A DNA stretch of 64,000 bases from Gammaproteobacteria bacterium (GTDB taxonomy: Bacteria; Pseudomonadota; Gammaproteobacteria; JBCCGL01), in NCBI GenBank assembly GCA_965277715.1, contig OZ255836.1:3232001-3296000 (forward strand). The letters are read 5' to 3'. The notes beneath the pieces were generated by a model, which saw only the letters and a list, made by a program, of their open reading frames with translations, did not search any database and was not told the origin of the DNA. The position numbers and the translations under genes are program-made. Below are positions 1 through 64,000 of the stretch, piece by piece (the stretch's first letter is position 1; every line of letters starts with the position of its first letter).

Positions 1-1225
1 CACCGAGCAGACGTTTGGTTTTCAGTGAAAAAATCGCCTTTAACATGCCCCCCCGCAAGCCCATGATTTGCCCGCGTGAGGTTTCAGACAAACGGGCAAC
101 ACCGCATTCATACGGAATTTTGCGCTTGCGTACTTCTTCCTCTGACATGCCGATGGTAGAAATTTCCGGCACTGAGTAAATACCATAGGGGAAGTGCTTA
201 GGTGAGTGGTGCACTTCCTGCCCCAGCGCATGGCAGGCGGCGATACGGCCCTGCTCCATTGAGGTTGACGCCAGGCTGGGAAAGCCAATCACATCGCCCA
301 CTGCGTAGATATGTTTCACATCGGTTTGAAAGCAATTGTTTACAGCGAGCTTGCCACGTGCATCGGCAACCAGGCCGCAGTTATCGAGCTGCAACTGTGC
401 GGTGGCACCGCTGCGCCCGGCGGCGTACAGCACCATATCCGATTTTACGGTGCGCATGCTCTCCAGTTGGGTAATGCATTTGCCCTCGCTGTCGATAGTG
501 ATGCCTTCAACATTTTCACCCAGGCGTAACGTCATACCGCGATAGCGCATATGATGAATAAAATCGTCGATCAACTCCTGATCGACGAACTGCAGAATTT
601 CTGACCGGCTTTCAATCAACGAGACACTGACATCCAGCGCGCTGAAAATAGTGGCGTATTCCACGCCGATAACGCCACCACCGACGACGGCAATCGAACC
701 AGGGATTTGTTGCAGGTTCAATATCTCATCACAATCGACAATTTGCCTGCCATTGAAGGGAATGCTTTTGGGTCGATAGGGCTGAGTGCCGGTGGCCAGT
801 ACAATAAACTCACCACAGTATTGTTGGCGCTCTTCATTTTCGCCGATAACTTCGACAGTGTGTGGGTCGACAAAATGCGCACGACCGCACACTGTGGTGA
901 CCTGGTTGCGGGCAAACTGGTGTTCGAGGGTTTCCACCTCGTGGTTGAGGGTGAGTTTTAGGCGTTGCAGTAGATCGCTCGCGGTGATGTCCTGCTTGAC
1001 ACGGTAGCTTCGCCCGTAAAATTCCCGCTCGCGCCAACCGGATAAATTCAACACCGTCTCACGCAATGTTTTGCTGGGAATAGTCCCGGTGTGCACGGAA
1101 ACCCCACCGACGCGGTGACCTTTTTCGATCACCACAACACGCTTGCCTAATTTGGCCGCCTGAATGGCAGCGCGGCGGCCACCGGGGCCACTACCTATAA
1201 TGACCAGATCGTATTTATTGTTCAT
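1..1225 (-). CDS. sthA: Soluble pyridine nucleotide transhydrogenase (partial, runs off window start; absent from the ORF track)
   Basis: Manual translation from ATG at 1225: MNNKYDLVIIGSGPGGRRAAIQAAKLGKRVVVIEKGHRVGGVSVHTGTIPSKTLRETVLNLSGWRER. FAD GxGxxG motif, HTGTIPSK instead of the CxxxxC of dihydrolipoamide dehydrogenase, and a later VVGGGVIGVEYA NAD motif. Confidence 0.9.
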   Translation of the reverse strand, partial: MNNKYDLVIIGSGPGGRRAAIQAAKLGKRVVVIEKGHRVGGVSVHTGTIPSKTLRETVLNLSGWREREFYGRSYRVKQDITASDLLQRLKLTLNHEVETLEHQFARNQVTTVCGRAHFVDPHTVEVIGENEERQQYCGEFIVLATGTQPYRPKSIPFNGRQIVDCDEILNLQQIPGSIAVVGGGVIGVEYATIFSALDVSVSLIESRSEILQFVDQELIDDFIHHMRYRGMTLRLGENVEGITIDSEGKCITQLESMRTVKSDMVLYAAGRSGATAQLQLDNCGLVADARGKLAVNNCFQTDVKHIYAVGDVIGFPSLASTSMEQGRIAACHALGQEVHHSPKHFPYGIYSVPEISTIGMSEEEVRKRKIPYECGVARLSETSRGQIMGLRGGMLKAIFSLKTKRLLG

Positions 1226-1466
1226 TGGCTCGCTTCAGGGCGTTTTTGAATAAATAGCTATAGCGACAGGCGAGGGACAAACCATGAGCGCTATTTACAC
1301 ACAATCGTTTACTGTGTGGTTCACGTATCCGCCTTCATTGCGAATTATTTGTTCAAATGCTGGTTCAAAGTTAGCCATACCCTCTCCCTATTTAAAGTGG
1401 TGTTACTACCCTATTTATAATACGCTCTTATAAATAACTGACAAGTTTCTAATCAAAAGGCCCATT

Positions 1467-2480
1467 TTGAGCAACCCCATTTTAGTGAATACCTGGCGTG
1501 GCGAGGTGATTGAAAACCGCCATCGCGGCGCAGTAGTTGTGTGTGATCCGCGTGGCCGGGTGGTGATGTCATTGGGCAATGTCGAAGCACTGGTTTACCC
1601 GCGCTCGTCAATCAAGGCACTACAGGCGATCCCGCTGGTGGAATCGGGCGCTGCCGATCATTTTGAGGTGAGTGAAGCCGAGCTGGCGATGGCCTGTTCC
1701 TCGCACGGCGCTGAGCCACTGCACACACAAACAGTCAACAACTGGCTGGCACGCATCGGTCTCGACCACACATCACTGGCGTGTGGTGCACACGCACCCC
1801 TGCACGCAAAGACGGCTGAGGCAATGGTCGCCAATGGGGTGAGCGCAAACCGCAGCCACAACAACTGCTCGGGTAAACACACCGGTATGCTGACCACAGC
1901 GCGCTTTTTTGGCGAGCAGGTGCAGGGTTACATTGAGCGTGAACACCCTGCCCAGCAACGCTGGTTTGATGTATTAGGGGATATGTCAGGGGTCGATATG
2001 CGCCAATTGCCCAGTTGTTTTGACGGCTGCGGCATTCCGGTTATCGCCATGCCACTGGCTTCTGTGGCCACGGCATTTGCCCGCTTTGCCGTGCCCGACG
2101 ATTTGCCGCAAACACGTGCGCTGGCCATCCAGCGCATTGCCCAGGCGATTGCCGCGCACCCGTTTATGGTGGCGGGTACAGGTCGTTTGTGCACAGAATT
2201 GATGGACGTCAGTGGCCCCAAGGTGATGGTCAAGACAGGTGCCGACGGTGTATTCGCCGCCGCCCTACCAGAAAAGGGTCTGGGTATTGCGTTAAAAATT
2301 GACGACGGCTCGCGTGAAGCATCAGAAGTGGCATTGATCGCCTGCCTACAACACCTAAACGCATTGTCTGAGGATGACCTGACCAGGTTGCAGGCGCGGT
2401 GGCAGATGCCAATTGTCAATACGCGTGGTATCGTTACCGGCCACCGGAAATCAGCAGCGGTGTGGAATATTCAAGCGTAG
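1467..2480 (+). CDS. L-asparaginase II (Rhizobium AnsA/ReAV type)
   Basis: RSSIK, CSSH, HNNCSGKHTGML, DGCG and KTGADG motifs. Confidence 0.88.
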   Translation: MSNPILVNTWRGEVIENRHRGAVVVCDPRGRVVMSLGNVEALVYPRSSIKALQAIPLVESGAADHFEVSEAELAMACSSHGAEPLHTQTVNNWLARIGLDHTSLACGAHAPLHAKTAEAMVANGVSANRSHNNCSGKHTGMLTTARFFGEQVQGYIEREHPAQQRWFDVLGDMSGVDMRQLPSCFDGCGIPVIAMPLASVATAFARFAVPDDLPQTRALAIQRIAQAIAAHPFMVAGTGRLCTELMDVSGPKVMVKTGADGVFAAALPEKGLGIALKIDDGSREASEVALIACLQHLNALSEDDLTRLQARWQMPIVNTRGIVTGHRKSAAVWNIQA

Positions 2481-2516
2481 TTGAGAAAAACCTTTAACCC
2501 TTCAACGGGAGTTGTC

Positions 2517-3053
2517 ATGCAAGAAACAGTCGTATTAACCGTCGTGGGAAAAGACCGCCCCGGTATCGTCAAACAAATATCGGCGGTGGTCAGTGAGCAC
2601 GGTGGCAATTGGCACGAGAGCCGTATGGCCTTGTTGGCCGGTCAGTTTGCCGGTTTGATGCGTGCGCAGGTGCCCATCGGCTGTTATAACGATTTATGCC
2701 GTGCGCTGGATGCGTTGTCCCGTGATGGTTTGCAGGTTACTGTGGTTAGGGATGCGGCGGTGGAAGCACCCGCTTCAGAGGCCCTGCAAAAGCTCAGTCT
2801 CGATGTGACGGGTAATGACCGCGCTGGCATTCTGCGGGATATTTCTACTGTCCTGGCACAGCATGGCGTCAATGTGGAAGAGCTGGATACCGAGGTGTCG
2901 CCTGCGCCAATGTCGTCGCATACGCTGTTTAAAGCCTCAGCAAAGCTCAATGCAGCGCCGGATCTCGATCTGGATATACTCCAGGATGCGCTGGAAACGC
3001 TTTCACACGATTTGATTATTGAGTTGGGTGTGCAGCGGCGTGTAGGTAGTTAG
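2517..3053 (+). CDS. GcvR-like double ACT-domain protein
   Basis: Two ACT repeats (LTVVGKDRPGIV, LDVTGNDRAGIL); ATG at 2517 follows a GGGAG RBS. Confidence 0.85.
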   Translation: MQETVVLTVVGKDRPGIVKQISAVVSEHGGNWHESRMALLAGQFAGLMRAQVPIGCYNDLCRALDALSRDGLQVTVVRDAAVEAPASEALQKLSLDVTGNDRAGILRDISTVLAQHGVNVEELDTEVSPAPMSSHTLFKASAKLNAAPDLDLDILQDALETLSHDLIIELGVQRRVGS

Positions 3054-3136
3054 TTTCGGGGGTTGTGGGGTTTCGCTCGCGGTGTTCTGGTGTTTTTTTA
3101 ACCCTTTACAGAGCAAGCAAGTCAGGTACAGGCCGT

Positions 3137-3255
3137 GAGAATACCTCGCTACTTAATACAGGTGTCGGCAACTGCTCCTGCGTTGCTCTATCTCCTGTAT
3201 CCATACAGTCGTACGCCAACTGTTTCTGTGGAAAAGGTAGGCTGATGCTGATTGC
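3137..3255 (-). repeat. ~119-bp dispersed repeat, copy 1 (inverted copy at 18029-18146)
   Basis: Core ACAGGTGTCGGCAACTGCTCCTGCGTTGCTCTA-TCCTGTATCCATACAGTCG-ACGCCAACTGTTTCTGTGGAAAA is near-identical to the reverse complement of 18029-18146. Confidence 0.9.
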
Positions 3256-3283
3256 ATTGCAATTCGTTTTAATCGAATCACTA

Positions 3284-3958
3284 TCAATTCTCAAGTTCTC
3301 GCCCAGGTAGTTGAGAATACTCTAAGTCTTTACAAAAATAGTGGTCGAGCAGTTCGTGTGCGTCGTCAAGCCCGGTTTTTTTTGTGGCGGAAAACAGTTG
3401 CAGTGTCGCCTCGATAGCGTTGGTTTCAAGTGATGCCTGGGTGGCGAATAAGACTTTCATCGCTTCGTTGCGGCTCAGTTTGTCGGCTTTGGTGAGTAGG
3501 CAGTGTAAGTCGACGGCGGAGGCGTGACACCATTCGATGAGTTGCCAATCGTAGGGGGTTAGCGGGTGACGACAGTCCATAACGATAATCAGGCACTTTA
3601 ACGATTCGCGCTTTTGCAGGTAGGTTTCCAGGTTTTTTTGCCACTGTTGTTGTACTTTTGCCGGTACTTTGGCGTAGCCATAGCCAGGCAGGTCGACCAG
3701 GTAATGGGCTGTATCGAGCGCAAAATAATTGATTAGCTGTGTGCGTCCCGGTGTTTTGCTGGTGCGTGCAAGCCGTTTTTGCCGGGTAATAGAATTAATC
3801 GCGCTGGATTTTCCGGCGTTTGAGCGCCCGGCAAACGCCACCTCTACTGTACTGTCATCTGGACATTGGGCGAGCTTTGCAGCGCTGGTGGCAAAACGCG
3901 CATTGTGATAGGTGGGGTTGGGCATGGTGCGTGTCAGATTTACTGTGTAGTGCGCCAT
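3284..3958 (-). CDS. engB: Ribosome biogenesis GTPase EngB/YihA (true start may be ATG 3925)
   Basis: GRSNAGKSS, SKTPGRTQ, DLPGYG and TKAD motifs. Confidence 0.95.
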   Translation of the reverse strand: MAHYTVNLTRTMPNPTYHNARFATSAAKLAQCPDDSTVEVAFAGRSNAGKSSAINSITRQKRLARTSKTPGRTQLINYFALDTAHYLVDLPGYGYAKVPAKVQQQWQKNLETYLQKRESLKCLIIVMDCRHPLTPYDWQLIEWCHASAVDLHCLLTKADKLSRNEAMKVLFATQASLETNAIEATLQLFSATKKTGLDDAHELLDHYFCKDLEYSQLPGRELEN

Positions 3959-4116
3959 TATGGCATGGAAACGCGGGTGATCCTTTAATCCCGTTCAACA
4001 TCATCTGGGCAGGGTTGCATTATCTCTGATAAAATTAACTGTTTATGTTGGCGATTTGCCTGTAGAAGGCGTGTGGCTGATATGACGATTTACCTCTATA
4101 GAATGGCGGAGTTTGT

Positions 4117-4728
4117 GTGATGAAGAATTTGGTTTTGCTCGGTTTTGCTGTGCTGCTGGCAGGCACAGGTGCGGCGATGGCGGCGGGTGATCCGGTGGCC
4201 GGAAAGGCAAAAACAGCGGCCTGTGCCGCGTGCCACAATGCAGACGGTAATGCCACGATTGCGGTCAACCCCAAGCTGGCCGGGCAGCACGCCGCTTATC
4301 TGGCCAAACAAATCCGCAATTTTATCAGCGGAGAACGCGTGGATAACATGATGATGTCAATGGTCAGCAACCTCAGCGAGCAGGATATAGACGATATCGC
4401 AGCCTACTATTCACAACAAAAACCAGCGCCAGCAGCAGTTGCCAGTGAAGAAAAACTGGACTTGGGTGAAGCGATCTATCGCGGTGGTATTACCTCGGTT
4501 GGCGTGGCGGCGTGCATTGCCTGTCACGGGCCTGGTGGCAATGGCAACCCGGCGGCAGGGTACCCCATGTTGTCAGGCCAGAATGCCGCGTATACCGCAA
4601 AGACACTGGGGGCTTTTCGTAACGGCACACGTGCCAATGACGCCAACAGTGTGATGCGCGCACTGGCTAAGCGCATGACTGACGAGGAAATTCAGGCGGT
4701 AAGCAATTACATTCAGGGCCTGAACTGA
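4117..4728 (+). CDS. Di-heme cytochrome c4
   Basis: Signal peptide; two CxxCH motifs (CAACH, CIACH); divergent from engB. Confidence 0.93.
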   Translation: MMKNLVLLGFAVLLAGTGAAMAAGDPVAGKAKTAACAACHNADGNATIAVNPKLAGQHAAYLAKQIRNFISGERVDNMMMSMVSNLSEQDIDDIAAYYSQQKPAPAAVASEEKLDLGEAIYRGGITSVGVAACIACHGPGGNGNPAAGYPMLSGQNAAYTAKTLGAFRNGTRANDANSVMRALAKRMTDEEIQAVSNYIQGLN

Positions 4729-4876
4729 GTTGCACAGGAGAGGGGGTGCTTTCCACCCCCTTATAGGGTTATCACCTATAACAGCCTGCCCAAACAGCAG
4801 GTTTGAAAACCACTTCAGGGTATCGGCTTTGAGTTCAGCCAGGCGTAGCTCAAGAGACTCTCTACGATAGTGCAAC
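4729..4876 (+). ncRNA. Putative structured intergenic RNA or folded miniature element (multi-hairpin junction)
   Basis: Closing stems GTTGCAC/GTGCAAC and GGAGAG/CTCTCT enclose five hairpins; G-U pairs form on the + strand. Confidence 0.45.
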
Positions 4877-4918
4877 CCTGATTAACACAATAGCGAATCA
4901 TCCGGTCGCCTATTTAGA

Positions 4919-6973
4919 TTGATTGCATTGACTATATCCACACATCCAAAGCCTTCAGTAACACCGCGCAAGCGACCCATCGGCAAAGTATTGCTGGCTT
5001 TTCTGGGATCGATGAATCTGGCTATCAGCCTGCTGGTGGCAATTGCTATCGCCTCGGCAATTGGGACTATCCTGCAACAAAATCAACCCTACAACGACTA
5101 CATCATCAAGTTTGGCCCCTACTGGTTTGAAGTGTTTGCAGCACTGGATTTGTACGATGTGTATTCCGCCAGTTGGTTTTTGGGGATTATGGGGTTTTTA
5201 CTGCTATCGACCTCGGTTTGCGTTTACCGCAATACACCCAAAATGCTGCACGAGATGCGTAGCTGGCGTGAGAATGTACAGTTTAACTCGCTTCAGTCCT
5301 TTGCCAACAGCAGGCACTGGTCAGTGGCGGCATCCCCCGCGTCGGCGGCGGAGACTATCGCCCGTCTACTGCGGCAACGCGGCTACCAAATTCGCCGTGA
5401 AATCAAACCAGACAGTGAGGCCGGGGATGCCCAGCTACTCATTGCGCGCAAAGGCGGGCTAAACCGTATCGGCTACATCCTCACCCATGTCGCTATTGTC
5501 ATTATTTGTGTGGGTGGCCTGCTGGATAGCCGCCTGCCGTTCAAGGTTGGCGAATGGTTTGGGTATTTGCAGGCTGAAGTGCGCAATATTCCCGCTTCAG
5601 AAGTACCGGCTATCAGCCGCCTGCCGGTATGGAACCCTTCATTTCGTGGCAGTGTCGAGGTGCCGGAAGGGCAGCAGGCTGAAATTGCCTTTGTCAGTCT
5701 GCGTGATGGGTATTTGGTACAGGCACTGCCGTTTAGTATCGAGGTGGTGGACTTTCGTGTCGAACACCACCTCACCGGGCAGCCCAAATCGTTTGAAAGC
5801 GATTTGCTGATTTATGACGATGACCTCGCCGAGCCTTTACAGGCGACAATTGCCGTTAATCACCCGTTGATTCACAAAGGCTACGCCATTTACCAATCCA
5901 GCTTTGGCGACGGTGGTTCCGCCTTGCGAATGAGATTGTGGTCACTCGATGGCAGCACGGTCACGCCACACATCGTCGAATCCCAGGTCGATAAGGTACA
6001 AACCGTTGCCGATCGCGACGGTGACAAACAACTCGAATTTACCGATTTACGCCTGTTTAACATTAACCCGGTGGAAGGTGAAGACGGCAAAATCGAACAG
6101 CGTAACTTTGGGCCGAGTATGTTGTTTCGGGTGCGCAATGCAGCCGGGCAGGCACGGGAGTATTTCAACTATATGGCCCCGGTAACGCAAAATGGGCAGC
6201 AAGTATTTTTGAGTGGTATGCGCCAGTCACCTGCTGACCCATACCGTTTTTTGCATATCCCTGTTGACCGGCAGGGTGGTATTGGCCGGTTTATTGCCTT
6301 TATGCACAAAGCCCATGACCGCGACCTCATTGAGGCGCTGGCTGAAAACTCGGTATTCGCATCAATGCAGGCATCGGGGCTGGTAAAAGGTGATGCCGCT
6401 GAGGCCCTGTTAGGCTCGATGAGTACATTGGTACAGCAGTTTCTTGAAGGGGGCTTCGACAGTGTATTTGAAAACGTGGCGCAGCGCGTACCGGAAGATC
6501 AGCGTGAGCAGGTGTTTGGCGCCTATGTGCGCGTGCTGCAAACCCTGTTTGCGGCGGTCTACCGTGAAGTATTGGAGGAGGAGGGTATCGACCAGACGAG
6601 TGACGAAGACCTGCGTTGGTTTGATGCCGCACTGAGCGCGATTAGCGCGCTGCCCCATTACGGCACGCCTTTTTATCTGCAACTGGAGGGGTTTGACCAG
6701 GTACAGGCCTCTGGTTTGCAAATCACCCTATCACCGGGCAAAAATATCGTTTACCTGGGGTGCGCGCTATTGATTATTGGGGTGTTTATGCTGTTTTATA
6801 TTCAACAGCGCCGCTTGTGGGTATGGTTGCGCCCATCGGCTGCAGGCAGCGATGTGTTACTTGCCGGTAGCAGCCTGCGGCCCTCGCTGGACTTTGACCG
6901 GGAATTTGCCCAGTTGTCTGCGGGCCTGCACTACTATACAAGCGGTGATGAGGCCCCATTAACACAGACTTAG
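4919..6973 (+). CDS. resB: System II cytochrome c biogenesis protein ResB/Ccs1
   Basis: LGSMNLAISLL..ASAIGT..Q, DVYSASWF, GYILTH, VNHPL..GY.IYQSSF, SGLQIT.SPG motifs. Confidence 0.92.
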   Translation: MIALTISTHPKPSVTPRKRPIGKVLLAFLGSMNLAISLLVAIAIASAIGTILQQNQPYNDYIIKFGPYWFEVFAALDLYDVYSASWFLGIMGFLLLSTSVCVYRNTPKMLHEMRSWRENVQFNSLQSFANSRHWSVAASPASAAETIARLLRQRGYQIRREIKPDSEAGDAQLLIARKGGLNRIGYILTHVAIVIICVGGLLDSRLPFKVGEWFGYLQAEVRNIPASEVPAISRLPVWNPSFRGSVEVPEGQQAEIAFVSLRDGYLVQALPFSIEVVDFRVEHHLTGQPKSFESDLLIYDDDLAEPLQATIAVNHPLIHKGYAIYQSSFGDGGSALRMRLWSLDGSTVTPHIVESQVDKVQTVADRDGDKQLEFTDLRLFNINPVEGEDGKIEQRNFGPSMLFRVRNAAGQAREYFNYMAPVTQNGQQVFLSGMRQSPADPYRFLHIPVDRQGGIGRFIAFMHKAHDRDLIEALAENSVFASMQASGLVKGDAAEALLGSMSTLVQQFLEGGFDSVFENVAQRVPEDQREQVFGAYVRVLQTLFAAVYREVLEEEGIDQTSDEDLRWFDAALSAISALPHYGTPFYLQLEGFDQVQASGLQITLSPGKNIVYLGCALLIIGVFMLFYIQQRRLWVWLRPSAAGSDVLLAGSSLRPSLDFDREFAQLSAGLHYYTSGDEAPLTQT

Positions 6974-7076
6974 CGTAAAAATTACCGCAGATTACAAGCT
7001 GGCTATTGTTGTACACTTTTGGGTATGGTCATTATCCAATGCCTATTATGCAGCGGTGCTGTAGTGGAGAAATATT

Positions 7077-8252
7077 ATGTCAACCAGTCAAAGCGCGCTT
7101 ATTGACGCATTTGATCAACCCCGGTTTTACCGGCGCCTGAATCTGCTCGATGGGTGCTGGGCACTGCTGTTGCTGGTAGTAACTGCCTATGTGTGGGTGC
7201 AGTATGGTGCGGCAATGGATGGCTACGAGCTGACTATTCTGGCAGGCACAGCGATCGCATTGTGTTTTTTTGGCTGGTACTGGAAACCCATACGCCTGTT
7301 TCTGGTGGCGGTCTCGCTGCTGAGCCTGTTGGCAATTTATCTATACAGCGGTGACCTGGCCGCCGCCGACAAAAACTTCTTTCTGAAATACTTTTTCGCC
7401 AGCCAATCGGCGGTGATGTGGATGAGCGCACTGTTTGTGCTGGCCACCGCGAGCTACTTTTTTGGCTTGATTATCGGCTCAGAATTCAGCGCAAAAGCAG
7501 CCTCCTCAATGACCTGGTGTGCGGCGGCGATGGGCTTGATTGGCCTGCTGGTGCGTTGGCGCGAGTCTTATATGATTCATGTCGATGTCGGGCACATTCC
7601 CGTCAGTAATCTGTACGAAGTCTTTATACTGTTTTGCCTGATCACCGCCCTGATGTACCTCTATTACGAGCAGCGTTATAAAAACCGGCAAATGGGGGGA
7701 TTTGTACTATTGGTTATCGCGGCTGCGGTGGGGTTTATTCTCTGGTATACCTTTGGCCGTGGCGCCCATGAAATTCAACCACTGGTGCCCGCCCTACAAA
7801 GCTACTGGATGAAAATTCATGTGCCGGCCAATTTCATTGGTTACGGTGCATTTGCCCTCTCGGCTATGGTCGGTGTCGCCTACCTGTTGCGGGTACAGCT
7901 TGAGCGTGGCGGCTCTTCTGTTATTGCAGCGCGACTGCCGGAACTGGAGCAGCTCGATGATGTCATGTATAAGTCCATCGCGCTCGGCTTTGCTTTTTTT
8001 ACCATCGCCACTGTGCTCGGTGCCATGTGGGCGGCGGAAGCCTGGGGCGGCTACTGGTCGTGGGATCCCAAAGAGACCTGGGCATTAATCGTCTGGTTAA
8101 ACTACGCGGCGTGGTTACATATGCGCCTGACCAAAGGTCTACGTGGTGTACCAATGGCGTGGTGGTCGATTGTTGGCCTGTTTGTTACCCTGTTTGCCTT
8201 TTTAGGGGTCAATATGTTCCTCTCTGGTCTGCACTCTTACGGTGAGTTATAG
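7077..8252 (+). CDS. ccsA: System II cytochrome c synthase CcsA/ResC
   Basis: WWD motif WAAEAWGGYWSWDPKETW, LQSYWMKIHV, C-terminal GLHSYG. Confidence 0.95.
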   Translation: MSTSQSALIDAFDQPRFYRRLNLLDGCWALLLLVVTAYVWVQYGAAMDGYELTILAGTAIALCFFGWYWKPIRLFLVAVSLLSLLAIYLYSGDLAAADKNFFLKYFFASQSAVMWMSALFVLATASYFFGLIIGSEFSAKAASSMTWCAAAMGLIGLLVRWRESYMIHVDVGHIPVSNLYEVFILFCLITALMYLYYEQRYKNRQMGGFVLLVIAAAVGFILWYTFGRGAHEIQPLVPALQSYWMKIHVPANFIGYGAFALSAMVGVAYLLRVQLERGGSSVIAARLPELEQLDDVMYKSIALGFAFFTIATVLGAMWAAEAWGGYWSWDPKETWALIVWLNYAAWLHMRLTKGLRGVPMAWWSIVGLFVTLFAFLGVNMFLSGLHSYGEL

Positions 8253-8313
8253 CCGTTGTGCACGAATAGAGATGTGTTATATACAATTAGTCAATAAGTG
8301 GAGTTTATGAAAA

Positions 8314-8934
8314 ATGGTTAAATTTATACGGCGTTTAGCGGTTGCCCTGTGTGTCAGTAGTATATTGACTGCGGGCGCGATGGCGGCAGAGGGTTATCGG
8401 GACGTTTCACCGCCCCAACCGACCGACGGTAACGGCAAAATCGAGGTACTGGAGTTTTTCTGGTTTGGTTGCCCACACTGCTATCAATTTCACCCCGTAT
8501 TGGAAGAGTGGAAAAAAACCCTGCCGGATGATGTCGTGTTCCGCCCGGTGGCAGCGGTACTAAACCCCTCGTGGGTAAATCACGCACGCGCCTACTTTGC
8601 AGCAGAAATACTGGGCGTGGTGGATAAAATCCATACCCCCCTGTTCGATGAGCTCCACAAAAACAAAAAACGTATTTTCAAACTCGATGACCTCGCCGAT
8701 TTTGCTGAAAAGCAAGGCATCGAGCGCAAAAAATTCCTCGATACGATGAAGTCATTTGCAGTGGAAACCAAGCTGCGCCGTTCGCAACAACTGGCGGGGG
8801 CCTATAAAATCACGGGTGTGCCGACTGTCGTGATAGCCGGTAAGTACATTACCTCGGCCTCGTTGGCAGGAAGCTATCCGCAAGTTATTCAAGTGATGAA
8901 TCAATTAATCGAAAAAGAGCGGGCAGGTAACTAG
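8314..8934 (+). CDS. dsbA: Thiol:disulfide interchange protein DsbA
   Basis: Signal peptide, EFFWFGCPHC, GVP cis-Pro loop. Confidence 0.93.
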   Translation: MVKFIRRLAVALCVSSILTAGAMAAEGYRDVSPPQPTDGNGKIEVLEFFWFGCPHCYQFHPVLEEWKKTLPDDVVFRPVAAVLNPSWVNHARAYFAAEILGVVDKIHTPLFDELHKNKKRIFKLDDLADFAEKQGIERKKFLDTMKSFAVETKLRRSQQLAGAYKITGVPTVVIAGKYITSASLAGSYPQVIQVMNQLIEKERAGN

Positions 8935-8947
8935 AGGGCGTTAATCT

Positions 8948-9862
8948 ATGCAGCAAGCCCGCCATAAAGACCTCAGTGCACTGCTCGACTTTTATATCGG
9001 GCAGCGCGATAACCTGCCTGAGGATTTTACCTACAGCCAGGGATTGATCGATAAGCCCTGTTTTTTTACCGTTAAAGACCTGCAAAACCACCTCAATAAC
9101 CCTTTGCTGAGGCCTGAATGGGTACATATCAAAACAGCGGGGCGCGATGTCCTGCTGGATTCTGTGCTGTTGAAAAAAATTGTACAGCGCAGGCCTTTAC
9201 AGTTTATCGATAAAGAAAAAATTAACCAGGAACTGGGCAAGGGGTGTGCCGTTGTACTGGAGGGTCTGGATATTCTCGACCCGGAAATCAATGCGTTTTG
9301 TGCACAACTGGATAACAAACTGCCGTGTGGCCTGTCCAATAGCGTGGCGTTTTTCTCTCAGGCTAATAATGAAGCTTATCTAGGCCACTGTGATTCAGAC
9401 GACGTACTGGTGGTACAGCTGGCCGGTGCAAAAACCTGGCATTTGTTTGCACCGCAGCAAAGGCGGTACTTTGGCACTCAGAATTTAAACGACAGCAAGC
9501 TCGGCCCGGTTAAGCACGCCATTACCCTACAACCGGGTGATGCGCTGTATGTAAGGGCTGGCGTGCCACACCGCTGTATCACTGAAGGTGAGTTCAGCTT
9601 GCATATGTCATTTGATTTAATCGACAGAACTCCCGGCGTTGACTACATCACCCAGGAGGCTAACAAGCGCTATGGTCATGCCTGCGAGCTGCCTTATGCA
9701 CCAGGGGCAAAGGTGGTGGACAAATATATGAAAATCTTGCAATCGTCTGAATTTCGCTCCGAACTCAGTGCAAAAACCCTAAAAACGCGTATGGAGCTGG
9801 CTGATTTTCGCAAGTGCCTGGGTCGGTCTTCGGGTGTGCAAAACCTATCAAAATTTATGTAA
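8948..9862 (+). CDS. JmjC/cupin-family 2OG-Fe(II) oxygenase
   Basis: HxD (GHCDSDD) ... VQLAGAKTW ... LQPGDALYV.AGVPH. Confidence 0.8.
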   Translation: MQQARHKDLSALLDFYIGQRDNLPEDFTYSQGLIDKPCFFTVKDLQNHLNNPLLRPEWVHIKTAGRDVLLDSVLLKKIVQRRPLQFIDKEKINQELGKGCAVVLEGLDILDPEINAFCAQLDNKLPCGLSNSVAFFSQANNEAYLGHCDSDDVLVVQLAGAKTWHLFAPQQRRYFGTQNLNDSKLGPVKHAITLQPGDALYVRAGVPHRCITEGEFSLHMSFDLIDRTPGVDYITQEANKRYGHACELPYAPGAKVVDKYMKILQSSEFRSELSAKTLKTRMELADFRKCLGRSSGVQNLSKFM

Positions 9863-10026
9863 TCGTACCAAAACACATATTTGTAATATGAGTATGCCGT
9901 GTAGTTCTTTGCTACCGGGTTTAAGGAAATGGTCTAATCTTAAGTTATTTAGTACACCGCCTACCTTAATTGATGGGTACAGTTAAAGTAGACGGTTTAC
10001 CAGCTTGAGTATATGGAGCTCATTGT

Positions 10027-11076
10027 ATGAATGATAATAACCTGTTAATACGCCTGTTAGCCGAGCGCGATGTGTTGCTGGCAGATGGGGCTACGGGCAC
10101 TAACCTGTTTGACATGGGTTTGCAGTCTGGCGATGCACCGGAATTGTGGAATATCGACCATCCGCAGCGAATCGAGTCGCTGCATCAAAACTTTTGTGAT
10201 GCCGGATCTGATTTATTCCTCACCAATACCTTTGGCGGCACCCGCTACCGTTTGAAGTTGCACAGCAGCGATCATCGCGTCCACGAAATTAACCTCGCCG
10301 CTGCGCGTATCGCCCGTAAAGTGGCAGATGCCGCCGCACGCCCGGTGGTCGTTGCCGGGTCGATGGGGCCGACCGGTGAGATTTTGGCACCGATTGGTGA
10401 TGTGCCGTGCGAGGATGTACAAGCGGCTTTTTTCGAGCAGGCCCAGGCATTGGCTGAGGGGGGGGTCGACGTCCTGTGGCTGGAGACGATGTCATCGCGT
10501 GAAGAGTTGGCATGCGGTATTGCAGCGGCCAACCAACTGGGTTTGCCGGTGGTGTCGACCATGAGCTTTGATACCAATGGCCACAGCATGATGGGTATTA
10601 AACCCAGCGAGCTCACCGCACTGGCCTGCGGTGTCGATCCGACATTGTTGGGAAGTGGCGCCAATTGTGGTGTCGGCGCGGCGGAAACCCTGGCGGCGGT
10701 ATTGAGTATGCAGCGTGCCGATATTGACAACCGGCAAATTCTGGTTGCCAAGGGGAACTGCGGTATTCCCGAGTGGGCCGACGGTAAGATAGTCTATAAC
10801 GGCACACCGCAGTTGATGGCCGAATACGCAAGATTGGCACGTGACGCTGGCGCCCGCATTATCGGTGGGTGCTGTGGCACCACGTATGAACACGTGCGCG
10901 CCATGCGCCGTGCGCTGGATGAAACACCCCGCAGCGCACCGCCACAGTTGGGTGACATTGTCGCCACGCTGGGTGAAGTCTCTAACGGTATCCGGAGTCT
11001 GTTGGGTGAACGGACAGTTGTTGCGCAATCGTCCCGTGGCAGAGGGAATCGGCGTGGTCGGCGTGCGCACGAATAA
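10027..11076 (+). CDS. bmt: Homocysteine S-methyltransferase domain protein (Bmt/split MetH N-terminal domain)
   Basis: LADGATGT, GANCG and IIGGCCGT Zn-binding motifs; no pterin or cobalamin domains. Confidence 0.8.
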   Translation: MNDNNLLIRLLAERDVLLADGATGTNLFDMGLQSGDAPELWNIDHPQRIESLHQNFCDAGSDLFLTNTFGGTRYRLKLHSSDHRVHEINLAAARIARKVADAAARPVVVAGSMGPTGEILAPIGDVPCEDVQAAFFEQAQALAEGGVDVLWLETMSSREELACGIAAANQLGLPVVSTMSFDTNGHSMMGIKPSELTALACGVDPTLLGSGANCGVGAAETLAAVLSMQRADIDNRQILVAKGNCGIPEWADGKIVYNGTPQLMAEYARLARDAGARIIGGCCGTTYEHVRAMRRALDETPRSAPPQLGDIVATLGEVSNGIRSLLGERTVVAQSSRGRGNRRGRRAHE

Positions 11077-11159
11077 GCACGTGTAAAAGATTTCTCTCAA
11101 GTCTGTGGCTAAAGCGCCGTTATACCCCCTGAACCCATTCCATCAGGAGGTAACACCCA

Positions 11160-11738
11160 ATGAAATCTGCATTTGTTCCTTTTGTCTCGGCACTTTTACT
11201 TTCATCAGTCACCTTAACCAGTTTTGCCAACCAACAGACCGGTGCATTGGCCGACCTCGGTAAGAATGCCTTTCCCAAGTGGTTAAGTAATACCCTGCTG
11301 GTCGAGCAGGTAAAAGCACAAAATGCCAAAACCAGCCATCTGTCTGAGCCGGAGATTATTGCCCTGGACAAACAGTGGCGGGCAGAGACCAGTGCCAACA
11401 ACCAACCCCTTATTCAGGATGTATTAAATAACGCACTGTCGTTGTATCTCACTGAGATAAAAGAACAATCACAAGGCCTGTATACCGAAATTTTTGTTAT
11501 GGATGCCATGGGGCTCAACGTGGGTCAAAGCGATGTTACCTCTGATTACTGGCAGGGTGATGAGGCAAAGTGGAGAGAAACCTACCTGCAAGGCCCTAAA
11601 GCAGTACATATAGGTGATATCGAAATGGATGAATCAACCCAACAGTTTCAGGCACAGGTCAGCGTGCCCGTAATCGACCCGGGCACCGGCACAGTGATTG
11701 GCGCAGTCACCGTTGGCGTTAACGTCGACGCGCTTTAA
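11160..11738 (+). CDS. Stand-alone periplasmic PDC/Cache-like protein
   Basis: Signal peptide; EIFVMD..GLNV..S..TSDYWQGDEAKW; IGAVTVGV. Confidence 0.65.
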   Translation: MKSAFVPFVSALLLSSVTLTSFANQQTGALADLGKNAFPKWLSNTLLVEQVKAQNAKTSHLSEPEIIALDKQWRAETSANNQPLIQDVLNNALSLYLTEIKEQSQGLYTEIFVMDAMGLNVGQSDVTSDYWQGDEAKWRETYLQGPKAVHIGDIEMDESTQQFQAQVSVPVIDPGTGTVIGAVTVGVNVDAL

Positions 11739-11783
11739 CCCCCTCCCATCTGACCGTTGTATTCCACGAGGAGTGTAAGTCCT

Positions 11784-13361
11784 ATGTTGCACAGTATGAG
11801 TATTACATCGAAGTTGATCTTAACTATCGGGTTTATCGTAATAATGGGCTTCTCCTCCCTGGTTTTTCAGCAATGGATTACATTGAATGATGGTTTGCAC
11901 ACACTGGCAAACAAAGACAGACAGGCGATGACAGAGTTGCTGTCACAAAATGTCAGTGGCGGTATTCGCTGGAAAAAGCAGGCAATTATCAAAAAAGCCT
12001 ATGAAAAATTTGTTGGCAGCACCGATACCGATGTATCAAATATCATTACCGCTGACCTGAAAGGCCAGATTATCACCCAATTTGTCCATCCCACGCTGCC
12101 AAAAGGATCATTGGATCGTATTGACACCGATTGGCAGCGGCAACTTGTTAACAAACAAGTTATCACGGTATCCAGAGGCAACCATACCATCGTCGCTGCA
12201 AATGTATTATCTGGTAAAGACAGCACGCCGGTAGGTTACCTGGCCATCGCCTTTTCCAATAGCGGGCTACAAGGCTTTATTACCTCACGCAGTGGTGTTG
12301 CCGTACTGGTATCGGCCGTGGCAGTCTCGGCCATTTTGTGTGTGCTATTGCTAATAATCCGGCTGCTGTTCACCCGGCCAATGCAATCATTAAATGACAT
12401 TGCCCACGAACTGGCCAATGGCGATGGCGACCTGACCCGTCGACTGGATATGCAATCAAACGATGAACTGGGTGAGCTGGCCTCCACTATCAATACCTTT
12501 GTCGGGAAATTGCAGAGTGTGATGGGCAATGTGGTCTGTTCTGCGGATAAAGTGCATGGGTCATTAACAACGGCGCGTGAATCTGCAACACAAAACCAGC
12601 AGCTACTGGACCAGCACGCGGCGGAGCTCGGCCAGGCAAATGACGCATTACAGGCGATGTCCTCACACCTTGAAAAGACCGCTGAGTCGGCGCAGGGACT
12701 GGCAAAGTCAACAACGGATGCGAGTAACCTGGCAGAGTCCGCCAACCAACTTGCCGATGATGCCGTGCTTGCGGTACAGGGTTTAACGGCGAAAGTGCAT
12801 GAAACCGAGTCAGTTATCCGTGACCTCGATGAGCGTTCACAAAATATAGGGTCGGTGCTGGACGTTATCAAAAGCATCGCCGAACAAACCAACTTACTCG
12901 CCTTAAACGCGGCGATTGAAGCCGCCCGTGCCGGTGAGCAGGGCCGGGGGTTTGCAGTGGTTGCCGACGAAGTACGCACACTCGCCAGCCGCACCCAGCA
13001 ATCCACCGAAGAAATCCAAAGGATTATCGAATCACTACAAGTAGGCGCACAAAAAGCCGTGACCACCATGGAACAGGGCCAACAGGATGTACTCGTTTCA
13101 GCCGATAAAATCAACCACGTCAAAGGTTCATTAACCGAAATTGTGGCGTGTATGGATCAGATATCGCAAACCGATACAGCCGTGGCCAGCGATGTCAATC
13201 AGCAATCAGATGTCGCCAAACGCCTCTCTGATAATATCGATAAAATCAGCGAGCTCAGCCTCTCCATTCTGGAAAACGGTCAGTCTACCTCGCAGGCCTG
13301 CGAGCGATTGTCGGTGATGAACAGCGACCTAAATACGCATGTTGCATTTTTTAAGGTGTGA
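11784..13361 (+). CDS. Methyl-accepting chemotaxis protein
   Basis: Two TM helices, HAMP domain ([13 protein letters not shown]), [34 protein letters not shown]. Confidence 0.95.
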
Positions 13362-13529
13362 GTAGTGTGGGCAACACAAGGACGGACATGGTGCTGAGCT
13401 GATTTTAGGGAGCATACCTGTGAATGGACATATAACCCTGTACTGAACAACATAAATCAGTGGTGGTATTGGGATAAGTACATTCCGAACAAATTAATTG
13501 CCCCTGTTATAGAGTTCTCTCAAAATTGA

Positions 13530-13794
13530 TATTTTTGAGAAATCAGACAAAGATAATCTGCGTAAAGCCGAGCGAAATGAACTGGCAGTCATCGCTGCAT
13601 TAATTAAAGTGAGAAGTTATGAGCGAATATTTTGACTCTTTGCAACAGGGCGCAAAAGAGGCTCTGGCAAGAAAACTGGGGCGCGTACCCAGCGTTACAC
13701 CGCTATAGACGTTGCGGCTATTCGCAAACAAACCAAAATGACACAGTGGGAATTCTCGAAATCGTTAGAATTGATGAAGAGTGTGCACGTTTAA
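13530..13794 (+). pseudogene. Decayed HigB/HigA-type toxin-antitoxin remnant
   Basis: FEKSDKDNLRKAERNELAVI (RelE/HigB-like C-terminus), then ATG 13619 MSEYFDSLQQGAKEALA, then after a frameshift KTGARTQRYTAIDVAAIRKQTKMTQWEFS (start of HTH). Confidence 0.65.
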
Positions 13795-13877
13795 AATCGC
13801 ATTTTGCGACCTTAAAGAACCCGGTTGATCCTGATCCTGGTTATGCCGTGCTAAAATTGACTTTTCAGGCGGGTTTG

Positions 13878-13954
13878 TGGCGCGCCCGACAGGATTCGAA
13901 CCTGTGACCTCTGCCTTCGGAGGGCAGCACTCTATCCAGCTGAGCTACGGGCGC
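13878..13954 (-). tRNA. tRNA-Arg (CCG)
   Basis: Reverse complement GCGCCCGTAGCTCAGCTGGATAGAGTGCTGCCCTCCGAAGGCAGAGGTCACAGGTTCGAATCCTGTCGGGCGCGCCA; 77 nt, encoded CCA. Confidence 0.97.
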
Positions 13955-14141
13955 ACAGTAGGCGATAATACGTTGTCGGTGGGGTAGCGTCTACCGTGGT
14001 GTGTATTGTGTATATTGAGCGGGTACGTTGATGGCAAGGAATGCCCGTGATAAATATTTGCCAATAAACTACAATTGTATGTTGCTGGGCGCATTGCTAG
14101 AATGCCGCGCATTTTGATTGCTACTTTAGGAGGTTCCCTAC

Positions 14142-14624
14142 GTGGAGCACACAACCGACGACAGCCAGCTAGTGAAAATCATGGCCCTTGTACTGGGGGT
14201 ATTGGTGGTTTTTTTCTTCGCCATTGTATTTGTGGCCAACCTTATTGTAGAGCCTGGTAATACTGCACCCAATGCGGTCAAGCTGGCGGCGATGGCGGAA
14301 CGTATTGAGCCAGTGGGTAGTGTGCGTACCAGCCTTGATGGCGGTGATGCGGCGATGGCTGAAACGCAGGCGTCCGCCGAGCCGAAAACTGGTAAGCAGT
14401 TATCAGAAATGGCGTGTTTGGCTTGTCACGGCGCCGCTACTGCCGCTGCCTTAGGCGCACCGGCAGTGGGTGACGCCGCCGCCTGGCAAAGTCGCCTGTC
14501 AGCGGGTATGGATGCCTTGGTTAGCAATGCTATCAAGGGTAAAGGGGCAATGCCGCCACGGGGTGGTTCGTCTTTATCGGATGAGGAAATTCGACTGGCT
14601 GTTGAGTACCTTGTGGGGCAGTAG
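14142..14624 (+). CDS. Membrane-anchored cytochrome c5 family protein
   Basis: N-terminal TM helix, ERIEPVG, CLACH, GKGAMPPRGG. Confidence 0.9.
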   Translation: MEHTTDDSQLVKIMALVLGVLVVFFFAIVFVANLIVEPGNTAPNAVKLAAMAERIEPVGSVRTSLDGGDAAMAETQASAEPKTGKQLSEMACLACHGAATAAALGAPAVGDAAAWQSRLSAGMDALVSNAIKGKGAMPPRGGSSLSDEEIRLAVEYLVGQ

Positions 14625-14757
14625 TTTATTTTGCTGTCTGCTGCGTGCATCAGGTGCGCAGTAGTGCTCAATAACCAACAGCCATTGGCTCTATCAATCC
14701 CCCCAGACAAACACCACTTCAAACCGCTCTTGTGCCGCGATGATGGCGGGCTTCTTT

Positions 14758-14936
14758 AACCTAAATTCCGCAGTTGAATCTACTGCGACCACCTGATGCA
14801 CAGAATCTAAAGCGCTTTTACCCGCATTTCAGCTTCACCTGTAGAATCACTACAGGATGGCTAAAATGCGGGTAACAACACTTCATCTTCAGCACCTTAG
14901 ACGCCCCCGCTACGATTCAACTGCGGAATTTAGGTT
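14758..14936. mobile_element. MITE, 179 bp, 23-bp terminal inverted repeats
   Basis: AACCTAAATTCCGCAGTTGAATC ... GATTCAACTGCGGAATTTAGGTT; shorter copy at 62700-62824. Confidence 0.88.
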
Positions 14937-15005
14937 TAATCACTCACACAGCATGGCGATTATTGTCTATCCTCTGTTGTGTGAAAACTTGATAAGGATC
15001 TATCT

Positions 15006-15863
15006 ATGCGCAGAGATAACAGCCAATACACACAAATACCCGGTAGGCGGACAAATTTCGGCTTTACACTGGTCGAGATTGCCATTGTTCTATTGATTAT
15101 CAGTGTGTTGTTGGGATCGGTTTTGATACCCCTCGGGGGGGTGTTTGAGCAGTCGCAACGGAAGTTGGTCAAGGCGCAGTTGGAAGAGGTGAATCAGGCG
15201 CTGGTGGGATTTGCCGTGGCCAACGGGCGATTGCCCTGCCCAGCCAGCGGCAGCAGTGCCGGCAGTGAAGACCCACAGGGTGGCGGTAACTGCGCCGGGG
15301 TCGATAGCAGCGGCGTGGCACACGGGTTTGTACCGGTGGTGACGCTCGGTCTGGTGGGTGAAACCAATGAGGACGGTCTGTTGCTGGACACGTGGGCCAA
15401 TCCCCTGCGCTATAGCGTAACGCAAGTCAACAGCTCACCGTCAACCGGGCCGGATTTCACTACACAGGGCGCGATGCGCTCGGTGGGCCTGTCGAATTTA
15501 CAGCCGAATATTGCCATCTGTACCCGCGCCACCAGCAATCCCAACTGCCCGAAAACTGCCGGTAATAACAACGCCCTGCGCGCTAACCAGGTGCCTGTGC
15601 TCATCTTTTCCATGGGGAAAGACTGGCGCGATTACGGCGGCACAGATCAGCTCGGCAACGCCGGGGAAGGTAGGTCAGGTGAGCGTTTTAATACGGTGGC
15701 CACAGGTGCCTCGGGGCGCACTTACCCACTGCCGGGGGATAATGTCTTTGTCAGCAAACCATACAATCAGCTTGAAGGGGATGAGCACTTTGACGATATT
15801 GTCGTCTGGCTCTCAGAGAATATTCTGTATACGCGGATGATCCAGGCAGGTGTCTTACCATGA
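15006..15863 (+). CDS. Prepilin-type N-terminal cleavage/methylation protein (pilin/pseudopilin)
   Basis: G|FTLVEIAIVLLII; GRLPCP. Confidence 0.85.
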   Translation: MRRDNSQYTQIPGRRTNFGFTLVEIAIVLLIISVLLGSVLIPLGGVFEQSQRKLVKAQLEEVNQALVGFAVANGRLPCPASGSSAGSEDPQGGGNCAGVDSSGVAHGFVPVVTLGLVGETNEDGLLLDTWANPLRYSVTQVNSSPSTGPDFTTQGAMRSVGLSNLQPNIAICTRATSNPNCPKTAGNNNALRANQVPVLIFSMGKDWRDYGGTDQLGNAGEGRSGERFNTVATGASGRTYPLPGDNVFVSKPYNQLEGDEHFDDIVVWLSENILYTRMIQAGVLP

Positions 15864-15927
15864 CACTTGCCTACTTGCACATGGAGCGTATACTGCGCAC
15901 ATCACTAATGTACAGGGAGTTTGATTT

Positions 15928-16581
15928 ATGAAATACCGTCACCATGGATTTACCCTCGTTGAAATCGCCATCGTCCTGGTCATTATCGGCCTGATTCTCG
16001 GCGGTATCTTAAAAGGCCAAGCATTGATCGACAGTGCCAGAGTGCGCTCGATGGCCAATGATGTCAACGGTATACGCACCGCCTGGCAGGCATTCCAGGA
16101 TCGCTATAACAGCCTGCCCGGTGACTTTGCCCAGGCCAGCACGCAAATTGACAGCACGCTGAGCAATGGCAATGGCAACGGCAAAGTCGATACCAAAGGC
16201 GAGATTGCAGGCGTTTGGCAGCACTTGGCCAAAGCCGGTTTTATTGCCGGTGATTACGATGGTAGCAGCACGGGGATCGACAGTATTGCCGGTCTGGGCT
16301 GTAGAACCGCCACCTGCCCGGTCAATCCATACAATGGGTTTTACAAAATAGCCTACGGCGAGCACATTCCCGGTGATCAGAGCAGTACGCACGAGTTTTT
16401 TACCGGCGAACAGGTGCCCGTGGGCATTATCCTGCAACTCGATTTAAAGATCGACGATGGCCTCGCCAGCAAGGGTGGAATGCAATCACATACAGCGACA
16501 GATGAAACCTGCCGGAGCGATGACAACTGGCAGGTGAGCGCCGATGCCACGAGCTGTGGTGCGGTTATTCGTGGGTTTTAA
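15928..16581 (+). CDS. Prepilin-type N-terminal cleavage/methylation protein
   Basis: G|FTLVEIAIVLVIIGLILGGILKGQ..LPGD..LDLKIDDG. Confidence 0.88.
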   Translation: MKYRHHGFTLVEIAIVLVIIGLILGGILKGQALIDSARVRSMANDVNGIRTAWQAFQDRYNSLPGDFAQASTQIDSTLSNGNGNGKVDTKGEIAGVWQHLAKAGFIAGDYDGSSTGIDSIAGLGCRTATCPVNPYNGFYKIAYGEHIPGDQSSTHEFFTGEQVPVGIILQLDLKIDDGLASKGGMQSHTATDETCRSDDNWQVSADATSCGAVIRGF

Positions 16582-16718
16582 CGCAAGAATACAGATACTC
16601 CCAATGGCTTAATCGGCGGGAACCGCTGCAAAAATAATATTACCCATAAAAAAATAACTCCCGTTTCTGCTACGCTTGGCACACCCCGAAAAACATACAT
16701 TGAGGTGCATTGACTATC

Positions 16719-18023
16719 ATGGCCTGCCAGTACTTAACCCCCTGCGATCACGGCGCTGACACCTTTACAGTCGCCATGCCCAAACTCACCTTTGGCCGGG
16801 GTTGCCTGGCCGAGGTTGGCGCACGCGCCGCCGGGCGTGGACTAAAACGCGTTGCGCTGATTACAGACCCCTTTCTACGCGATGGCCCCTACGTGGCAAC
16901 GGTTAAAAACTCACTCACCCAGGCGGGTATCGACTACGCCGTTTTTTCTGATATCCGTATCGAGCCGGACGATACCAGTGTTATTGCCGCCGCCAGTTTT
17001 TTGCGCGAGGGTGCGTTTGATAGCGTCATTTCCGTGGGCGGTGGCTCCTCAATGGATACCGCCAAAGCGGGGATGTTATACGCCCTCTACCCCAGTGACT
17101 TCAACGACTACTTCGCCGCCCCGATAGGTGCAGGCAAACCAATCCCCGGGCCGCTATTACCCCACATCGCCTGCCCGACGACCTCTGGCACCGGCTCCGA
17201 ATGCACCTCGGTCTCAGTGATTCGCATTAACACCCTGAACACCAAATTTGTGCTGGGCAGCCCGCATATGCTGCCCATCGAGGCAATCGTCGACCCCAGT
17301 TGCTGCGACAGCCTGCCCGCTAACGTCGTGGCCTCGACCGGGTTTGATTTACTGTGTCACGCAATCGAATGCTACACCGCGAAAGCCTACACCCGCTGGG
17401 CGCCAATTGCCGACCCGAACAAACGCACACTGCTACAGGGCGCAAACCCGTGGAGTGATATGGCGGCATCAAAAGCACTGGAAATTGTCGGCAACTACTT
17501 ACAGCGCGGAGTCGCCGATACCAGCGACAGCGAGGCGCGGGACCAACTGATGTGGGGCGCGACACTGGCTGGCATGGCATTTGGTAACTCTGGCACCCAC
17601 CTGCCCCACGCCATGTCATACGGCGTTACCCACCTGATGAACGACATCACCACCGCAGGCTACCCTGTTGCCTCACCTTTTGTACCACACGGCTTTAGCG
17701 TAGTCGTCAGCGCCCCGGCCATTTTTCGCTACGCCGCTGAAGCAGCCCCCGAGCGCCATATGCAAGCGGCGCAGTTCCTCGGTGCAGACAACCAGGGGGC
17801 AACCCCGGATGATGCCGGTGAAATCGTCGCCAAGCGCATCATTGACCTAATGAAAAGCACCGATGCCCCCAATGGATTGTCCGGGGTTGGATTTAACCGC
17901 GCCGACATAAAAGCCCTATCTGCGTCCTCAGCCCGTCAGGCACGCGCTATTGCCAACACCCCACGTGAAACCAATATCATCGATATTGAAAACATCTATT
18001 CCAACGCCATCCGGTATTGGTAA
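16719..18023 (+). CDS. Iron-containing alcohol dehydrogenase, hydroxyacid-oxoacid transhydrogenase-like
   Basis: GGGSSMDTAK, PTTSGTGSE, DLLCHAIE, HLPHAMSY, QGANPWSD. Confidence 0.85.
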   Translation: MACQYLTPCDHGADTFTVAMPKLTFGRGCLAEVGARAAGRGLKRVALITDPFLRDGPYVATVKNSLTQAGIDYAVFSDIRIEPDDTSVIAAASFLREGAFDSVISVGGGSSMDTAKAGMLYALYPSDFNDYFAAPIGAGKPIPGPLLPHIACPTTSGTGSECTSVSVIRINTLNTKFVLGSPHMLPIEAIVDPSCCDSLPANVVASTGFDLLCHAIECYTAKAYTRWAPIADPNKRTLLQGANPWSDMAASKALEIVGNYLQRGVADTSDSEARDQLMWGATLAGMAFGNSGTHLPHAMSYGVTHLMNDITTAGYPVASPFVPHGFSVVVSAPAIFRYAAEAAPERHMQAAQFLGADNQGATPDDAGEIVAKRIIDLMKSTDAPNGLSGVGFNRADIKALSASSARQARAIANTPRETNIIDIENIYSNAIRYW

Positions 18024-18028
18024 CACCA

Positions 18029-18146
18029 GCAATCAGCGTCAGCTTTTTTTCCACAGAAACAGTTGGCGTGCGACTGTATGGATACAGGAGCTAGAGCAAC
18101 GCAGGAGCAGTTGCCGACACCTGTTACTGGTTAGCAAGACACTCTC
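18029..18146 (+). repeat. ~118-bp dispersed repeat, copy 2 (inverted relative to 3137-3255)
   Basis: Direct sequence comparison with 3137-3255. Confidence 0.9.
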
Positions 18147-18222
18147 AAGCAGACTTATTTGATATTGGAAAAGACAATAAAAACCGGTAGTCTTACACGG
18201 CTATTCACAACACAACAGCGCC

Positions 18223-20340
18223 ATGACGCAGTGTAACACCCACCCACTCGACCCACTGGTCAACCCACAATCCATCGCCCTGATCGGTGCCTCAGCACGC
18301 GCCAACACCTCGGGCAGAACCTTATTCGATATGGCGTGTGTCGACGGTTATCCGGGGCGGGTTTACCTGGTAAATCCCCGTTACCAATCGATCGACGGGC
18401 AGCCTTGCTACCCCACCATCGATGCTTTACCGGAAACGGTCGATCACGCCGCCATAGCACTGAATAACAACCGGCTGGAAAATACGCTGGATCAGGTAAT
18501 CGCCCACGGCGCAAAGGCCGCCACTATTTTCGCCTCCTGTCTGTCAGCGGAAAATCAACACCCAGGTCAGCAATCGGGTCAACAATCGGGCCTGGCATCC
18601 GCAATCAAGCAAAAAGCGGCGCACGTGGGGCTGTTGTTATGCGGTGGTAACTCCATGGGGCTTTACAACCGTGTCGCGGGGTTACGGTTTGCCAGCTTCG
18701 GCTCAAAAACCCCTCTCAGGGCTGGTGGTGTGGCCTGGGTTGTACAGTCTGGCTCGGCCATTTCCGCTATCGCCCACGGTGATCGTAGACTGGGATTTAC
18801 GCTGTGTGTCAGCACTGGCATGGAACTCACCACCACCGCAGCAGAATACGCCGACTGGGCATTGAGCCAAACCACCACCCGCGTTATAGGGATGTTTCTT
18901 GAATCAGTGCGCCATACAGAAAAATTTATCGCGATGCTACAACGCGCCAACCAACAGCAGATTCCTGTGGTGATACTGAAAGTCGGGCGCACAGAAAAAA
19001 GCGCGGCGATGGCACAAAGCCACACAGGCGCTATCGTCGGTGACGATGTGGCGTTTAACGCAGTATGTGATCGCTATGGGGTTATTCGTGTTCGCGATTT
19101 CAATGAGATGATCGCCACCCTGCAACTACTGGATCGCGATGTATCTGTGTTAGATGGCGCGCTGGCGACCATGCACGACTCAGGTGGCGAGCGGGAGCTA
19201 CTGGTCGATCTCGCGCAGGATATTGACGTACCCCTGGCCAATATCGACACCCAGACCAAAACCCTGCTCGAACAAAACCTCGATGTGGGCTTAGTGCCGG
19301 AAAACCCGCTGGATGCCTGGGGCACACCCAATAACGCCGAACAGCGAATGGTCAATTGCTTACGCGCACTGGCCAACGACCCTGCAACCGGCCTCGCCTT
19401 TTTTTGCAGCAACCCGCAGGATGACTATTGGTACGCCGCCATGTTGCAACAAGTCGTCGCCACAGCCAGCCAGCAGACAGACACACCGCTGGCGATGGTA
19501 TGCCACTCCAGCCTCGCACAAAACGCCAAAATGGCGTCGCGGCTGGCAGATCAGGGTATACCACTTATTACCGGCACTCAGGAGGCATTAAAGGCCGCCA
19601 AACACGCAATAGACTACAAAAAATACCGGCACAAACCCAAAGAGGCGCTCACTGACCTTGATAAAAGCCTGATCGACTTTATTCAAACGCAATTTCAACA
19701 ACATACGGGCACTGTTTCAGAGCGTGAAGGCTTAAACCTGCTGGGGGCATTTGGCCTGCCAACGGTCAGTTGGGTGTCTGTTTGTGATACCGAACAAGCC
19801 CTACAAGCGGCAGACACTCTAGGCTACCCCGTGGCGCTCAAAACCGACGAAGGCAATTTACACAAAACGGATGTGGCGGGCGTATATTTAAATTTAAATG
19901 ATGCCGGGGCGATGGAAGCCGCCTACCAGGATATGGCTGAGCGACTGGGACCAGAAGCCATTATAGGGCCGATGATAACCTCTGGCGTGGAAGTGGGGCT
20001 GGGGGCGGTTATCGACCCAGACTTTGGCCCTGTCGTGGTTATCAGTGCCGGTGGCACACTGATCGAAGTATTGGATGATAAACAAACCGCTGCCGCGCCA
20101 TTTGGCCCGGCAACCGCCCGGACGCTATTACAAAAGATGCGGCTGTGGCCACAGCTTTTAGGTACTCGTGGGCAGGCTGAGGCTGATATTGAAGACCTGT
20201 GTAATACGATTGCCCGGTTCTCCCAATTCGCCGACTTATTCGCCTCCTCGCTTTTAACCATTGATATCAACCCTATCATTGCCGGGCCGCAGGGGTGTTG
20301 TGCAGTGGATGCCCTGATTATTTTGTCATCGAAAACATAA
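18223..20340 (+). CDS. Acetate-CoA ligase (ADP-forming) family acyl-CoA synthetase
   Basis: CoA-binding PQSIALIGAS, QSG, SHTG, ATP-grasp HKTDVAGV, DINP. Confidence 0.88.
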   Translation: MTQCNTHPLDPLVNPQSIALIGASARANTSGRTLFDMACVDGYPGRVYLVNPRYQSIDGQPCYPTIDALPETVDHAAIALNNNRLENTLDQVIAHGAKAATIFASCLSAENQHPGQQSGQQSGLASAIKQKAAHVGLLLCGGNSMGLYNRVAGLRFASFGSKTPLRAGGVAWVVQSGSAISAIAHGDRRLGFTLCVSTGMELTTTAAEYADWALSQTTTRVIGMFLESVRHTEKFIAMLQRANQQQIPVVILKVGRTEKSAAMAQSHTGAIVGDDVAFNAVCDRYGVIRVRDFNEMIATLQLLDRDVSVLDGALATMHDSGGERELLVDLAQDIDVPLANIDTQTKTLLEQNLDVGLVPENPLDAWGTPNNAEQRMVNCLRALANDPATGLAFFCSNPQDDYWYAAMLQQVVATASQQTDTPLAMVCHSSLAQNAKMASRLADQGIPLITGTQEALKAAKHAIDYKKYRHKPKEALTDLDKSLIDFIQTQFQQHTGTVSEREGLNLLGAFGLPTVSWVSVCDTEQALQAADTLGYPVALKTDEGNLHKTDVAGVYLNLNDAGAMEAAYQDMAERLGPEAIIGPMITSGVEVGLGAVIDPDFGPVVVISAGGTLIEVLDDKQTAAAPFGPATARTLLQKMRLWPQLLGTRGQAEADIEDLCNTIARFSQFADLFASSLLTIDINPIIAGPQGCCAVDALIILSSKT

Positions 20341-20397
20341 ACGCTGAAACACAAATTCTAATCAATAAACCTGGTCAATAAATTTAGAAGGTAAATT

Positions 20398-21564
20398 ATG
20401 GATCTATCACTAAGCCACCGCGAAAAAGCCCTTTCCAAAAAAGGCCGGGATTTTTTTGAGCAGGTATTACAACCACTGGAAATGGTCGTGGAAGAACACG
20501 GCCATTTGCCTGAAACATACCATGAACCACTCAAAGAAAACGTGCGCGAATGGGGGTTAGCCGGAATCAATCACACACAGGCGCATGGCGGTCTAGACTT
20601 GACTATACTGGAACAAACAGTGATTGAAGAGCAGCTAGGGCGCGCAACTAACGGCTTGTGGACGTGTGTCTGGCGCCCCCCGGTGAGCCTCAAATTTGGC
20701 ACCCCTGAACAAATAGAAAAATACCTTATCCCCTGTAACCAGGGGCACAGCCGGGCCTGCTTTGCGATAACGGAACCCAATTCCGGGTCAGATAATCGCC
20801 TGGTTGAAACCACCGCTGCACGCGACGGGGACGGCTGGCGGCTCAATGGTGAAAAATGGTTTGTGACCAGCTATAGCGGATCAAACATCATTATTGTGCA
20901 CGCCCATGTCGACAATGACCCCGATAAACCCACCCTCTTTATCGTTGCCAAAGACAACCCCGGCGTACAGCATATACGTTCACCCAAATTTACCCACAAC
21001 TACCCTTTTGACCACGCAGAATTAAAGTTTGAACACTGCTACGTACACGATAAAGACAGGCTCGGCGATGTCGGTCAGGGGTTTGAGTTGACCAAAGACT
21101 GGTTTGTTGAGGCGCGCCTGCAAATTTCCGCACATACCTTAGGCGCCGCAATAAGAGCGACGGAAGAGGCCAATAAATACGCAGCAGACCGGGTGCAGTT
21201 TGGTCAGCCAATCCGGGATTTTCAGTCGGTCGAGAATATGCTGGCCGATATGGCAGTGGATATTTACGCGGGTAAGACCATGCTGTACAGGCTGGCAGCA
21301 GAGATGGATAGCGGGCTGGACCGAAAGATAATACACGCACGCGCCAGCGCGCTGAAACTCTTTTGTTCAGAAATGGCCGGTCGGGTCATCGATAAAGCCG
21401 TGCAAATTCATGGTGGGCGCGGGTATATGCGCGAGTATTCAGTCGAGCGTGCCTACCGGGATATCCGGGTAGACCGGATTTGGGAGGGAACCTCTGAAAT
21501 ACAGCGCAGAGTCATTGCCGGACAAATTAAGAAGCGTGGCGTTGATATTTACACAGGCTGGTAA
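20398..21564 (+). CDS. Acyl-CoA dehydrogenase
   Basis: FAITEPNSGSD, LNGEKWFVT, RVQFGQPI, QIHGGRGY, IWEGTSEIQ. Confidence 0.95.
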   Translation: MDLSLSHREKALSKKGRDFFEQVLQPLEMVVEEHGHLPETYHEPLKENVREWGLAGINHTQAHGGLDLTILEQTVIEEQLGRATNGLWTCVWRPPVSLKFGTPEQIEKYLIPCNQGHSRACFAITEPNSGSDNRLVETTAARDGDGWRLNGEKWFVTSYSGSNIIIVHAHVDNDPDKPTLFIVAKDNPGVQHIRSPKFTHNYPFDHAELKFEHCYVHDKDRLGDVGQGFELTKDWFVEARLQISAHTLGAAIRATEEANKYAADRVQFGQPIRDFQSVENMLADMAVDIYAGKTMLYRLAAEMDSGLDRKIIHARASALKLFCSEMAGRVIDKAVQIHGGRGYMREYSVERAYRDIRVDRIWEGTSEIQRRVIAGQIKKRGVDIYTGW

Positions 21565-21599
21565 GATACCCCGATTGGCCAGAGTTTTTAGCTCCATAC

Positions 21600-22562
21600 C
21601 TACGTGTGCGTTTTTACGTCCTGATACAGCAATTCGCTTATCTGTTGCAATTGGTTGAGATCATCTGCCCGGTGTAATTGGCGAATGGGTACATTCGCCG
21701 CAATTTTGTGAAAATCCGTAAACTCCCGCGCCCGCAATGATGCGTTAATGACACCGTAACCTACGTGGCTGTTTCTCAATAACGTTACCATTTTATCCTG
21801 AGTTGGAATATCGCTTATACATGGTTTCGGGTAATTGTTATCGCGCTGACCCAAGACGTATATCGCTGCCAGCGGCAATGGTTCACGGGAAAATAAAATA
21901 CCGGAATCCAAATAACGTTTATCAATATAGGAGGTGACTTTGCAGAGACTGTCGGGCTCAAATTGTAAGGCCCGCAAAGATTCAGGCCAGAGCCGTATGC
22001 GGGAATAACCCGGCTGTACCCGTATCTGCCGCCCGGAGAAATCAGGTGCGACAACATCATCGGCAAGCACAGACCAACCACTTTTTACCAGAGCGGCAGC
22101 CGTAGTGGATTTCCCCACCTCTTTCTCGCCCACAATGACAACTGCCTTACCGTCTATACCCACCACACTGCCATGAAGACACGACACACCACGCGAACGC
22201 AATACAAACCCCAATCCAGGCCCCAGCAAATAAGCATCAATATCCGCGAGTGGCATATTGTCAGACCAGGAAAGCCAAAGTTGGCCGCTGGTTTGCCCCA
22301 AATACAAAGAAAAGCAGCGTTGCAGGCGTTGAAGCGTAATCTTTACCTGCAAATATGCCTGGTCGTATTTAGCTGAGTACAGGTTAATTTGAGGGTAGTT
22401 ACGCAACCCCGTGTTGTGGATGGATTGCCAATGTAAATCAGCAGGCGGGCTTTTTTCCCAATCTATCTGAATGTCGGTTGTGGCCTGTTTTTTTATTGCC
22501 GTCACACCCTCTAGCGGGCGGGTACTACTGACGGATAAACCATAAATACGATGATAGTGCAT
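21600..22562 (-). CDS. HPr kinase-like P-loop kinase (lasso-cluster type)
   Basis: LHGSVV..GEKEVGKSTT..LADD; RLWPES. Confidence 0.8.
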   Translation of the reverse strand: MHYHRIYGLSVSSTRPLEGVTAIKKQATTDIQIDWEKSPPADLHWQSIHNTGLRNYPQINLYSAKYDQAYLQVKITLQRLQRCFSLYLGQTSGQLWLSWSDNMPLADIDAYLLGPGLGFVLRSRGVSCLHGSVVGIDGKAVVIVGEKEVGKSTTAAALVKSGWSVLADDVVAPDFSGRQIRVQPGYSRIRLWPESLRALQFEPDSLCKVTSYIDKRYLDSGILFSREPLPLAAIYVLGQRDNNYPKPCISDIPTQDKMVTLLRNSHVGYGVINASLRAREFTDFHKIAANVPIRQLHRADDLNQLQQISELLYQDVKTHT

Positions 22563-22579
22563 AAAAGCGTATCTACACG

Positions 22580-23032
22580 TTATCGAGTGGAATTATCTGG
22601 TGGGGTGATAGGCCTTTCGAAAGGTACAAAGCGTTTTGCTACATCGGTGCGGTCGTTAATTGGAATGCCCTTATATTCCAACCAGGCGTGGGCATTGATT
22701 TTCTGCTCTGACCATTGGGCGCCAAACTGCAAATCGGGGTTGACCCCCTGCCCCAACAATAACCAGCGTAACGCCAAAGACTGGGAAAGACACCGACCCG
22801 GCAACCAGCCCCGCCGGGTAAGCGCCGAGTACGCCCAGCGATAGGGTTGGATAAGGCCTTTATGGGCAGCCGCGTCCACGCACGCGGGCAGGCGGGACAA
22901 TAACCTGTAAGTGCGGCTAAAACCAAATAGATAAAGGCATACCTCAACGACAGGCACCAGCAACAGCAACTGAAAGACAATAACAGTTTTCGAGAATGAC
23001 AATGATCGCAAGCGGCGGAGGGATTGATACAT
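22580..23032 (-). CDS. Lasso peptide biosynthesis B2-type leader peptidase (transglutaminase-like)
   Basis: CLSQSLAL ... G ... AHAWLE (Cys/His catalytic pair). Confidence 0.85.
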   Translation of the reverse strand: MYQSLRRLRSLSFSKTVIVFQLLLLVPVVEVCLYLFGFSRTYRLLSRLPACVDAAAHKGLIQPYRWAYSALTRRGWLPGRCLSQSLALRWLLLGQGVNPDLQFGAQWSEQKINAHAWLEYKGIPINDRTDVAKRFVPFERPITPPDNSTR

Positions 23033-23107
23033 TTTTTTACTACACGTACTATACCAAGAGAGTAGACGGCTAAGCAGTCTTCGTCAATAACGACGATACC
23101 TGATTTG

Positions 23108-23288
23108 CTGGGAGCCTGTCGAGTTTAGGCGCCCGTAACGAGGGAAAGACCAATTTGAGTCATTTTTTGCGCACTCTTAAAGAACATAGTGGTTCTATTT
23201 GACGGAATGTTATGCAAAAAAGGTGCATAAAAAAGGGCCAAATCGGCTTTTCCGCAGTAGAGCAGTCCTGAATCTGACAGACACCTAG
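23108..23288. mobile_element. Putative MITE (~181 bp) with imperfect terminal inverted repeats
   Basis: CTGGGAGCCTGTCGAGTTTAGG vs reverse-complemented right end CTAGGTGTCTGTCAGATTCAGG (15/22); internal arms GGAAAGACC.ATTTG / CAAATCGGCTTTTCC. Confidence 0.6.
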
Positions 23289-23447
23289 TATTAGCTTTTG
23301 AATAGCACCCGAATAACAGTACCACAGGTAGTTATGGAAACCATGCTCCAGCACAAAATATGGTACTGCCAATCTATACATGCTCACCCAAAAATTCAGG
23401 TAAAAACGTAATAACACCAGCCCAATAACACGCTGCTTAGGTATCTA

Positions 23448-24674
23448 TTGATGAAGACGAGAACTCCCCCCACGCCACCAGAGCTAGAGATGCTTTTTTT
23501 ATGCGTAAGAGATTTTCTCGGCCAAAATATTGAATCGCAAATCAGTCGCCTGGTAACTGGAGAATTTTCGTGGGAGAAATGCTATCAGCAATCTATCAAT
23601 CACCAAATAACGCCATTAGTCTGGCATCAATTGAAAAAAAGAGACGATCTATCAATACCGCCTTACATCTATCAGGCTTTTGATGATTTTTGTAAAAAAA
23701 ATAACCGTAAAGCATCGATACACAATCTGGAAATTGCAAAAATAGCCCGCGTATTTGCACAGCAGGATATTTCATTTTTTGCATTCAAAGGTATGACGCT
23801 TGCACTACACACATACGGTAGCCTTTCATTGCGCCATGCAGGTGATATAGACCTAATGTTACTGGATGTTGAAATGTTGCCCGCAGCAGATGCACTTATC
23901 CTCGCTTTAGGGTACGAGAGATATCAAAGTCACCCTAAAAACCTAACACCAAAACAAAAAAAATATTTCTATAAGCTATACAAAGATATAGTCTATGTAC
24001 ACCCCATTTCAGGCATTATACTTGAACTACACCACCGTTGGCTTTTATACGAAGAGCTTTTTCCGATGGCGGTAAAGGACGCCTGGAAAAAAAGACAAAC
24101 CATGACGTTAAGCAATACAAAAATATCTTATTTAAACCCGTACGATCATTTACTTTATCTGTTTTGTCACGGCGCAATCAGCGTATGGTTTCGGGCAAAA
24201 TGGCTGGCTGATATAGCCGTTATTATCAAAGACTGGCGCCAATCAGATTTTCAAATATTACGAGATTACGCTGATAAGTTAGGCATAACGAAAATGGTAT
24301 TTACAGGATTGCTATTATCTAACCGATATTATTCAGTACCAAATAATGATTCACTGTCTGTTTTTCAGCAAGGCTATAAAATTGAAAGCGTTGAAAATGC
24401 CTGCCGGTATGTTTCAAGGCAAATAATTACACAAAGCATCCTTATTATGCACACGAAAAAAATGGTTCATAAAGTGCCTGATTCTTATCAATACATTCAA
24501 TACCACTTAGGGCTTAGAGACAATATTCGCTATAAAAAGAATTTACTGTTAGTTCACACAGCCAACATCGATGACTGGAAAATAATAAAACTTCCAGATC
24601 GTTTATTTTTTCTTTACTTCCTATTGCGACCTTTTTTATGGCTTTATCGTCATTACTCTAGAGAACCTAGCTAA
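23448..24674 (+). CDS. Nucleotidyltransferase family protein (NTP_transf_5-like)
   Basis: FKG..LA...YG....R..GDIDL, ELHH, HG...WFR.KWL.D; visibly AT-rich. Confidence 0.82.
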   Translation: MMKTRTPPTPPELEMLFLCVRDFLGQNIESQISRLVTGEFSWEKCYQQSINHQITPLVWHQLKKRDDLSIPPYIYQAFDDFCKKNNRKASIHNLEIAKIARVFAQQDISFFAFKGMTLALHTYGSLSLRHAGDIDLMLLDVEMLPAADALILALGYERYQSHPKNLTPKQKKYFYKLYKDIVYVHPISGIILELHHRWLLYEELFPMAVKDAWKKRQTMTLSNTKISYLNPYDHLLYLFCHGAISVWFRAKWLADIAVIIKDWRQSDFQILRDYADKLGITKMVFTGLLLSNRYYSVPNNDSLSVFQQGYKIESVENACRYVSRQIITQSILIMHTKKMVHKVPDSYQYIQYHLGLRDNIRYKKNLLLVHTANIDDWKIIKLPDRLFFLYFLLRPFLWLYRHYSREPS

Positions 24675-24726
24675 CCCGAATATAATGCCTGAGTTAATTT
24701 CTTTATCCTGCACAACTGCACTGTTA

Positions 24727-24866
24727 GGGAACGTGCACGAAATAATTTCCGCTTTAAAAATATTATTTAAATAATGCGCTGTGTTTTCACAACACATTCA
24801 GCCAGCCCGGATATAAGGTAAATCGGTGCATTTGCAAATCCCGGAATTTATTTCGTGCACACTCCT
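24727..24866. mobile_element. Miniature IS remnant/MITE with inverted ends
   Basis: GTGCACGAAATAATTTCCG ... CGGAATTTATTTCGTGCAC (perfect 13-bp core inverted repeat). Confidence 0.65.
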
Positions 24867-24904
24867 GATATGTATTAGCTTGTGTGCAAATTAATACATG
24901 ATGT

Positions 24905-25330
24905 CTAAGGGCGCAACTCAACCAATAACACAATAGCCACCAGCAACAGCACCGGTACCTCATTAAACCACCGGTACCAGATATGGCTGTGTTGGTTATT
25001 ATCCTGTTTAAAACGCAGCCACAATACAATACACCAACCATGATAAACCACCAGCAGCGCTACCAACGCCAGTTTCCACTGCAACCAGCTTTGCGCGAGC
25101 GCACCCTCCGGGTACAACGCTAACAACCAAAAACCAAAAGCTATAGTCAACACACCACCGGGGGTGGTAATCCCCCATAGCAGCTTACGTTCCATAACTT
25201 TAAACCGCGCAATGCTGATCGCATCTTCTGCACTGGCGTGATACACAAATAAACGCGGCAGATAAAATAACCCGGCGAACCAGGTCACCATAAAAATAAT
25301 ATGGAATGCCTTAATTGTAAGAAAACCCAT
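24905..25330 (-). CDS. hemJ: Protoporphyrinogen IX oxidase HemJ
   Basis: KAFHIIFMVTWFAGLFYLPRLFVYH, MERKL, RWFNEVP. Confidence 0.93.
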   Translation of the reverse strand: MGFLTIKAFHIIFMVTWFAGLFYLPRLFVYHASAEDAISIARFKVMERKLLWGITTPGGVLTIAFGFWLLALYPEGALAQSWLQWKLALVALLVVYHGWCIVLWLRFKQDNNQHSHIWYRWFNEVPVLLLVAIVLLVELRP

Positions 25331-25347
25331 TGCGGTTGTTTTCAGAT

Positions 25348-25860
25348 TTAACTGCTGCGTGCGTCGAGCATCGCGATAATATCGTCACGCAAACGGGCAA
25401 TATCCATTTCACCTATTTTCCTGAAGACAATCCGCCCATCCGGGTGAATAAGGTAATTGCTCGGTGTCAACCGAACACCGTCAAATGCTTTGGCAATGCT
25501 ACCGTCAATATCCAGTGAAATTGTATAAGGCACCTGCCATCGTTGTACTGTTTCCAACACATGGTTGGGTGGGTCATAATCCATCGCCACACCAACAATT
25601 TCCAAACCCCGCTCATGCAGTTCCTTATACAGACTGATCAAGTGTGGCATTTCCTGCATACAGCCAACGCATGAGGTCGCCCAAAACGTCACCAACACCG
25701 GCTTGCCGCGCAAATCATGCAGCGCCAGGTTTTCACCCTTCAGGGTTTTAAATGAAACAGTCGGCGCTTGATTTAAACCACCAGGCGCAAGCCACACATA
25801 AGCAAGTGCCGCTATAAACACCAGCGCAACACCCGCGATACCAATATCTTTGAGTTTCAT
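25348..25860 (-). CDS. TlpA-family thiol:disulfide oxidoreductase
   Basis: N-terminal TM helix, FWATSCVGC.QEMP. Confidence 0.88.
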   Translation of the reverse strand: MKLKDIGIAGVALVFIAALAYVWLAPGGLNQAPTVSFKTLKGENLALHDLRGKPVLVTFWATSCVGCMQEMPHLISLYKELHERGLEIVGVAMDYDPPNHVLETVQRWQVPYTISLDIDGSIAKAFDGVRLTPSNYLIHPDGRIVFRKIGEMDIARLRDDIIAMLDARSS

Positions 25861-26007
25861 AGTGAGACAGTAGACAAAAACAAAATCATAGTCGTTAATA
25901 ACGTTTGTTTACCAGCTTTTTACGCGCTGTTGTAAAAATACTATCGGCATCAGGTACAATTCCTCTTTTTTTGTTGGCACAAAGCCGACCCTGCCAGAGT
26001 AAACACT

Positions 26008-26502
26008 ATGTCTGACGATAATGCACAACCGGAACAACCCACAACACCCCAGCAGCAGTTCAACATTACCAAACTCTATGTAAAAGATGTATCGTTCGAA
26101 TCACCACGGGTACCTGAGCTATTCGCCAACAATACCCAGTGGAACCCACACGTCAATCTGCAACTCAATACCGAGAGCCGCTCTATTGCCGAAGGCCTCT
26201 ATGAAGTGGTGCTCAGCGTAACCGTCACCGCTACTATCGAGGAAAAAACCGCCTATCTCGTGGAAGTAAAGCAAGCGGGCATATTCATCGTTAAAGGCTT
26301 TGATGCATCCGTGCGCGATAATCTGCTGGGCAGTCACTGCCCGAATGGGCTGTTTCCCTTTGCGCGTGAAGTGGTCTCCGGCCTGGTATCAAAGGCGGGG
26401 TTTCCCGTGCTGATGCTCGAACCGATCAATTTCGAGACGCTATACGCCCAACATTTGGCAAAAGCCAGGCAGAATGCGCCAGCCCCCACCACGCCCCAAT
26501 AG
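26008..26502 (+). CDS. secB: Protein-export chaperone SecB
   Basis: LYVKDVSFESP, EVKQAGIF, CP..LFPFARE, PINFE.LY. Confidence 0.96.
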   Translation: MSDDNAQPEQPTTPQQQFNITKLYVKDVSFESPRVPELFANNTQWNPHVNLQLNTESRSIAEGLYEVVLSVTVTATIEEKTAYLVEVKQAGIFIVKGFDASVRDNLLGSHCPNGLFPFAREVVSGLVSKAGFPVLMLEPINFETLYAQHLAKARQNAPAPTTPQ

Positions 26503-26524
26503 CTTTTAGCTTACTTTAATCTCC

Positions 26525-27529
26525 ATGCCTGAAAGCGCACGTATCACCGTTATTGGTGCAGGCTCCTGGGGTACAGCGCTGGCCTGCCATCTCACCAGGA
26601 ACGGTCATTGTGTCAGCTTATGGGGCCGAAACCGTGCTCAGTTGCTGAATATGGCCCGCGAGCGGGTCAATGCCCGCTATCTACCGGGTATGCCGCTGCC
26701 CGCCTCGCTTAATTGTGAGACACAACTGGCGCCTTGTATTACCCGCTGTGATGCGCTGTTGATAGCGACGCCCAGCCACGCTTTTCGCGATACGCTGCAA
26801 ATGATTGCCACTGAAAAATACCCTTTGCTGCCCTTGATATGGGCGTGTAAAGGTCTGGAACCAGGTACAGCACAGCCATTGGATTTATTGGCGCGGGAAA
26901 TTCTCGGTGAATCTTTGTCCAGTGCGGTGATATCCGGCCCCAGCTTTGCCAAAGAACTCATGCAGGGATTACCTACCGCGATTAGCGTCGCTGCGCAAGA
27001 CAGCGCCTTCGCCGAGCGCGTGGCGACCTGGCTGCACAGCGATACTTTTCGCGCCTATTACAGCAGTGATGTTATCGGTGTTGAAATTGCCGGTGCGTTG
27101 AAAAATGTATTTGCGATTGCCGCCGGTATTGCCGATGGCCTCGATTTTGGTGCCAACGCCCGCGCTGCCTTAATTACCCGTGGCCTGGCCGAGCTAATGC
27201 GCCTTGGGGTGGCAATGGGGGGGCAACGGGAAACATTTATGGGGTTGGCCGGCATGGGTGATCTGGTACTGACCTGTACCGATAACCTGTCGCGCAATCG
27301 GCGTATGGGATTAGCACTGGCGCGTGGTTTATCCGTCGAGGCAGCACTTGCTGAAATTGCCCAGGCGGTAGAGGGTGTCGGCACCACACGTGAGGCGATG
27401 CGTTTGTCCCGGCGATACGCCATTGAAATGCCGATAACGGAGCAGATTTATGCCGTGCTCTACGAGCAAAAACCACCACAGCAGGCGGTGCGCGATTTAC
27501 TGGCACGGGAGCCTCGGGCTGAAATTTAA
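26525..27529 (+). CDS. gpsA: NAD(P)H-dependent glycerol-3-phosphate dehydrogenase
   Basis: GAGSWGTALA, GALKN, GLAGMGDLVLTC..SRN; follows secB. Confidence 0.96.
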   Translation: MPESARITVIGAGSWGTALACHLTRNGHCVSLWGRNRAQLLNMARERVNARYLPGMPLPASLNCETQLAPCITRCDALLIATPSHAFRDTLQMIATEKYPLLPLIWACKGLEPGTAQPLDLLAREILGESLSSAVISGPSFAKELMQGLPTAISVAAQDSAFAERVATWLHSDTFRAYYSSDVIGVEIAGALKNVFAIAAGIADGLDFGANARAALITRGLAELMRLGVAMGGQRETFMGLAGMGDLVLTCTDNLSRNRRMGLALARGLSVEAALAEIAQAVEGVGTTREAMRLSRRYAIEMPITEQIYAVLYEQKPPQQAVRDLLAREPRAEI

Positions 27530-27561
27530 CGCCTTTGTGTAAACTAACCAAAGAGAGCACG

Positions 27562-28635
27562 GTGAAAAAATACAAAATTGCAGCGATTCCAGGTGACGGT
27601 ATTGGTACTGAGGTCATTCAGGCAGGCGTTGATGTTTTACATGAGCTGACCACCAAATGCGCTGGCGCCTTTCAGTTCGAGGTCGATTTCTTTGACTGGG
27701 GTTCAAGCTACTACAAAAAGCACGGCGTGATGATGCCCGGTGATGGCCGCGAGCAACTACGGCCTTACGATGCGATCTATTTTGGCGCCGTAGGCGCCCC
27801 CGATGTGCCCGACCATATAACACTATGGGGTTTGCGATTAGCCATCTGCCAATCGTTCGACCAGTACGCGAATGTACGCCCGGCACGGGTGTTACCCGGC
27901 ATAGCCAGCCCCCTGCGAACCGTACAGGGGCCAGAGCTGGACTGGGTTATCGTGCGTGAAAACACTGAAGGTGAATACGCTGGCCAAGGCGGGCGGGCGC
28001 ATGTAGGTCTGCCTGAAGAGGTGGCAACTGAGGTATCCATTTTTACCCGCTCAGGGGTAACGCGGGTAATGCGCTTTGCGTTTGCACTGGCACAGCGCCG
28101 ACCCCGTAAGCGGTTAACCGTTGTCACCAAGTCCAATGCCCAGCGCCATGCGATGGTCATGTGGGACGAAATTGCAGCCAAGGTTGCAACAGAATTTTCA
28201 GACGTGAGCTGGGATAAAATGCTGGTCGATGCCATGACCATGCGCATGACCTTACAGCCTGAAAGCCTGGATACCATCGTCGCGACCAACCTACACGCCG
28301 ACATTTTATCTGACCTGGCCGCTTCCTTTAGCGGCTCTCTGGGCATCGCCCCCACCGCAAACCTGAACCCAGAGCGACAATTTCCTTCAATGTTCGAGCC
28401 GATTCACGGTTCTGCCTTTGATATTACCGGCAAGGGGATTGCAAACCCTATCGGGACCTTTTGGACGGCGGTCTTGATGCTGGAACACCTGGGCGAGGCA
28501 ACAGCATCTGAAATACTAATGCAGGCTATTGAGCGAACGACGGCAAACCCTGCTTTACATACGCCTGATCTTGGCGGAACAGCAACAACTGATGTCGTGA
28601 CGCGTGCTGTTATTGAGTTCATTCGTGGAGATTGA
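27562..28635 (+). CDS. Tartrate/D-malate dehydrogenase (decarboxylating)
   Basis: IPGDGIG, VPDHITLWGL, KSNAQ, FEPIHGSAFDI. Confidence 0.9.
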   Translation: MKKYKIAAIPGDGIGTEVIQAGVDVLHELTTKCAGAFQFEVDFFDWGSSYYKKHGVMMPGDGREQLRPYDAIYFGAVGAPDVPDHITLWGLRLAICQSFDQYANVRPARVLPGIASPLRTVQGPELDWVIVRENTEGEYAGQGGRAHVGLPEEVATEVSIFTRSGVTRVMRFAFALAQRRPRKRLTVVTKSNAQRHAMVMWDEIAAKVATEFSDVSWDKMLVDAMTMRMTLQPESLDTIVATNLHADILSDLAASFSGSLGIAPTANLNPERQFPSMFEPIHGSAFDITGKGIANPIGTFWTAVLMLEHLGEATASEILMQAIERTTANPALHTPDLGGTATTDVVTRAVIEFIRGD

Positions 28636-28671
28636 TGGTTTTTAGACTGCCCCTGGATACAAGGGAGAGAA

Positions 28672-28689
28672 TGGTGGCCAGGGACAGAA
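28672..28689 (-). other. tRNA-Phe-like 3'-end fragment, putative att site
   Basis: Reverse complement TTCTGTCCCTGGCCACCA resembles a gammaproteobacterial tRNA-Phe 3' end; lies 73 bp from an integrase remnant. Confidence 0.6.
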
Positions 28690-28761
28690 AGATTTGCATG
28701 GAGCAAATCTTCATAAGCGATAGCGCACCCGCAGGGTGAGGCGCAAGGACGCGCCGAATAA

Positions 28762-29586
28762 TCTATAAGAAAACTACAATTACCTAACACCAAACAAAAA
28801 ATACATTATGGCGATAACTTAGCTGGGTTTGGTATTAGACTTTTAACATGGTCAAAATCGTTTGTAGTTGTCTACAGAAAGCAAAGACGTACAAAGACAA
28901 TTGGTCGATATCATGATATCAGCTTGTCTGATGCACGCAAAGAAGCGAGGTTGTTTCTTGCGATGCCGCAGACGGCAGTTTCGTCGAAGGGTAATACCTA
29001 TTTTTTTGATGCTGTTTCGAATTTTTTGGAAGAAGCGGAAAGTCGTAACCGTGTGGAAACACTGAGGCAATACCGCCGTCACCTCAAGGCATTTGGAAGT
29101 AAGAAGAAACTTGGTGCTATTACGCGCGACGATATTCGAAATGAATATCCTAACTTCTCAACCATTGTGAAGTTGGCAATTTTGACTGGACAACGACGAT
29201 CTGAAATCGCTTCAATTTTTCCTGATTGGATAGAGAAAGACATATTGGTATTTCCATCATCAATCACAAAAAATAAGCGAACGCATCGAATTCCAATAAC
29301 TCCAAGAGTTTTCAGACTTCTTGAAAGAAGCCCGTTTGGGAAAGGCGATGCATTTAATGGGTGGAGTAACGGCAGGCGTCGTGTTGACAAGGAGGTTAAT
29401 ATTGATCATTGGACACTCCATGACCTACGCCGTACCTTTGCGACCATACACGCGGAAATTGGTACGCCTATCCACATTACTGAACGACTTCTGAACCATG
29501 TATCTGGCACGATCTCTGGAGTGGCTGCTGTCTATAGTCGTCACTCATATATCGGTGAAATGCGTGAAGCGCTTGAAAACTATTAA
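28762..29586 (+). pseudogene. Degraded tyrosine integrase (arm-binding plus catalytic domains; no start codon; apparent internal deletion)
   Basis: Frame open from 28762: DNLAGFGIR..SKSFVVVY..TIGRY..ISLSDARKEAR; catalytic LTGQRRSE, TKN, HDLRRT, LNH, VY. Confidence 0.85.
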
Positions 29587-29751
29587 TGCCATATTTTCAA
29601 ACGATTCGAAGAGATAAAAGACGCCTCGTAAGAGTTAAGGTATCACGTTCACTTGAAAGACTTTATGACAGAAAGAGAAAGTAAAAAGGGAGCCGCCGAC
29701 ATTGTACAAACGATGACTCCCCCACCCCTTGCATAGGAGTTGTCAGTTGAA

Positions 29752-29900
29752 CTATCTAGTTTCCAAAAGTTGCTCAATCCAAGTATCTACTTCTTCACGT
29801 ACCCAGAAGGCTTTTGAATTTTGGCATCCATTTCCTGCGGGTTTAACTCGCTTTGGAAATTGATCTGCGTTCTCTGTTATTTTAGCGTGCTCAATGAAGG
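29752..29900 (-). pseudogene. AlpA-family excisionase remnant
   Basis: ENADQFPKRVKP...KAFWVREEVDTWIEQ; 5' end missing or frameshifted. Confidence 0.65.
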
Positions 29901-29902
29901 TG

Positions 29903-30409
29903 TCAAAACCCATTTTGCTTTAGTTGCTTGACGGTCAAAAATAGACTCCCTTTGGGGTCTCCCGGCACTGCCAAAAATCCTTGTCGTTCGTAGAAAGGTC
30001 TAACATCTGCATATAACGGGTGAGTTAACACGCCGACAATGCCCACAGACTGTGAGATGGCAACCGTGAGTTGCAGGGCGAACTTGAGCAAGTCGGCACC
30101 GAGGCCTTGCCCCTGATATTTAATATCAATGGCGAGCCGTCCTAATATCAAAACCGGTATGGGATCGGGCAGGTTTCGCTGCTTGGTTTTTTGCAAGTAC
30201 GCTCGCTCAATCTGTCCGGTCGCCAAGGTCACATAGCCTGCTACTTGGTCGGTTTCTTTATCAAAAACCACATAGGTACGTGACGCATTTTGGTGCTCAT
30301 TACCCCACGCGTGGCGTTTGAACCAATGATTAAGGCTCTCGTGGCCACAATCAAAATTACCTCGGTTGTCGGTTTGCGCCAGCGGGCGTGGCGCGGTTAT
30401 TTTTCCCAT
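29903..30409 (-). CDS. GNAT acetyltransferase toxin (TacT/AtaT type)
   Basis: FDCG..SLN.W, PIPVLILGRLAID..YQGQGLG..LL, FY...GF. Confidence 0.9.
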   Translation of the reverse strand: MGKITAPRPLAQTDNRGNFDCGHESLNHWFKRHAWGNEHQNASRTYVVFDKETDQVAGYVTLATGQIERAYLQKTKQRNLPDPIPVLILGRLAIDIKYQGQGLGADLLKFALQLTVAISQSVGIVGVLTHPLYADVRPFYERQGFLAVPGDPKGSLFLTVKQLKQNGF

Positions 30410-30663
30410 GCAGGCGGGCGTTGAGAAAGCTTTTTTAAGTTTGGAATATCGGTAGCAGGTGCCGCCAGCATGGCTTCAAAGTTTGCCCACTGATCGGAGG
30501 CAATCTGTACCACTCGACGCTCCATCAACTCTAATTCTGCCCCTTCTAAGGCTTTGCGGCGCATAAATTCGGCCACGGACGAGCGGGTACGTTCGGCGGC
30601 GTGTTGGATCATTATTTTTTCGTCTGGGCTGACTCGGACGCTGAGTATAGAACTAGATGGCAT
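30397..30663 (-). CDS. DUF1778 RHH antitoxin (TacA/AtaR type)
   Basis: LSVRVS..EK..I..AA...S..EF; W..F...L..P; overlaps the toxin start. Confidence 0.9.
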   Translation of the reverse strand: MPSSSILSVRVSPDEKIMIQHAAERTRSSVAEFMRRKALEGAELELMERRVVQIASDQWANFEAMLAAPATDIPNLKKLSQRPPAWEK

Positions 30664-30716
30664 TTTTTTAGATCGGCTATATGTATGTCATTAGCATACA
30701 CATGATTATGCCAATG

Positions 30717-31259
30717 TCAAAAATTCCGGCGGTTTTTGTCGTTCTTGAATTTTTCTGGAAATAATGTTGCCAAATGGGTTTGTACCGCCTCATAGTCGGG
30801 GGTGACAAAACAGTTGTCTCTGGAATATTCACCGAAGGCTCGCAATACGTCTAAATCTAAATTCCCTTCATTATCGCGAATTTTTAAGCCTTTTAAAGCG
30901 TCGTCGGTCATGCTCATATTGCGGTCACTACGCGCTGCGTCTCCTTTGGGGGTTTTAAGTTGGGCTTGCCAGCGAATCATGTTGAGTTCGTCATCACCGT
31001 AAAAATTTTCGCCGTTGTACCCCGAAAATGCGCCAAAAGTGGCGTTGATAATTTGGGCGGCGTCTTTTAATTTGAGTGGGTCTATACGGCTGGTGGCCGC
31101 CCAATCTAGTTGGGTTAGCGACATTAAATAACCACTTTCTCCGGCTTCTTCGGTCATCGCCCACAGTTGCAATAACTCAGCGGCGAGCGCTTTATCGTTG
31201 GGAGTCCAATCGGTTACTTCTACTTGCCAGCGGTCACCGTGCGAGGTGGTGGCTCGCAT
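30717..31259 (-). CDS. Hypothetical protein, probably a 5'-truncated fragment
   Basis: 180-aa ORF whose frame stays open upstream of the ATG; no motif recognised. Confidence 0.45.
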   Translation of the reverse strand: MRATTSHGDRWQVEVTDWTPNDKALAAELLQLWAMTEEAGESGYLMSLTQLDWAATSRIDPLKLKDAAQIINATFGAFSGYNGENFYGDDELNMIRWQAQLKTPKGDAARSDRNMSMTDDALKGLKIRDNEGNLDLDVLRAFGEYSRDNCFVTPDYEAVQTHLATLFPEKFKNDKNRRNF

Positions 31260-31386
31260 AAACTCATCTTGGCCGTTATCGGAGGTAAACCCTTCCGCCC
31301 AGGGTGAAACTTGAGCAGTGCGCTTTCGGGAAAAGCAAGTATGTACTGTGATCTAGCCGATGAAGCCATGAGATTAAGCAAAAATA

Positions 31387-31930
31387 TTGGCACAGAGTGG
31401 AGCCACGAACAAGTGTAAAAAAAAAGCCAGCGAACTGCTGACAGAAATAAAAAACCGTTTTGAGTATGGCCCAAAATTGAAAGAGTGCGTCGAAATTGCA
31501 GAACGACTGATTAAAGAGTTAGCTTTAGTTGTTTATGGTGCTTGGTTTTATGCAAACCGTGGCCGAAGACGATCCCTATTTTATTAAAAAACTGTCCGCT
31601 ACCGGTATTGGCCTCGATGTTATGTGCGTCAAAATAGCCACCGTGCAAATACTGGGAAATAATCTTATTCACCAGCTTAATCTGGGGGAACTTCGGGTAT
31701 TACTCGGAAACACGCTCGGCAACCCTCAAGACCTTCAATGTTTTTTTCACGCTTCCATGCCAGATTTTATAGCTCTGCAAGCCAAACAAGCCGCAGATAG
31801 GGCAGCCGAAACTGTGATCACGCCTACCATAGAAGATTCCGGCACCACAGGCCGCGAGCAACTAGCACCCCGGGCAGATGAGGAAGTATTTGATAGTAGA
31901 GGGAAAAAAGGGTAGTTGGATTTGTTTTGA
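31387..31930 (+). pseudogene. Fragmented plasmid/ICE-type gene, possibly N-6 methyltransferase-like C-terminal part
   Basis: GLDVMCVKIATVQ..LLGNTL; TAG at 31913 replaces CAG, so the original end was probably GQLDLF. Confidence 0.45.
31848..31930 (+). repeat. 83-bp direct repeat, copy 1
   Basis: 64/83 identical (manual count) to 32581-32663. Confidence 0.85.
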
Positions 31931-31987
31931 GAAAAAAAACAGATTATTTTCTTGACTGTGATCACAACGTATATACAATCACAAATA

Positions 31988-32260
31988 ATGTTAAGTTCAT
32001 TTACTTGGGACGCTGACAAAAACGCTTTGCTACAAGCGGCGCGTGGATTTGGCTTTGAAGACATAGTAGCGGCCATTGACGCCGGTGGGCTGCTGGACGA
32101 CATCGAGAACCCTAGTGGCAACTTTCTGCACCAACGAGCGCTGGTAGTAAAACTAAATGGTTACGCTGTATTTGTGCCTTACGTTATAGAAGGCAGCGCA
32201 AAATTTCTCAAGACGGCTTACTACAGCCGCCGTGAAACAAAATTATATCTCAACCGATAA
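31988..32260 (+). CDS. BrnT-like (DUF497) ribonuclease toxin
   Basis: FTWDADKN..L...RG.GFEDI, VPYV....FLKT.Y.SR. Confidence 0.85.
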   Translation: MLSSFTWDADKNALLQAARGFGFEDIVAAIDAGGLLDDIENPSGNFLHQRALVVKLNGYAVFVPYVIEGSAKFLKTAYYSRRETKLYLNR

Positions 32261-32264
32261 ACCC

Positions 32265-32576
32265 ATGAAAAAACCGATAATCGACCTCGACCCAACCCCG
32301 CTTGACGATGAAGAGCGGAATATTATGGCCGCCTGGAACAACGCCTACGAAAAAGGTACGGTTGTTTCCCAGCTGACGCCGGAACGCAAAACCGAGCTGG
32401 AAGCCACAGCACGAGCTACCATAAACCCACCCAAAAAACACATCTCTACTCGTCTGCCAGAACCAGACCTAGTACGCCTAAAAGCGCGTGCATTGGCATT
32501 GGGTATGCCTTATCAGACGCTTTTGGCGTCAGTGATTCATCGCTACGTTGAAGGCCAGTTGGTAGAAAAAAACTAA
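32265..32576 (+). CDS. BrnA/CopG-like antitoxin
   Basis: ISTRLPE.DL..LK.RA...GMPYQTL..SVIH. Confidence 0.85.
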   Translation: MKKPIIDLDPTPLDDEERNIMAAWNNAYEKGTVVSQLTPERKTELEATARATINPPKKHISTRLPEPDLVRLKARALALGMPYQTLLASVIHRYVEGQLVEKN

Positions 32577-32580
32577 TACT

Positions 32581-32663
32581 CAGACCGCGACCGACCAGCG
32601 CCCTTACCGGATGAGGAAGTGATTAGTAATAGAGGAAAAAAAGGACAGTTGGATTTGTTTTAA
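32581..32663 (+). repeat. 83-bp direct repeat, copy 2 (encodes ...GQLDLF-stop)
   Basis: Aligns with 31848-31930. Confidence 0.85.
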
Positions 32664-33211
32664 GTGGTGTGTTTTGACCCGTCAAAACAAAGTGCCGACA
32701 CTATCCGCGCTATTGGTCAGTTGCTCAATGCCGCCATTTTGAGCCATGTGTTGGGACGGACGCCTTACAAGCGGCAGCCGATTCATTTATTTGTGGATGA
32801 ATGCCAGTATTTCGTTAGCCCGACCATTGCCGACATATTGGGCGAAAGCCGCAAGTTTGGGCTTTATGCCACGTTGGCCACCCAGCGGGTCGAACGGCTT
32901 GATCCCGATTTGCAAGACGCCATTTTAGGCAACGTTGGTACTATTTGGGTGGGGGCTTCGCGTCACACCACCGCCGAAAAACTAGCCAAGGAAACCGATT
33001 TAGGAACGGCGCAGATTCGCACCCTACCTAATTTATCTTTTTTTCGAGTGGTTGGTGATAAACCCACTGTTCGCCAGCGCCTTCGTTTTATCGGTCGCCG
33101 ATTCGCTATGACGCCCAAAGAGTGGGGGAAAGTGACGCGACAGCAGGTCAAAGATTACTATCGCAAACCCTTCCCCCAAAGTGATAGCGAGCAAAAACTC
33201 CATTCTGAAAC
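32664..33211 (+). pseudogene. C-terminal fragment of a VirD4/TraD-like coupling ATPase, cut by IS66
   Basis: HLFVDECQ, ESRKFGL..TLATQ, AILGNVGT; no Walker A motif. Confidence 0.75.
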
Positions 33212-33299
33212 GTAAGCGCCAAAGAATAGGCGTCTACCAATTACTCGGGTTCGCCCCTCACACTGCACCACAGCAACCCAATACCCGCATAGGTGTAGT

Positions 33300-33617
33300 A
33301 TGAGCAATAAAGAACGTGCGTCGTACTGGCGCAATCAAATTGAACAATGGCAAGCATCCGGTTTGAGTGGTGCGAAGTTTTGCCAGGATAACGGCATCAA
33401 CTTGAAACGGTTTTACTATTGGAGCCGTAAATGTTCCCGTAAAACTATTCAAGCAGTGCAGAGTAACATGCCTGTAGCAGGCTTTACCCAAGTGATGGTG
33501 GCTGATAGGCAAAGGGCTGATCCGGGTTTGTGTTTTACGCTGGCCAATGGCTGTGCCATTTCTGGCATTACCGCCGCTAACGTGACGTTAGTTGGCGCGT
33601 TACTGGCGCAGTTATGA
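33300..33617 (+). CDS. tnpA: IS66 accessory protein TnpA
   Basis: W...I..WQASGLS...FC....I....FYYW. Confidence 0.88.
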   Translation: MSNKERASYWRNQIEQWQASGLSGAKFCQDNGINLKRFYYWSRKCSRKTIQAVQSNMPVAGFTQVMVADRQRADPGLCFTLANGCAISGITAANVTLVGALLAQL

Positions 33618-33982
33618 TGGCCCGTTATTTACGGCCATCGCTCGATATTCCAAAGGTGTTTTTATACCGAGAGACGGTGGACTTTCGTAAGCAAAGCAAT
33701 GGCCTTGCGGCCATTGTTGAGCGAGAGCTGGGTCACAACCTGTTTGAGGGTGGCTTATACGTGTTCACCAATCGCCACCGCAACAAAATCAAATGTCTGA
33801 TGTGGGAGGACAACGGTTTTGTACTGTATTACAAAGCCTTGGCCGAAGAGCAGTTTAAGTGGCCTGACCTCGATGAGGAAGTCATATCACTGACCGGCAC
33901 ACAAATAAATTGGTTGCTTGATGGCTATGATTTAGCCGCAATGAAAGGCCACAAAGTATTGCATTACGAATCTGTTTTTTAG
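33614..33982 (+). CDS. tnpB: IS66 accessory protein TnpB
   Basis: VDFRK..NGL, FTNR.R.KIK.L.W..NGF.LYYK.L..F.WP. Confidence 0.92.
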   Translation: MMARYLRPSLDIPKVFLYRETVDFRKQSNGLAAIVERELGHNLFEGGLYVFTNRHRNKIKCLMWEDNGFVLYYKALAEEQFKWPDLDEEVISLTGTQINWLLDGYDLAAMKGHKVLHYESVF

Positions 33983-34049
33983 CCTGCTAAAGGGTGAAAA
34001 AGTGTTTAATTTTAATGATCTTTAGACAGCTATTTGGTATTATTACGCG

Positions 34050-35657
34050 ATGGTTTTGGCATCGGAAATTCAACAAAAACAACGCAATGACACCGGCTTA
34101 ACGGCGGCTGAATTAGTGGCCGTGCTGGCAGAAAAAGAAGCCGAATTAGCGCACCATAACCAAATTATTCAACGTCACAAAAACACCATTAAAAACCGCG
34201 ATCACTACATTCGTTTGCTGGAAGAACGGTTGCGTCTTTCCAAGGTTCAGAGGTTCGGCGCTAACAGCGAAAAGCTTGCCTTCCAGATTGACTTGTTTGA
34301 TGAAGCGGAACTCGAACAAGCCATTGTCGACATTGATAACCAACTACCGGATGAGTTGCTACCTCAGCCTACGACCACGAACAAGAAAAAACGTCAACGC
34401 GGCTTCTCCAACCGTTTACCCCGTGTGCGCGTTGAGCTAGCCTTAAGCGATGAGGAAAAAGCAGGCGCTACACGTACTTTCTTTGTGAAAGTCAAAGAAG
34501 AACTCCAATACATTCCCGCACAACTCAACGTTTTAGAGTACTGGCAAGAAAAGGCCGTCTTCAGCTACGCAGGTGATGACCACATCATCGCCGCGCAACG
34601 CCCCATACACCCTTTGGGTAAGTGCTTTGCCAGCACGGCTCTGCTCGCCAACATCATGGTGTCCAAATACGCCGATGGGTTGCCCTTGTATCGCCAGGAA
34701 AGCATTTTAAAGCGTTATGGACATGCCGTGAGCCGCACCAACATGGCCAACTGGATGATTCGCCTGGAAGATGTCTTAAAACCCCTGATGACCTTGCTGC
34801 GGGAAAGTCAAAATGCCGGTGATTATGTGCAAATGGACGAAACGCGTATCCAGGTACTCAAAGAAAATGGCAAAACCGCCCAATCCGATAAATGGATGTG
34901 GCTAACGCGCGGTGGCCCTCCAGCCCAGCCCAGTGTGTTGTTTGAATACGACCCCTCTCGTTCGGGCGAAGTGCCACAACGCTTACTGGAAGGTTTTCAA
35001 GGCACTCTGCAAGTCGATGGCTATTCAGGGTATAACGGGGTGTGCGAGCAGCAAAATCTGACACGTATCGGTTGCTGGGATCATGTGCGCCGAAAATTCA
35101 TTGATGCCATTAAAGCCGCCGATAAAGCAAACACGAAAAAATGCCGTGCCTCGAAAGCCGATGTCGCCATCGGTAAAATCCGCAAGCTCTATCTCATTGA
35201 GAAAAAGATACAAGCGCTTGAACCCGCAGAAAAACAAAGGCTTCGCCAAGCACTTAGCCAACCGGTGTTGGAAGACTTCAAACAATGGCTGGATAAGCAT
35301 ATTACTAAGGTGGCTAAAAAGTCCCTTACTCGTAACGCCATGGACTATGCACTGAATCAATGGCATACCCTCACAGGCTACTGTGATGATGGACGGTTAC
35401 ACATCAGCAACGTGCTGGCTGAAAATGCCATTAGGCCTTTTGCCGTGGGTAGAAAAGCCTGGTTGTTTGCCGATTCAACCCGTGGTGCCCATGCCAGTGC
35501 CACATGTTACTCATTGATCGAAACGGCCAAAGCTAATGGGCTTGAACCCTATGCGTACATACTGCACGTCCTTAATCATATCGGCAGTGCGGATACTCTT
35601 GAAAAGATAGAGGCCTTGCTACCTTGGCATGTCGTTTTGGACATTACCTTGGAATAG
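34050..35657 (+). CDS. tnpC: IS66 DDE transposase TnpC
   Basis: RFG..SE, KY.DGLPLYRQ, DET, DGY.GY, CW.H.RRKF, N..AEN.IRP. Confidence 0.95.
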   Translation: MVLASEIQQKQRNDTGLTAAELVAVLAEKEAELAHHNQIIQRHKNTIKNRDHYIRLLEERLRLSKVQRFGANSEKLAFQIDLFDEAELEQAIVDIDNQLPDELLPQPTTTNKKKRQRGFSNRLPRVRVELALSDEEKAGATRTFFVKVKEELQYIPAQLNVLEYWQEKAVFSYAGDDHIIAAQRPIHPLGKCFASTALLANIMVSKYADGLPLYRQESILKRYGHAVSRTNMANWMIRLEDVLKPLMTLLRESQNAGDYVQMDETRIQVLKENGKTAQSDKWMWLTRGGPPAQPSVLFEYDPSRSGEVPQRLLEGFQGTLQVDGYSGYNGVCEQQNLTRIGCWDHVRRKFIDAIKAADKANTKKCRASKADVAIGKIRKLYLIEKKIQALEPAEKQRLRQALSQPVLEDFKQWLDKHITKVAKKSLTRNAMDYALNQWHTLTGYCDDGRLHISNVLAENAIRPFAVGRKAWLFADSTRGAHASATCYSLIETAKANGLEPYAYILHVLNHIGSADTLEKIEALLPWHVVLDITLE

Positions 35658-35679
35658 AGGCTGATTTAAGGGCGCTTAC

Positions 35680-36196
35680 CAAGGACAGTGACTGCTATCA
35701 CCACCACTTTCAAATGGCGGATCTTGAACAGCAGCGTGTGCTTTCACCCCACTGCGCTATCCATGTACTGGAACTGGAAAAGTGGCGACGGCACCATAAC
35801 CTTGAAGCAAAAGATCAATGGATGTATTTTTTTAAGGATGCAGACAAATGGGAAGTACTTCCCACAGACCTTGATACCGAAGAAATGAGGCAGGCGATGG
35901 CCATATTGAAACGATTTTCAGAGAAAGAGCAGGATTACCACCTTTACCAGGCCCGGCAGAATATTCTTCGGGAGGAAAAGTCCCGGCAGCGTTCACTAAG
36001 CGAGGCGGTTAAGGCGATGAACGACGAACGCAGACAGAAAGAATCAGAGCGCAGACAGAAAGAGGAGGAGCGTAGGCAGAAATAAGAGGAACGCAGGCAG
36101 AAAGAAGCCGCACTTCAAGAAAAAGAGCGGCTATACGCTTTGTTGAAAAAGGCGGGCATTGATCCTGATCTTGAAGAGGAAGAAAGCGATAACTGA
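35680..36196 (+). pseudogene. 5'-truncated copy of the Rpn gene with an internal stop
   Basis: Near-identical to 37984-38458; starts exactly at the IS66 end; TAA at 36083 within four 21-bp repeats. Confidence 0.9.
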
Positions 36197-36256
36197 TTTA
36201 ATAACCCATTGTACTGACACCTATTGACAGTACAGACACTTAGGAAAAACAAGGCA

Positions 36257-37390
36257 GTGTTAACAGGTTTTTCTATTACTCAACCCCAATTGGCTAAACA
36301 ATGTCAATTTGTTTGGTTGCGTGCGTTATGGGTGCTGTCTGCCTGTCTGTTCCTACCTGCTATTACCTACGCGGTTAATAGTAACCCCCCGCTCAGTTTT
36401 ACCCCTATTCCCGGCGATCCGTTTCGAGACCCTGCAATTCTCGCTGAGCTTGCCGCGCTTGAAGCCACGGTTGATGACACTGATTTGATGTTTGAAGCGG
36501 ACCTGGCATTACGTAACCAGCCCAGGGAGTGGGAGTACATGCTTAAGCCGGATGAGAAGCAAACCCCGATTAATGATTTGCGTTATTACGACAACCGTGA
36601 CCAACTGACCTGGGGACACTTTACTCTCACCAAACAACCCGCTAGTGAGACTGGCCGAGAAGCGGTAGAGCTGTTTCGCCAACTGGCCCAGGGGCGTGGA
36701 GGTGAGTGGCCGAGAATAATTCAACGTTTGGAAAGGGCGCAATCAGAAAATGATCACATTAGTGGTGCGTTGTTAGGTTGGTGTTTTCTGTACGGTTTGG
36801 GTGTTGTGCAAAGTGACGCCCAGGCGTTTGCGTATTTTCGCCGGGCCGTGAAGGCGGGAGAGCCATCGGGGCACTATGATTTGGGTCGGCTGGTGACGCT
36901 TGGCCGAATCGATGCGTTTGAGGCGGGCATGAAAGAGGCGGAGCGAATCCGCGCCAGCGGGGAAGAAGCGCAAGAACTTGAAGAACGCAACAAACAACAT
37001 AAGAAGAACGAGAAAACCTTTCGTAAGTCCTGGCTAAAACAAGGTCGGAACCAAAAGCGCAGCAACGACAACAGCCCACGATTTATTCCACCGCAACCCA
37101 AGAACCCCCTATCGAGTGTACTGACCTTGCCCCTGGCAATGGGGAGCAAGCGGGATAAACCGGAAGAATTAAAAGAACTGGTGAGCTATCACCACTACCG
37201 CAAGGCGGCCAATCAGGGGCAGGCGCAAGCCAGCTATGCAATCGCTTATGGGTATATTTATGGTTGGCCACAATCCCAGTTTCCGTCACTTGATCTCAAA
37301 CGTGGCTGGGAGTGGATGGAAAAGGCGGCGATGTATCAGCTTTATTTGGCTTATAGCGGTTCATTGTCGACGGCACGGATGAAACGCTGA
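36257..37390 (+). CDS. Exported Sel1-like repeat protein, 3' end replaced by an RTX-gene fragment (candidate immunity protein)
   Basis: Signal-like N-terminus; LGWCFLYGLGVVQSDAQAFAYFRRA, YRKAANQG.AQA and WMEKAA Sel1 motifs; GTG 36257. Confidence 0.7.
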   Translation: MLTGFSITQPQLAKQCQFVWLRALWVLSACLFLPAITYAVNSNPPLSFTPIPGDPFRDPAILAELAALEATVDDTDLMFEADLALRNQPREWEYMLKPDEKQTPINDLRYYDNRDQLTWGHFTLTKQPASETGREAVELFRQLAQGRGGEWPRIIQRLERAQSENDHISGALLGWCFLYGLGVVQSDAQAFAYFRRAVKAGEPSGHYDLGRLVTLGRIDAFEAGMKEAERIRASGEEAQELEERNKQHKKNEKTFRKSWLKQGRNQKRSNDNSPRFIPPQPKNPLSSVLTLPLAMGSKRDKPEELKELVSYHHYRKAANQGQAQASYAIAYGYIYGWPQSQFPSLDLKRGWEWMEKAAMYQLYLAYSGSLSTARMKR

Positions 37391-37512
37391 GCATCATCGG
37401 TGCCGATGGCACAGACACGCTACTGGAAGTGGAATACCTGCACTTTCTGGGTGATGTTGATACCGACCTGGTGCGTGTTGACCACCTGATGGTGATGCTC
37501 AAAGACCAACAG
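37374..37512 (+). repeat. 139-bp copy of the giant RTX gene interior (44537-44675)
   Basis: 7 mismatches in 139 bp (manual alignment). Confidence 0.93.
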
Positions 37513-37612
37513 TGTCACCCAAACAATGTTTTATCCTCAATGATGGCTTACACAGACGAAGGTGGTAGACTGGCGTTAGTTATAGCCACTCAGTGCTGCC
37601 AACAAACACACC

Positions 37613-38461
37613 ATGCAACCCATTGACCCAAAAATTGATTGTGTCTTTAAGGCCATCCTGGGCGCACCGGAAAATACCCCACTGCTGATTCACTTTCTCA
37701 ATGGTGTACTCACGCCTGAGAGTCCGATCACAGACGTTGAAATTCTCAACCCCTACAACGAAAAGGAATACCTTTCAGACAAACTCACCATAGTCGATAT
37801 AAAAGCCCGTGATGCGGCCAATAACACCTATCAGGTGGAGCTGCAATTAAATATATTCCCCTATCTACCGGAACGGATGCTTTACTGTTGGAGTGATATT
37901 TACGGTGCACAGATTCAAAGTGGGCAGGACTATCACAAGCTGCAACCCTCAATATCTATCTGGCTATTGGGTGAAAATCTATTCAAGGACAGTGACTGCT
38001 ATCACCACCACTTTCAAATGGCGGATCTTGAACAGCAGCGTGTGCTTTCACCCCACTGCGCTATCCATGTACTGGAACTGGAAAAGTGGCGACGGCACCA
38101 CAATCTTGAAGCGAAAGACCAATGGATGTATTTTTTTAAGGATGCAGACAAGTGGGAAGTACTTCCCACAGAACTTGATACCGAAGAAATGAGGCAGGCA
38201 ATGGCCATATTGAAACGATTTTCAGAGAAAGAGCAGGATTACCACCTTTACCAGGCCCGTCAGAACATTCTCCGGGAGGAAAAGTCCCGGCAGCGTTCAC
38301 TAAGCGAGGCGGTTAAGGCGATGAACGACGAACGCAGACAGAAAGAATCAGAGCGCAGGCAGAAAGAGGAGGAGCGTAGGCAGAAAGAAGCCGCACTTCA
38401 AGAAAAAGAGCGGCTATACGCTTTGTTGAAAAAGGCGGGCATTGATCCTGACCTTGAATAG
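37613..38461 (+). CDS. Rpn-family PD-(D/E)xK nuclease (recombination-promoting nuclease/putative transposase)
   Basis: IDPKIDCVFK.I.G, LNP, VDIKA.D...YQVELQ, R.LY.W, ELEK; C-terminal ERRQK repeats. Confidence 0.9.
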   Translation: MQPIDPKIDCVFKAILGAPENTPLLIHFLNGVLTPESPITDVEILNPYNEKEYLSDKLTIVDIKARDAANNTYQVELQLNIFPYLPERMLYCWSDIYGAQIQSGQDYHKLQPSISIWLLGENLFKDSDCYHHHFQMADLEQQRVLSPHCAIHVLELEKWRRHHNLEAKDQWMYFFKDADKWEVLPTELDTEEMRQAMAILKRFSEKEQDYHLYQARQNILREEKSRQRSLSEAVKAMNDERRQKESERRQKEEERRQKEAALQEKERLYALLKKAGIDPDLE

Positions 38462-38519
38462 GTTATTGAGTGACAGATTAGCTCAGCAAGCAAAATATGA
38501 AGTTGCTCTCTATGCTTAA

Positions 38520-38747
38520 ATGTCTACTATACCTACTGCTGTCGACTATGGTTTTTTATTGGTTGGCATTTATAACAGACCCGATGAACGAGGCCTGTCA
38601 AATACTGATTGGACGTCATATGGAGATGACGGAGATAGACTCAGTTTCGGCCTAAGAATCCAAACCTACCAATACACAAACTACCCAAATCATGTGGTCT
38701 TTACAGTTGGCGGCACAGATTTTTGGTTTGGATGCGAGCTTGAGTGA
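38520..38747 (+). pseudogene. Truncated N-terminus of a lipase-like (alpha/beta hydrolase) secreted protein
   Basis: Y...IY ... GL....Y...NHVVFTVGGTD resembles the 'vViafRGT' strand of lipase-3/DUF2974 domains; degenerate RTX-like GNAADDNI follows. Confidence 0.45.
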
Positions 38748-39080
38748 TGGTGTGGAACAGAGTGAAACGGGGGCGAAGTACGCACGACCGTCTCAGGTAA
38801 TGCGGCAGATGATAATATTCACTGCATGAGTAAAAGACGTGAACTTATCCTCATCAATGAAGTTGGCACCTATTTATTCAGGCAGGCAGCTTGACAGATT
38901 GCCCGACCATCAAAACGTAAAGTTGCTCTTTATGCATTGAATTATAAGCAATAATTGAGGTAAGCTTGATTTCCGTTTTGGCCAGTAGAGGTAAGTTGGC
39001 CAGGGGAACAAAGCGACAACTGATTCGATGACCCACAGCACCCGATGCTACAGGTGCGACAAACACAGGAAAACAAGGCA

Positions 39081-39921
39081 GTGCTGAAAGGTTTTTCAAT
39101 ACAACAATTCAGATTGATTTGGGTACTGTCGATGCTAGGTGCCTGTCAGCTTGCGTTAGCCACTCAGTCGGCGAGTATCGAGCACCCCATCCAATATAGT
39201 TCTGGCGAGATTAAACCAGCATCCACAACCACCACATCTGATTTATTGATATTTGGAGCACAGCGTATGGATATCTCCCAAGAATTGGCACCCCCCAAAA
39301 CCACCCTGGCACTTAGAGAGCGGTATACAAAAGATATCACGATCATGCATGTTTATCTTGAGCAAAAAGATAGGCGTGTTTATTTTGAAGTCCCCAGAGC
39401 CTATTTTTACTGGCAACTAGATAAGATAAAAGACGGTGCGAAACTTAACAACATCAAGATCATAGCAGCGATTAATGAGGGCATGATACCCTGGTCACTG
39501 GCAAAAAAGTTCACTAAAAAAAAAATCACACGATGATATCGCAATTCAAATTGGGCTGAGTCGGCCCGGCTACCCCATTAAAAACTCTGCAATACCTCGC
39601 ACTGTTGCTAAATTTTCCAAAAATTACTGGGGAATTTATAGAGATGAGTTCGAGCGATATGATAGAAACATAATAAAAGGCAATAAGAAACCAATTACTT
39701 TCTTTTTAGTCCCAACAAAACCAGAAAAACCAGTTCTATATTTAGATTGCCCTAATATTGGCAATCCAAAAGCTGTAAATTGTACAGTAACAAGTGATTT
39801 TTCTGACGGCCTATCTTACAAATTTTCAATACCCTTAATATACGTTAATGATGTCTACGAATGGGATAAAAAAGTGCGCAGCTTGATACAGTCATTGATA
39901 GCGCCTTCACAGACAGGCTAA
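39081..39921 (+). pseudogene. Exported protein gene split by an A10 tract (39516-39525); candidate cognate immunity gene of the giant RTX protein
   Basis: With A9 the frame continues SHDDIAIQ...LDCPNIGNPKAVNCTV...YEWDKKVRSLIQSL to TAA 39919, 14 bp before the giant ATG. Confidence 0.75.
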
Positions 39922-39935
39922 GGAACAGGTTAAAA

Positions 39936-54900: not shown

Positions 54901-56705
54901 CCACCTCAACGCTGGATGGCGGTGCGGGCCAGGACACCCTGAACCTGACCGCCGGGGGCAGCTATGACCTGAGCAATGCCATGGGCATTGAAAATATCCA
55001 CGCCACAACGGCGGCGAATGTCAGCGTCCGTATAGGCAGTGGCACGGATGACCTGGATATATTCCTGCACGAAGACAATGTCGATACCCTGATTGGCAGC
55101 ACGGTGGCCAGTAGTCTGAATATCAATATCAGCCGCGATGCCTTTGTCGACTACCTGCACCAGAACCGCAGTGATTACGGCCTCGACAAAAACGACAACG
55201 GCGACGATACCCTCACCTACCAAGGCCATACCTTTACCCTGCGGGATATCGATACGCTGGCGTTTAACGATGGTCAACAACTCTATTTGGATACGCGCAA
55301 TAATGCACCGATCCGGGTGGGTGACGGTGCCACCTTTAGTGGTTTTGAAGACGTGGCATTGACGCTGGATACCGCCGTGATGGTGGGTCAATACTACGAT
55401 ATTGAGCGGGAGGCATTAACCGTCAACCAGTACAGCGTAACGGTTGCAGGGGATATTGACGGTGCATGGAATGTGGTGCAATTGGGTGAGAATATTCACG
55501 GTAGCCGCTCGGGGACTTACAGTGTTTCAGACGGGCACAATACCTCGGTGACTAACAGCCTTACTACGGATTTCCAGCCGGTGAATGATGCACCTACCAT
55601 AAGACAGTTCTATTACACTAAACAGATATATGGTCTGAGTAATAATCGTGTTGACCGTGTCTATTTTGAAGTAACAGATAGTGACAACTCTGGTGATCAA
55701 CTCAATATAACGGCATCTGGAAATGGGGCACAAACCCCAGTGCGTTACTCGATATCCGGCAATACGGCGAATTTTTATGTCGATGTGTACGGGGTGTTAT
55801 TTGGTCGAGGAACCGGGGTCGGGGTCAATCACAATCAATTTACCGCTACCGCTGGGGATATATCAGGTGCTCAGGTAAGTATCACTGCTGGATTGAACTA
55901 TTTGCGTAGCTTCTATGGATCAAACGGTGGCTGTACAGGACAGGATTGTCATGGTGGAAATAATAGACCCATTTTCCTCGATTTAAATAACGACGGTTTC
56001 GCTTTTGAGGCCAATGCCGTCAACTTTGATTACGACAGCGATGGCACACTGGAGACCGGCGCCTGGCTGGCCGACAGCGCTGACGGCGTCCTCGCCATCG
56101 ACTACGACGGCGACGGCATTGTCACCCACGGCCATGAAATTGCCTTTGCCGATTGGCACCCGGATGCACAAACCGACCTGCACGGCCTGCAACTGGCCTT
56201 TGACACTAACCAGGATGGCCTGCTGAATGCACAGGACGAGCGCTGGCACGAATTCGGCGTATGGCGGGACGCCAACAGCGACGGCATCACCGACAACGGC
56301 GAATTCCTCAGCCTCGAAGCCATGGGTATCGAAACCTTCTACCTGGTCTCTGATAACGAATACCGCCAATTCGACGGCGTGGATGTACACGGCATCGGCC
56401 AGTTTGAATACACCGATGGTCGCCGCAGCGACTTTGCCGATGCCACGGTGTACTATCACGACGACGAACCAGAAACCCCGACACCAGCGCCTGGTGAAAC
56501 AACCCCCGCTGTGGCCAGTACCGAAGATTCACCCCCTCCCGCATTGATCGACCCCAACGAGGAAGCCGATGCCATCGCCAACCAATTGGCCAGCATCATC
56601 AACCAACTGGCGGGCAGTGCGCTGAGCGACAGCGAACACGGTATCGTCGAGACGACCGAACCGGCTCACGATTATGTTGATGACCATGACACCCTGGTAG
56701 GGTAA
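39936..56705 (+). CDS. Giant 5,589-aa T1SS-secreted RTX protein (toxin/adhesin hybrid)
   Basis: LysM (~41079-41217), Gly-rich hydrophobic helices (~41820-42250), GGxGxD repeats (~43680-44490 and ~54410-54950), 26 DTDGSE Ig-like repeats, FrpC SPM-like domain; adjacent hlyB/hlyD/hlyC-like genes. Confidence 0.93.
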   Translation: MNIYDILNVESVDRLTSADVNIMQSLLDNGQRAEVYLYYNQRTGGHANDAMVMQAGITTYTGAIGGAALEGNYQARIENPGGYNLGLDDFSAFIVQGVIDAVESDINGDFAPGSGTGILTGDQIFSSDYGQWRSLELGDAFPGNIYQIDNEWDPLFFDDNEEWSIDGFIEDLEHNADFVGGAVNNALEAGLGALHLGKRFDEFPAEQYDRIVYDDNVILFVNKATGGVDGVWDSSNIGNILIAGTAVVDNIISDDYTNGDALDVDGAAFREREDKWEFMGANGREYDPSKEYDGSTVYTQSVENVLDFFKERGINVENVEDIYKLYRAIKEADINNVPLSDYLSRFGLEETVSTFTDNGDTEEDNNFIDGPTDHADSPQATTYQLQDGDTLSQIAADNGTTVEALLAANPQITDPNAIRAGDTLVIPTQENTSPTENDQHSDTPHYNNAGNPHSDDQAAATNGQDVSGTESAIAGGYSSGGEGEFAGTPIDGLAVYDNEDQLDDSPYVASPDATPEDLANDDYDPDYDAYTDQGDSSSSYSSPGNPHYDAGDVLAEHNQAQGIGSSIATGIDNLINANNNLNDFERFALSTVLQTGTQNIISESYSDLAETMSVEEITGFEDFFDDLGSTALNVGAGMLTGAITADLVSELGWNEEWSAVAGSALNVGVGAVVDSFIAEGVGAISSVGDTFTGAYSASGIGNIGTNIVVNIATSELMESLGIGQTKTGALFATIGSIIGQIFIPIPFLGAAIGQVIGGLIGDLFSSPPPPPQAEITLSFNADTEEYEQTGGWGEHGGNPASLTGGGEHLSAMVEQYQLLLESYGGQLANRHELPDVVLGFRGNEQYIMVNGEQVGTMSEHGFKSATGSLLNEMVIEGGNSYLNHVLYSDVPPAELGDLLSSAQQRILYDNNPASKGVIDALLAEQSETMQRYDELSARQAQLESEIAHLEIEINRLSNPPRVNVDKGEWVEGEISPASYAAIARYSASLAEAHEELTNVEAGLLSLLDVEAIDAAQATLRDLHEQLEAYGQEAEISTLSADDLHALATIEGQINSTQVVLETAGASLQQAQHWHSVLAQTAPYQDMLSSEHELDDATRFDYELSYLNGIRSQNDEAQFSLHDTDLSDLVLVRDGDALTLYNRRGFDTDTPLDALPAMTFDDFGQWTNDRINLTFTNSDGEVVETSFFIGQLFDVAEQVNDGEPVDTLDMAVIVAGLYSDYLGAQMTPDEALALRFGGLGSIDTAGSRQGGAGDELLFAYSGAVYAGGGNDVVVANEAANSIDGGSGEDVVSYLHSEEGVSVNLASGEGQGGHAEGDTYENIEHAVGSRHNDQLTGDGNSNRLSGMEGDDILAGGGGGDTLIGGSGQDTADYSASGEGVNVWLSGSQRDTGAEIAGHGQYSDAQGDSLAGIEHIQGSDHDDLLVGNANTNLLWGGEGSDTLRAGGGDDQLVGGQGADRLYGGGDKDKLFGGEGRDYLSGGSGDDSLLGGRGDDALLGGEGDDVLYGEAGDDLLVGGAGDDTAVFSGRYTDYQFAVTDETLSILGADGTDTLLEMEYLHFLGDVDTDLVRVDHLMAMLKDQQREDEEEVDDGAPNRSNGNTFNLAGVSAASLIATFMAAQAAARENPDLQGETPDTLFTQGQTPSDEDEQTTEAGTANPAPQFNEVEASGTQANGALPLPTQSGLTAGTGVPPIGDPLTQPGDTTGAPTNPANGQPPTDTAEGLAGEGGNPAQTNTTEAPIAEEAEASEGTPPEDPAEQPATDPLPPITRPFLAPSVTLANRVTQEDQSIALQIDVNGNNALELISVFIDGLPQNAHLSAGTQQSDGRWRLSLNELAGLTLTPAADDDRDIRLSVSVTTQNLADGRIATVEQPLIIDVQARADTPVLTVGDAQGDEDTAIALSIQSLLTDTDGSETQSIEIANVPAGARLNQGAPIGGGVWQLRPEQLSGLTLTPPADSDEAITLQITSTSRETENGNSVQRTATLTVTVNAVADTPQLLVQAVQGDEDTAIGLNIQSTRVDTDGSETQYIEIANLPTGAHLNQGIDLGNGTWRLRPEQLTGLSLTPAANSSEALALTVTAYSVETGNGASTQTSATLHVVVNAVADAPVLTAQAATGSEDTAIALAIQSALTDTDGSETQTLEIANVPAGATLSQGVDLGNGRWRLTPEQLSGLRLTPAANSDQDFVLNITAFSRDANGSEAQSTTTLAVNIIAGADAPVLTVQAAQGPEDTAIALNIQAALSDTDNSERLSVEIANVPAGARLNRGADLVDGRWQLTAEDLSGLTLTPATNSGEHIALAVTAISTERVNGAESRISTTLNIAVDAVADAPQLATQAAQGVEDSAINLNIQSVLSDTDSSETQHIEIGNIPTGARLNQGVLQSNGTWRLNPEQLSGLTITPPANSAENIALTVTAYSTESANGDVAQTRTTLNVSVDAVSDAPQLAVQAARGAEDSAIALNIQSVLSDTDGSETQHIEIANIPTGASLNQGVLQSNGAWRLNPEQLSGLTITPPANSAENIALTVTAYSTENANGDVAQTRATLNVSVDAVADAPQLAAQAARGAEDSAIALNIQSALTDADGSETLHIDIANLPVGANLNRGTQQSDGSWRLTPAELAGLTITPPANSDENFELTVTAYSTESEGGDTAQTTATLNVVVDAVADAPVLSVQAARGVEDTAIALTIQSALTDTDGSETQYIEIANIPTGASLNQGVLQSNGAWRLNPEQLSGLTITPPANSAEDIALTVTAYSTESRGGDVAQTTATLNVVVDAVADAPVLSVQAARGVEDTAIALTIQSVLSDTDGSETQYIEIANIPTGASLNQGVLQSNGAWRLNPEQLSGLTITPPTNSAEDIALTVTAYSTENANGDVAQTRATLNVSVDAVADTPQLAVQAARGAEDSAIALNIQSVLSDTDGSETQYIEIANIPTGASLNQGALQSNGTWRLTPEQLSGLTITPPANSAEDIALTVTAYSTENENDDVAQTRTTLNITVDAVADAPLLQTVAATGLEDTDIALTIQPSLVDTDGSETLRVRISDLPTGASLNQGTRQVDGSWLLSAAELSGLHITPAPNDHSDFTLTVTAYSTESGGDEAQRSVALPVTVQAVADAPTVLASPALGSEDQAIALSIQLNLIDASEQVSIRISDLPTGSVLNQGERQSDGSYQLTAAELSGLSITAPPHSDTDFALTVTATTQEANGTQADTTVSLPVTVTAVADGPDLTVQAAEGDEDATIALNIQSALIDTDGSETLHIDIGNLPAGASLNRGTQQSDGSWRLTPAELAGLTITPPANSDEDFELTVTAYSTESRGGDVAQTTATLNVVVDAVADAPTLVVQAAQGNEDTAIALNIQSALIDTDGSETLHIDIANLPAGASLNRGTQQSDGSWRLTPAELAGLTITPPANSDEDFELTVTAYSTESRGGDVAQTTATLNVVVDAVADAPTLVVQAAQGNEDTAIALDIQSALTDTDGSETLHIDIANLPVGASLNRGTQQSDGSWRLTPAELAGLAITPPANSGEDFELTVTAYSTESRGGDVAQTTATLNVVVDAIADTPTLVVQAAQGNEDTAIALNIQSTLTDTDGSETLHIDIANLPAGASLNKGTQQSDGTWRLIPAELAGLTITPPANSDEDFELTVTAYSTESEGGDTTQTTATLNVVVDAIADTPTLVVQAAQGNEDTAIALNIQSTLTDTDGSETLHIDIANLPAGASLNKGIQQSDGSWRLTLAELTGLSITPPANSDENFELTVTAYSTESGGGDTTQTTATLNVVVDAVADAPTLTVQASQGNEDTAIALDIQSALTDTDGSETLHIDIANLPAGASLNKGTQQSDGTWRLTPVELAGLTITPPANSDEDFELTVTAYSTESEGGDTTQTTATLNVVVDAVADAPTLAVQAAQGNEDTAIALNIQSTLTDTDGSETLHIDIANLPAGASLNKGTQQSDGTWRLIPAELAGLTITPPANSDEDFELTVTAYSTESEGGDTTQTTATLNVVVDAIADTPTLVVQAAQGNEDTAIALNIQSALTDTDGSETLHIDIANLPVGASLNRGIQQSDGSWRLTPTELAGLTITPPANSDKDFALTVTAYSTESRGGDTIQTTSTLNVVVDAAADAPVLTVQAARGNEDTDIALNIQSTLIDIDGSETLHIDIGNLPVGASLNRGIDRGNGTWRLTPAELAGLTITPPANSDKDFELTVTAYSTESRGDDTAQTTATLNVVVDAVADAPTLAVQAAQGNEDSTIALNIQSTLIDTDGSETLAIEIANLPAGANLSRGIDQGNGTWRLTPAELAGLAITPPVNSDKDFELTVTAYSTESRGGDVAQTTTTLNVVVDAVADMPTLTVQAAQGNEDTAIALNIQSALIDTDGSETLAIEIANLPAGASLNRGIQQSDGTWLLTREQLTGLTVTPPANSDQNFNLAITAYSREGTNGPVAQRSATLPVTVNAVADTPTLVVQSAQGNEDTAIALNIQSALIDTDGSETLAIEIANLPAGASLNRGVQQSDGSWLLTREQLTGLTVTPPANSDQNFNLAITAYSREGTNGPVAQRSATLPVTVNAVADAPTLVVQSAQGNEDTAIALNIQSALTDTDGSESLTIVVSGLPAGARLNHGTDLNNGSWQLTPAQLSGLTFTPPTNSDQDFNLTVTAYSREGANGSMAQRSATVPVTVNAVADAVQINLQVPNTAPTADLQVSVANGLGGQRIDGTFSHDSITGTAGNDVIDTEQFIQIPISASFVGADTDGSETLSDQLLVKPPGYNAPVSLASIGAGLAYNAQGQAYLLVPGARAGQTLELTLQVTATELRGGDTQVTQNTLAVVVPTRTSQGDTVDAGAGNDTVYGGGGADILRGGAGNDAIYAGAGNDTLYGDSGADTLSGGSGNDTFYADFSDIVDGGSGSDTLNFIQSGTVAIGNISNIETIQLHSGNDLITVSNSNTRIDGGAGNNTLTFSGAGHTFNSSAFSGFTSVHINLTAAADILNLGDAGFITATSTLDGGAGQDTLNLTAGGSYDLSNAMGIENIHATTAANVSVRIGSGTDDLDIFLHEDNVDTLIGSTVASSLNINISRDAFVDYLHQNRSDYGLDKNDNGDDTLTYQGHTFTLRDIDTLAFNDGQQLYLDTRNNAPIRVGDGATFSGFEDVALTLDTAVMVGQYYDIEREALTVNQYSVTVAGDIDGAWNVVQLGENIHGSRSGTYSVSDGHNTSVTNSLTTDFQPVNDAPTIRQFYYTKQIYGLSNNRVDRVYFEVTDSDNSGDQLNITASGNGAQTPVRYSISGNTANFYVDVYGVLFGRGTGVGVNHNQFTATAGDISGAQVSITAGLNYLRSFYGSNGGCTGQDCHGGNNRPIFLDLNNDGFAFEANAVNFDYDSDGTLETGAWLADSADGVLAIDYDGDGIVTHGHEIAFADWHPDAQTDLHGLQLAFDTNQDGLLNAQDERWHEFGVWRDANSDGITDNGEFLSLEAMGIETFYLVSDNEYRQFDGVDVHGIGQFEYTDGRRSDFADATVYYHDDEPETPTPAPGETTPAVASTEDSPPPALIDPNEEADAIANQLASIINQLAGSALSDSEHGIVETTEPAHDYVDDHDTLVG
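45250..53965 (+). repeat. Tandem array of 26 ~336-bp (~112-aa) Ig/cadherin-like coding repeats
   Basis: Recurrent G.EDTAIALNIQS.L.DTDGSE...DAVADAP at ~336-bp period, counted by hand. Confidence 0.9.
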
Positions 56706-56741
56706 AACGGTATGTAATTCCCCACTAACACGGAAAACCAA

Positions 56742-58904
56742 ATGATAAAAAAAATGGAGCCTCTGCCACCGGTTGATTCGGCGTTTCAATGTTTTGCCCT
56801 GTCGTTGCACTTGCTGGGTATCCAGGTGGATACCACGATTCTGCGGCGTGACTACGGCAAGGCGGAACACTGGAACTCGACCGATATACTCCAGGCCGGG
56901 CAGCACTTGTTTTCCCTGAAAACCAAACGCCGCCGTGTGTCTAAACGCCAGCTCAAACGCCTGCCCACCCCCTGCATTCTCGAAGGCCGGGATGGTGAGT
57001 ACCTGCTGCTGATCAAATGGCAGGACGACGACCAGGCGATTGTGCAGCGACCGCTGCACAATAAAGGTGAACAACTGGACGCGCACGCGCTGCATGATCT
57101 GATCGGTGGCAAGGTAATTCTGCTGGCCAAAGGCCACAAGGTGGAGGAGAAGCCCTTCGGCCTCGGCTGGTTCTGGCGGGAGTTGCTCAAGCACCGCATG
57201 GCGTTTTCACAGGTGTTGTTGGCGGCGGTGATGTTGCAGGTGTTCGCCATGGTGACGCCGCTGTTTTCCATGATTGTGATGGATAAGGTGTTTTCATCCA
57301 GTGGTTACAGCACGCTGGATGTGCTGTTTGTCGGCCTGCTGGTGATTACTGTGTTTGACTTTCTTATCGGTCTGTTCCGGCGGCATTTACTCACCCACGC
57401 CACCACCAAGGTCGATGTGATTCTGGCGGCGCGGGTGTTTCGCCACCTGCTGCATTTGCCCATTGGTTTTTTTACCCAGCGGCAAACCGGTGATACCGTC
57501 ACCCGCGTGCGCGAGCTGGAGAGCATCCGCACGTTTATTACCGGCAGCGGTTTAACGGTGTTGATCGACTTCCCGTTCGCGTTTTTATTGGCAGGCTTGA
57601 TGTATTTATTTAGCCCGCTGTTGACGGTGGTAGTGCTGATCGGCGTGGCCCTGTGTTTTGTGGTGTACGCGATTACCTCGCCGTTCCTGAAAGACCAAAT
57701 GCAGGAAAAATACAAAATGCACACCGATAACCAGTCGTATCTGGTCGAGACGGTGCGCGGTATGGATACCCTCAAGGCGCTGGCACTGGAGCCACAAATG
57801 CAGCGGCGCTGGGAAAATCAGGTGGCGGAACACAGCCGCTTTGCCTACTTCAGTGAACGCCTGTCGACTAACGTGGGACAGCTCGGCACGATTATCAACA
57901 AAGGCACTATCGCCATCACCATGTGGTTGGGGGCCACCGCCGTGCTCGACGGGCAGATGACACCGGGGCAAATGATCGCGGTGAATATGCTGGCGGGCCG
58001 GGTGATGGCGCCGTCGATGCGCATTGCGCAAATGCTGCAACAACTGCATCAGGTCAAAATTTCGGTGCGGCGCCTGCGCGAGGTATTCGATACCCCCCAG
58101 GAGGTGGGGGTGAATAGCGAGCACGCCATGCAGCCGGATATCAAGGGCCAGATCGTGTTTGATAAGGTCTCCTTTCGCTACACAGAGCAAAGCTCCCTGG
58201 TGTTGGAAGATATCGACTTTACCGCCAAAGCGGGTGAGATTATCGGTATCGCCGGGCACTCAGGCTCTGGTAAAACCACCCTGCTGAGCCTGCTGTTGCG
58301 GTTGTACTCCCCCAGTAGCGGCAAAGTGCTGCTGGACGGTATGAACCTGGCGCAGCTCGACCCCAACTGGATTCGCCGCCATATTGGCGTGGTGCTGCAA
58401 GACAATTTCCTGTTCAATCTGTCGGTGCGGGACAACATCGCCATCGCCGACAGCAACCTCTCGCAGGCGCGTATCGAGCAGGCGGCGGTGCTGGCCGGGG
58501 CCGATGGGTTTATCCGCGCCCTGCCACAGGCTTACGATACCGTGGTGGGGGAAAAGGGTGTATTGCTGTCGGTGGGTCAGCGTCAGCGCATCGCCATTGC
58601 CAGGGCATTGGTGATGGAACCCAAATTACTGCTATGGGACGAAGCCACCAGCGCGCTGGATACCGAGGCCGAGCGGTTGATACAAACCAATATGCGCGAG
58701 ATATGCCGTGGCAAAACCGTCTTCCTGGTCGCGCACCGCTTATCGACATTGCGCTGTGCCGACCGTTTACTGGTGATGAAAAATGGCCGTATCGTCGAGC
58801 AGGGTAGCTGGAATGCGCTGCTGGCGAAAAAAGACGGCGTATTCCGGCGCAGCTGCGAGATGCAAATGGCCAAAGTCAATAAAAAAACCGACAAGGTGGC
58901 GTGA
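56742..58904 (+). CDS. T1SS ABC transporter, HlyB family (C39-like domain without the canonical catalytic Cys)
   Basis: VDSAFQC N-domain, TM region, GHSGSGKTT, LSVGQRQR, DEATSALD. Confidence 0.95.
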   Translation: MIKKMEPLPPVDSAFQCFALSLHLLGIQVDTTILRRDYGKAEHWNSTDILQAGQHLFSLKTKRRRVSKRQLKRLPTPCILEGRDGEYLLLIKWQDDDQAIVQRPLHNKGEQLDAHALHDLIGGKVILLAKGHKVEEKPFGLGWFWRELLKHRMAFSQVLLAAVMLQVFAMVTPLFSMIVMDKVFSSSGYSTLDVLFVGLLVITVFDFLIGLFRRHLLTHATTKVDVILAARVFRHLLHLPIGFFTQRQTGDTVTRVRELESIRTFITGSGLTVLIDFPFAFLLAGLMYLFSPLLTVVVLIGVALCFVVYAITSPFLKDQMQEKYKMHTDNQSYLVETVRGMDTLKALALEPQMQRRWENQVAEHSRFAYFSERLSTNVGQLGTIINKGTIAITMWLGATAVLDGQMTPGQMIAVNMLAGRVMAPSMRIAQMLQQLHQVKISVRRLREVFDTPQEVGVNSEHAMQPDIKGQIVFDKVSFRYTEQSSLVLEDIDFTAKAGEIIGIAGHSGSGKTTLLSLLLRLYSPSSGKVLLDGMNLAQLDPNWIRRHIGVVLQDNFLFNLSVRDNIAIADSNLSQARIEQAAVLAGADGFIRALPQAYDTVVGEKGVLLSVGQRQRIAIARALVMEPKLLLWDEATSALDTEAERLIQTNMREICRGKTVFLVAHRLSTLRCADRLLVMKNGRIVEQGSWNALLAKKDGVFRRSCEMQMAKVNKKTDKVA

Positions 58905-58941
58905 TGAATCAGCCGAATAAACGCTCCTCGACACCTCCAGA

Positions 58942-58997
58942 GACTGCCTCAAAAGCCCCTCTCCCGAGCTGGGAGAGGGGCTTTTGCGACACCCCCG
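58942..58997. repeat. Strong intergenic stem-loop between hlyB and hlyD (REP or mini-IS-like)
   Basis: CAAAAGCCCCTCTCCC-GAGCT-GGGAGAGGGGCTTTTG, 16-bp stem. Confidence 0.7.
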
Positions 58998-59039
58998 GGA
59001 GGCAGCGTGTAAAGAAGGAGTCGGGAGGCTCAGTACCCC

Positions 59040-60371
59040 ATGAGTAAGCAGTATATAGAAAGTGATTTCCTCACCGGCATCGAGAGTATTCTCGCGGCGC
59101 GTTTATCGCTGTCTGCCTGGCTGGTCACCGGGTCACTGTTGGCGCTGGTCTCGGCGCTGTTGGTGTGGGCCTGGCTGGCGGAGGTCGATGTGGTGTCCCC
59201 GGCTACCGGGGAGGTGGTCACCCGTGCCGGGGTGCAGTTGATCCAGCCCAAAGAGCTGGGCGTGATTGCCGAGATACACGTTAGAGATGGCGATGCTGTC
59301 AGCCAGGGTCAATTGCTGGTGCAGTTGAGCGACTCACTACTCACCACCGAGCTGGACCAAGTAGCGCAGGAGGTCATGCAGCTGCGCTTGCAACGGCTGC
59401 GTCTCACCGCCATGAAACAATGCCTCGCCGGGCAGGTATGTAACCGGGAGTTACCCGATCAGGACGATATTGACCCAGACCAGCAGGATCAGGTCGAGTC
59501 CCTGCACTGGCTACAGTGGCAACACTACACCGCCCAGGTTGAGCTGCGTGAACACCGCCTGTTGGTGGCGAAAAGCGAGCTAAGCAAACAATCCCAGGAA
59601 GTGCGCAACGCCGAGGAGATGATGCCGTTTTACGTCAAGCGGGACGAGCGTATGCAGGCGATGGTCGAGGGTAGCCTCGCGGCGCAAAGCAAAGTCGAAG
59701 AGGCGCGTGAAAACCGCCTGCTGCAAAGACAACAACTGGACAACCACAAAATGGCGCTGCACAAAGTCTACGCCAGTGTTAATGTCGCCGAGCGCGAGCT
59801 TAACGCCTACCGCAGGGAATACGAAGAGCAGGTGCACACACAATGGTTTGAAGCCCAATCACAGCTTTCTGTCAAACAAAAGGAGATGGCCAAGCTCCAG
59901 CGCTATATTGCCGAGAAACGCCTGCTCAGCCCTATCGACGGGGTGATTTACGATAGCGCTGTGTCGACCCGCTCGGGCGTTGTGCAATCGGGCGAGGTGT
60001 TAATGAAGGTTGTACCCAGAAATGTGGCGCTGGAAGTGGCGATCAAAATTGCCAATAAAGACATTGGCTTTGTCAGTACCGGGGACAAGGTAAAGGTAAA
60101 AATCGACGCCTACAACTTTACCAAACACGGCTCTATCGTCGGGGTGATCAGCCACATTTCCGAGGCGGCGGTGCTCGATGAACAGCTTGGCCCGGTATAC
60201 CCGGCAACCGTGCGCATCGAGCGCTCGGATATTAGCGTGAATGGTAAGCAGGCGGCGATTATTCCAGGCATGACCGCCGTGGTCGATATTTACCAGGGCA
60301 AACGGTTGTTGGCCGAGTATGTGCTGGCACCGTTGATGCGCTATAAAGATGAGGCGTTGCGGGAGCGGTGA
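59040..60371 (+). CDS. T1SS membrane fusion protein, HlyD family
   Basis: N-terminal TM helix, VRDGDAVSQGQLL, coiled coil, SPIDG, NKDIGFV, PGMT. Confidence 0.95.
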   Translation: MSKQYIESDFLTGIESILAARLSLSAWLVTGSLLALVSALLVWAWLAEVDVVSPATGEVVTRAGVQLIQPKELGVIAEIHVRDGDAVSQGQLLVQLSDSLLTTELDQVAQEVMQLRLQRLRLTAMKQCLAGQVCNRELPDQDDIDPDQQDQVESLHWLQWQHYTAQVELREHRLLVAKSELSKQSQEVRNAEEMMPFYVKRDERMQAMVEGSLAAQSKVEEARENRLLQRQQLDNHKMALHKVYASVNVAERELNAYRREYEEQVHTQWFEAQSQLSVKQKEMAKLQRYIAEKRLLSPIDGVIYDSAVSTRSGVVQSGEVLMKVVPRNVALEVAIKIANKDIGFVSTGDKVKVKIDAYNFTKHGSIVGVISHISEAAVLDEQLGPVYPATVRIERSDISVNGKQAAIIPGMTAVVDIYQGKRLLAEYVLAPLMRYKDEALRER

Positions 60372-60409
60372 AGGGTGAAATCGATTAATTATTTTATGGG
60401 GGTTTTTTT

Positions 60410-60841
60410 GTGAGTGAAGGGGATAATAAACAAACGATGGCGGGTGTGCTGGGGGAGGTTGTGTGGTTGATGCATAAGTCGCCCTCGCACCGGCAGGTGC
60501 TGATTGCGGAGTTGGATTGGTTGGTTATGCAGCCTATTTTGTTAAATCAATACCGCATTTATCACAAAGAGGGCAAGCCCGTCGGTGTGGTGTTTTGGGC
60601 CAGTGTGGATGATGATACCGCGCAGCGTTTGGGCCAGGGCAAGGCAAAGCTACGCAACCACGAGTGGAAGAGTGGCAGTAACTACTGGATTGTCGATGTG
60701 CTGGCGCCGTTTGGTAATGCCCAGTATTTTGTCGATGAAATGGCTAATAGCCTTTTTTCCGGTAAAGTATTCAGTTACTTGCAAACAGCGGCGGATGGCA
60801 CGCAAAAAATTGTAGAGGTCAATGCCGGTAAACCGCATTAA
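60410..60841 (+). CDS. RTX toxin-activating lysine acyltransferase (HlyC family), copy 1
   Basis: LGEVVWLM.KSPSH, P.LLNQY, WA, WKSG..YWIVD.LAPFG. Confidence 0.92.
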   Translation: MSEGDNKQTMAGVLGEVVWLMHKSPSHRQVLIAELDWLVMQPILLNQYRIYHKEGKPVGVVFWASVDDDTAQRLGQGKAKLRNHEWKSGSNYWIVDVLAPFGNAQYFVDEMANSLFSGKVFSYLQTAADGTQKIVEVNAGKPH

Positions 60842-60945
60842 ATGTTGTCTCCACCCTTATTACAAGGGTGCCGTAATGTGCCTCTCCCTGAAGATGAGAA
60901 ACTTTTAAGATACGCTTTATATTGGATAAAAACAGGTTAATAAAG

Positions 60946-61425
60946 ATGAATGAACAAGGCGGCATAAAAAATATCACGATTGGCGAAGTGTTTGGTGAGG
61001 CGGTTTGGCTGATGTCACAATCGGCCCGTCACCGGCATAATTTTTTCCTCGCCGACCTGGAATGGTTGTTAGTGCCACCTATTGCACACAATCAGTTCCG
61101 TATGTTTAAAGCCGATGGAAAACCCTTTGGTATGGCCTATTGGGGGCACTTTTCAGAGGAGGTCGAGGCGCGCTTCTCAAAGGGATCGATTAAACTCAAA
61201 TCAGACGAGTGGAACTGCGGTGACAGGCCCTGGCTGGTGGATCTGGTCGCCCCGTTTGGCCATGCGGATAAGATAATGGCAGACCTACAGAAAACCTCAT
61301 TCGCCAAGACCGGATTTAACTGTTTGAAAGTCGATGCCAAGGGCCAGCGTGAAACCGTGTTTTATGCGGGTAAAGAGCAGAGCGCAGACACCACTGACAA
61401 ACCCGATAGCGGCGTGCTTCACTGA
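60946..61425 (+). CDS. RTX toxin-activating lysine acyltransferase (HlyC family), copy 2
   Basis: GEAVWLMSQSARH, PPI..NQF, WNCGDRPWLVDLVAPFG. Confidence 0.92.
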   Translation: MNEQGGIKNITIGEVFGEAVWLMSQSARHRHNFFLADLEWLLVPPIAHNQFRMFKADGKPFGMAYWGHFSEEVEARFSKGSIKLKSDEWNCGDRPWLVDLVAPFGHADKIMADLQKTSFAKTGFNCLKVDAKGQRETVFYAGKEQSADTTDKPDSGVLH

Positions 61426-61447
61426 TACGGGCAAGCGGTATTGATGC

Positions 61448-62605
61448 ATGATAACGGGTCTCAACCAACCGGTTATCGATAACGCCGAGGCTTTGCGCCC
61501 CACGCATATCGAGATCGACCTCGACGCGATCAGTCATAACTACCGGGCAATTTGCGCCCACGTGGCGTCGGCTACGGTGATGAGTGTGGTCAAGGCAAAT
61601 GCCTACGGCCACGGCCTGGTGGAGATTGCCCGTCACCTGGCATCACACGGTTGTGGGTATTTTGGTGTCGCCTTTCTGGAGGAGGGAATCAAACTGCGCA
61701 AGGCCGGTATTACGGCGCCTATTCTGGTCATGGGGGGGATTCTCGGTGATCAGATTCCTCTGTTTCTCGACCACGACCTGACACTCACCGCCTCTTCGGT
61801 GGAGAAGCTGCTGCAAATCGAAACACTCGCCAGGCAGCGCAATCAGCGCGCCCGTGTACACCTGAAGATCGATACCGGGATGGAGCGTATCGGTGTGCAC
61901 TACTACAGCGCGGAAACCTTACTCGACGCCTCGTTGCGTTGTGAATACTGCCATGTTGAAGGTATTTACACCCATTTTGCCCGTGCCGACGAGGCAGACC
62001 TTGGGTACACCCAACAACAGCTCGATCGGTTTTTGGCGGTGTGTGATTTTTATCGGCGGCGCAAGCTGCCGATGCCGATACGCCATGCGGCGAATTCCGG
62101 GGCGATTGCACAATTGCCCGCCGCGCATCTCGATATGGTGCGCCCTGGGGTGATGTTATACGGCGTTTACCCATTGAGCGAAACGCGCCGCACGCTTGCA
62201 CTGCGCGCGGCGATGACCTGGAAATCCCGTGTGGTGTACTTCAAAGTCGTCAAGCCTGGGCACCCGGTGAGTTATGGTTCAGCGTGGCAAACCGAGACAG
62301 AAACGCGTGTCGTCACGGTGCCTGTCGGTTACGGTGACGGTTACTTTCGCAGCATGTCTGGCAGGGCCGAGGTCGTTATCAACGATAAGCGCTACCCGGT
62401 AGTGGGGCGCATTTGCATGGATCAGGTGATGATCGATATTGGCGCGGACTCGGCGTTTAACGGCGATGCCGTCACCTTGCTGGGCGGTGCGCCACAAAAG
62501 GGTATTACCACCGAACAACTGGCCGATTGGGCGGGCACTATTCCGTGTGAAATATTGACCAATATCAATACGCGGGTGCCACGCGTCTATATAGGGTGTC
62601 GCTAA
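61448..62605 (+). CDS. alr: Alanine racemase
   Basis: VVKANAYGHG, HLKIDTGMERIG, VGYGDG, GRICMDQ. Confidence 0.96.
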   Translation: MITGLNQPVIDNAEALRPTHIEIDLDAISHNYRAICAHVASATVMSVVKANAYGHGLVEIARHLASHGCGYFGVAFLEEGIKLRKAGITAPILVMGGILGDQIPLFLDHDLTLTASSVEKLLQIETLARQRNQRARVHLKIDTGMERIGVHYYSAETLLDASLRCEYCHVEGIYTHFARADEADLGYTQQQLDRFLAVCDFYRRRKLPMPIRHAANSGAIAQLPAAHLDMVRPGVMLYGVYPLSETRRTLALRAAMTWKSRVVYFKVVKPGHPVSYGSAWQTETETRVVTVPVGYGDGYFRSMSGRAEVVINDKRYPVVGRICMDQVMIDIGADSAFNGDAVTLLGGAPQKGITTEQLADWAGTIPCEILTNINTRVPRVYIGCR

Positions 62606-62699
62606 AAGCATCTGGACATTCCAGCAGCGCAAGTGCTACGCCAGTATATGCGGAGGTTCGTTGACGAAAATGAAGATAACCCACAAGTGGTAATCTTTG

Positions 62700-62824
62700 A
62701 ACCTAAACTCCGCAGTTGAATCTACTGCGAGCACCTAATGCACTGAATCTAAAGCGCTTTTACCAGAATTTCAGCTTCAGCACCTTAGACGCCCTGGCTA
62801 CGATTCAACTGCGGAATTTAGGTT
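62700..62824. mobile_element. MITE, internally deleted copy of 14758-14936
   Basis: Same terminal inverted repeats; 54 bp lost between CTTCA microhomologies. Confidence 0.88.
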
Positions 62825-62826
62825 AA

Positions 62827-62952
62827 ATGATAAAAAATATACAGCGCCTAAAACAGCTCGATATATTCCAGAATCACATGAACACCCACGCAAAAGACTT
62901 CGGGAAGTGCAATCTCGTGAAGGTAAAAAGACCGCTATTTGCCTTTATATAA
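62827..62952 (+). pseudogene. N-terminal stub of an AAA_13/RloC-like ATPase
   Basis: MIKNIQRLKQLDIFQNH..AKDFGKCNL; breaks off where the Walker A (YG.NGSGK) would begin. Confidence 0.45.
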
Positions 62953-62979
62953 TTTCTGTTGCAGTCTCAAAATGTACTT

Positions 62980-63678
62980 TTATCGAAAAGCATACCCCCA
63001 ATGATCCCCTTTTGAGTTTGTCATTTGCACATGAAATGACACAACCACCCGGTCAGTTGGCCCGTGATACGGAAATACCATGTGTTTCAGGTGTGACGGA
63101 AACACCACCAGCTTGCCATCCTGCGGGTAAGAATCGTAGGCGTAGTCTTGTAAATATAGATTGCCGGCCTCTGCATGGCCGCCGGCAGATAAATCGATAT
63201 TTGGCCCATAAAAACGCGTAACGCCATTGGGCTGTTTGCCCACGTGATCCTCCGGCCCTTTGCTGGCCTCACCCGACTGTACGTAGTAAACCCCAGACCA
63301 CGAACAGTTACCGTGTACATGGGTTTCGTGGAAATTGTAATCGTTGGAAATTTGAAACCAAATGCCGGTCATATTGATGTCCATGCTGCCATTGCTGGGC
63401 CAGTAAGGGGCATTAACCTCTTTGGCGAGTTCAAATACACTGTCTTTTATAAACTGCGCCAGCTCATTTAAAGCCGTATGTTGCTGGTATTGGGCGAGCA
63501 GTTTGTCGTGGCTGACATAAGTGCGAGACGGTTTTTTCTGCTCTTTTTCTTTGTGTGCATAAAATAATTCAAGCAGGGCCGGGTTGATTTTTTGGTAGTG
63601 TGAAAAGCGCTTGGTCAACACACTGGTCGGCCATAGTTGGGTAATATTTGAATTGGATTTTTTTTTGTCTTTGGCCAT
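62980..63678 (-). CDS. Putative 2OG-Fe(II) oxygenase (TIGR02466-like)
   Basis: HETHVHGNCSWSGVYYV, PQDGKLVVFPSHLKHMV.P...DRVVVSF. Confidence 0.8.
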   Translation of the reverse strand: MAKDKKKSNSNITQLWPTSVLTKRFSHYQKINPALLELFYAHKEKEQKKPSRTYVSHDKLLAQYQQHTALNELAQFIKDSVFELAKEVNAPYWPSNGSMDINMTGIWFQISNDYNFHETHVHGNCSWSGVYYVQSGEASKGPEDHVGKQPNGVTRFYGPNIDLSAGGHAEAGNLYLQDYAYDSYPQDGKLVVFPSHLKHMVFPYHGPTDRVVVSFHVQMTNSKGDHWGYAFR

Positions 63679-63687
63679 TTTCTGCGC

Positions 63688-64000
63688 TCAATGGTTTGAT
63701 TCAGACGTAATGAATATATAAATATTCACCAATAACATAACAACAAAACACCCGGCTGCCCACTCGGGAATCGATAAGCCCAGAAATGTCCACTGCACTA
63801 CGGCGCAATCCCCCGTCCCCTTTAGCACTTTGGCCACCACGTCAAAAAATGGCAGGGTTTCCAGCATTACCTCCAGCCCGGCACCGCATTCGAGCTTGTC
63901 GCCATCGGGGAGGTGTTGCAGCCAAATCTGCCGCCCGGCAACCCCCGCCCCAACTAATGCAAACACCCCTAACAGCGTTGCGTAAACCCGGCGCATCACG
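63688..64000 (-). CDS. dsbB: Disulfide bond formation protein DsbB (partial, 5' end outside window)
   Basis: AGRQIWLQ..P.....CG...GTGDCA.V.W.FLGLSIPEW. Confidence 0.9.
   Translation of the reverse strand, partial: VMRRVYATLLGVFALVGAGVAGRQIWLQHLPDGDKLECGAGLEVMLETLPFFDVVAKVLKGTGDCAVVQWTFLGLSIPEWAAGCFVVMLLVNIYIFITSESNH

Follow-up and report, generated by a model that had tools for sequence, protein, structure and literature searches.

Genes for a type I secretion system (T1SS) follow a giant RTX gene in a gammaproteobacterial genome, and small exported genes and a fragment of the giant gene itself precede it. This arrangement raises the question of whether the giant protein is a delivery vehicle whose N-terminal part is exchanged together with a partner gene upstream. 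The locus lies in a 64,000-nucleotide stretch of contig OZ255836.1 (the window), to which all positions refer.

Layout of the locus

All elements listed in an earlier note on this DNA were recovered, in or near their places, by ORF calls, Pfam searches and comparison of the window with itself (Table 1), in the order IS66, Rpn', Sel1 gene, 142-nt fragment, Rpn, stub, small gene, giant gene, HlyB, HlyD and two HlyC genes.

Table 1. Features of the locus, with positions in the window.
Feature	Position	Strand	Evidence
IS66-family insertion sequence: orfA (33300-33617), TnpB (33614-33982), DDE transposase (34050-35657)	33300..35679	+	Pfam TnpB_IS66 E 1.8e-33; DDE_Tnp_IS66 E 2.7e-97
Rpn', 3' fragment of PD-(D/E)XK gene	35680..36179	+	Self-match, PDDEXK_2
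Upstream region and leader of Sel1 gene	36175..36276	+	Common to second small gene
Exported Sel1-repeat gene	36224..37390	+	Pfam Sel1 E 3e-9; hydrophobic segment aa 34-48
Giant-gene copy (aa 1533-1580), 142 nt	37371..37512	+	94.4% identity to 44534-44675
Rpn element, ORF 37613-38461	37598..38467	+	PDDEXK_2 E 3.2e-50
75-aa stub ORF	38520..38747	+	ORF listing, weak matches
Upstream region and leader of current small gene	38812..39100	+	Copy in metagenome contigs
Exported small gene, frameshifted, candidate immunity gene	39045..39921	+	Translations, hydrophobic leader
Variable N-terminal module of giant gene, aa 1 to ~378	39936..41069	+	Breakpoint versus P0237
LysM domain, aa 383-427	41082..41216	+	Pfam LysM E 2.2e-11
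Conserved non-RTX body, aa ~600-1330	41736..43925	+	Collinear with P0076, P0238, P0239, P0246, P0237
First RTX block, aa ~1283-1560, and motif after	43782..44675	+	HemolysinCabind E 9e-29, 7 stretches; GGxGxD positions
Stalk, ~26 tandem 112-aa cadherin/Ig-like repeats	45336..54185	+	Motif spacing, Pfam
Second RTX block, cadherin-like domain, C-terminal region	54459..56705	+	HemolysinCabind E 7.5e-21; Cadherin_5 E 1.6e-8
HlyB-type ABC exporter, N-terminal C39-like domain	56742..58904	+	ABC_membrane, ABC_tran, Peptidase_C39 E 1.2e-6
HlyD-type membrane fusion protein	59040..60371	+	Identity to HlyD-family proteins of relatives
HlyC-type acyltransferase 1	60410..60841	+	Pfam HlyC E 8.3e-38
HlyC-type acyltransferase 2	60922..61425	+	Pfam HlyC E 5.7e-36

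The giant gene (39936-56705) encodes 5589 aa. Its start is AT-rich, as had been noticed by eye: the G+C content is 0.401 in the small gene, 0.432 in the N-terminal module (aa 1-350), 0.524 in LysM and linker and 0.576 in the body (0.524 in the whole window), and the rise from 0.40-0.43 to 0.52-0.58 coincides with the junction of module and body. The module is predicted to be an all-alpha domain of an unnamed family (AF2 pLDDT 78.4); it has 116 relatives, and searches of Pfam, PDB and Atlas gave no match and no named fold or family, so that it can be called a toxin by analogy only. In three of nine relatives scanned, the module's counterpart forms the N-terminus of another RTX protein, in one case followed by a Hint autoprotease domain. 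L004, the sole relative for which surrounding DNA was available, is a free-standing protein of 478 aa, and the genes around it show no relation to the small gene of the window. LysM, which opens the conserved part behind the variable module, is also present in the homologue P0237. Within the body lie a coiled-coil region and hydrophobic segments of glycine-zipper type (aa 659-687 and 727-765); Gly-zipper_Omp matches were found in P0076 and P0238, and the window's giant protein itself has no glycine-zipper Pfam match. The stalk contains 25 DxDGSE-type motifs, 21 of their 24 spacings being 112 aa, and ends in Cadherin_4/5 and Big_9 matches. The C-terminal region presumably holds the T1SS signal, and a Pfam search of the protein gave no match to the RTX-toxin N-terminal domain.

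HlyB, HlyD and HlyC are present in all three genomes examined. The window's HlyB shares 73% identity with the exporter of genome G002 and 54% with that of G001, and its HlyD is 55% and 40% identical to HlyD-family proteins of loci L007 and L003 (the latter matching Pfam HlyD_3, E 4e-21). HlyC1, with 50% and 40% identity to HlyC of L007 and L003, is the orthologue of the relatives' single copy; HlyC2, which shares 36% identity with HlyC1 and 35-38% with HlyC of the relatives, is a diverged paralogue. HlyC as such accompanies the body family in three of three genomes; its doubling, by which the earlier note had proposed to find homologues, occurs only in the window.

The current small gene is read in one frame at 39045-39536 and continues in another to 39921 after a run of ten A (39516-39525); for the contigs from two sequencing runs of this organism no indel was reported there. 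Its product begins with a hydrophobic leader (aa 24-38, then ALA) and belongs to no Pfam family. The two exported genes of the window are unrelated beyond a common leader, just as the earlier note had described them: 36175-36276 and 39002-39100 share 70.6% identity over 102 nt (E 3.7e-5 within the window), with a core of 31 nt at 87%, and the proteins share 38% over 58 aligned positions (E 9e-4). An identity of only 70% in this 5' handle counts against a scheme of recombination between cassettes, as a leader so diverged is no obvious substrate for recombination.

Variable modules and their upstream genes

The homologue set comprised five clear homologues of the non-RTX body and one orphan copy; no body matches were found among 397 other sampled Gammaproteobacteria, only in two added genomes. 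Every body homologue has a different N-terminal module, in keeping with the proposal that these domains are swappable. P0237 is identical to the giant protein at 910 of 938 residues (97%) from aa 401 on and at 8 of 25 over aa 351-375, and its earlier part (555 other residues) is unrelated; the breakpoint lies within aa 351-400, with no relationship before about residue 378. P0076 and the giant protein are collinear from aa 624 of the latter onward to the end (43-45%), the first ~340 aa of P0076 being unrelated, and P0238, P0239 and P0246 likewise have other N-termini. Among nine N-terminal modules compared, the only two related within the module are the orphan of locus L002 and P0246 (E 8e-12), both lipase-like; the alignment shows P0246 without the serine of GxSxG. 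The match between the L002 orphan and P0076 (E 3.5e-4) is limited to the linker before the handle. The handle for recombination, which the earlier note had placed in conserved RTX sequence, consists of the conserved non-RTX body and the LysM region, and not of RTX repeats as such.

The directly upstream exported gene differs in all four loci with readable upstream DNA and co-varies with the module, as the earlier note had anticipated. It is the small gene at 39045..39921 in the window, the Sel1 gene that precedes the P0237 allele, a gene for a 315-aa lipobox-like protein whose end overlaps the giant-gene start in L002, and a gene for a 398-aa protein that ends 4 nt before the giant gene in L003. 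All four proteins have a hydrophobic N-terminal segment and, the window leaders excepted, are mutually unrelated. Because the family is very small, the co-variation rests on these four loci.

Spare cassettes and the elements between them

Upstream orphan cassettes with a piece of the conserved body, which had been postulated from the window, exist in two lineages. The 3' end of the window's Sel1 gene is cut by a deletion joint at about 37371-37375, and by frame arithmetic the 142-nt remnant of the giant gene is out of frame with the Sel1 ORF. Relatives of the organism occur in sponge metagenomes. Contigs from two of these, from two separate studies, carry the same Sel1 gene with 15 differences and a 21-nt insertion, in the order Sel1, 2832 other letters, body 41074-43890, truncation and a second leader-like region, and the window's "orphan" Sel1 gene stands there directly in front of the P0237 allele. 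Because Sel1 precedes this alternative allele, the Sel1 gene and the 142-nt fragment mark the two ends of a spare cassette that was deleted, and the Sel1 gene is the orphan partner of a module now gone from this genome. The array had been called decayed, and the metagenome relatives do keep a more complete version. In these relatives a copy of the current small gene's leader region follows the spare cassette: on contigs of runs X1 and X2, 38812-39094 is present with 42 differences and 5 gaps, and a spacer of 9 other letters connects it to 44262.

In L002, positions 510-2171 are an orphan in which a GxSxG lipase-like module is fused to a copy of the main gene's junction (83% nucleotide and 78% amino acid identity); by language-model features it resembles class 3 or Tle-like phospholipases (score 0.94, 200 of 256 features). 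The 75-aa stub of the window, which has no Pfam match, is possibly the start of a third, lipase-like module. It weakly matches the start of P0246 over 13 aa (E 0.12), and its description as lipase-like is a weak one, drawn from a GTD-type motif and a 28-residue match to the L002 orphan (39%, E 4).

At the window junction 35679/35680, contigs of three runs (X1, X3 and X4) continue differently. The left Rpn copy, 93.2% identical to 37984-38462 over 500 nt in the window's self-comparison and matching PDDEXK_2 at profile positions 120-224 only (E 3e-13), was probably truncated by the adjoining IS66. A joint of 38467 to 37598 with a 17-nt spacer is present in all four runs, and summed contig depth, a weak guide only, is several-fold higher over the Rpn element. 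Rpn is a repeated and probably mobile unit that lies inserted between cassettes, and looks like an incidental element outside the system. It was not found in the 3.2 kb of sequence upstream in L002, in L003 (where an IS200-type transposase lies instead) or at the equivalent place of the metagenome contig, which does not support an Rpn contribution to recombination or an enrichment of Rpn at such loci.

A proposed delivery system and its alternatives

We consider it fairly probable that the locus encodes a type I secreted, HlyC-acylated RTX protein composed of a constant delivery part and exchangeable N-terminal cargo with an upstream partner gene. Cassette polymorphism, co-varying upstream genes and stored orphans, the parts of the earlier interpretation that survive without the Rpn role, are seen in the sequences compared, together with a conserved T1SS and HlyC. 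The constant part would comprise LysM, glycine-zipper hydrophobic body, RTX block, ~26-repeat stalk, second RTX block and C-terminal export signal, and the cargo would be the N-terminal module of ~380 aa, forming one low-GC cassette with the small exported gene directly upstream, which on our reading would encode a periplasmic protective (immunity) protein. Upstream spares would hold a small gene, an alternative module and a stretch of conserved body, and a single crossover in the body would place a spare cassette before the full-length gene, the current cassette being lost. In this genome the Sel1 spare lacks its interior, another spare would be reduced to the stub, and the current small gene is frameshifted. 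We infer that the modules may be toxins against bacteria with a periplasmic site of action, that immunity may come from the upstream genes, and that the acylated hydrophobic-RTX part may carry cargo across the target membrane, the last from the layout of CyaA. The likeness of the L002 orphan, the RTX placement of the module's relatives and the published Sel1-like-repeat immunity proteins of T6SS phospholipases (PMC13736854) are hints of a toxin nature. The frameshift in the small gene, with the giant gene intact, sits awkwardly with an essential immunity function, unless the A10 run permits rescue by slippage or the cargo spares its producer. T1SS export runs C-terminus first, and the locus offers no account of the entry of an N-terminal module into a target cell.

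Given the sponge setting, exported Sel1 proteins and giant RTX proteins could instead serve host interaction. The protein would then be a modular carrier of toxins or effectors like CyaA or MARTX, its modules hitting eukaryotic (sponge or protist) cells and the upstream proteins being FrpD-like anchoring or secretion accessories, which we regard as unlikely. Acylation by HlyC typifies RTX toxins directed at eukaryotic membranes, host-interaction proteins commonly contain Sel1 repeats, close relatives lie in two sponge metagenomes, and with the giant gene intact a frameshift is more tolerable in an accessory gene. However, a small gene kept after loss of its module, as with Sel1 in the window, is the signature of an immunity gene and not of an accessory, a strict one-to-one change of upstream gene and module is needless for a generic anchor, and a peptidoglycan-binding LysM domain beside the cargo, with a Tle-like lipase module, points to the bacterial envelope as target.

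Distinctly less probable is an ordinary giant adhesin of the LapA/Bap type, with a periplasmic retention or anchor region at its N-terminus (LysM binding the wall of the producer), generic domain shuffling and unrelated neighbours. It would account for the ~26 cadherin/Ig-like repeats, the C-terminal RTX block, the T1SS and the position of LysM close to the N-terminus, which could stay behind because export is C-terminus first, as is established for LapA-type adhesins. Yet HlyC, unneeded by adhesin loci, is conserved with the family in all three genomes, no LapG/LapD-like genes were seen among the ORFs of the locus, the small gene overlaps or abuts the giant-gene start in L002 and L003, and random shuffling falls short of both the lipase-like orphan, whose handle is 83% identical, and the exchange of alleles on a body of 97% identity. 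It is very improbable that the locus is decayed junk or a misassembly of repeats with chance neighbours for cassettes, even though contigs of the compared runs break at Rpn, IS66 and RTX repeats alike and the small gene carries a frameshift. Two runs of this organism supplied independent contigs that match 36139-37403 with 0 differences and reproduce 38422-44566 and 38480-44428 with 1 and 0 differences, an alternative arrangement with the same novel 9-letter spacer occurs in two metagenomes of different studies, and two other genomes have a homologous architecture. As far as these contigs reach, the duplications are not the assembly artefact that the earlier note had named as a possible refutation.

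Several known systems resemble the proposed one in part. Bordetella CyaA (with CyaC, CyaB, CyaD and CyaE) has the same order of parts as the giant protein, namely N-terminal cargo, hydrophobic segment, HlyC-type-acylated region, RTX block and type I export, a layout which suggests that the RTX/hydrophobic part would carry the cargo across a membrane. The giant protein differs from CyaA in its polymorphic cargo, which comes with an exported partner gene, in having LysM, a 3000-aa repeat stalk and a second RTX block, and in its target, which is probably bacterial. MARTX toxins, whose effector domains are exchanged between strains by recombination, are likewise large type I secreted RTX proteins of varying effector content among close strains, but their effectors are internal, act inside eukaryotic cells and depend on a cysteine protease domain for their release, whereas the cargo here is N-terminal; partner genes and orphan arrays, both present here, are not known from MARTX, and the MARTX T1SS has two ABC proteins, compared with one here. 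Neisseria FrpD is a small exported lipoprotein, encoded immediately before an RTX gene, that binds FrpC in its N-terminal part; the likeness is one of layout, and we know of no polymorphic N-terminal modules or orphans for FrpD-FrpC. Caulobacter CdzC/CdzD, described in the available text of PMC5380434 as type I secreted, surface-retained glycine-zipper contact-dependent bacteriocins with an immunity gene, share type I secretion and the glycine zipper (here Pfam matches in two homologues only) and, unlike the giant protein, are small, unacylated and non-modular, without enzymatic cargo.

A literature search found no earlier description of such a locus. The available text of Zhang et al. 2012 (PMC3482391) does not contain the terms "T1SS" or "type I secretion" and, where it mentions the type I system, does so for large RTX toxins only. 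The only printed mention found of polymorphic-toxin-type domains N-terminal to RTX repeats, in the available text of Burroughs and Aravind 2025 (PMC12419801), concerns Min-Wnt (Lipocone) domains and is read there as a sign of T1SS export; it is a one-sentence remark on architecture, without locus organisation, upstream partners, orphans or HlyC. As in CDI (CdiA/CdiI) and Rhs systems, a constant delivery part here would bear a variable toxin tip, a small cognate gene adjoins the tip-encoding end, orphan partner genes outlast the presumed toxin part, and silent spare cassettes retain a conserved coding piece, because of which one crossover could swap the tip. Unlike in those systems, which use a T5SS or T6SS, the tip here is N-terminal, partner gene and orphans lie upstream, export is of type I with a C-terminal signal and RTX repeats, and HlyC acyltransferases belong to the locus. 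The layout resembles known bacterial toxin-immunity arsenals in mirror image.

Organization of the locus and the window's N-terminal module

Every element of the gene order described in the earlier note proved to be real, and all of them are located on the forward strand between 33.3 and 61.4 kb (see table). Contigs of the same organism from two sequencing runs speak against an artefact of assembly at positions 36139-37403 and 38422-44566, where they have no more than one difference from the window. The G+C content is 0.40 in the small exported gene directly upstream of the giant gene and 0.43 in codons 1-350 of the giant gene, and 0.52-0.60 from the LysM domain onwards. The nonapeptide repeats of the giant protein match the RTX family HemolysinCabind with E values of 9e-29 and 7.5e-21.

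Features of the RTX locus and regions of the giant protein it encodes
Feature	Position	Strand	Remarks
IS66	33300 to ~35679	+	
3' fragment of Rpn (PD-(D/E)XK nuclease-family) gene	35680-36179	+	93.2% copy of 37984-38462
Exported Sel1-repeat ORF	36224-37390	+	
Copy of part of the giant gene	37371-37512	+	142 nt, 94.4% identical to 44534-44675 (aa 1533-1580)
Complete Rpn gene	37613-38461	+	PDDEXK_2, E 3.2e-50
Stub ORF	38520-38747	+	75 aa
Second exported gene (the small gene)	39045-39921	+	frame change inside A10 run 39516-39525
Giant gene	39936-56705	+	5589 aa
Giant protein: all-alpha module	aa 1 to ~378		
Giant protein: LysM	aa 383-427		acidic linker next
Giant protein: conserved body	aa ~600-1330		glycine-rich hydrophobic segments 659-687 and 727-765; coiled-coil stretch
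Giant protein: first RTX block	aa ~1283-1560		
Giant protein: ~26 tandem cadherin/Ig-like repeats	after first RTX block		112 aa each
Giant protein: second RTX block and C-terminal domain	end of protein, beyond repeats		
HlyB with C39-like domain, HlyD, two HlyC acyltransferases	3' part of the 33.3-61.4 kb locus	+	
Second HlyC	60922-61425	+	

The two exported genes resemble each other only in the leader and the region upstream of it (70.6% identity over 102 nucleotides; 38% over 58 aligned amino acid positions). In both (36224-36330 and 39045-39165), the hydrophobic core of the leader is preceded by a long stretch, …KNKAVL[TK]GFSI…, that is conserved beyond the needs of a plain signal peptide. 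A motif of approximately 20 nucleotides (aagttgctctNtatgc...) is found at 38490-38522, directly before the ATG of the stub ORF, and again at 38911-38944, upstream of the leader of the current small gene; the loose end of a metagenome contig at 38515 runs on like the second copy. The motif may mark a site of recombination or of common regulation. Housekeeping genes (SecB, GpsA, isocitrate/isopropylmalate dehydrogenase) stop at 28635 and are followed (28924-33215) by the truncated gene of a phage-type integrase (28924-29586), then by a GNAT gene and ORFs without a name; alanine racemase begins at 61448. No tRNA was found between 20000 and 64000 of the window. The entire toxin locus may lie inside a genomic island.

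The N-terminal module of the giant protein was modelled by AF2, with an alignment of 48 relatives, as a helical domain (pLDDT 78.4, pTM 0.77). Foldseek gave no match to this fold in the PDB at E <= 0.001, VIA-align over 48,161 chains gave only generic helical bundles (best Z 5.4), a profile search of PDB sequences gave nothing, and Atlas gave no usable match. Across the 48 family members, no Pfam family was found in more than two, the only repeated match being to an RTX-repeat family. There are 116 relatives of the module at E <= 0.001 among 1.84 billion representatives, and in 32 of the best 40 of these the match starts within the first 50 residues. In three of nine relatives scanned, the domain stands at the N-terminal end of an RTX protein, and in one of these it is followed by a Hint autoprotease domain. 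That protein, P0161 (2540 aa), has the Hint domain at residues 315-378 followed by FG-GAP and RTX repeats, an order of domains that suggests release of its N-terminal module by self-cleavage. Another relative, P0128, continues with an 'LDLDGDG…' motif like that of the C-terminal domain of the giant protein (aa ~5380-5480), and so combines the two end domains of the giant protein without the stalk. The sole relative with DNA context is a stand-alone 478-aa protein, whose neighbours are unrelated to the small gene of the window. The module family was found in none of 399 sampled gammaproteobacterial genomes.

Exchange of N-terminal modules and upstream genes before a conserved body

Because RTX repeats swamp such searches, homologues of the giant protein were sought with queries confined to the non-RTX part of its body. 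Five clear homologues were identified: P0237 (1566 aa, from a 7,139-nt contig), P0076 (3400 aa, locus L002 of an uncultured gammaproteobacterium), P0238 (3458 aa), P0239 (2673 aa, locus L003 of Hydrogenovibrio sp. JE_KL2) and P0246 (1057 aa). With aa 440-1640 as the query, P0076 alone covered more than 35% of the query among 119 matches listed besides the protein itself. The family is tiny: a body search of the 399 sampled genomes gave matches at E <= 1e-8 in seven, five of them with only the last ~80 residues, where the RTX block starts, and true body matches were limited to the genomes of L002 and L003. A scan of JGI metagenomes with the body alignment gave 73 pattern matches, none of which was confirmed, and 19 of 20 matches in a later protein search were to LysM only. 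Two further candidates were set aside: a Rhodocyclales MAG from a single-sequence genome scan matches in RTX repeats only, and a distant LysM-bearing relative, P0240, was left uncounted, the apparent lysozyme-like motif at its start having given nothing relevant with phmmer against the PDB and nothing in Pfam.

In all five homologues, collinearity with the giant protein begins between aa 351 and ~700, and the N-terminus is different. The switch is sharpest in P0237. Of the 938 positions from aa 401 onwards, 910 (97%) are identical to the giant protein, against 19 of 23 for aa 376-400 and 8 of 25 for aa 351-375. Similarity is lost before ~aa 378, and 555 unrelated residues stand ahead of the equivalent of aa 351; this switch point lies just before LysM, at the same place as the step in G+C content. 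All-against-all BLAST of nine N-modules, including that of an orphan gene in L002, found kinship within the module only between this orphan and P0246 (E 8e-12), in which the serine of the GxSxG motif is missing; a match of the orphan to P0076 (E 3.5e-4) is confined to the linker ahead of the handle, the piece of conserved body that they share. The swappable N-terminal domains proposed in the earlier note are supported by five homologues and one orphan.

The gene directly upstream varies together with the module, as had been predicted. It is different in all four loci with readable DNA, and in each it encodes a protein with a hydrophobic N-terminal segment: the small gene at 39045 in the window; a 315-aa protein with a lipobox-like LNGC in L002, the end of its gene overlapping the start of the giant-gene homologue; a 398-aa protein in L003, ending 4 nucleotides before the gene; and the Sel1 gene in the metagenome relative. 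Apart from the leaders in the window, the four proteins are mutually unrelated. The small exported gene and the N-module form a cassette that is exchanged as a unit before the conserved body.

The small gene of the window carries a frameshift; the giant gene next to it is intact. The A10 run at the frame change has equal length, with no indel, in contigs of two runs, which cannot reveal minority lengths; slippage rescue or phase variation could occur at this run. A complex prediction that combined aa 1-350 of the N-module, supplied with its alignment, and the frameshifted protein split into its two halves as separate chains gave scores of 0.52, 0.10 and 0.00 against a mark of 0.32, which speak neither for binding nor against it.

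Genes for secretion and acylation travel with the family. HlyB, HlyD, HlyC and TolC are encoded in that order upstream of the L003 gene; in the L002 genome, all four are encoded on a 6-kb contig (C49). HlyB and HlyD of the window are 73% and 55% identical, respectively, to those of the L002 genome. The first HlyC of the window is the orthologue of the single copies of its relatives (50% identity in the L002 genome, 40% in L003). The second is a diverged paralogue (36% identity to the first, 35-38% to the single copies) that may act on another lysine or with another acyl chain. In L003, an IS200-type (Y1) transposase is found at positions 5497-7013, between TolC and the Sel1-like upstream gene, together with a 213-aa multi-pass membrane protein of no family. 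This membrane protein could add further protection, directed against the constant pore-like part.

Orphan cassettes and repeated elements

Orphan cassettes of the kind postulated in the earlier note, with part of the body retained, are found in L002, in sponge metagenomes and as remnants in the window. In L002, an orphan ORF (510-2171) upstream of the 315-aa gene consists of a module with a GFSQG (GxSxG) motif joined to a duplicate of the first part of the conserved body, after which the ORF breaks off; this handle is 83.0% identical to the main gene over 383 nucleotides and 78% over 129 amino acids. The orphan module resembles class 3/Tle-like phospholipases by language-model features (Atlas 0.94, 200 of 256 features), and its only Pfam match is Abhydrolase_3 (E 0.28). 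An AF2 model of the orphan from a single sequence (pLDDT 40) was unusable. Self-comparison of L003 found no internal orphan.

Contigs of public runs were aligned to the window at an identity of at least 85%. One sponge-metagenome contig of 7,139 nucleotides, equal in length to the contig of P0237, consists of the Sel1 gene (window 36249-37375, with a 21-nt insertion besides 15 differences), 2832 letters absent from the window, the body (41074-43890, 46 differences, followed by a short skip within the RTX block and 9 other letters) and a copy of 38812-39094, which precedes the current small gene of the window (42 differences). A second sponge metagenome, from a different study, has a contig with the same junction between the last two parts. 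This order of parts identifies the Sel1 gene as the one paired, on the upstream side, with the P0237 module in relatives, and the Sel1 ORF and 142-nt fragment of the window are the two ends of a P0237-type cassette after internal deletion. For a protective role of such a partner, the Sel1-like-repeat immunity proteins reported for T6SS phospholipases (PMC13736854) offer a precedent. Since the body is present in only one copy at an identity of at least 85% in these runs, the cassette may be either a spare that precedes a complete gene or the main gene itself in broken form. The two sponge-metagenome runs X1 and X2 have no coverage of 39417-40804, a hint that their strains are without the window's current cassette.

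The Rpn gene, which the earlier note had considered a possible aid to recombination, does not appear to belong to the system. The metagenome contig has no Rpn gene at the corresponding position, and neither have L002 and L003; in L003 the IS200-type transposase is found there. The left copy in the window matches positions 120-224 only of the PDDEXK_2 profile; the complete copy matches positions 1-224 of 229. The Rpn unit (37598-38467, 870 nucleotides) recurs in contigs of four of four runs with a head-to-tail joint (38467 to 37598) and the same 17-nt spacer, at a summed contig depth several-fold above that of its flanks, depth being a weak guide. The joint and depth could reflect copies in tandem, a circular form or a high copy number in the genome. 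Rpn and IS66 are read here as repeated elements that invaded the array and helped to erode it, and not as part of the mechanism.

Known classes of secreted protein and the proposed mechanism

The giant protein shares features with several known classes. Acylated pore-forming toxins of the HlyA/CyaA type also have RTX repeats, an adjoining HlyB/HlyD exporter and an HlyC-type acyltransferase, but homology to the N-terminal hydrophobic domain of RTX toxins (Pfam RTX, PF02382) was not found in the giant protein, Pfam matches in aa 1-1700 with E <= 0.01 being limited to LysM and HemolysinCabind; the protein does have glycine-rich hydrophobic segments. LapA/Bap-type adhesins resemble it in the ~26 repeats of 112 residues (Cadherin_4/5 and Big_9 matches), the C-terminal RTX block and type I secretion; no LapG or LapD gene is present among the ORFs of the locus. 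MARTX systems differ in having internal effector domains with a cysteine protease domain (CPD) and two ABC proteins; the window locus has one ABC gene, and no CPD was found in the parts of the giant protein scanned, aa 1-1700 and the last 1068 residues. The likeness to CDI and Rhs polymorphic toxins lies in a shared delivery part with unrelated tips and in orphan cassettes that keep a conserved coding piece; the co-varying adjoining gene is a candidate for the cognate immunity gene of such systems. The difference is that the tip is N-terminal, not C-terminal.

The structural and evolutionary core of the interpretation as a polymorphic toxin is supported: upstream copies retain body sequence, and type I secretion with HlyC is conserved. 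A single crossover between the body piece of an orphan and the main gene would fuse the orphan module to a full-length gene and delete the current cassette, which would be the mirror image of the activation of orphans by recombination in Rhs and CDI loci. The N-modules are candidate envelope-directed antibacterial enzymes, and their exported partners, as candidate immunity proteins, would protect the periplasm of the producer, where the N-terminus of a type I substrate may linger because it leaves last. The hydrophobic/RTX part, presumably acylated, would move the cargo across the target membrane; CyaA carries its own N-terminal enzyme across a membrane.

Tentatively, the locus may be a contact-dependent antibacterial weapon based on type I secretion with mirror-image genetics. 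Its HlyC-acylated hydrophobic/RTX module, held away from the cell by a long stalk of repeats, would deliver an exchangeable enzyme at the N-terminus (lipase-like or of other unnamed folds) into the periplasm of a neighbour. One crossover with a spare cassette upstream would be enough for a strain to change the weapon and to gain the periplasmic immunity gene that belongs to the new module. For the toxin nature of the tip there is a lead in the likeness of the L002 orphan to Tle-like/class 3 lipases; the module of the window is without a match. Points that weigh against this reading are the frameshift in the partner gene of the window, the very small size of the family and the loss of the motif serine in P0246. 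The sponge-associated life style would also suit a host-directed role.

Phage-like injectors and secretion of types II, IV, V, VI, VII and IX are the routes for which polymorphic toxin systems have been catalogued. To our knowledge, the catalogued systems all have a C-terminal variable tip and downstream spare cassettes; in type I secretion, if the reading proposed here is right, the geometry would be the reverse, the C-terminus being taken up by the export signal. Full-text literature searches gave no account of polymorphic toxins exported by type I secretion that have N-terminal tips, upstream partners or upstream orphans; supplements may hold relevant architectures. The nearest statement found in print, in Burroughs and Aravind 2025 (PMC12419801), is one sentence on Min-Wnt domains N-terminal to RTX repeats. 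Neither 'T1SS' nor 'type I secretion' occurs as a term in Zhang et al. 2012 (PMC3482391), where the type I system is referred to in connection with large RTX toxins.

If the reading as an antibacterial weapon is true, type I secretion would be added to the routes by which polymorphic toxins are secreted, and the family would be a source of unnamed effector and immunity folds as well as a natural system for N-terminal cargo transfer across the bacterial envelope by an RTX/acylated module. Further members would be sought by a simple rule, namely a variable N-terminus on a conserved RTX body with an exported gene just upstream and HlyC nearby, and giant 'RTX adhesins', of which symbionts and environmental bacteria have many, would merit re-reading.
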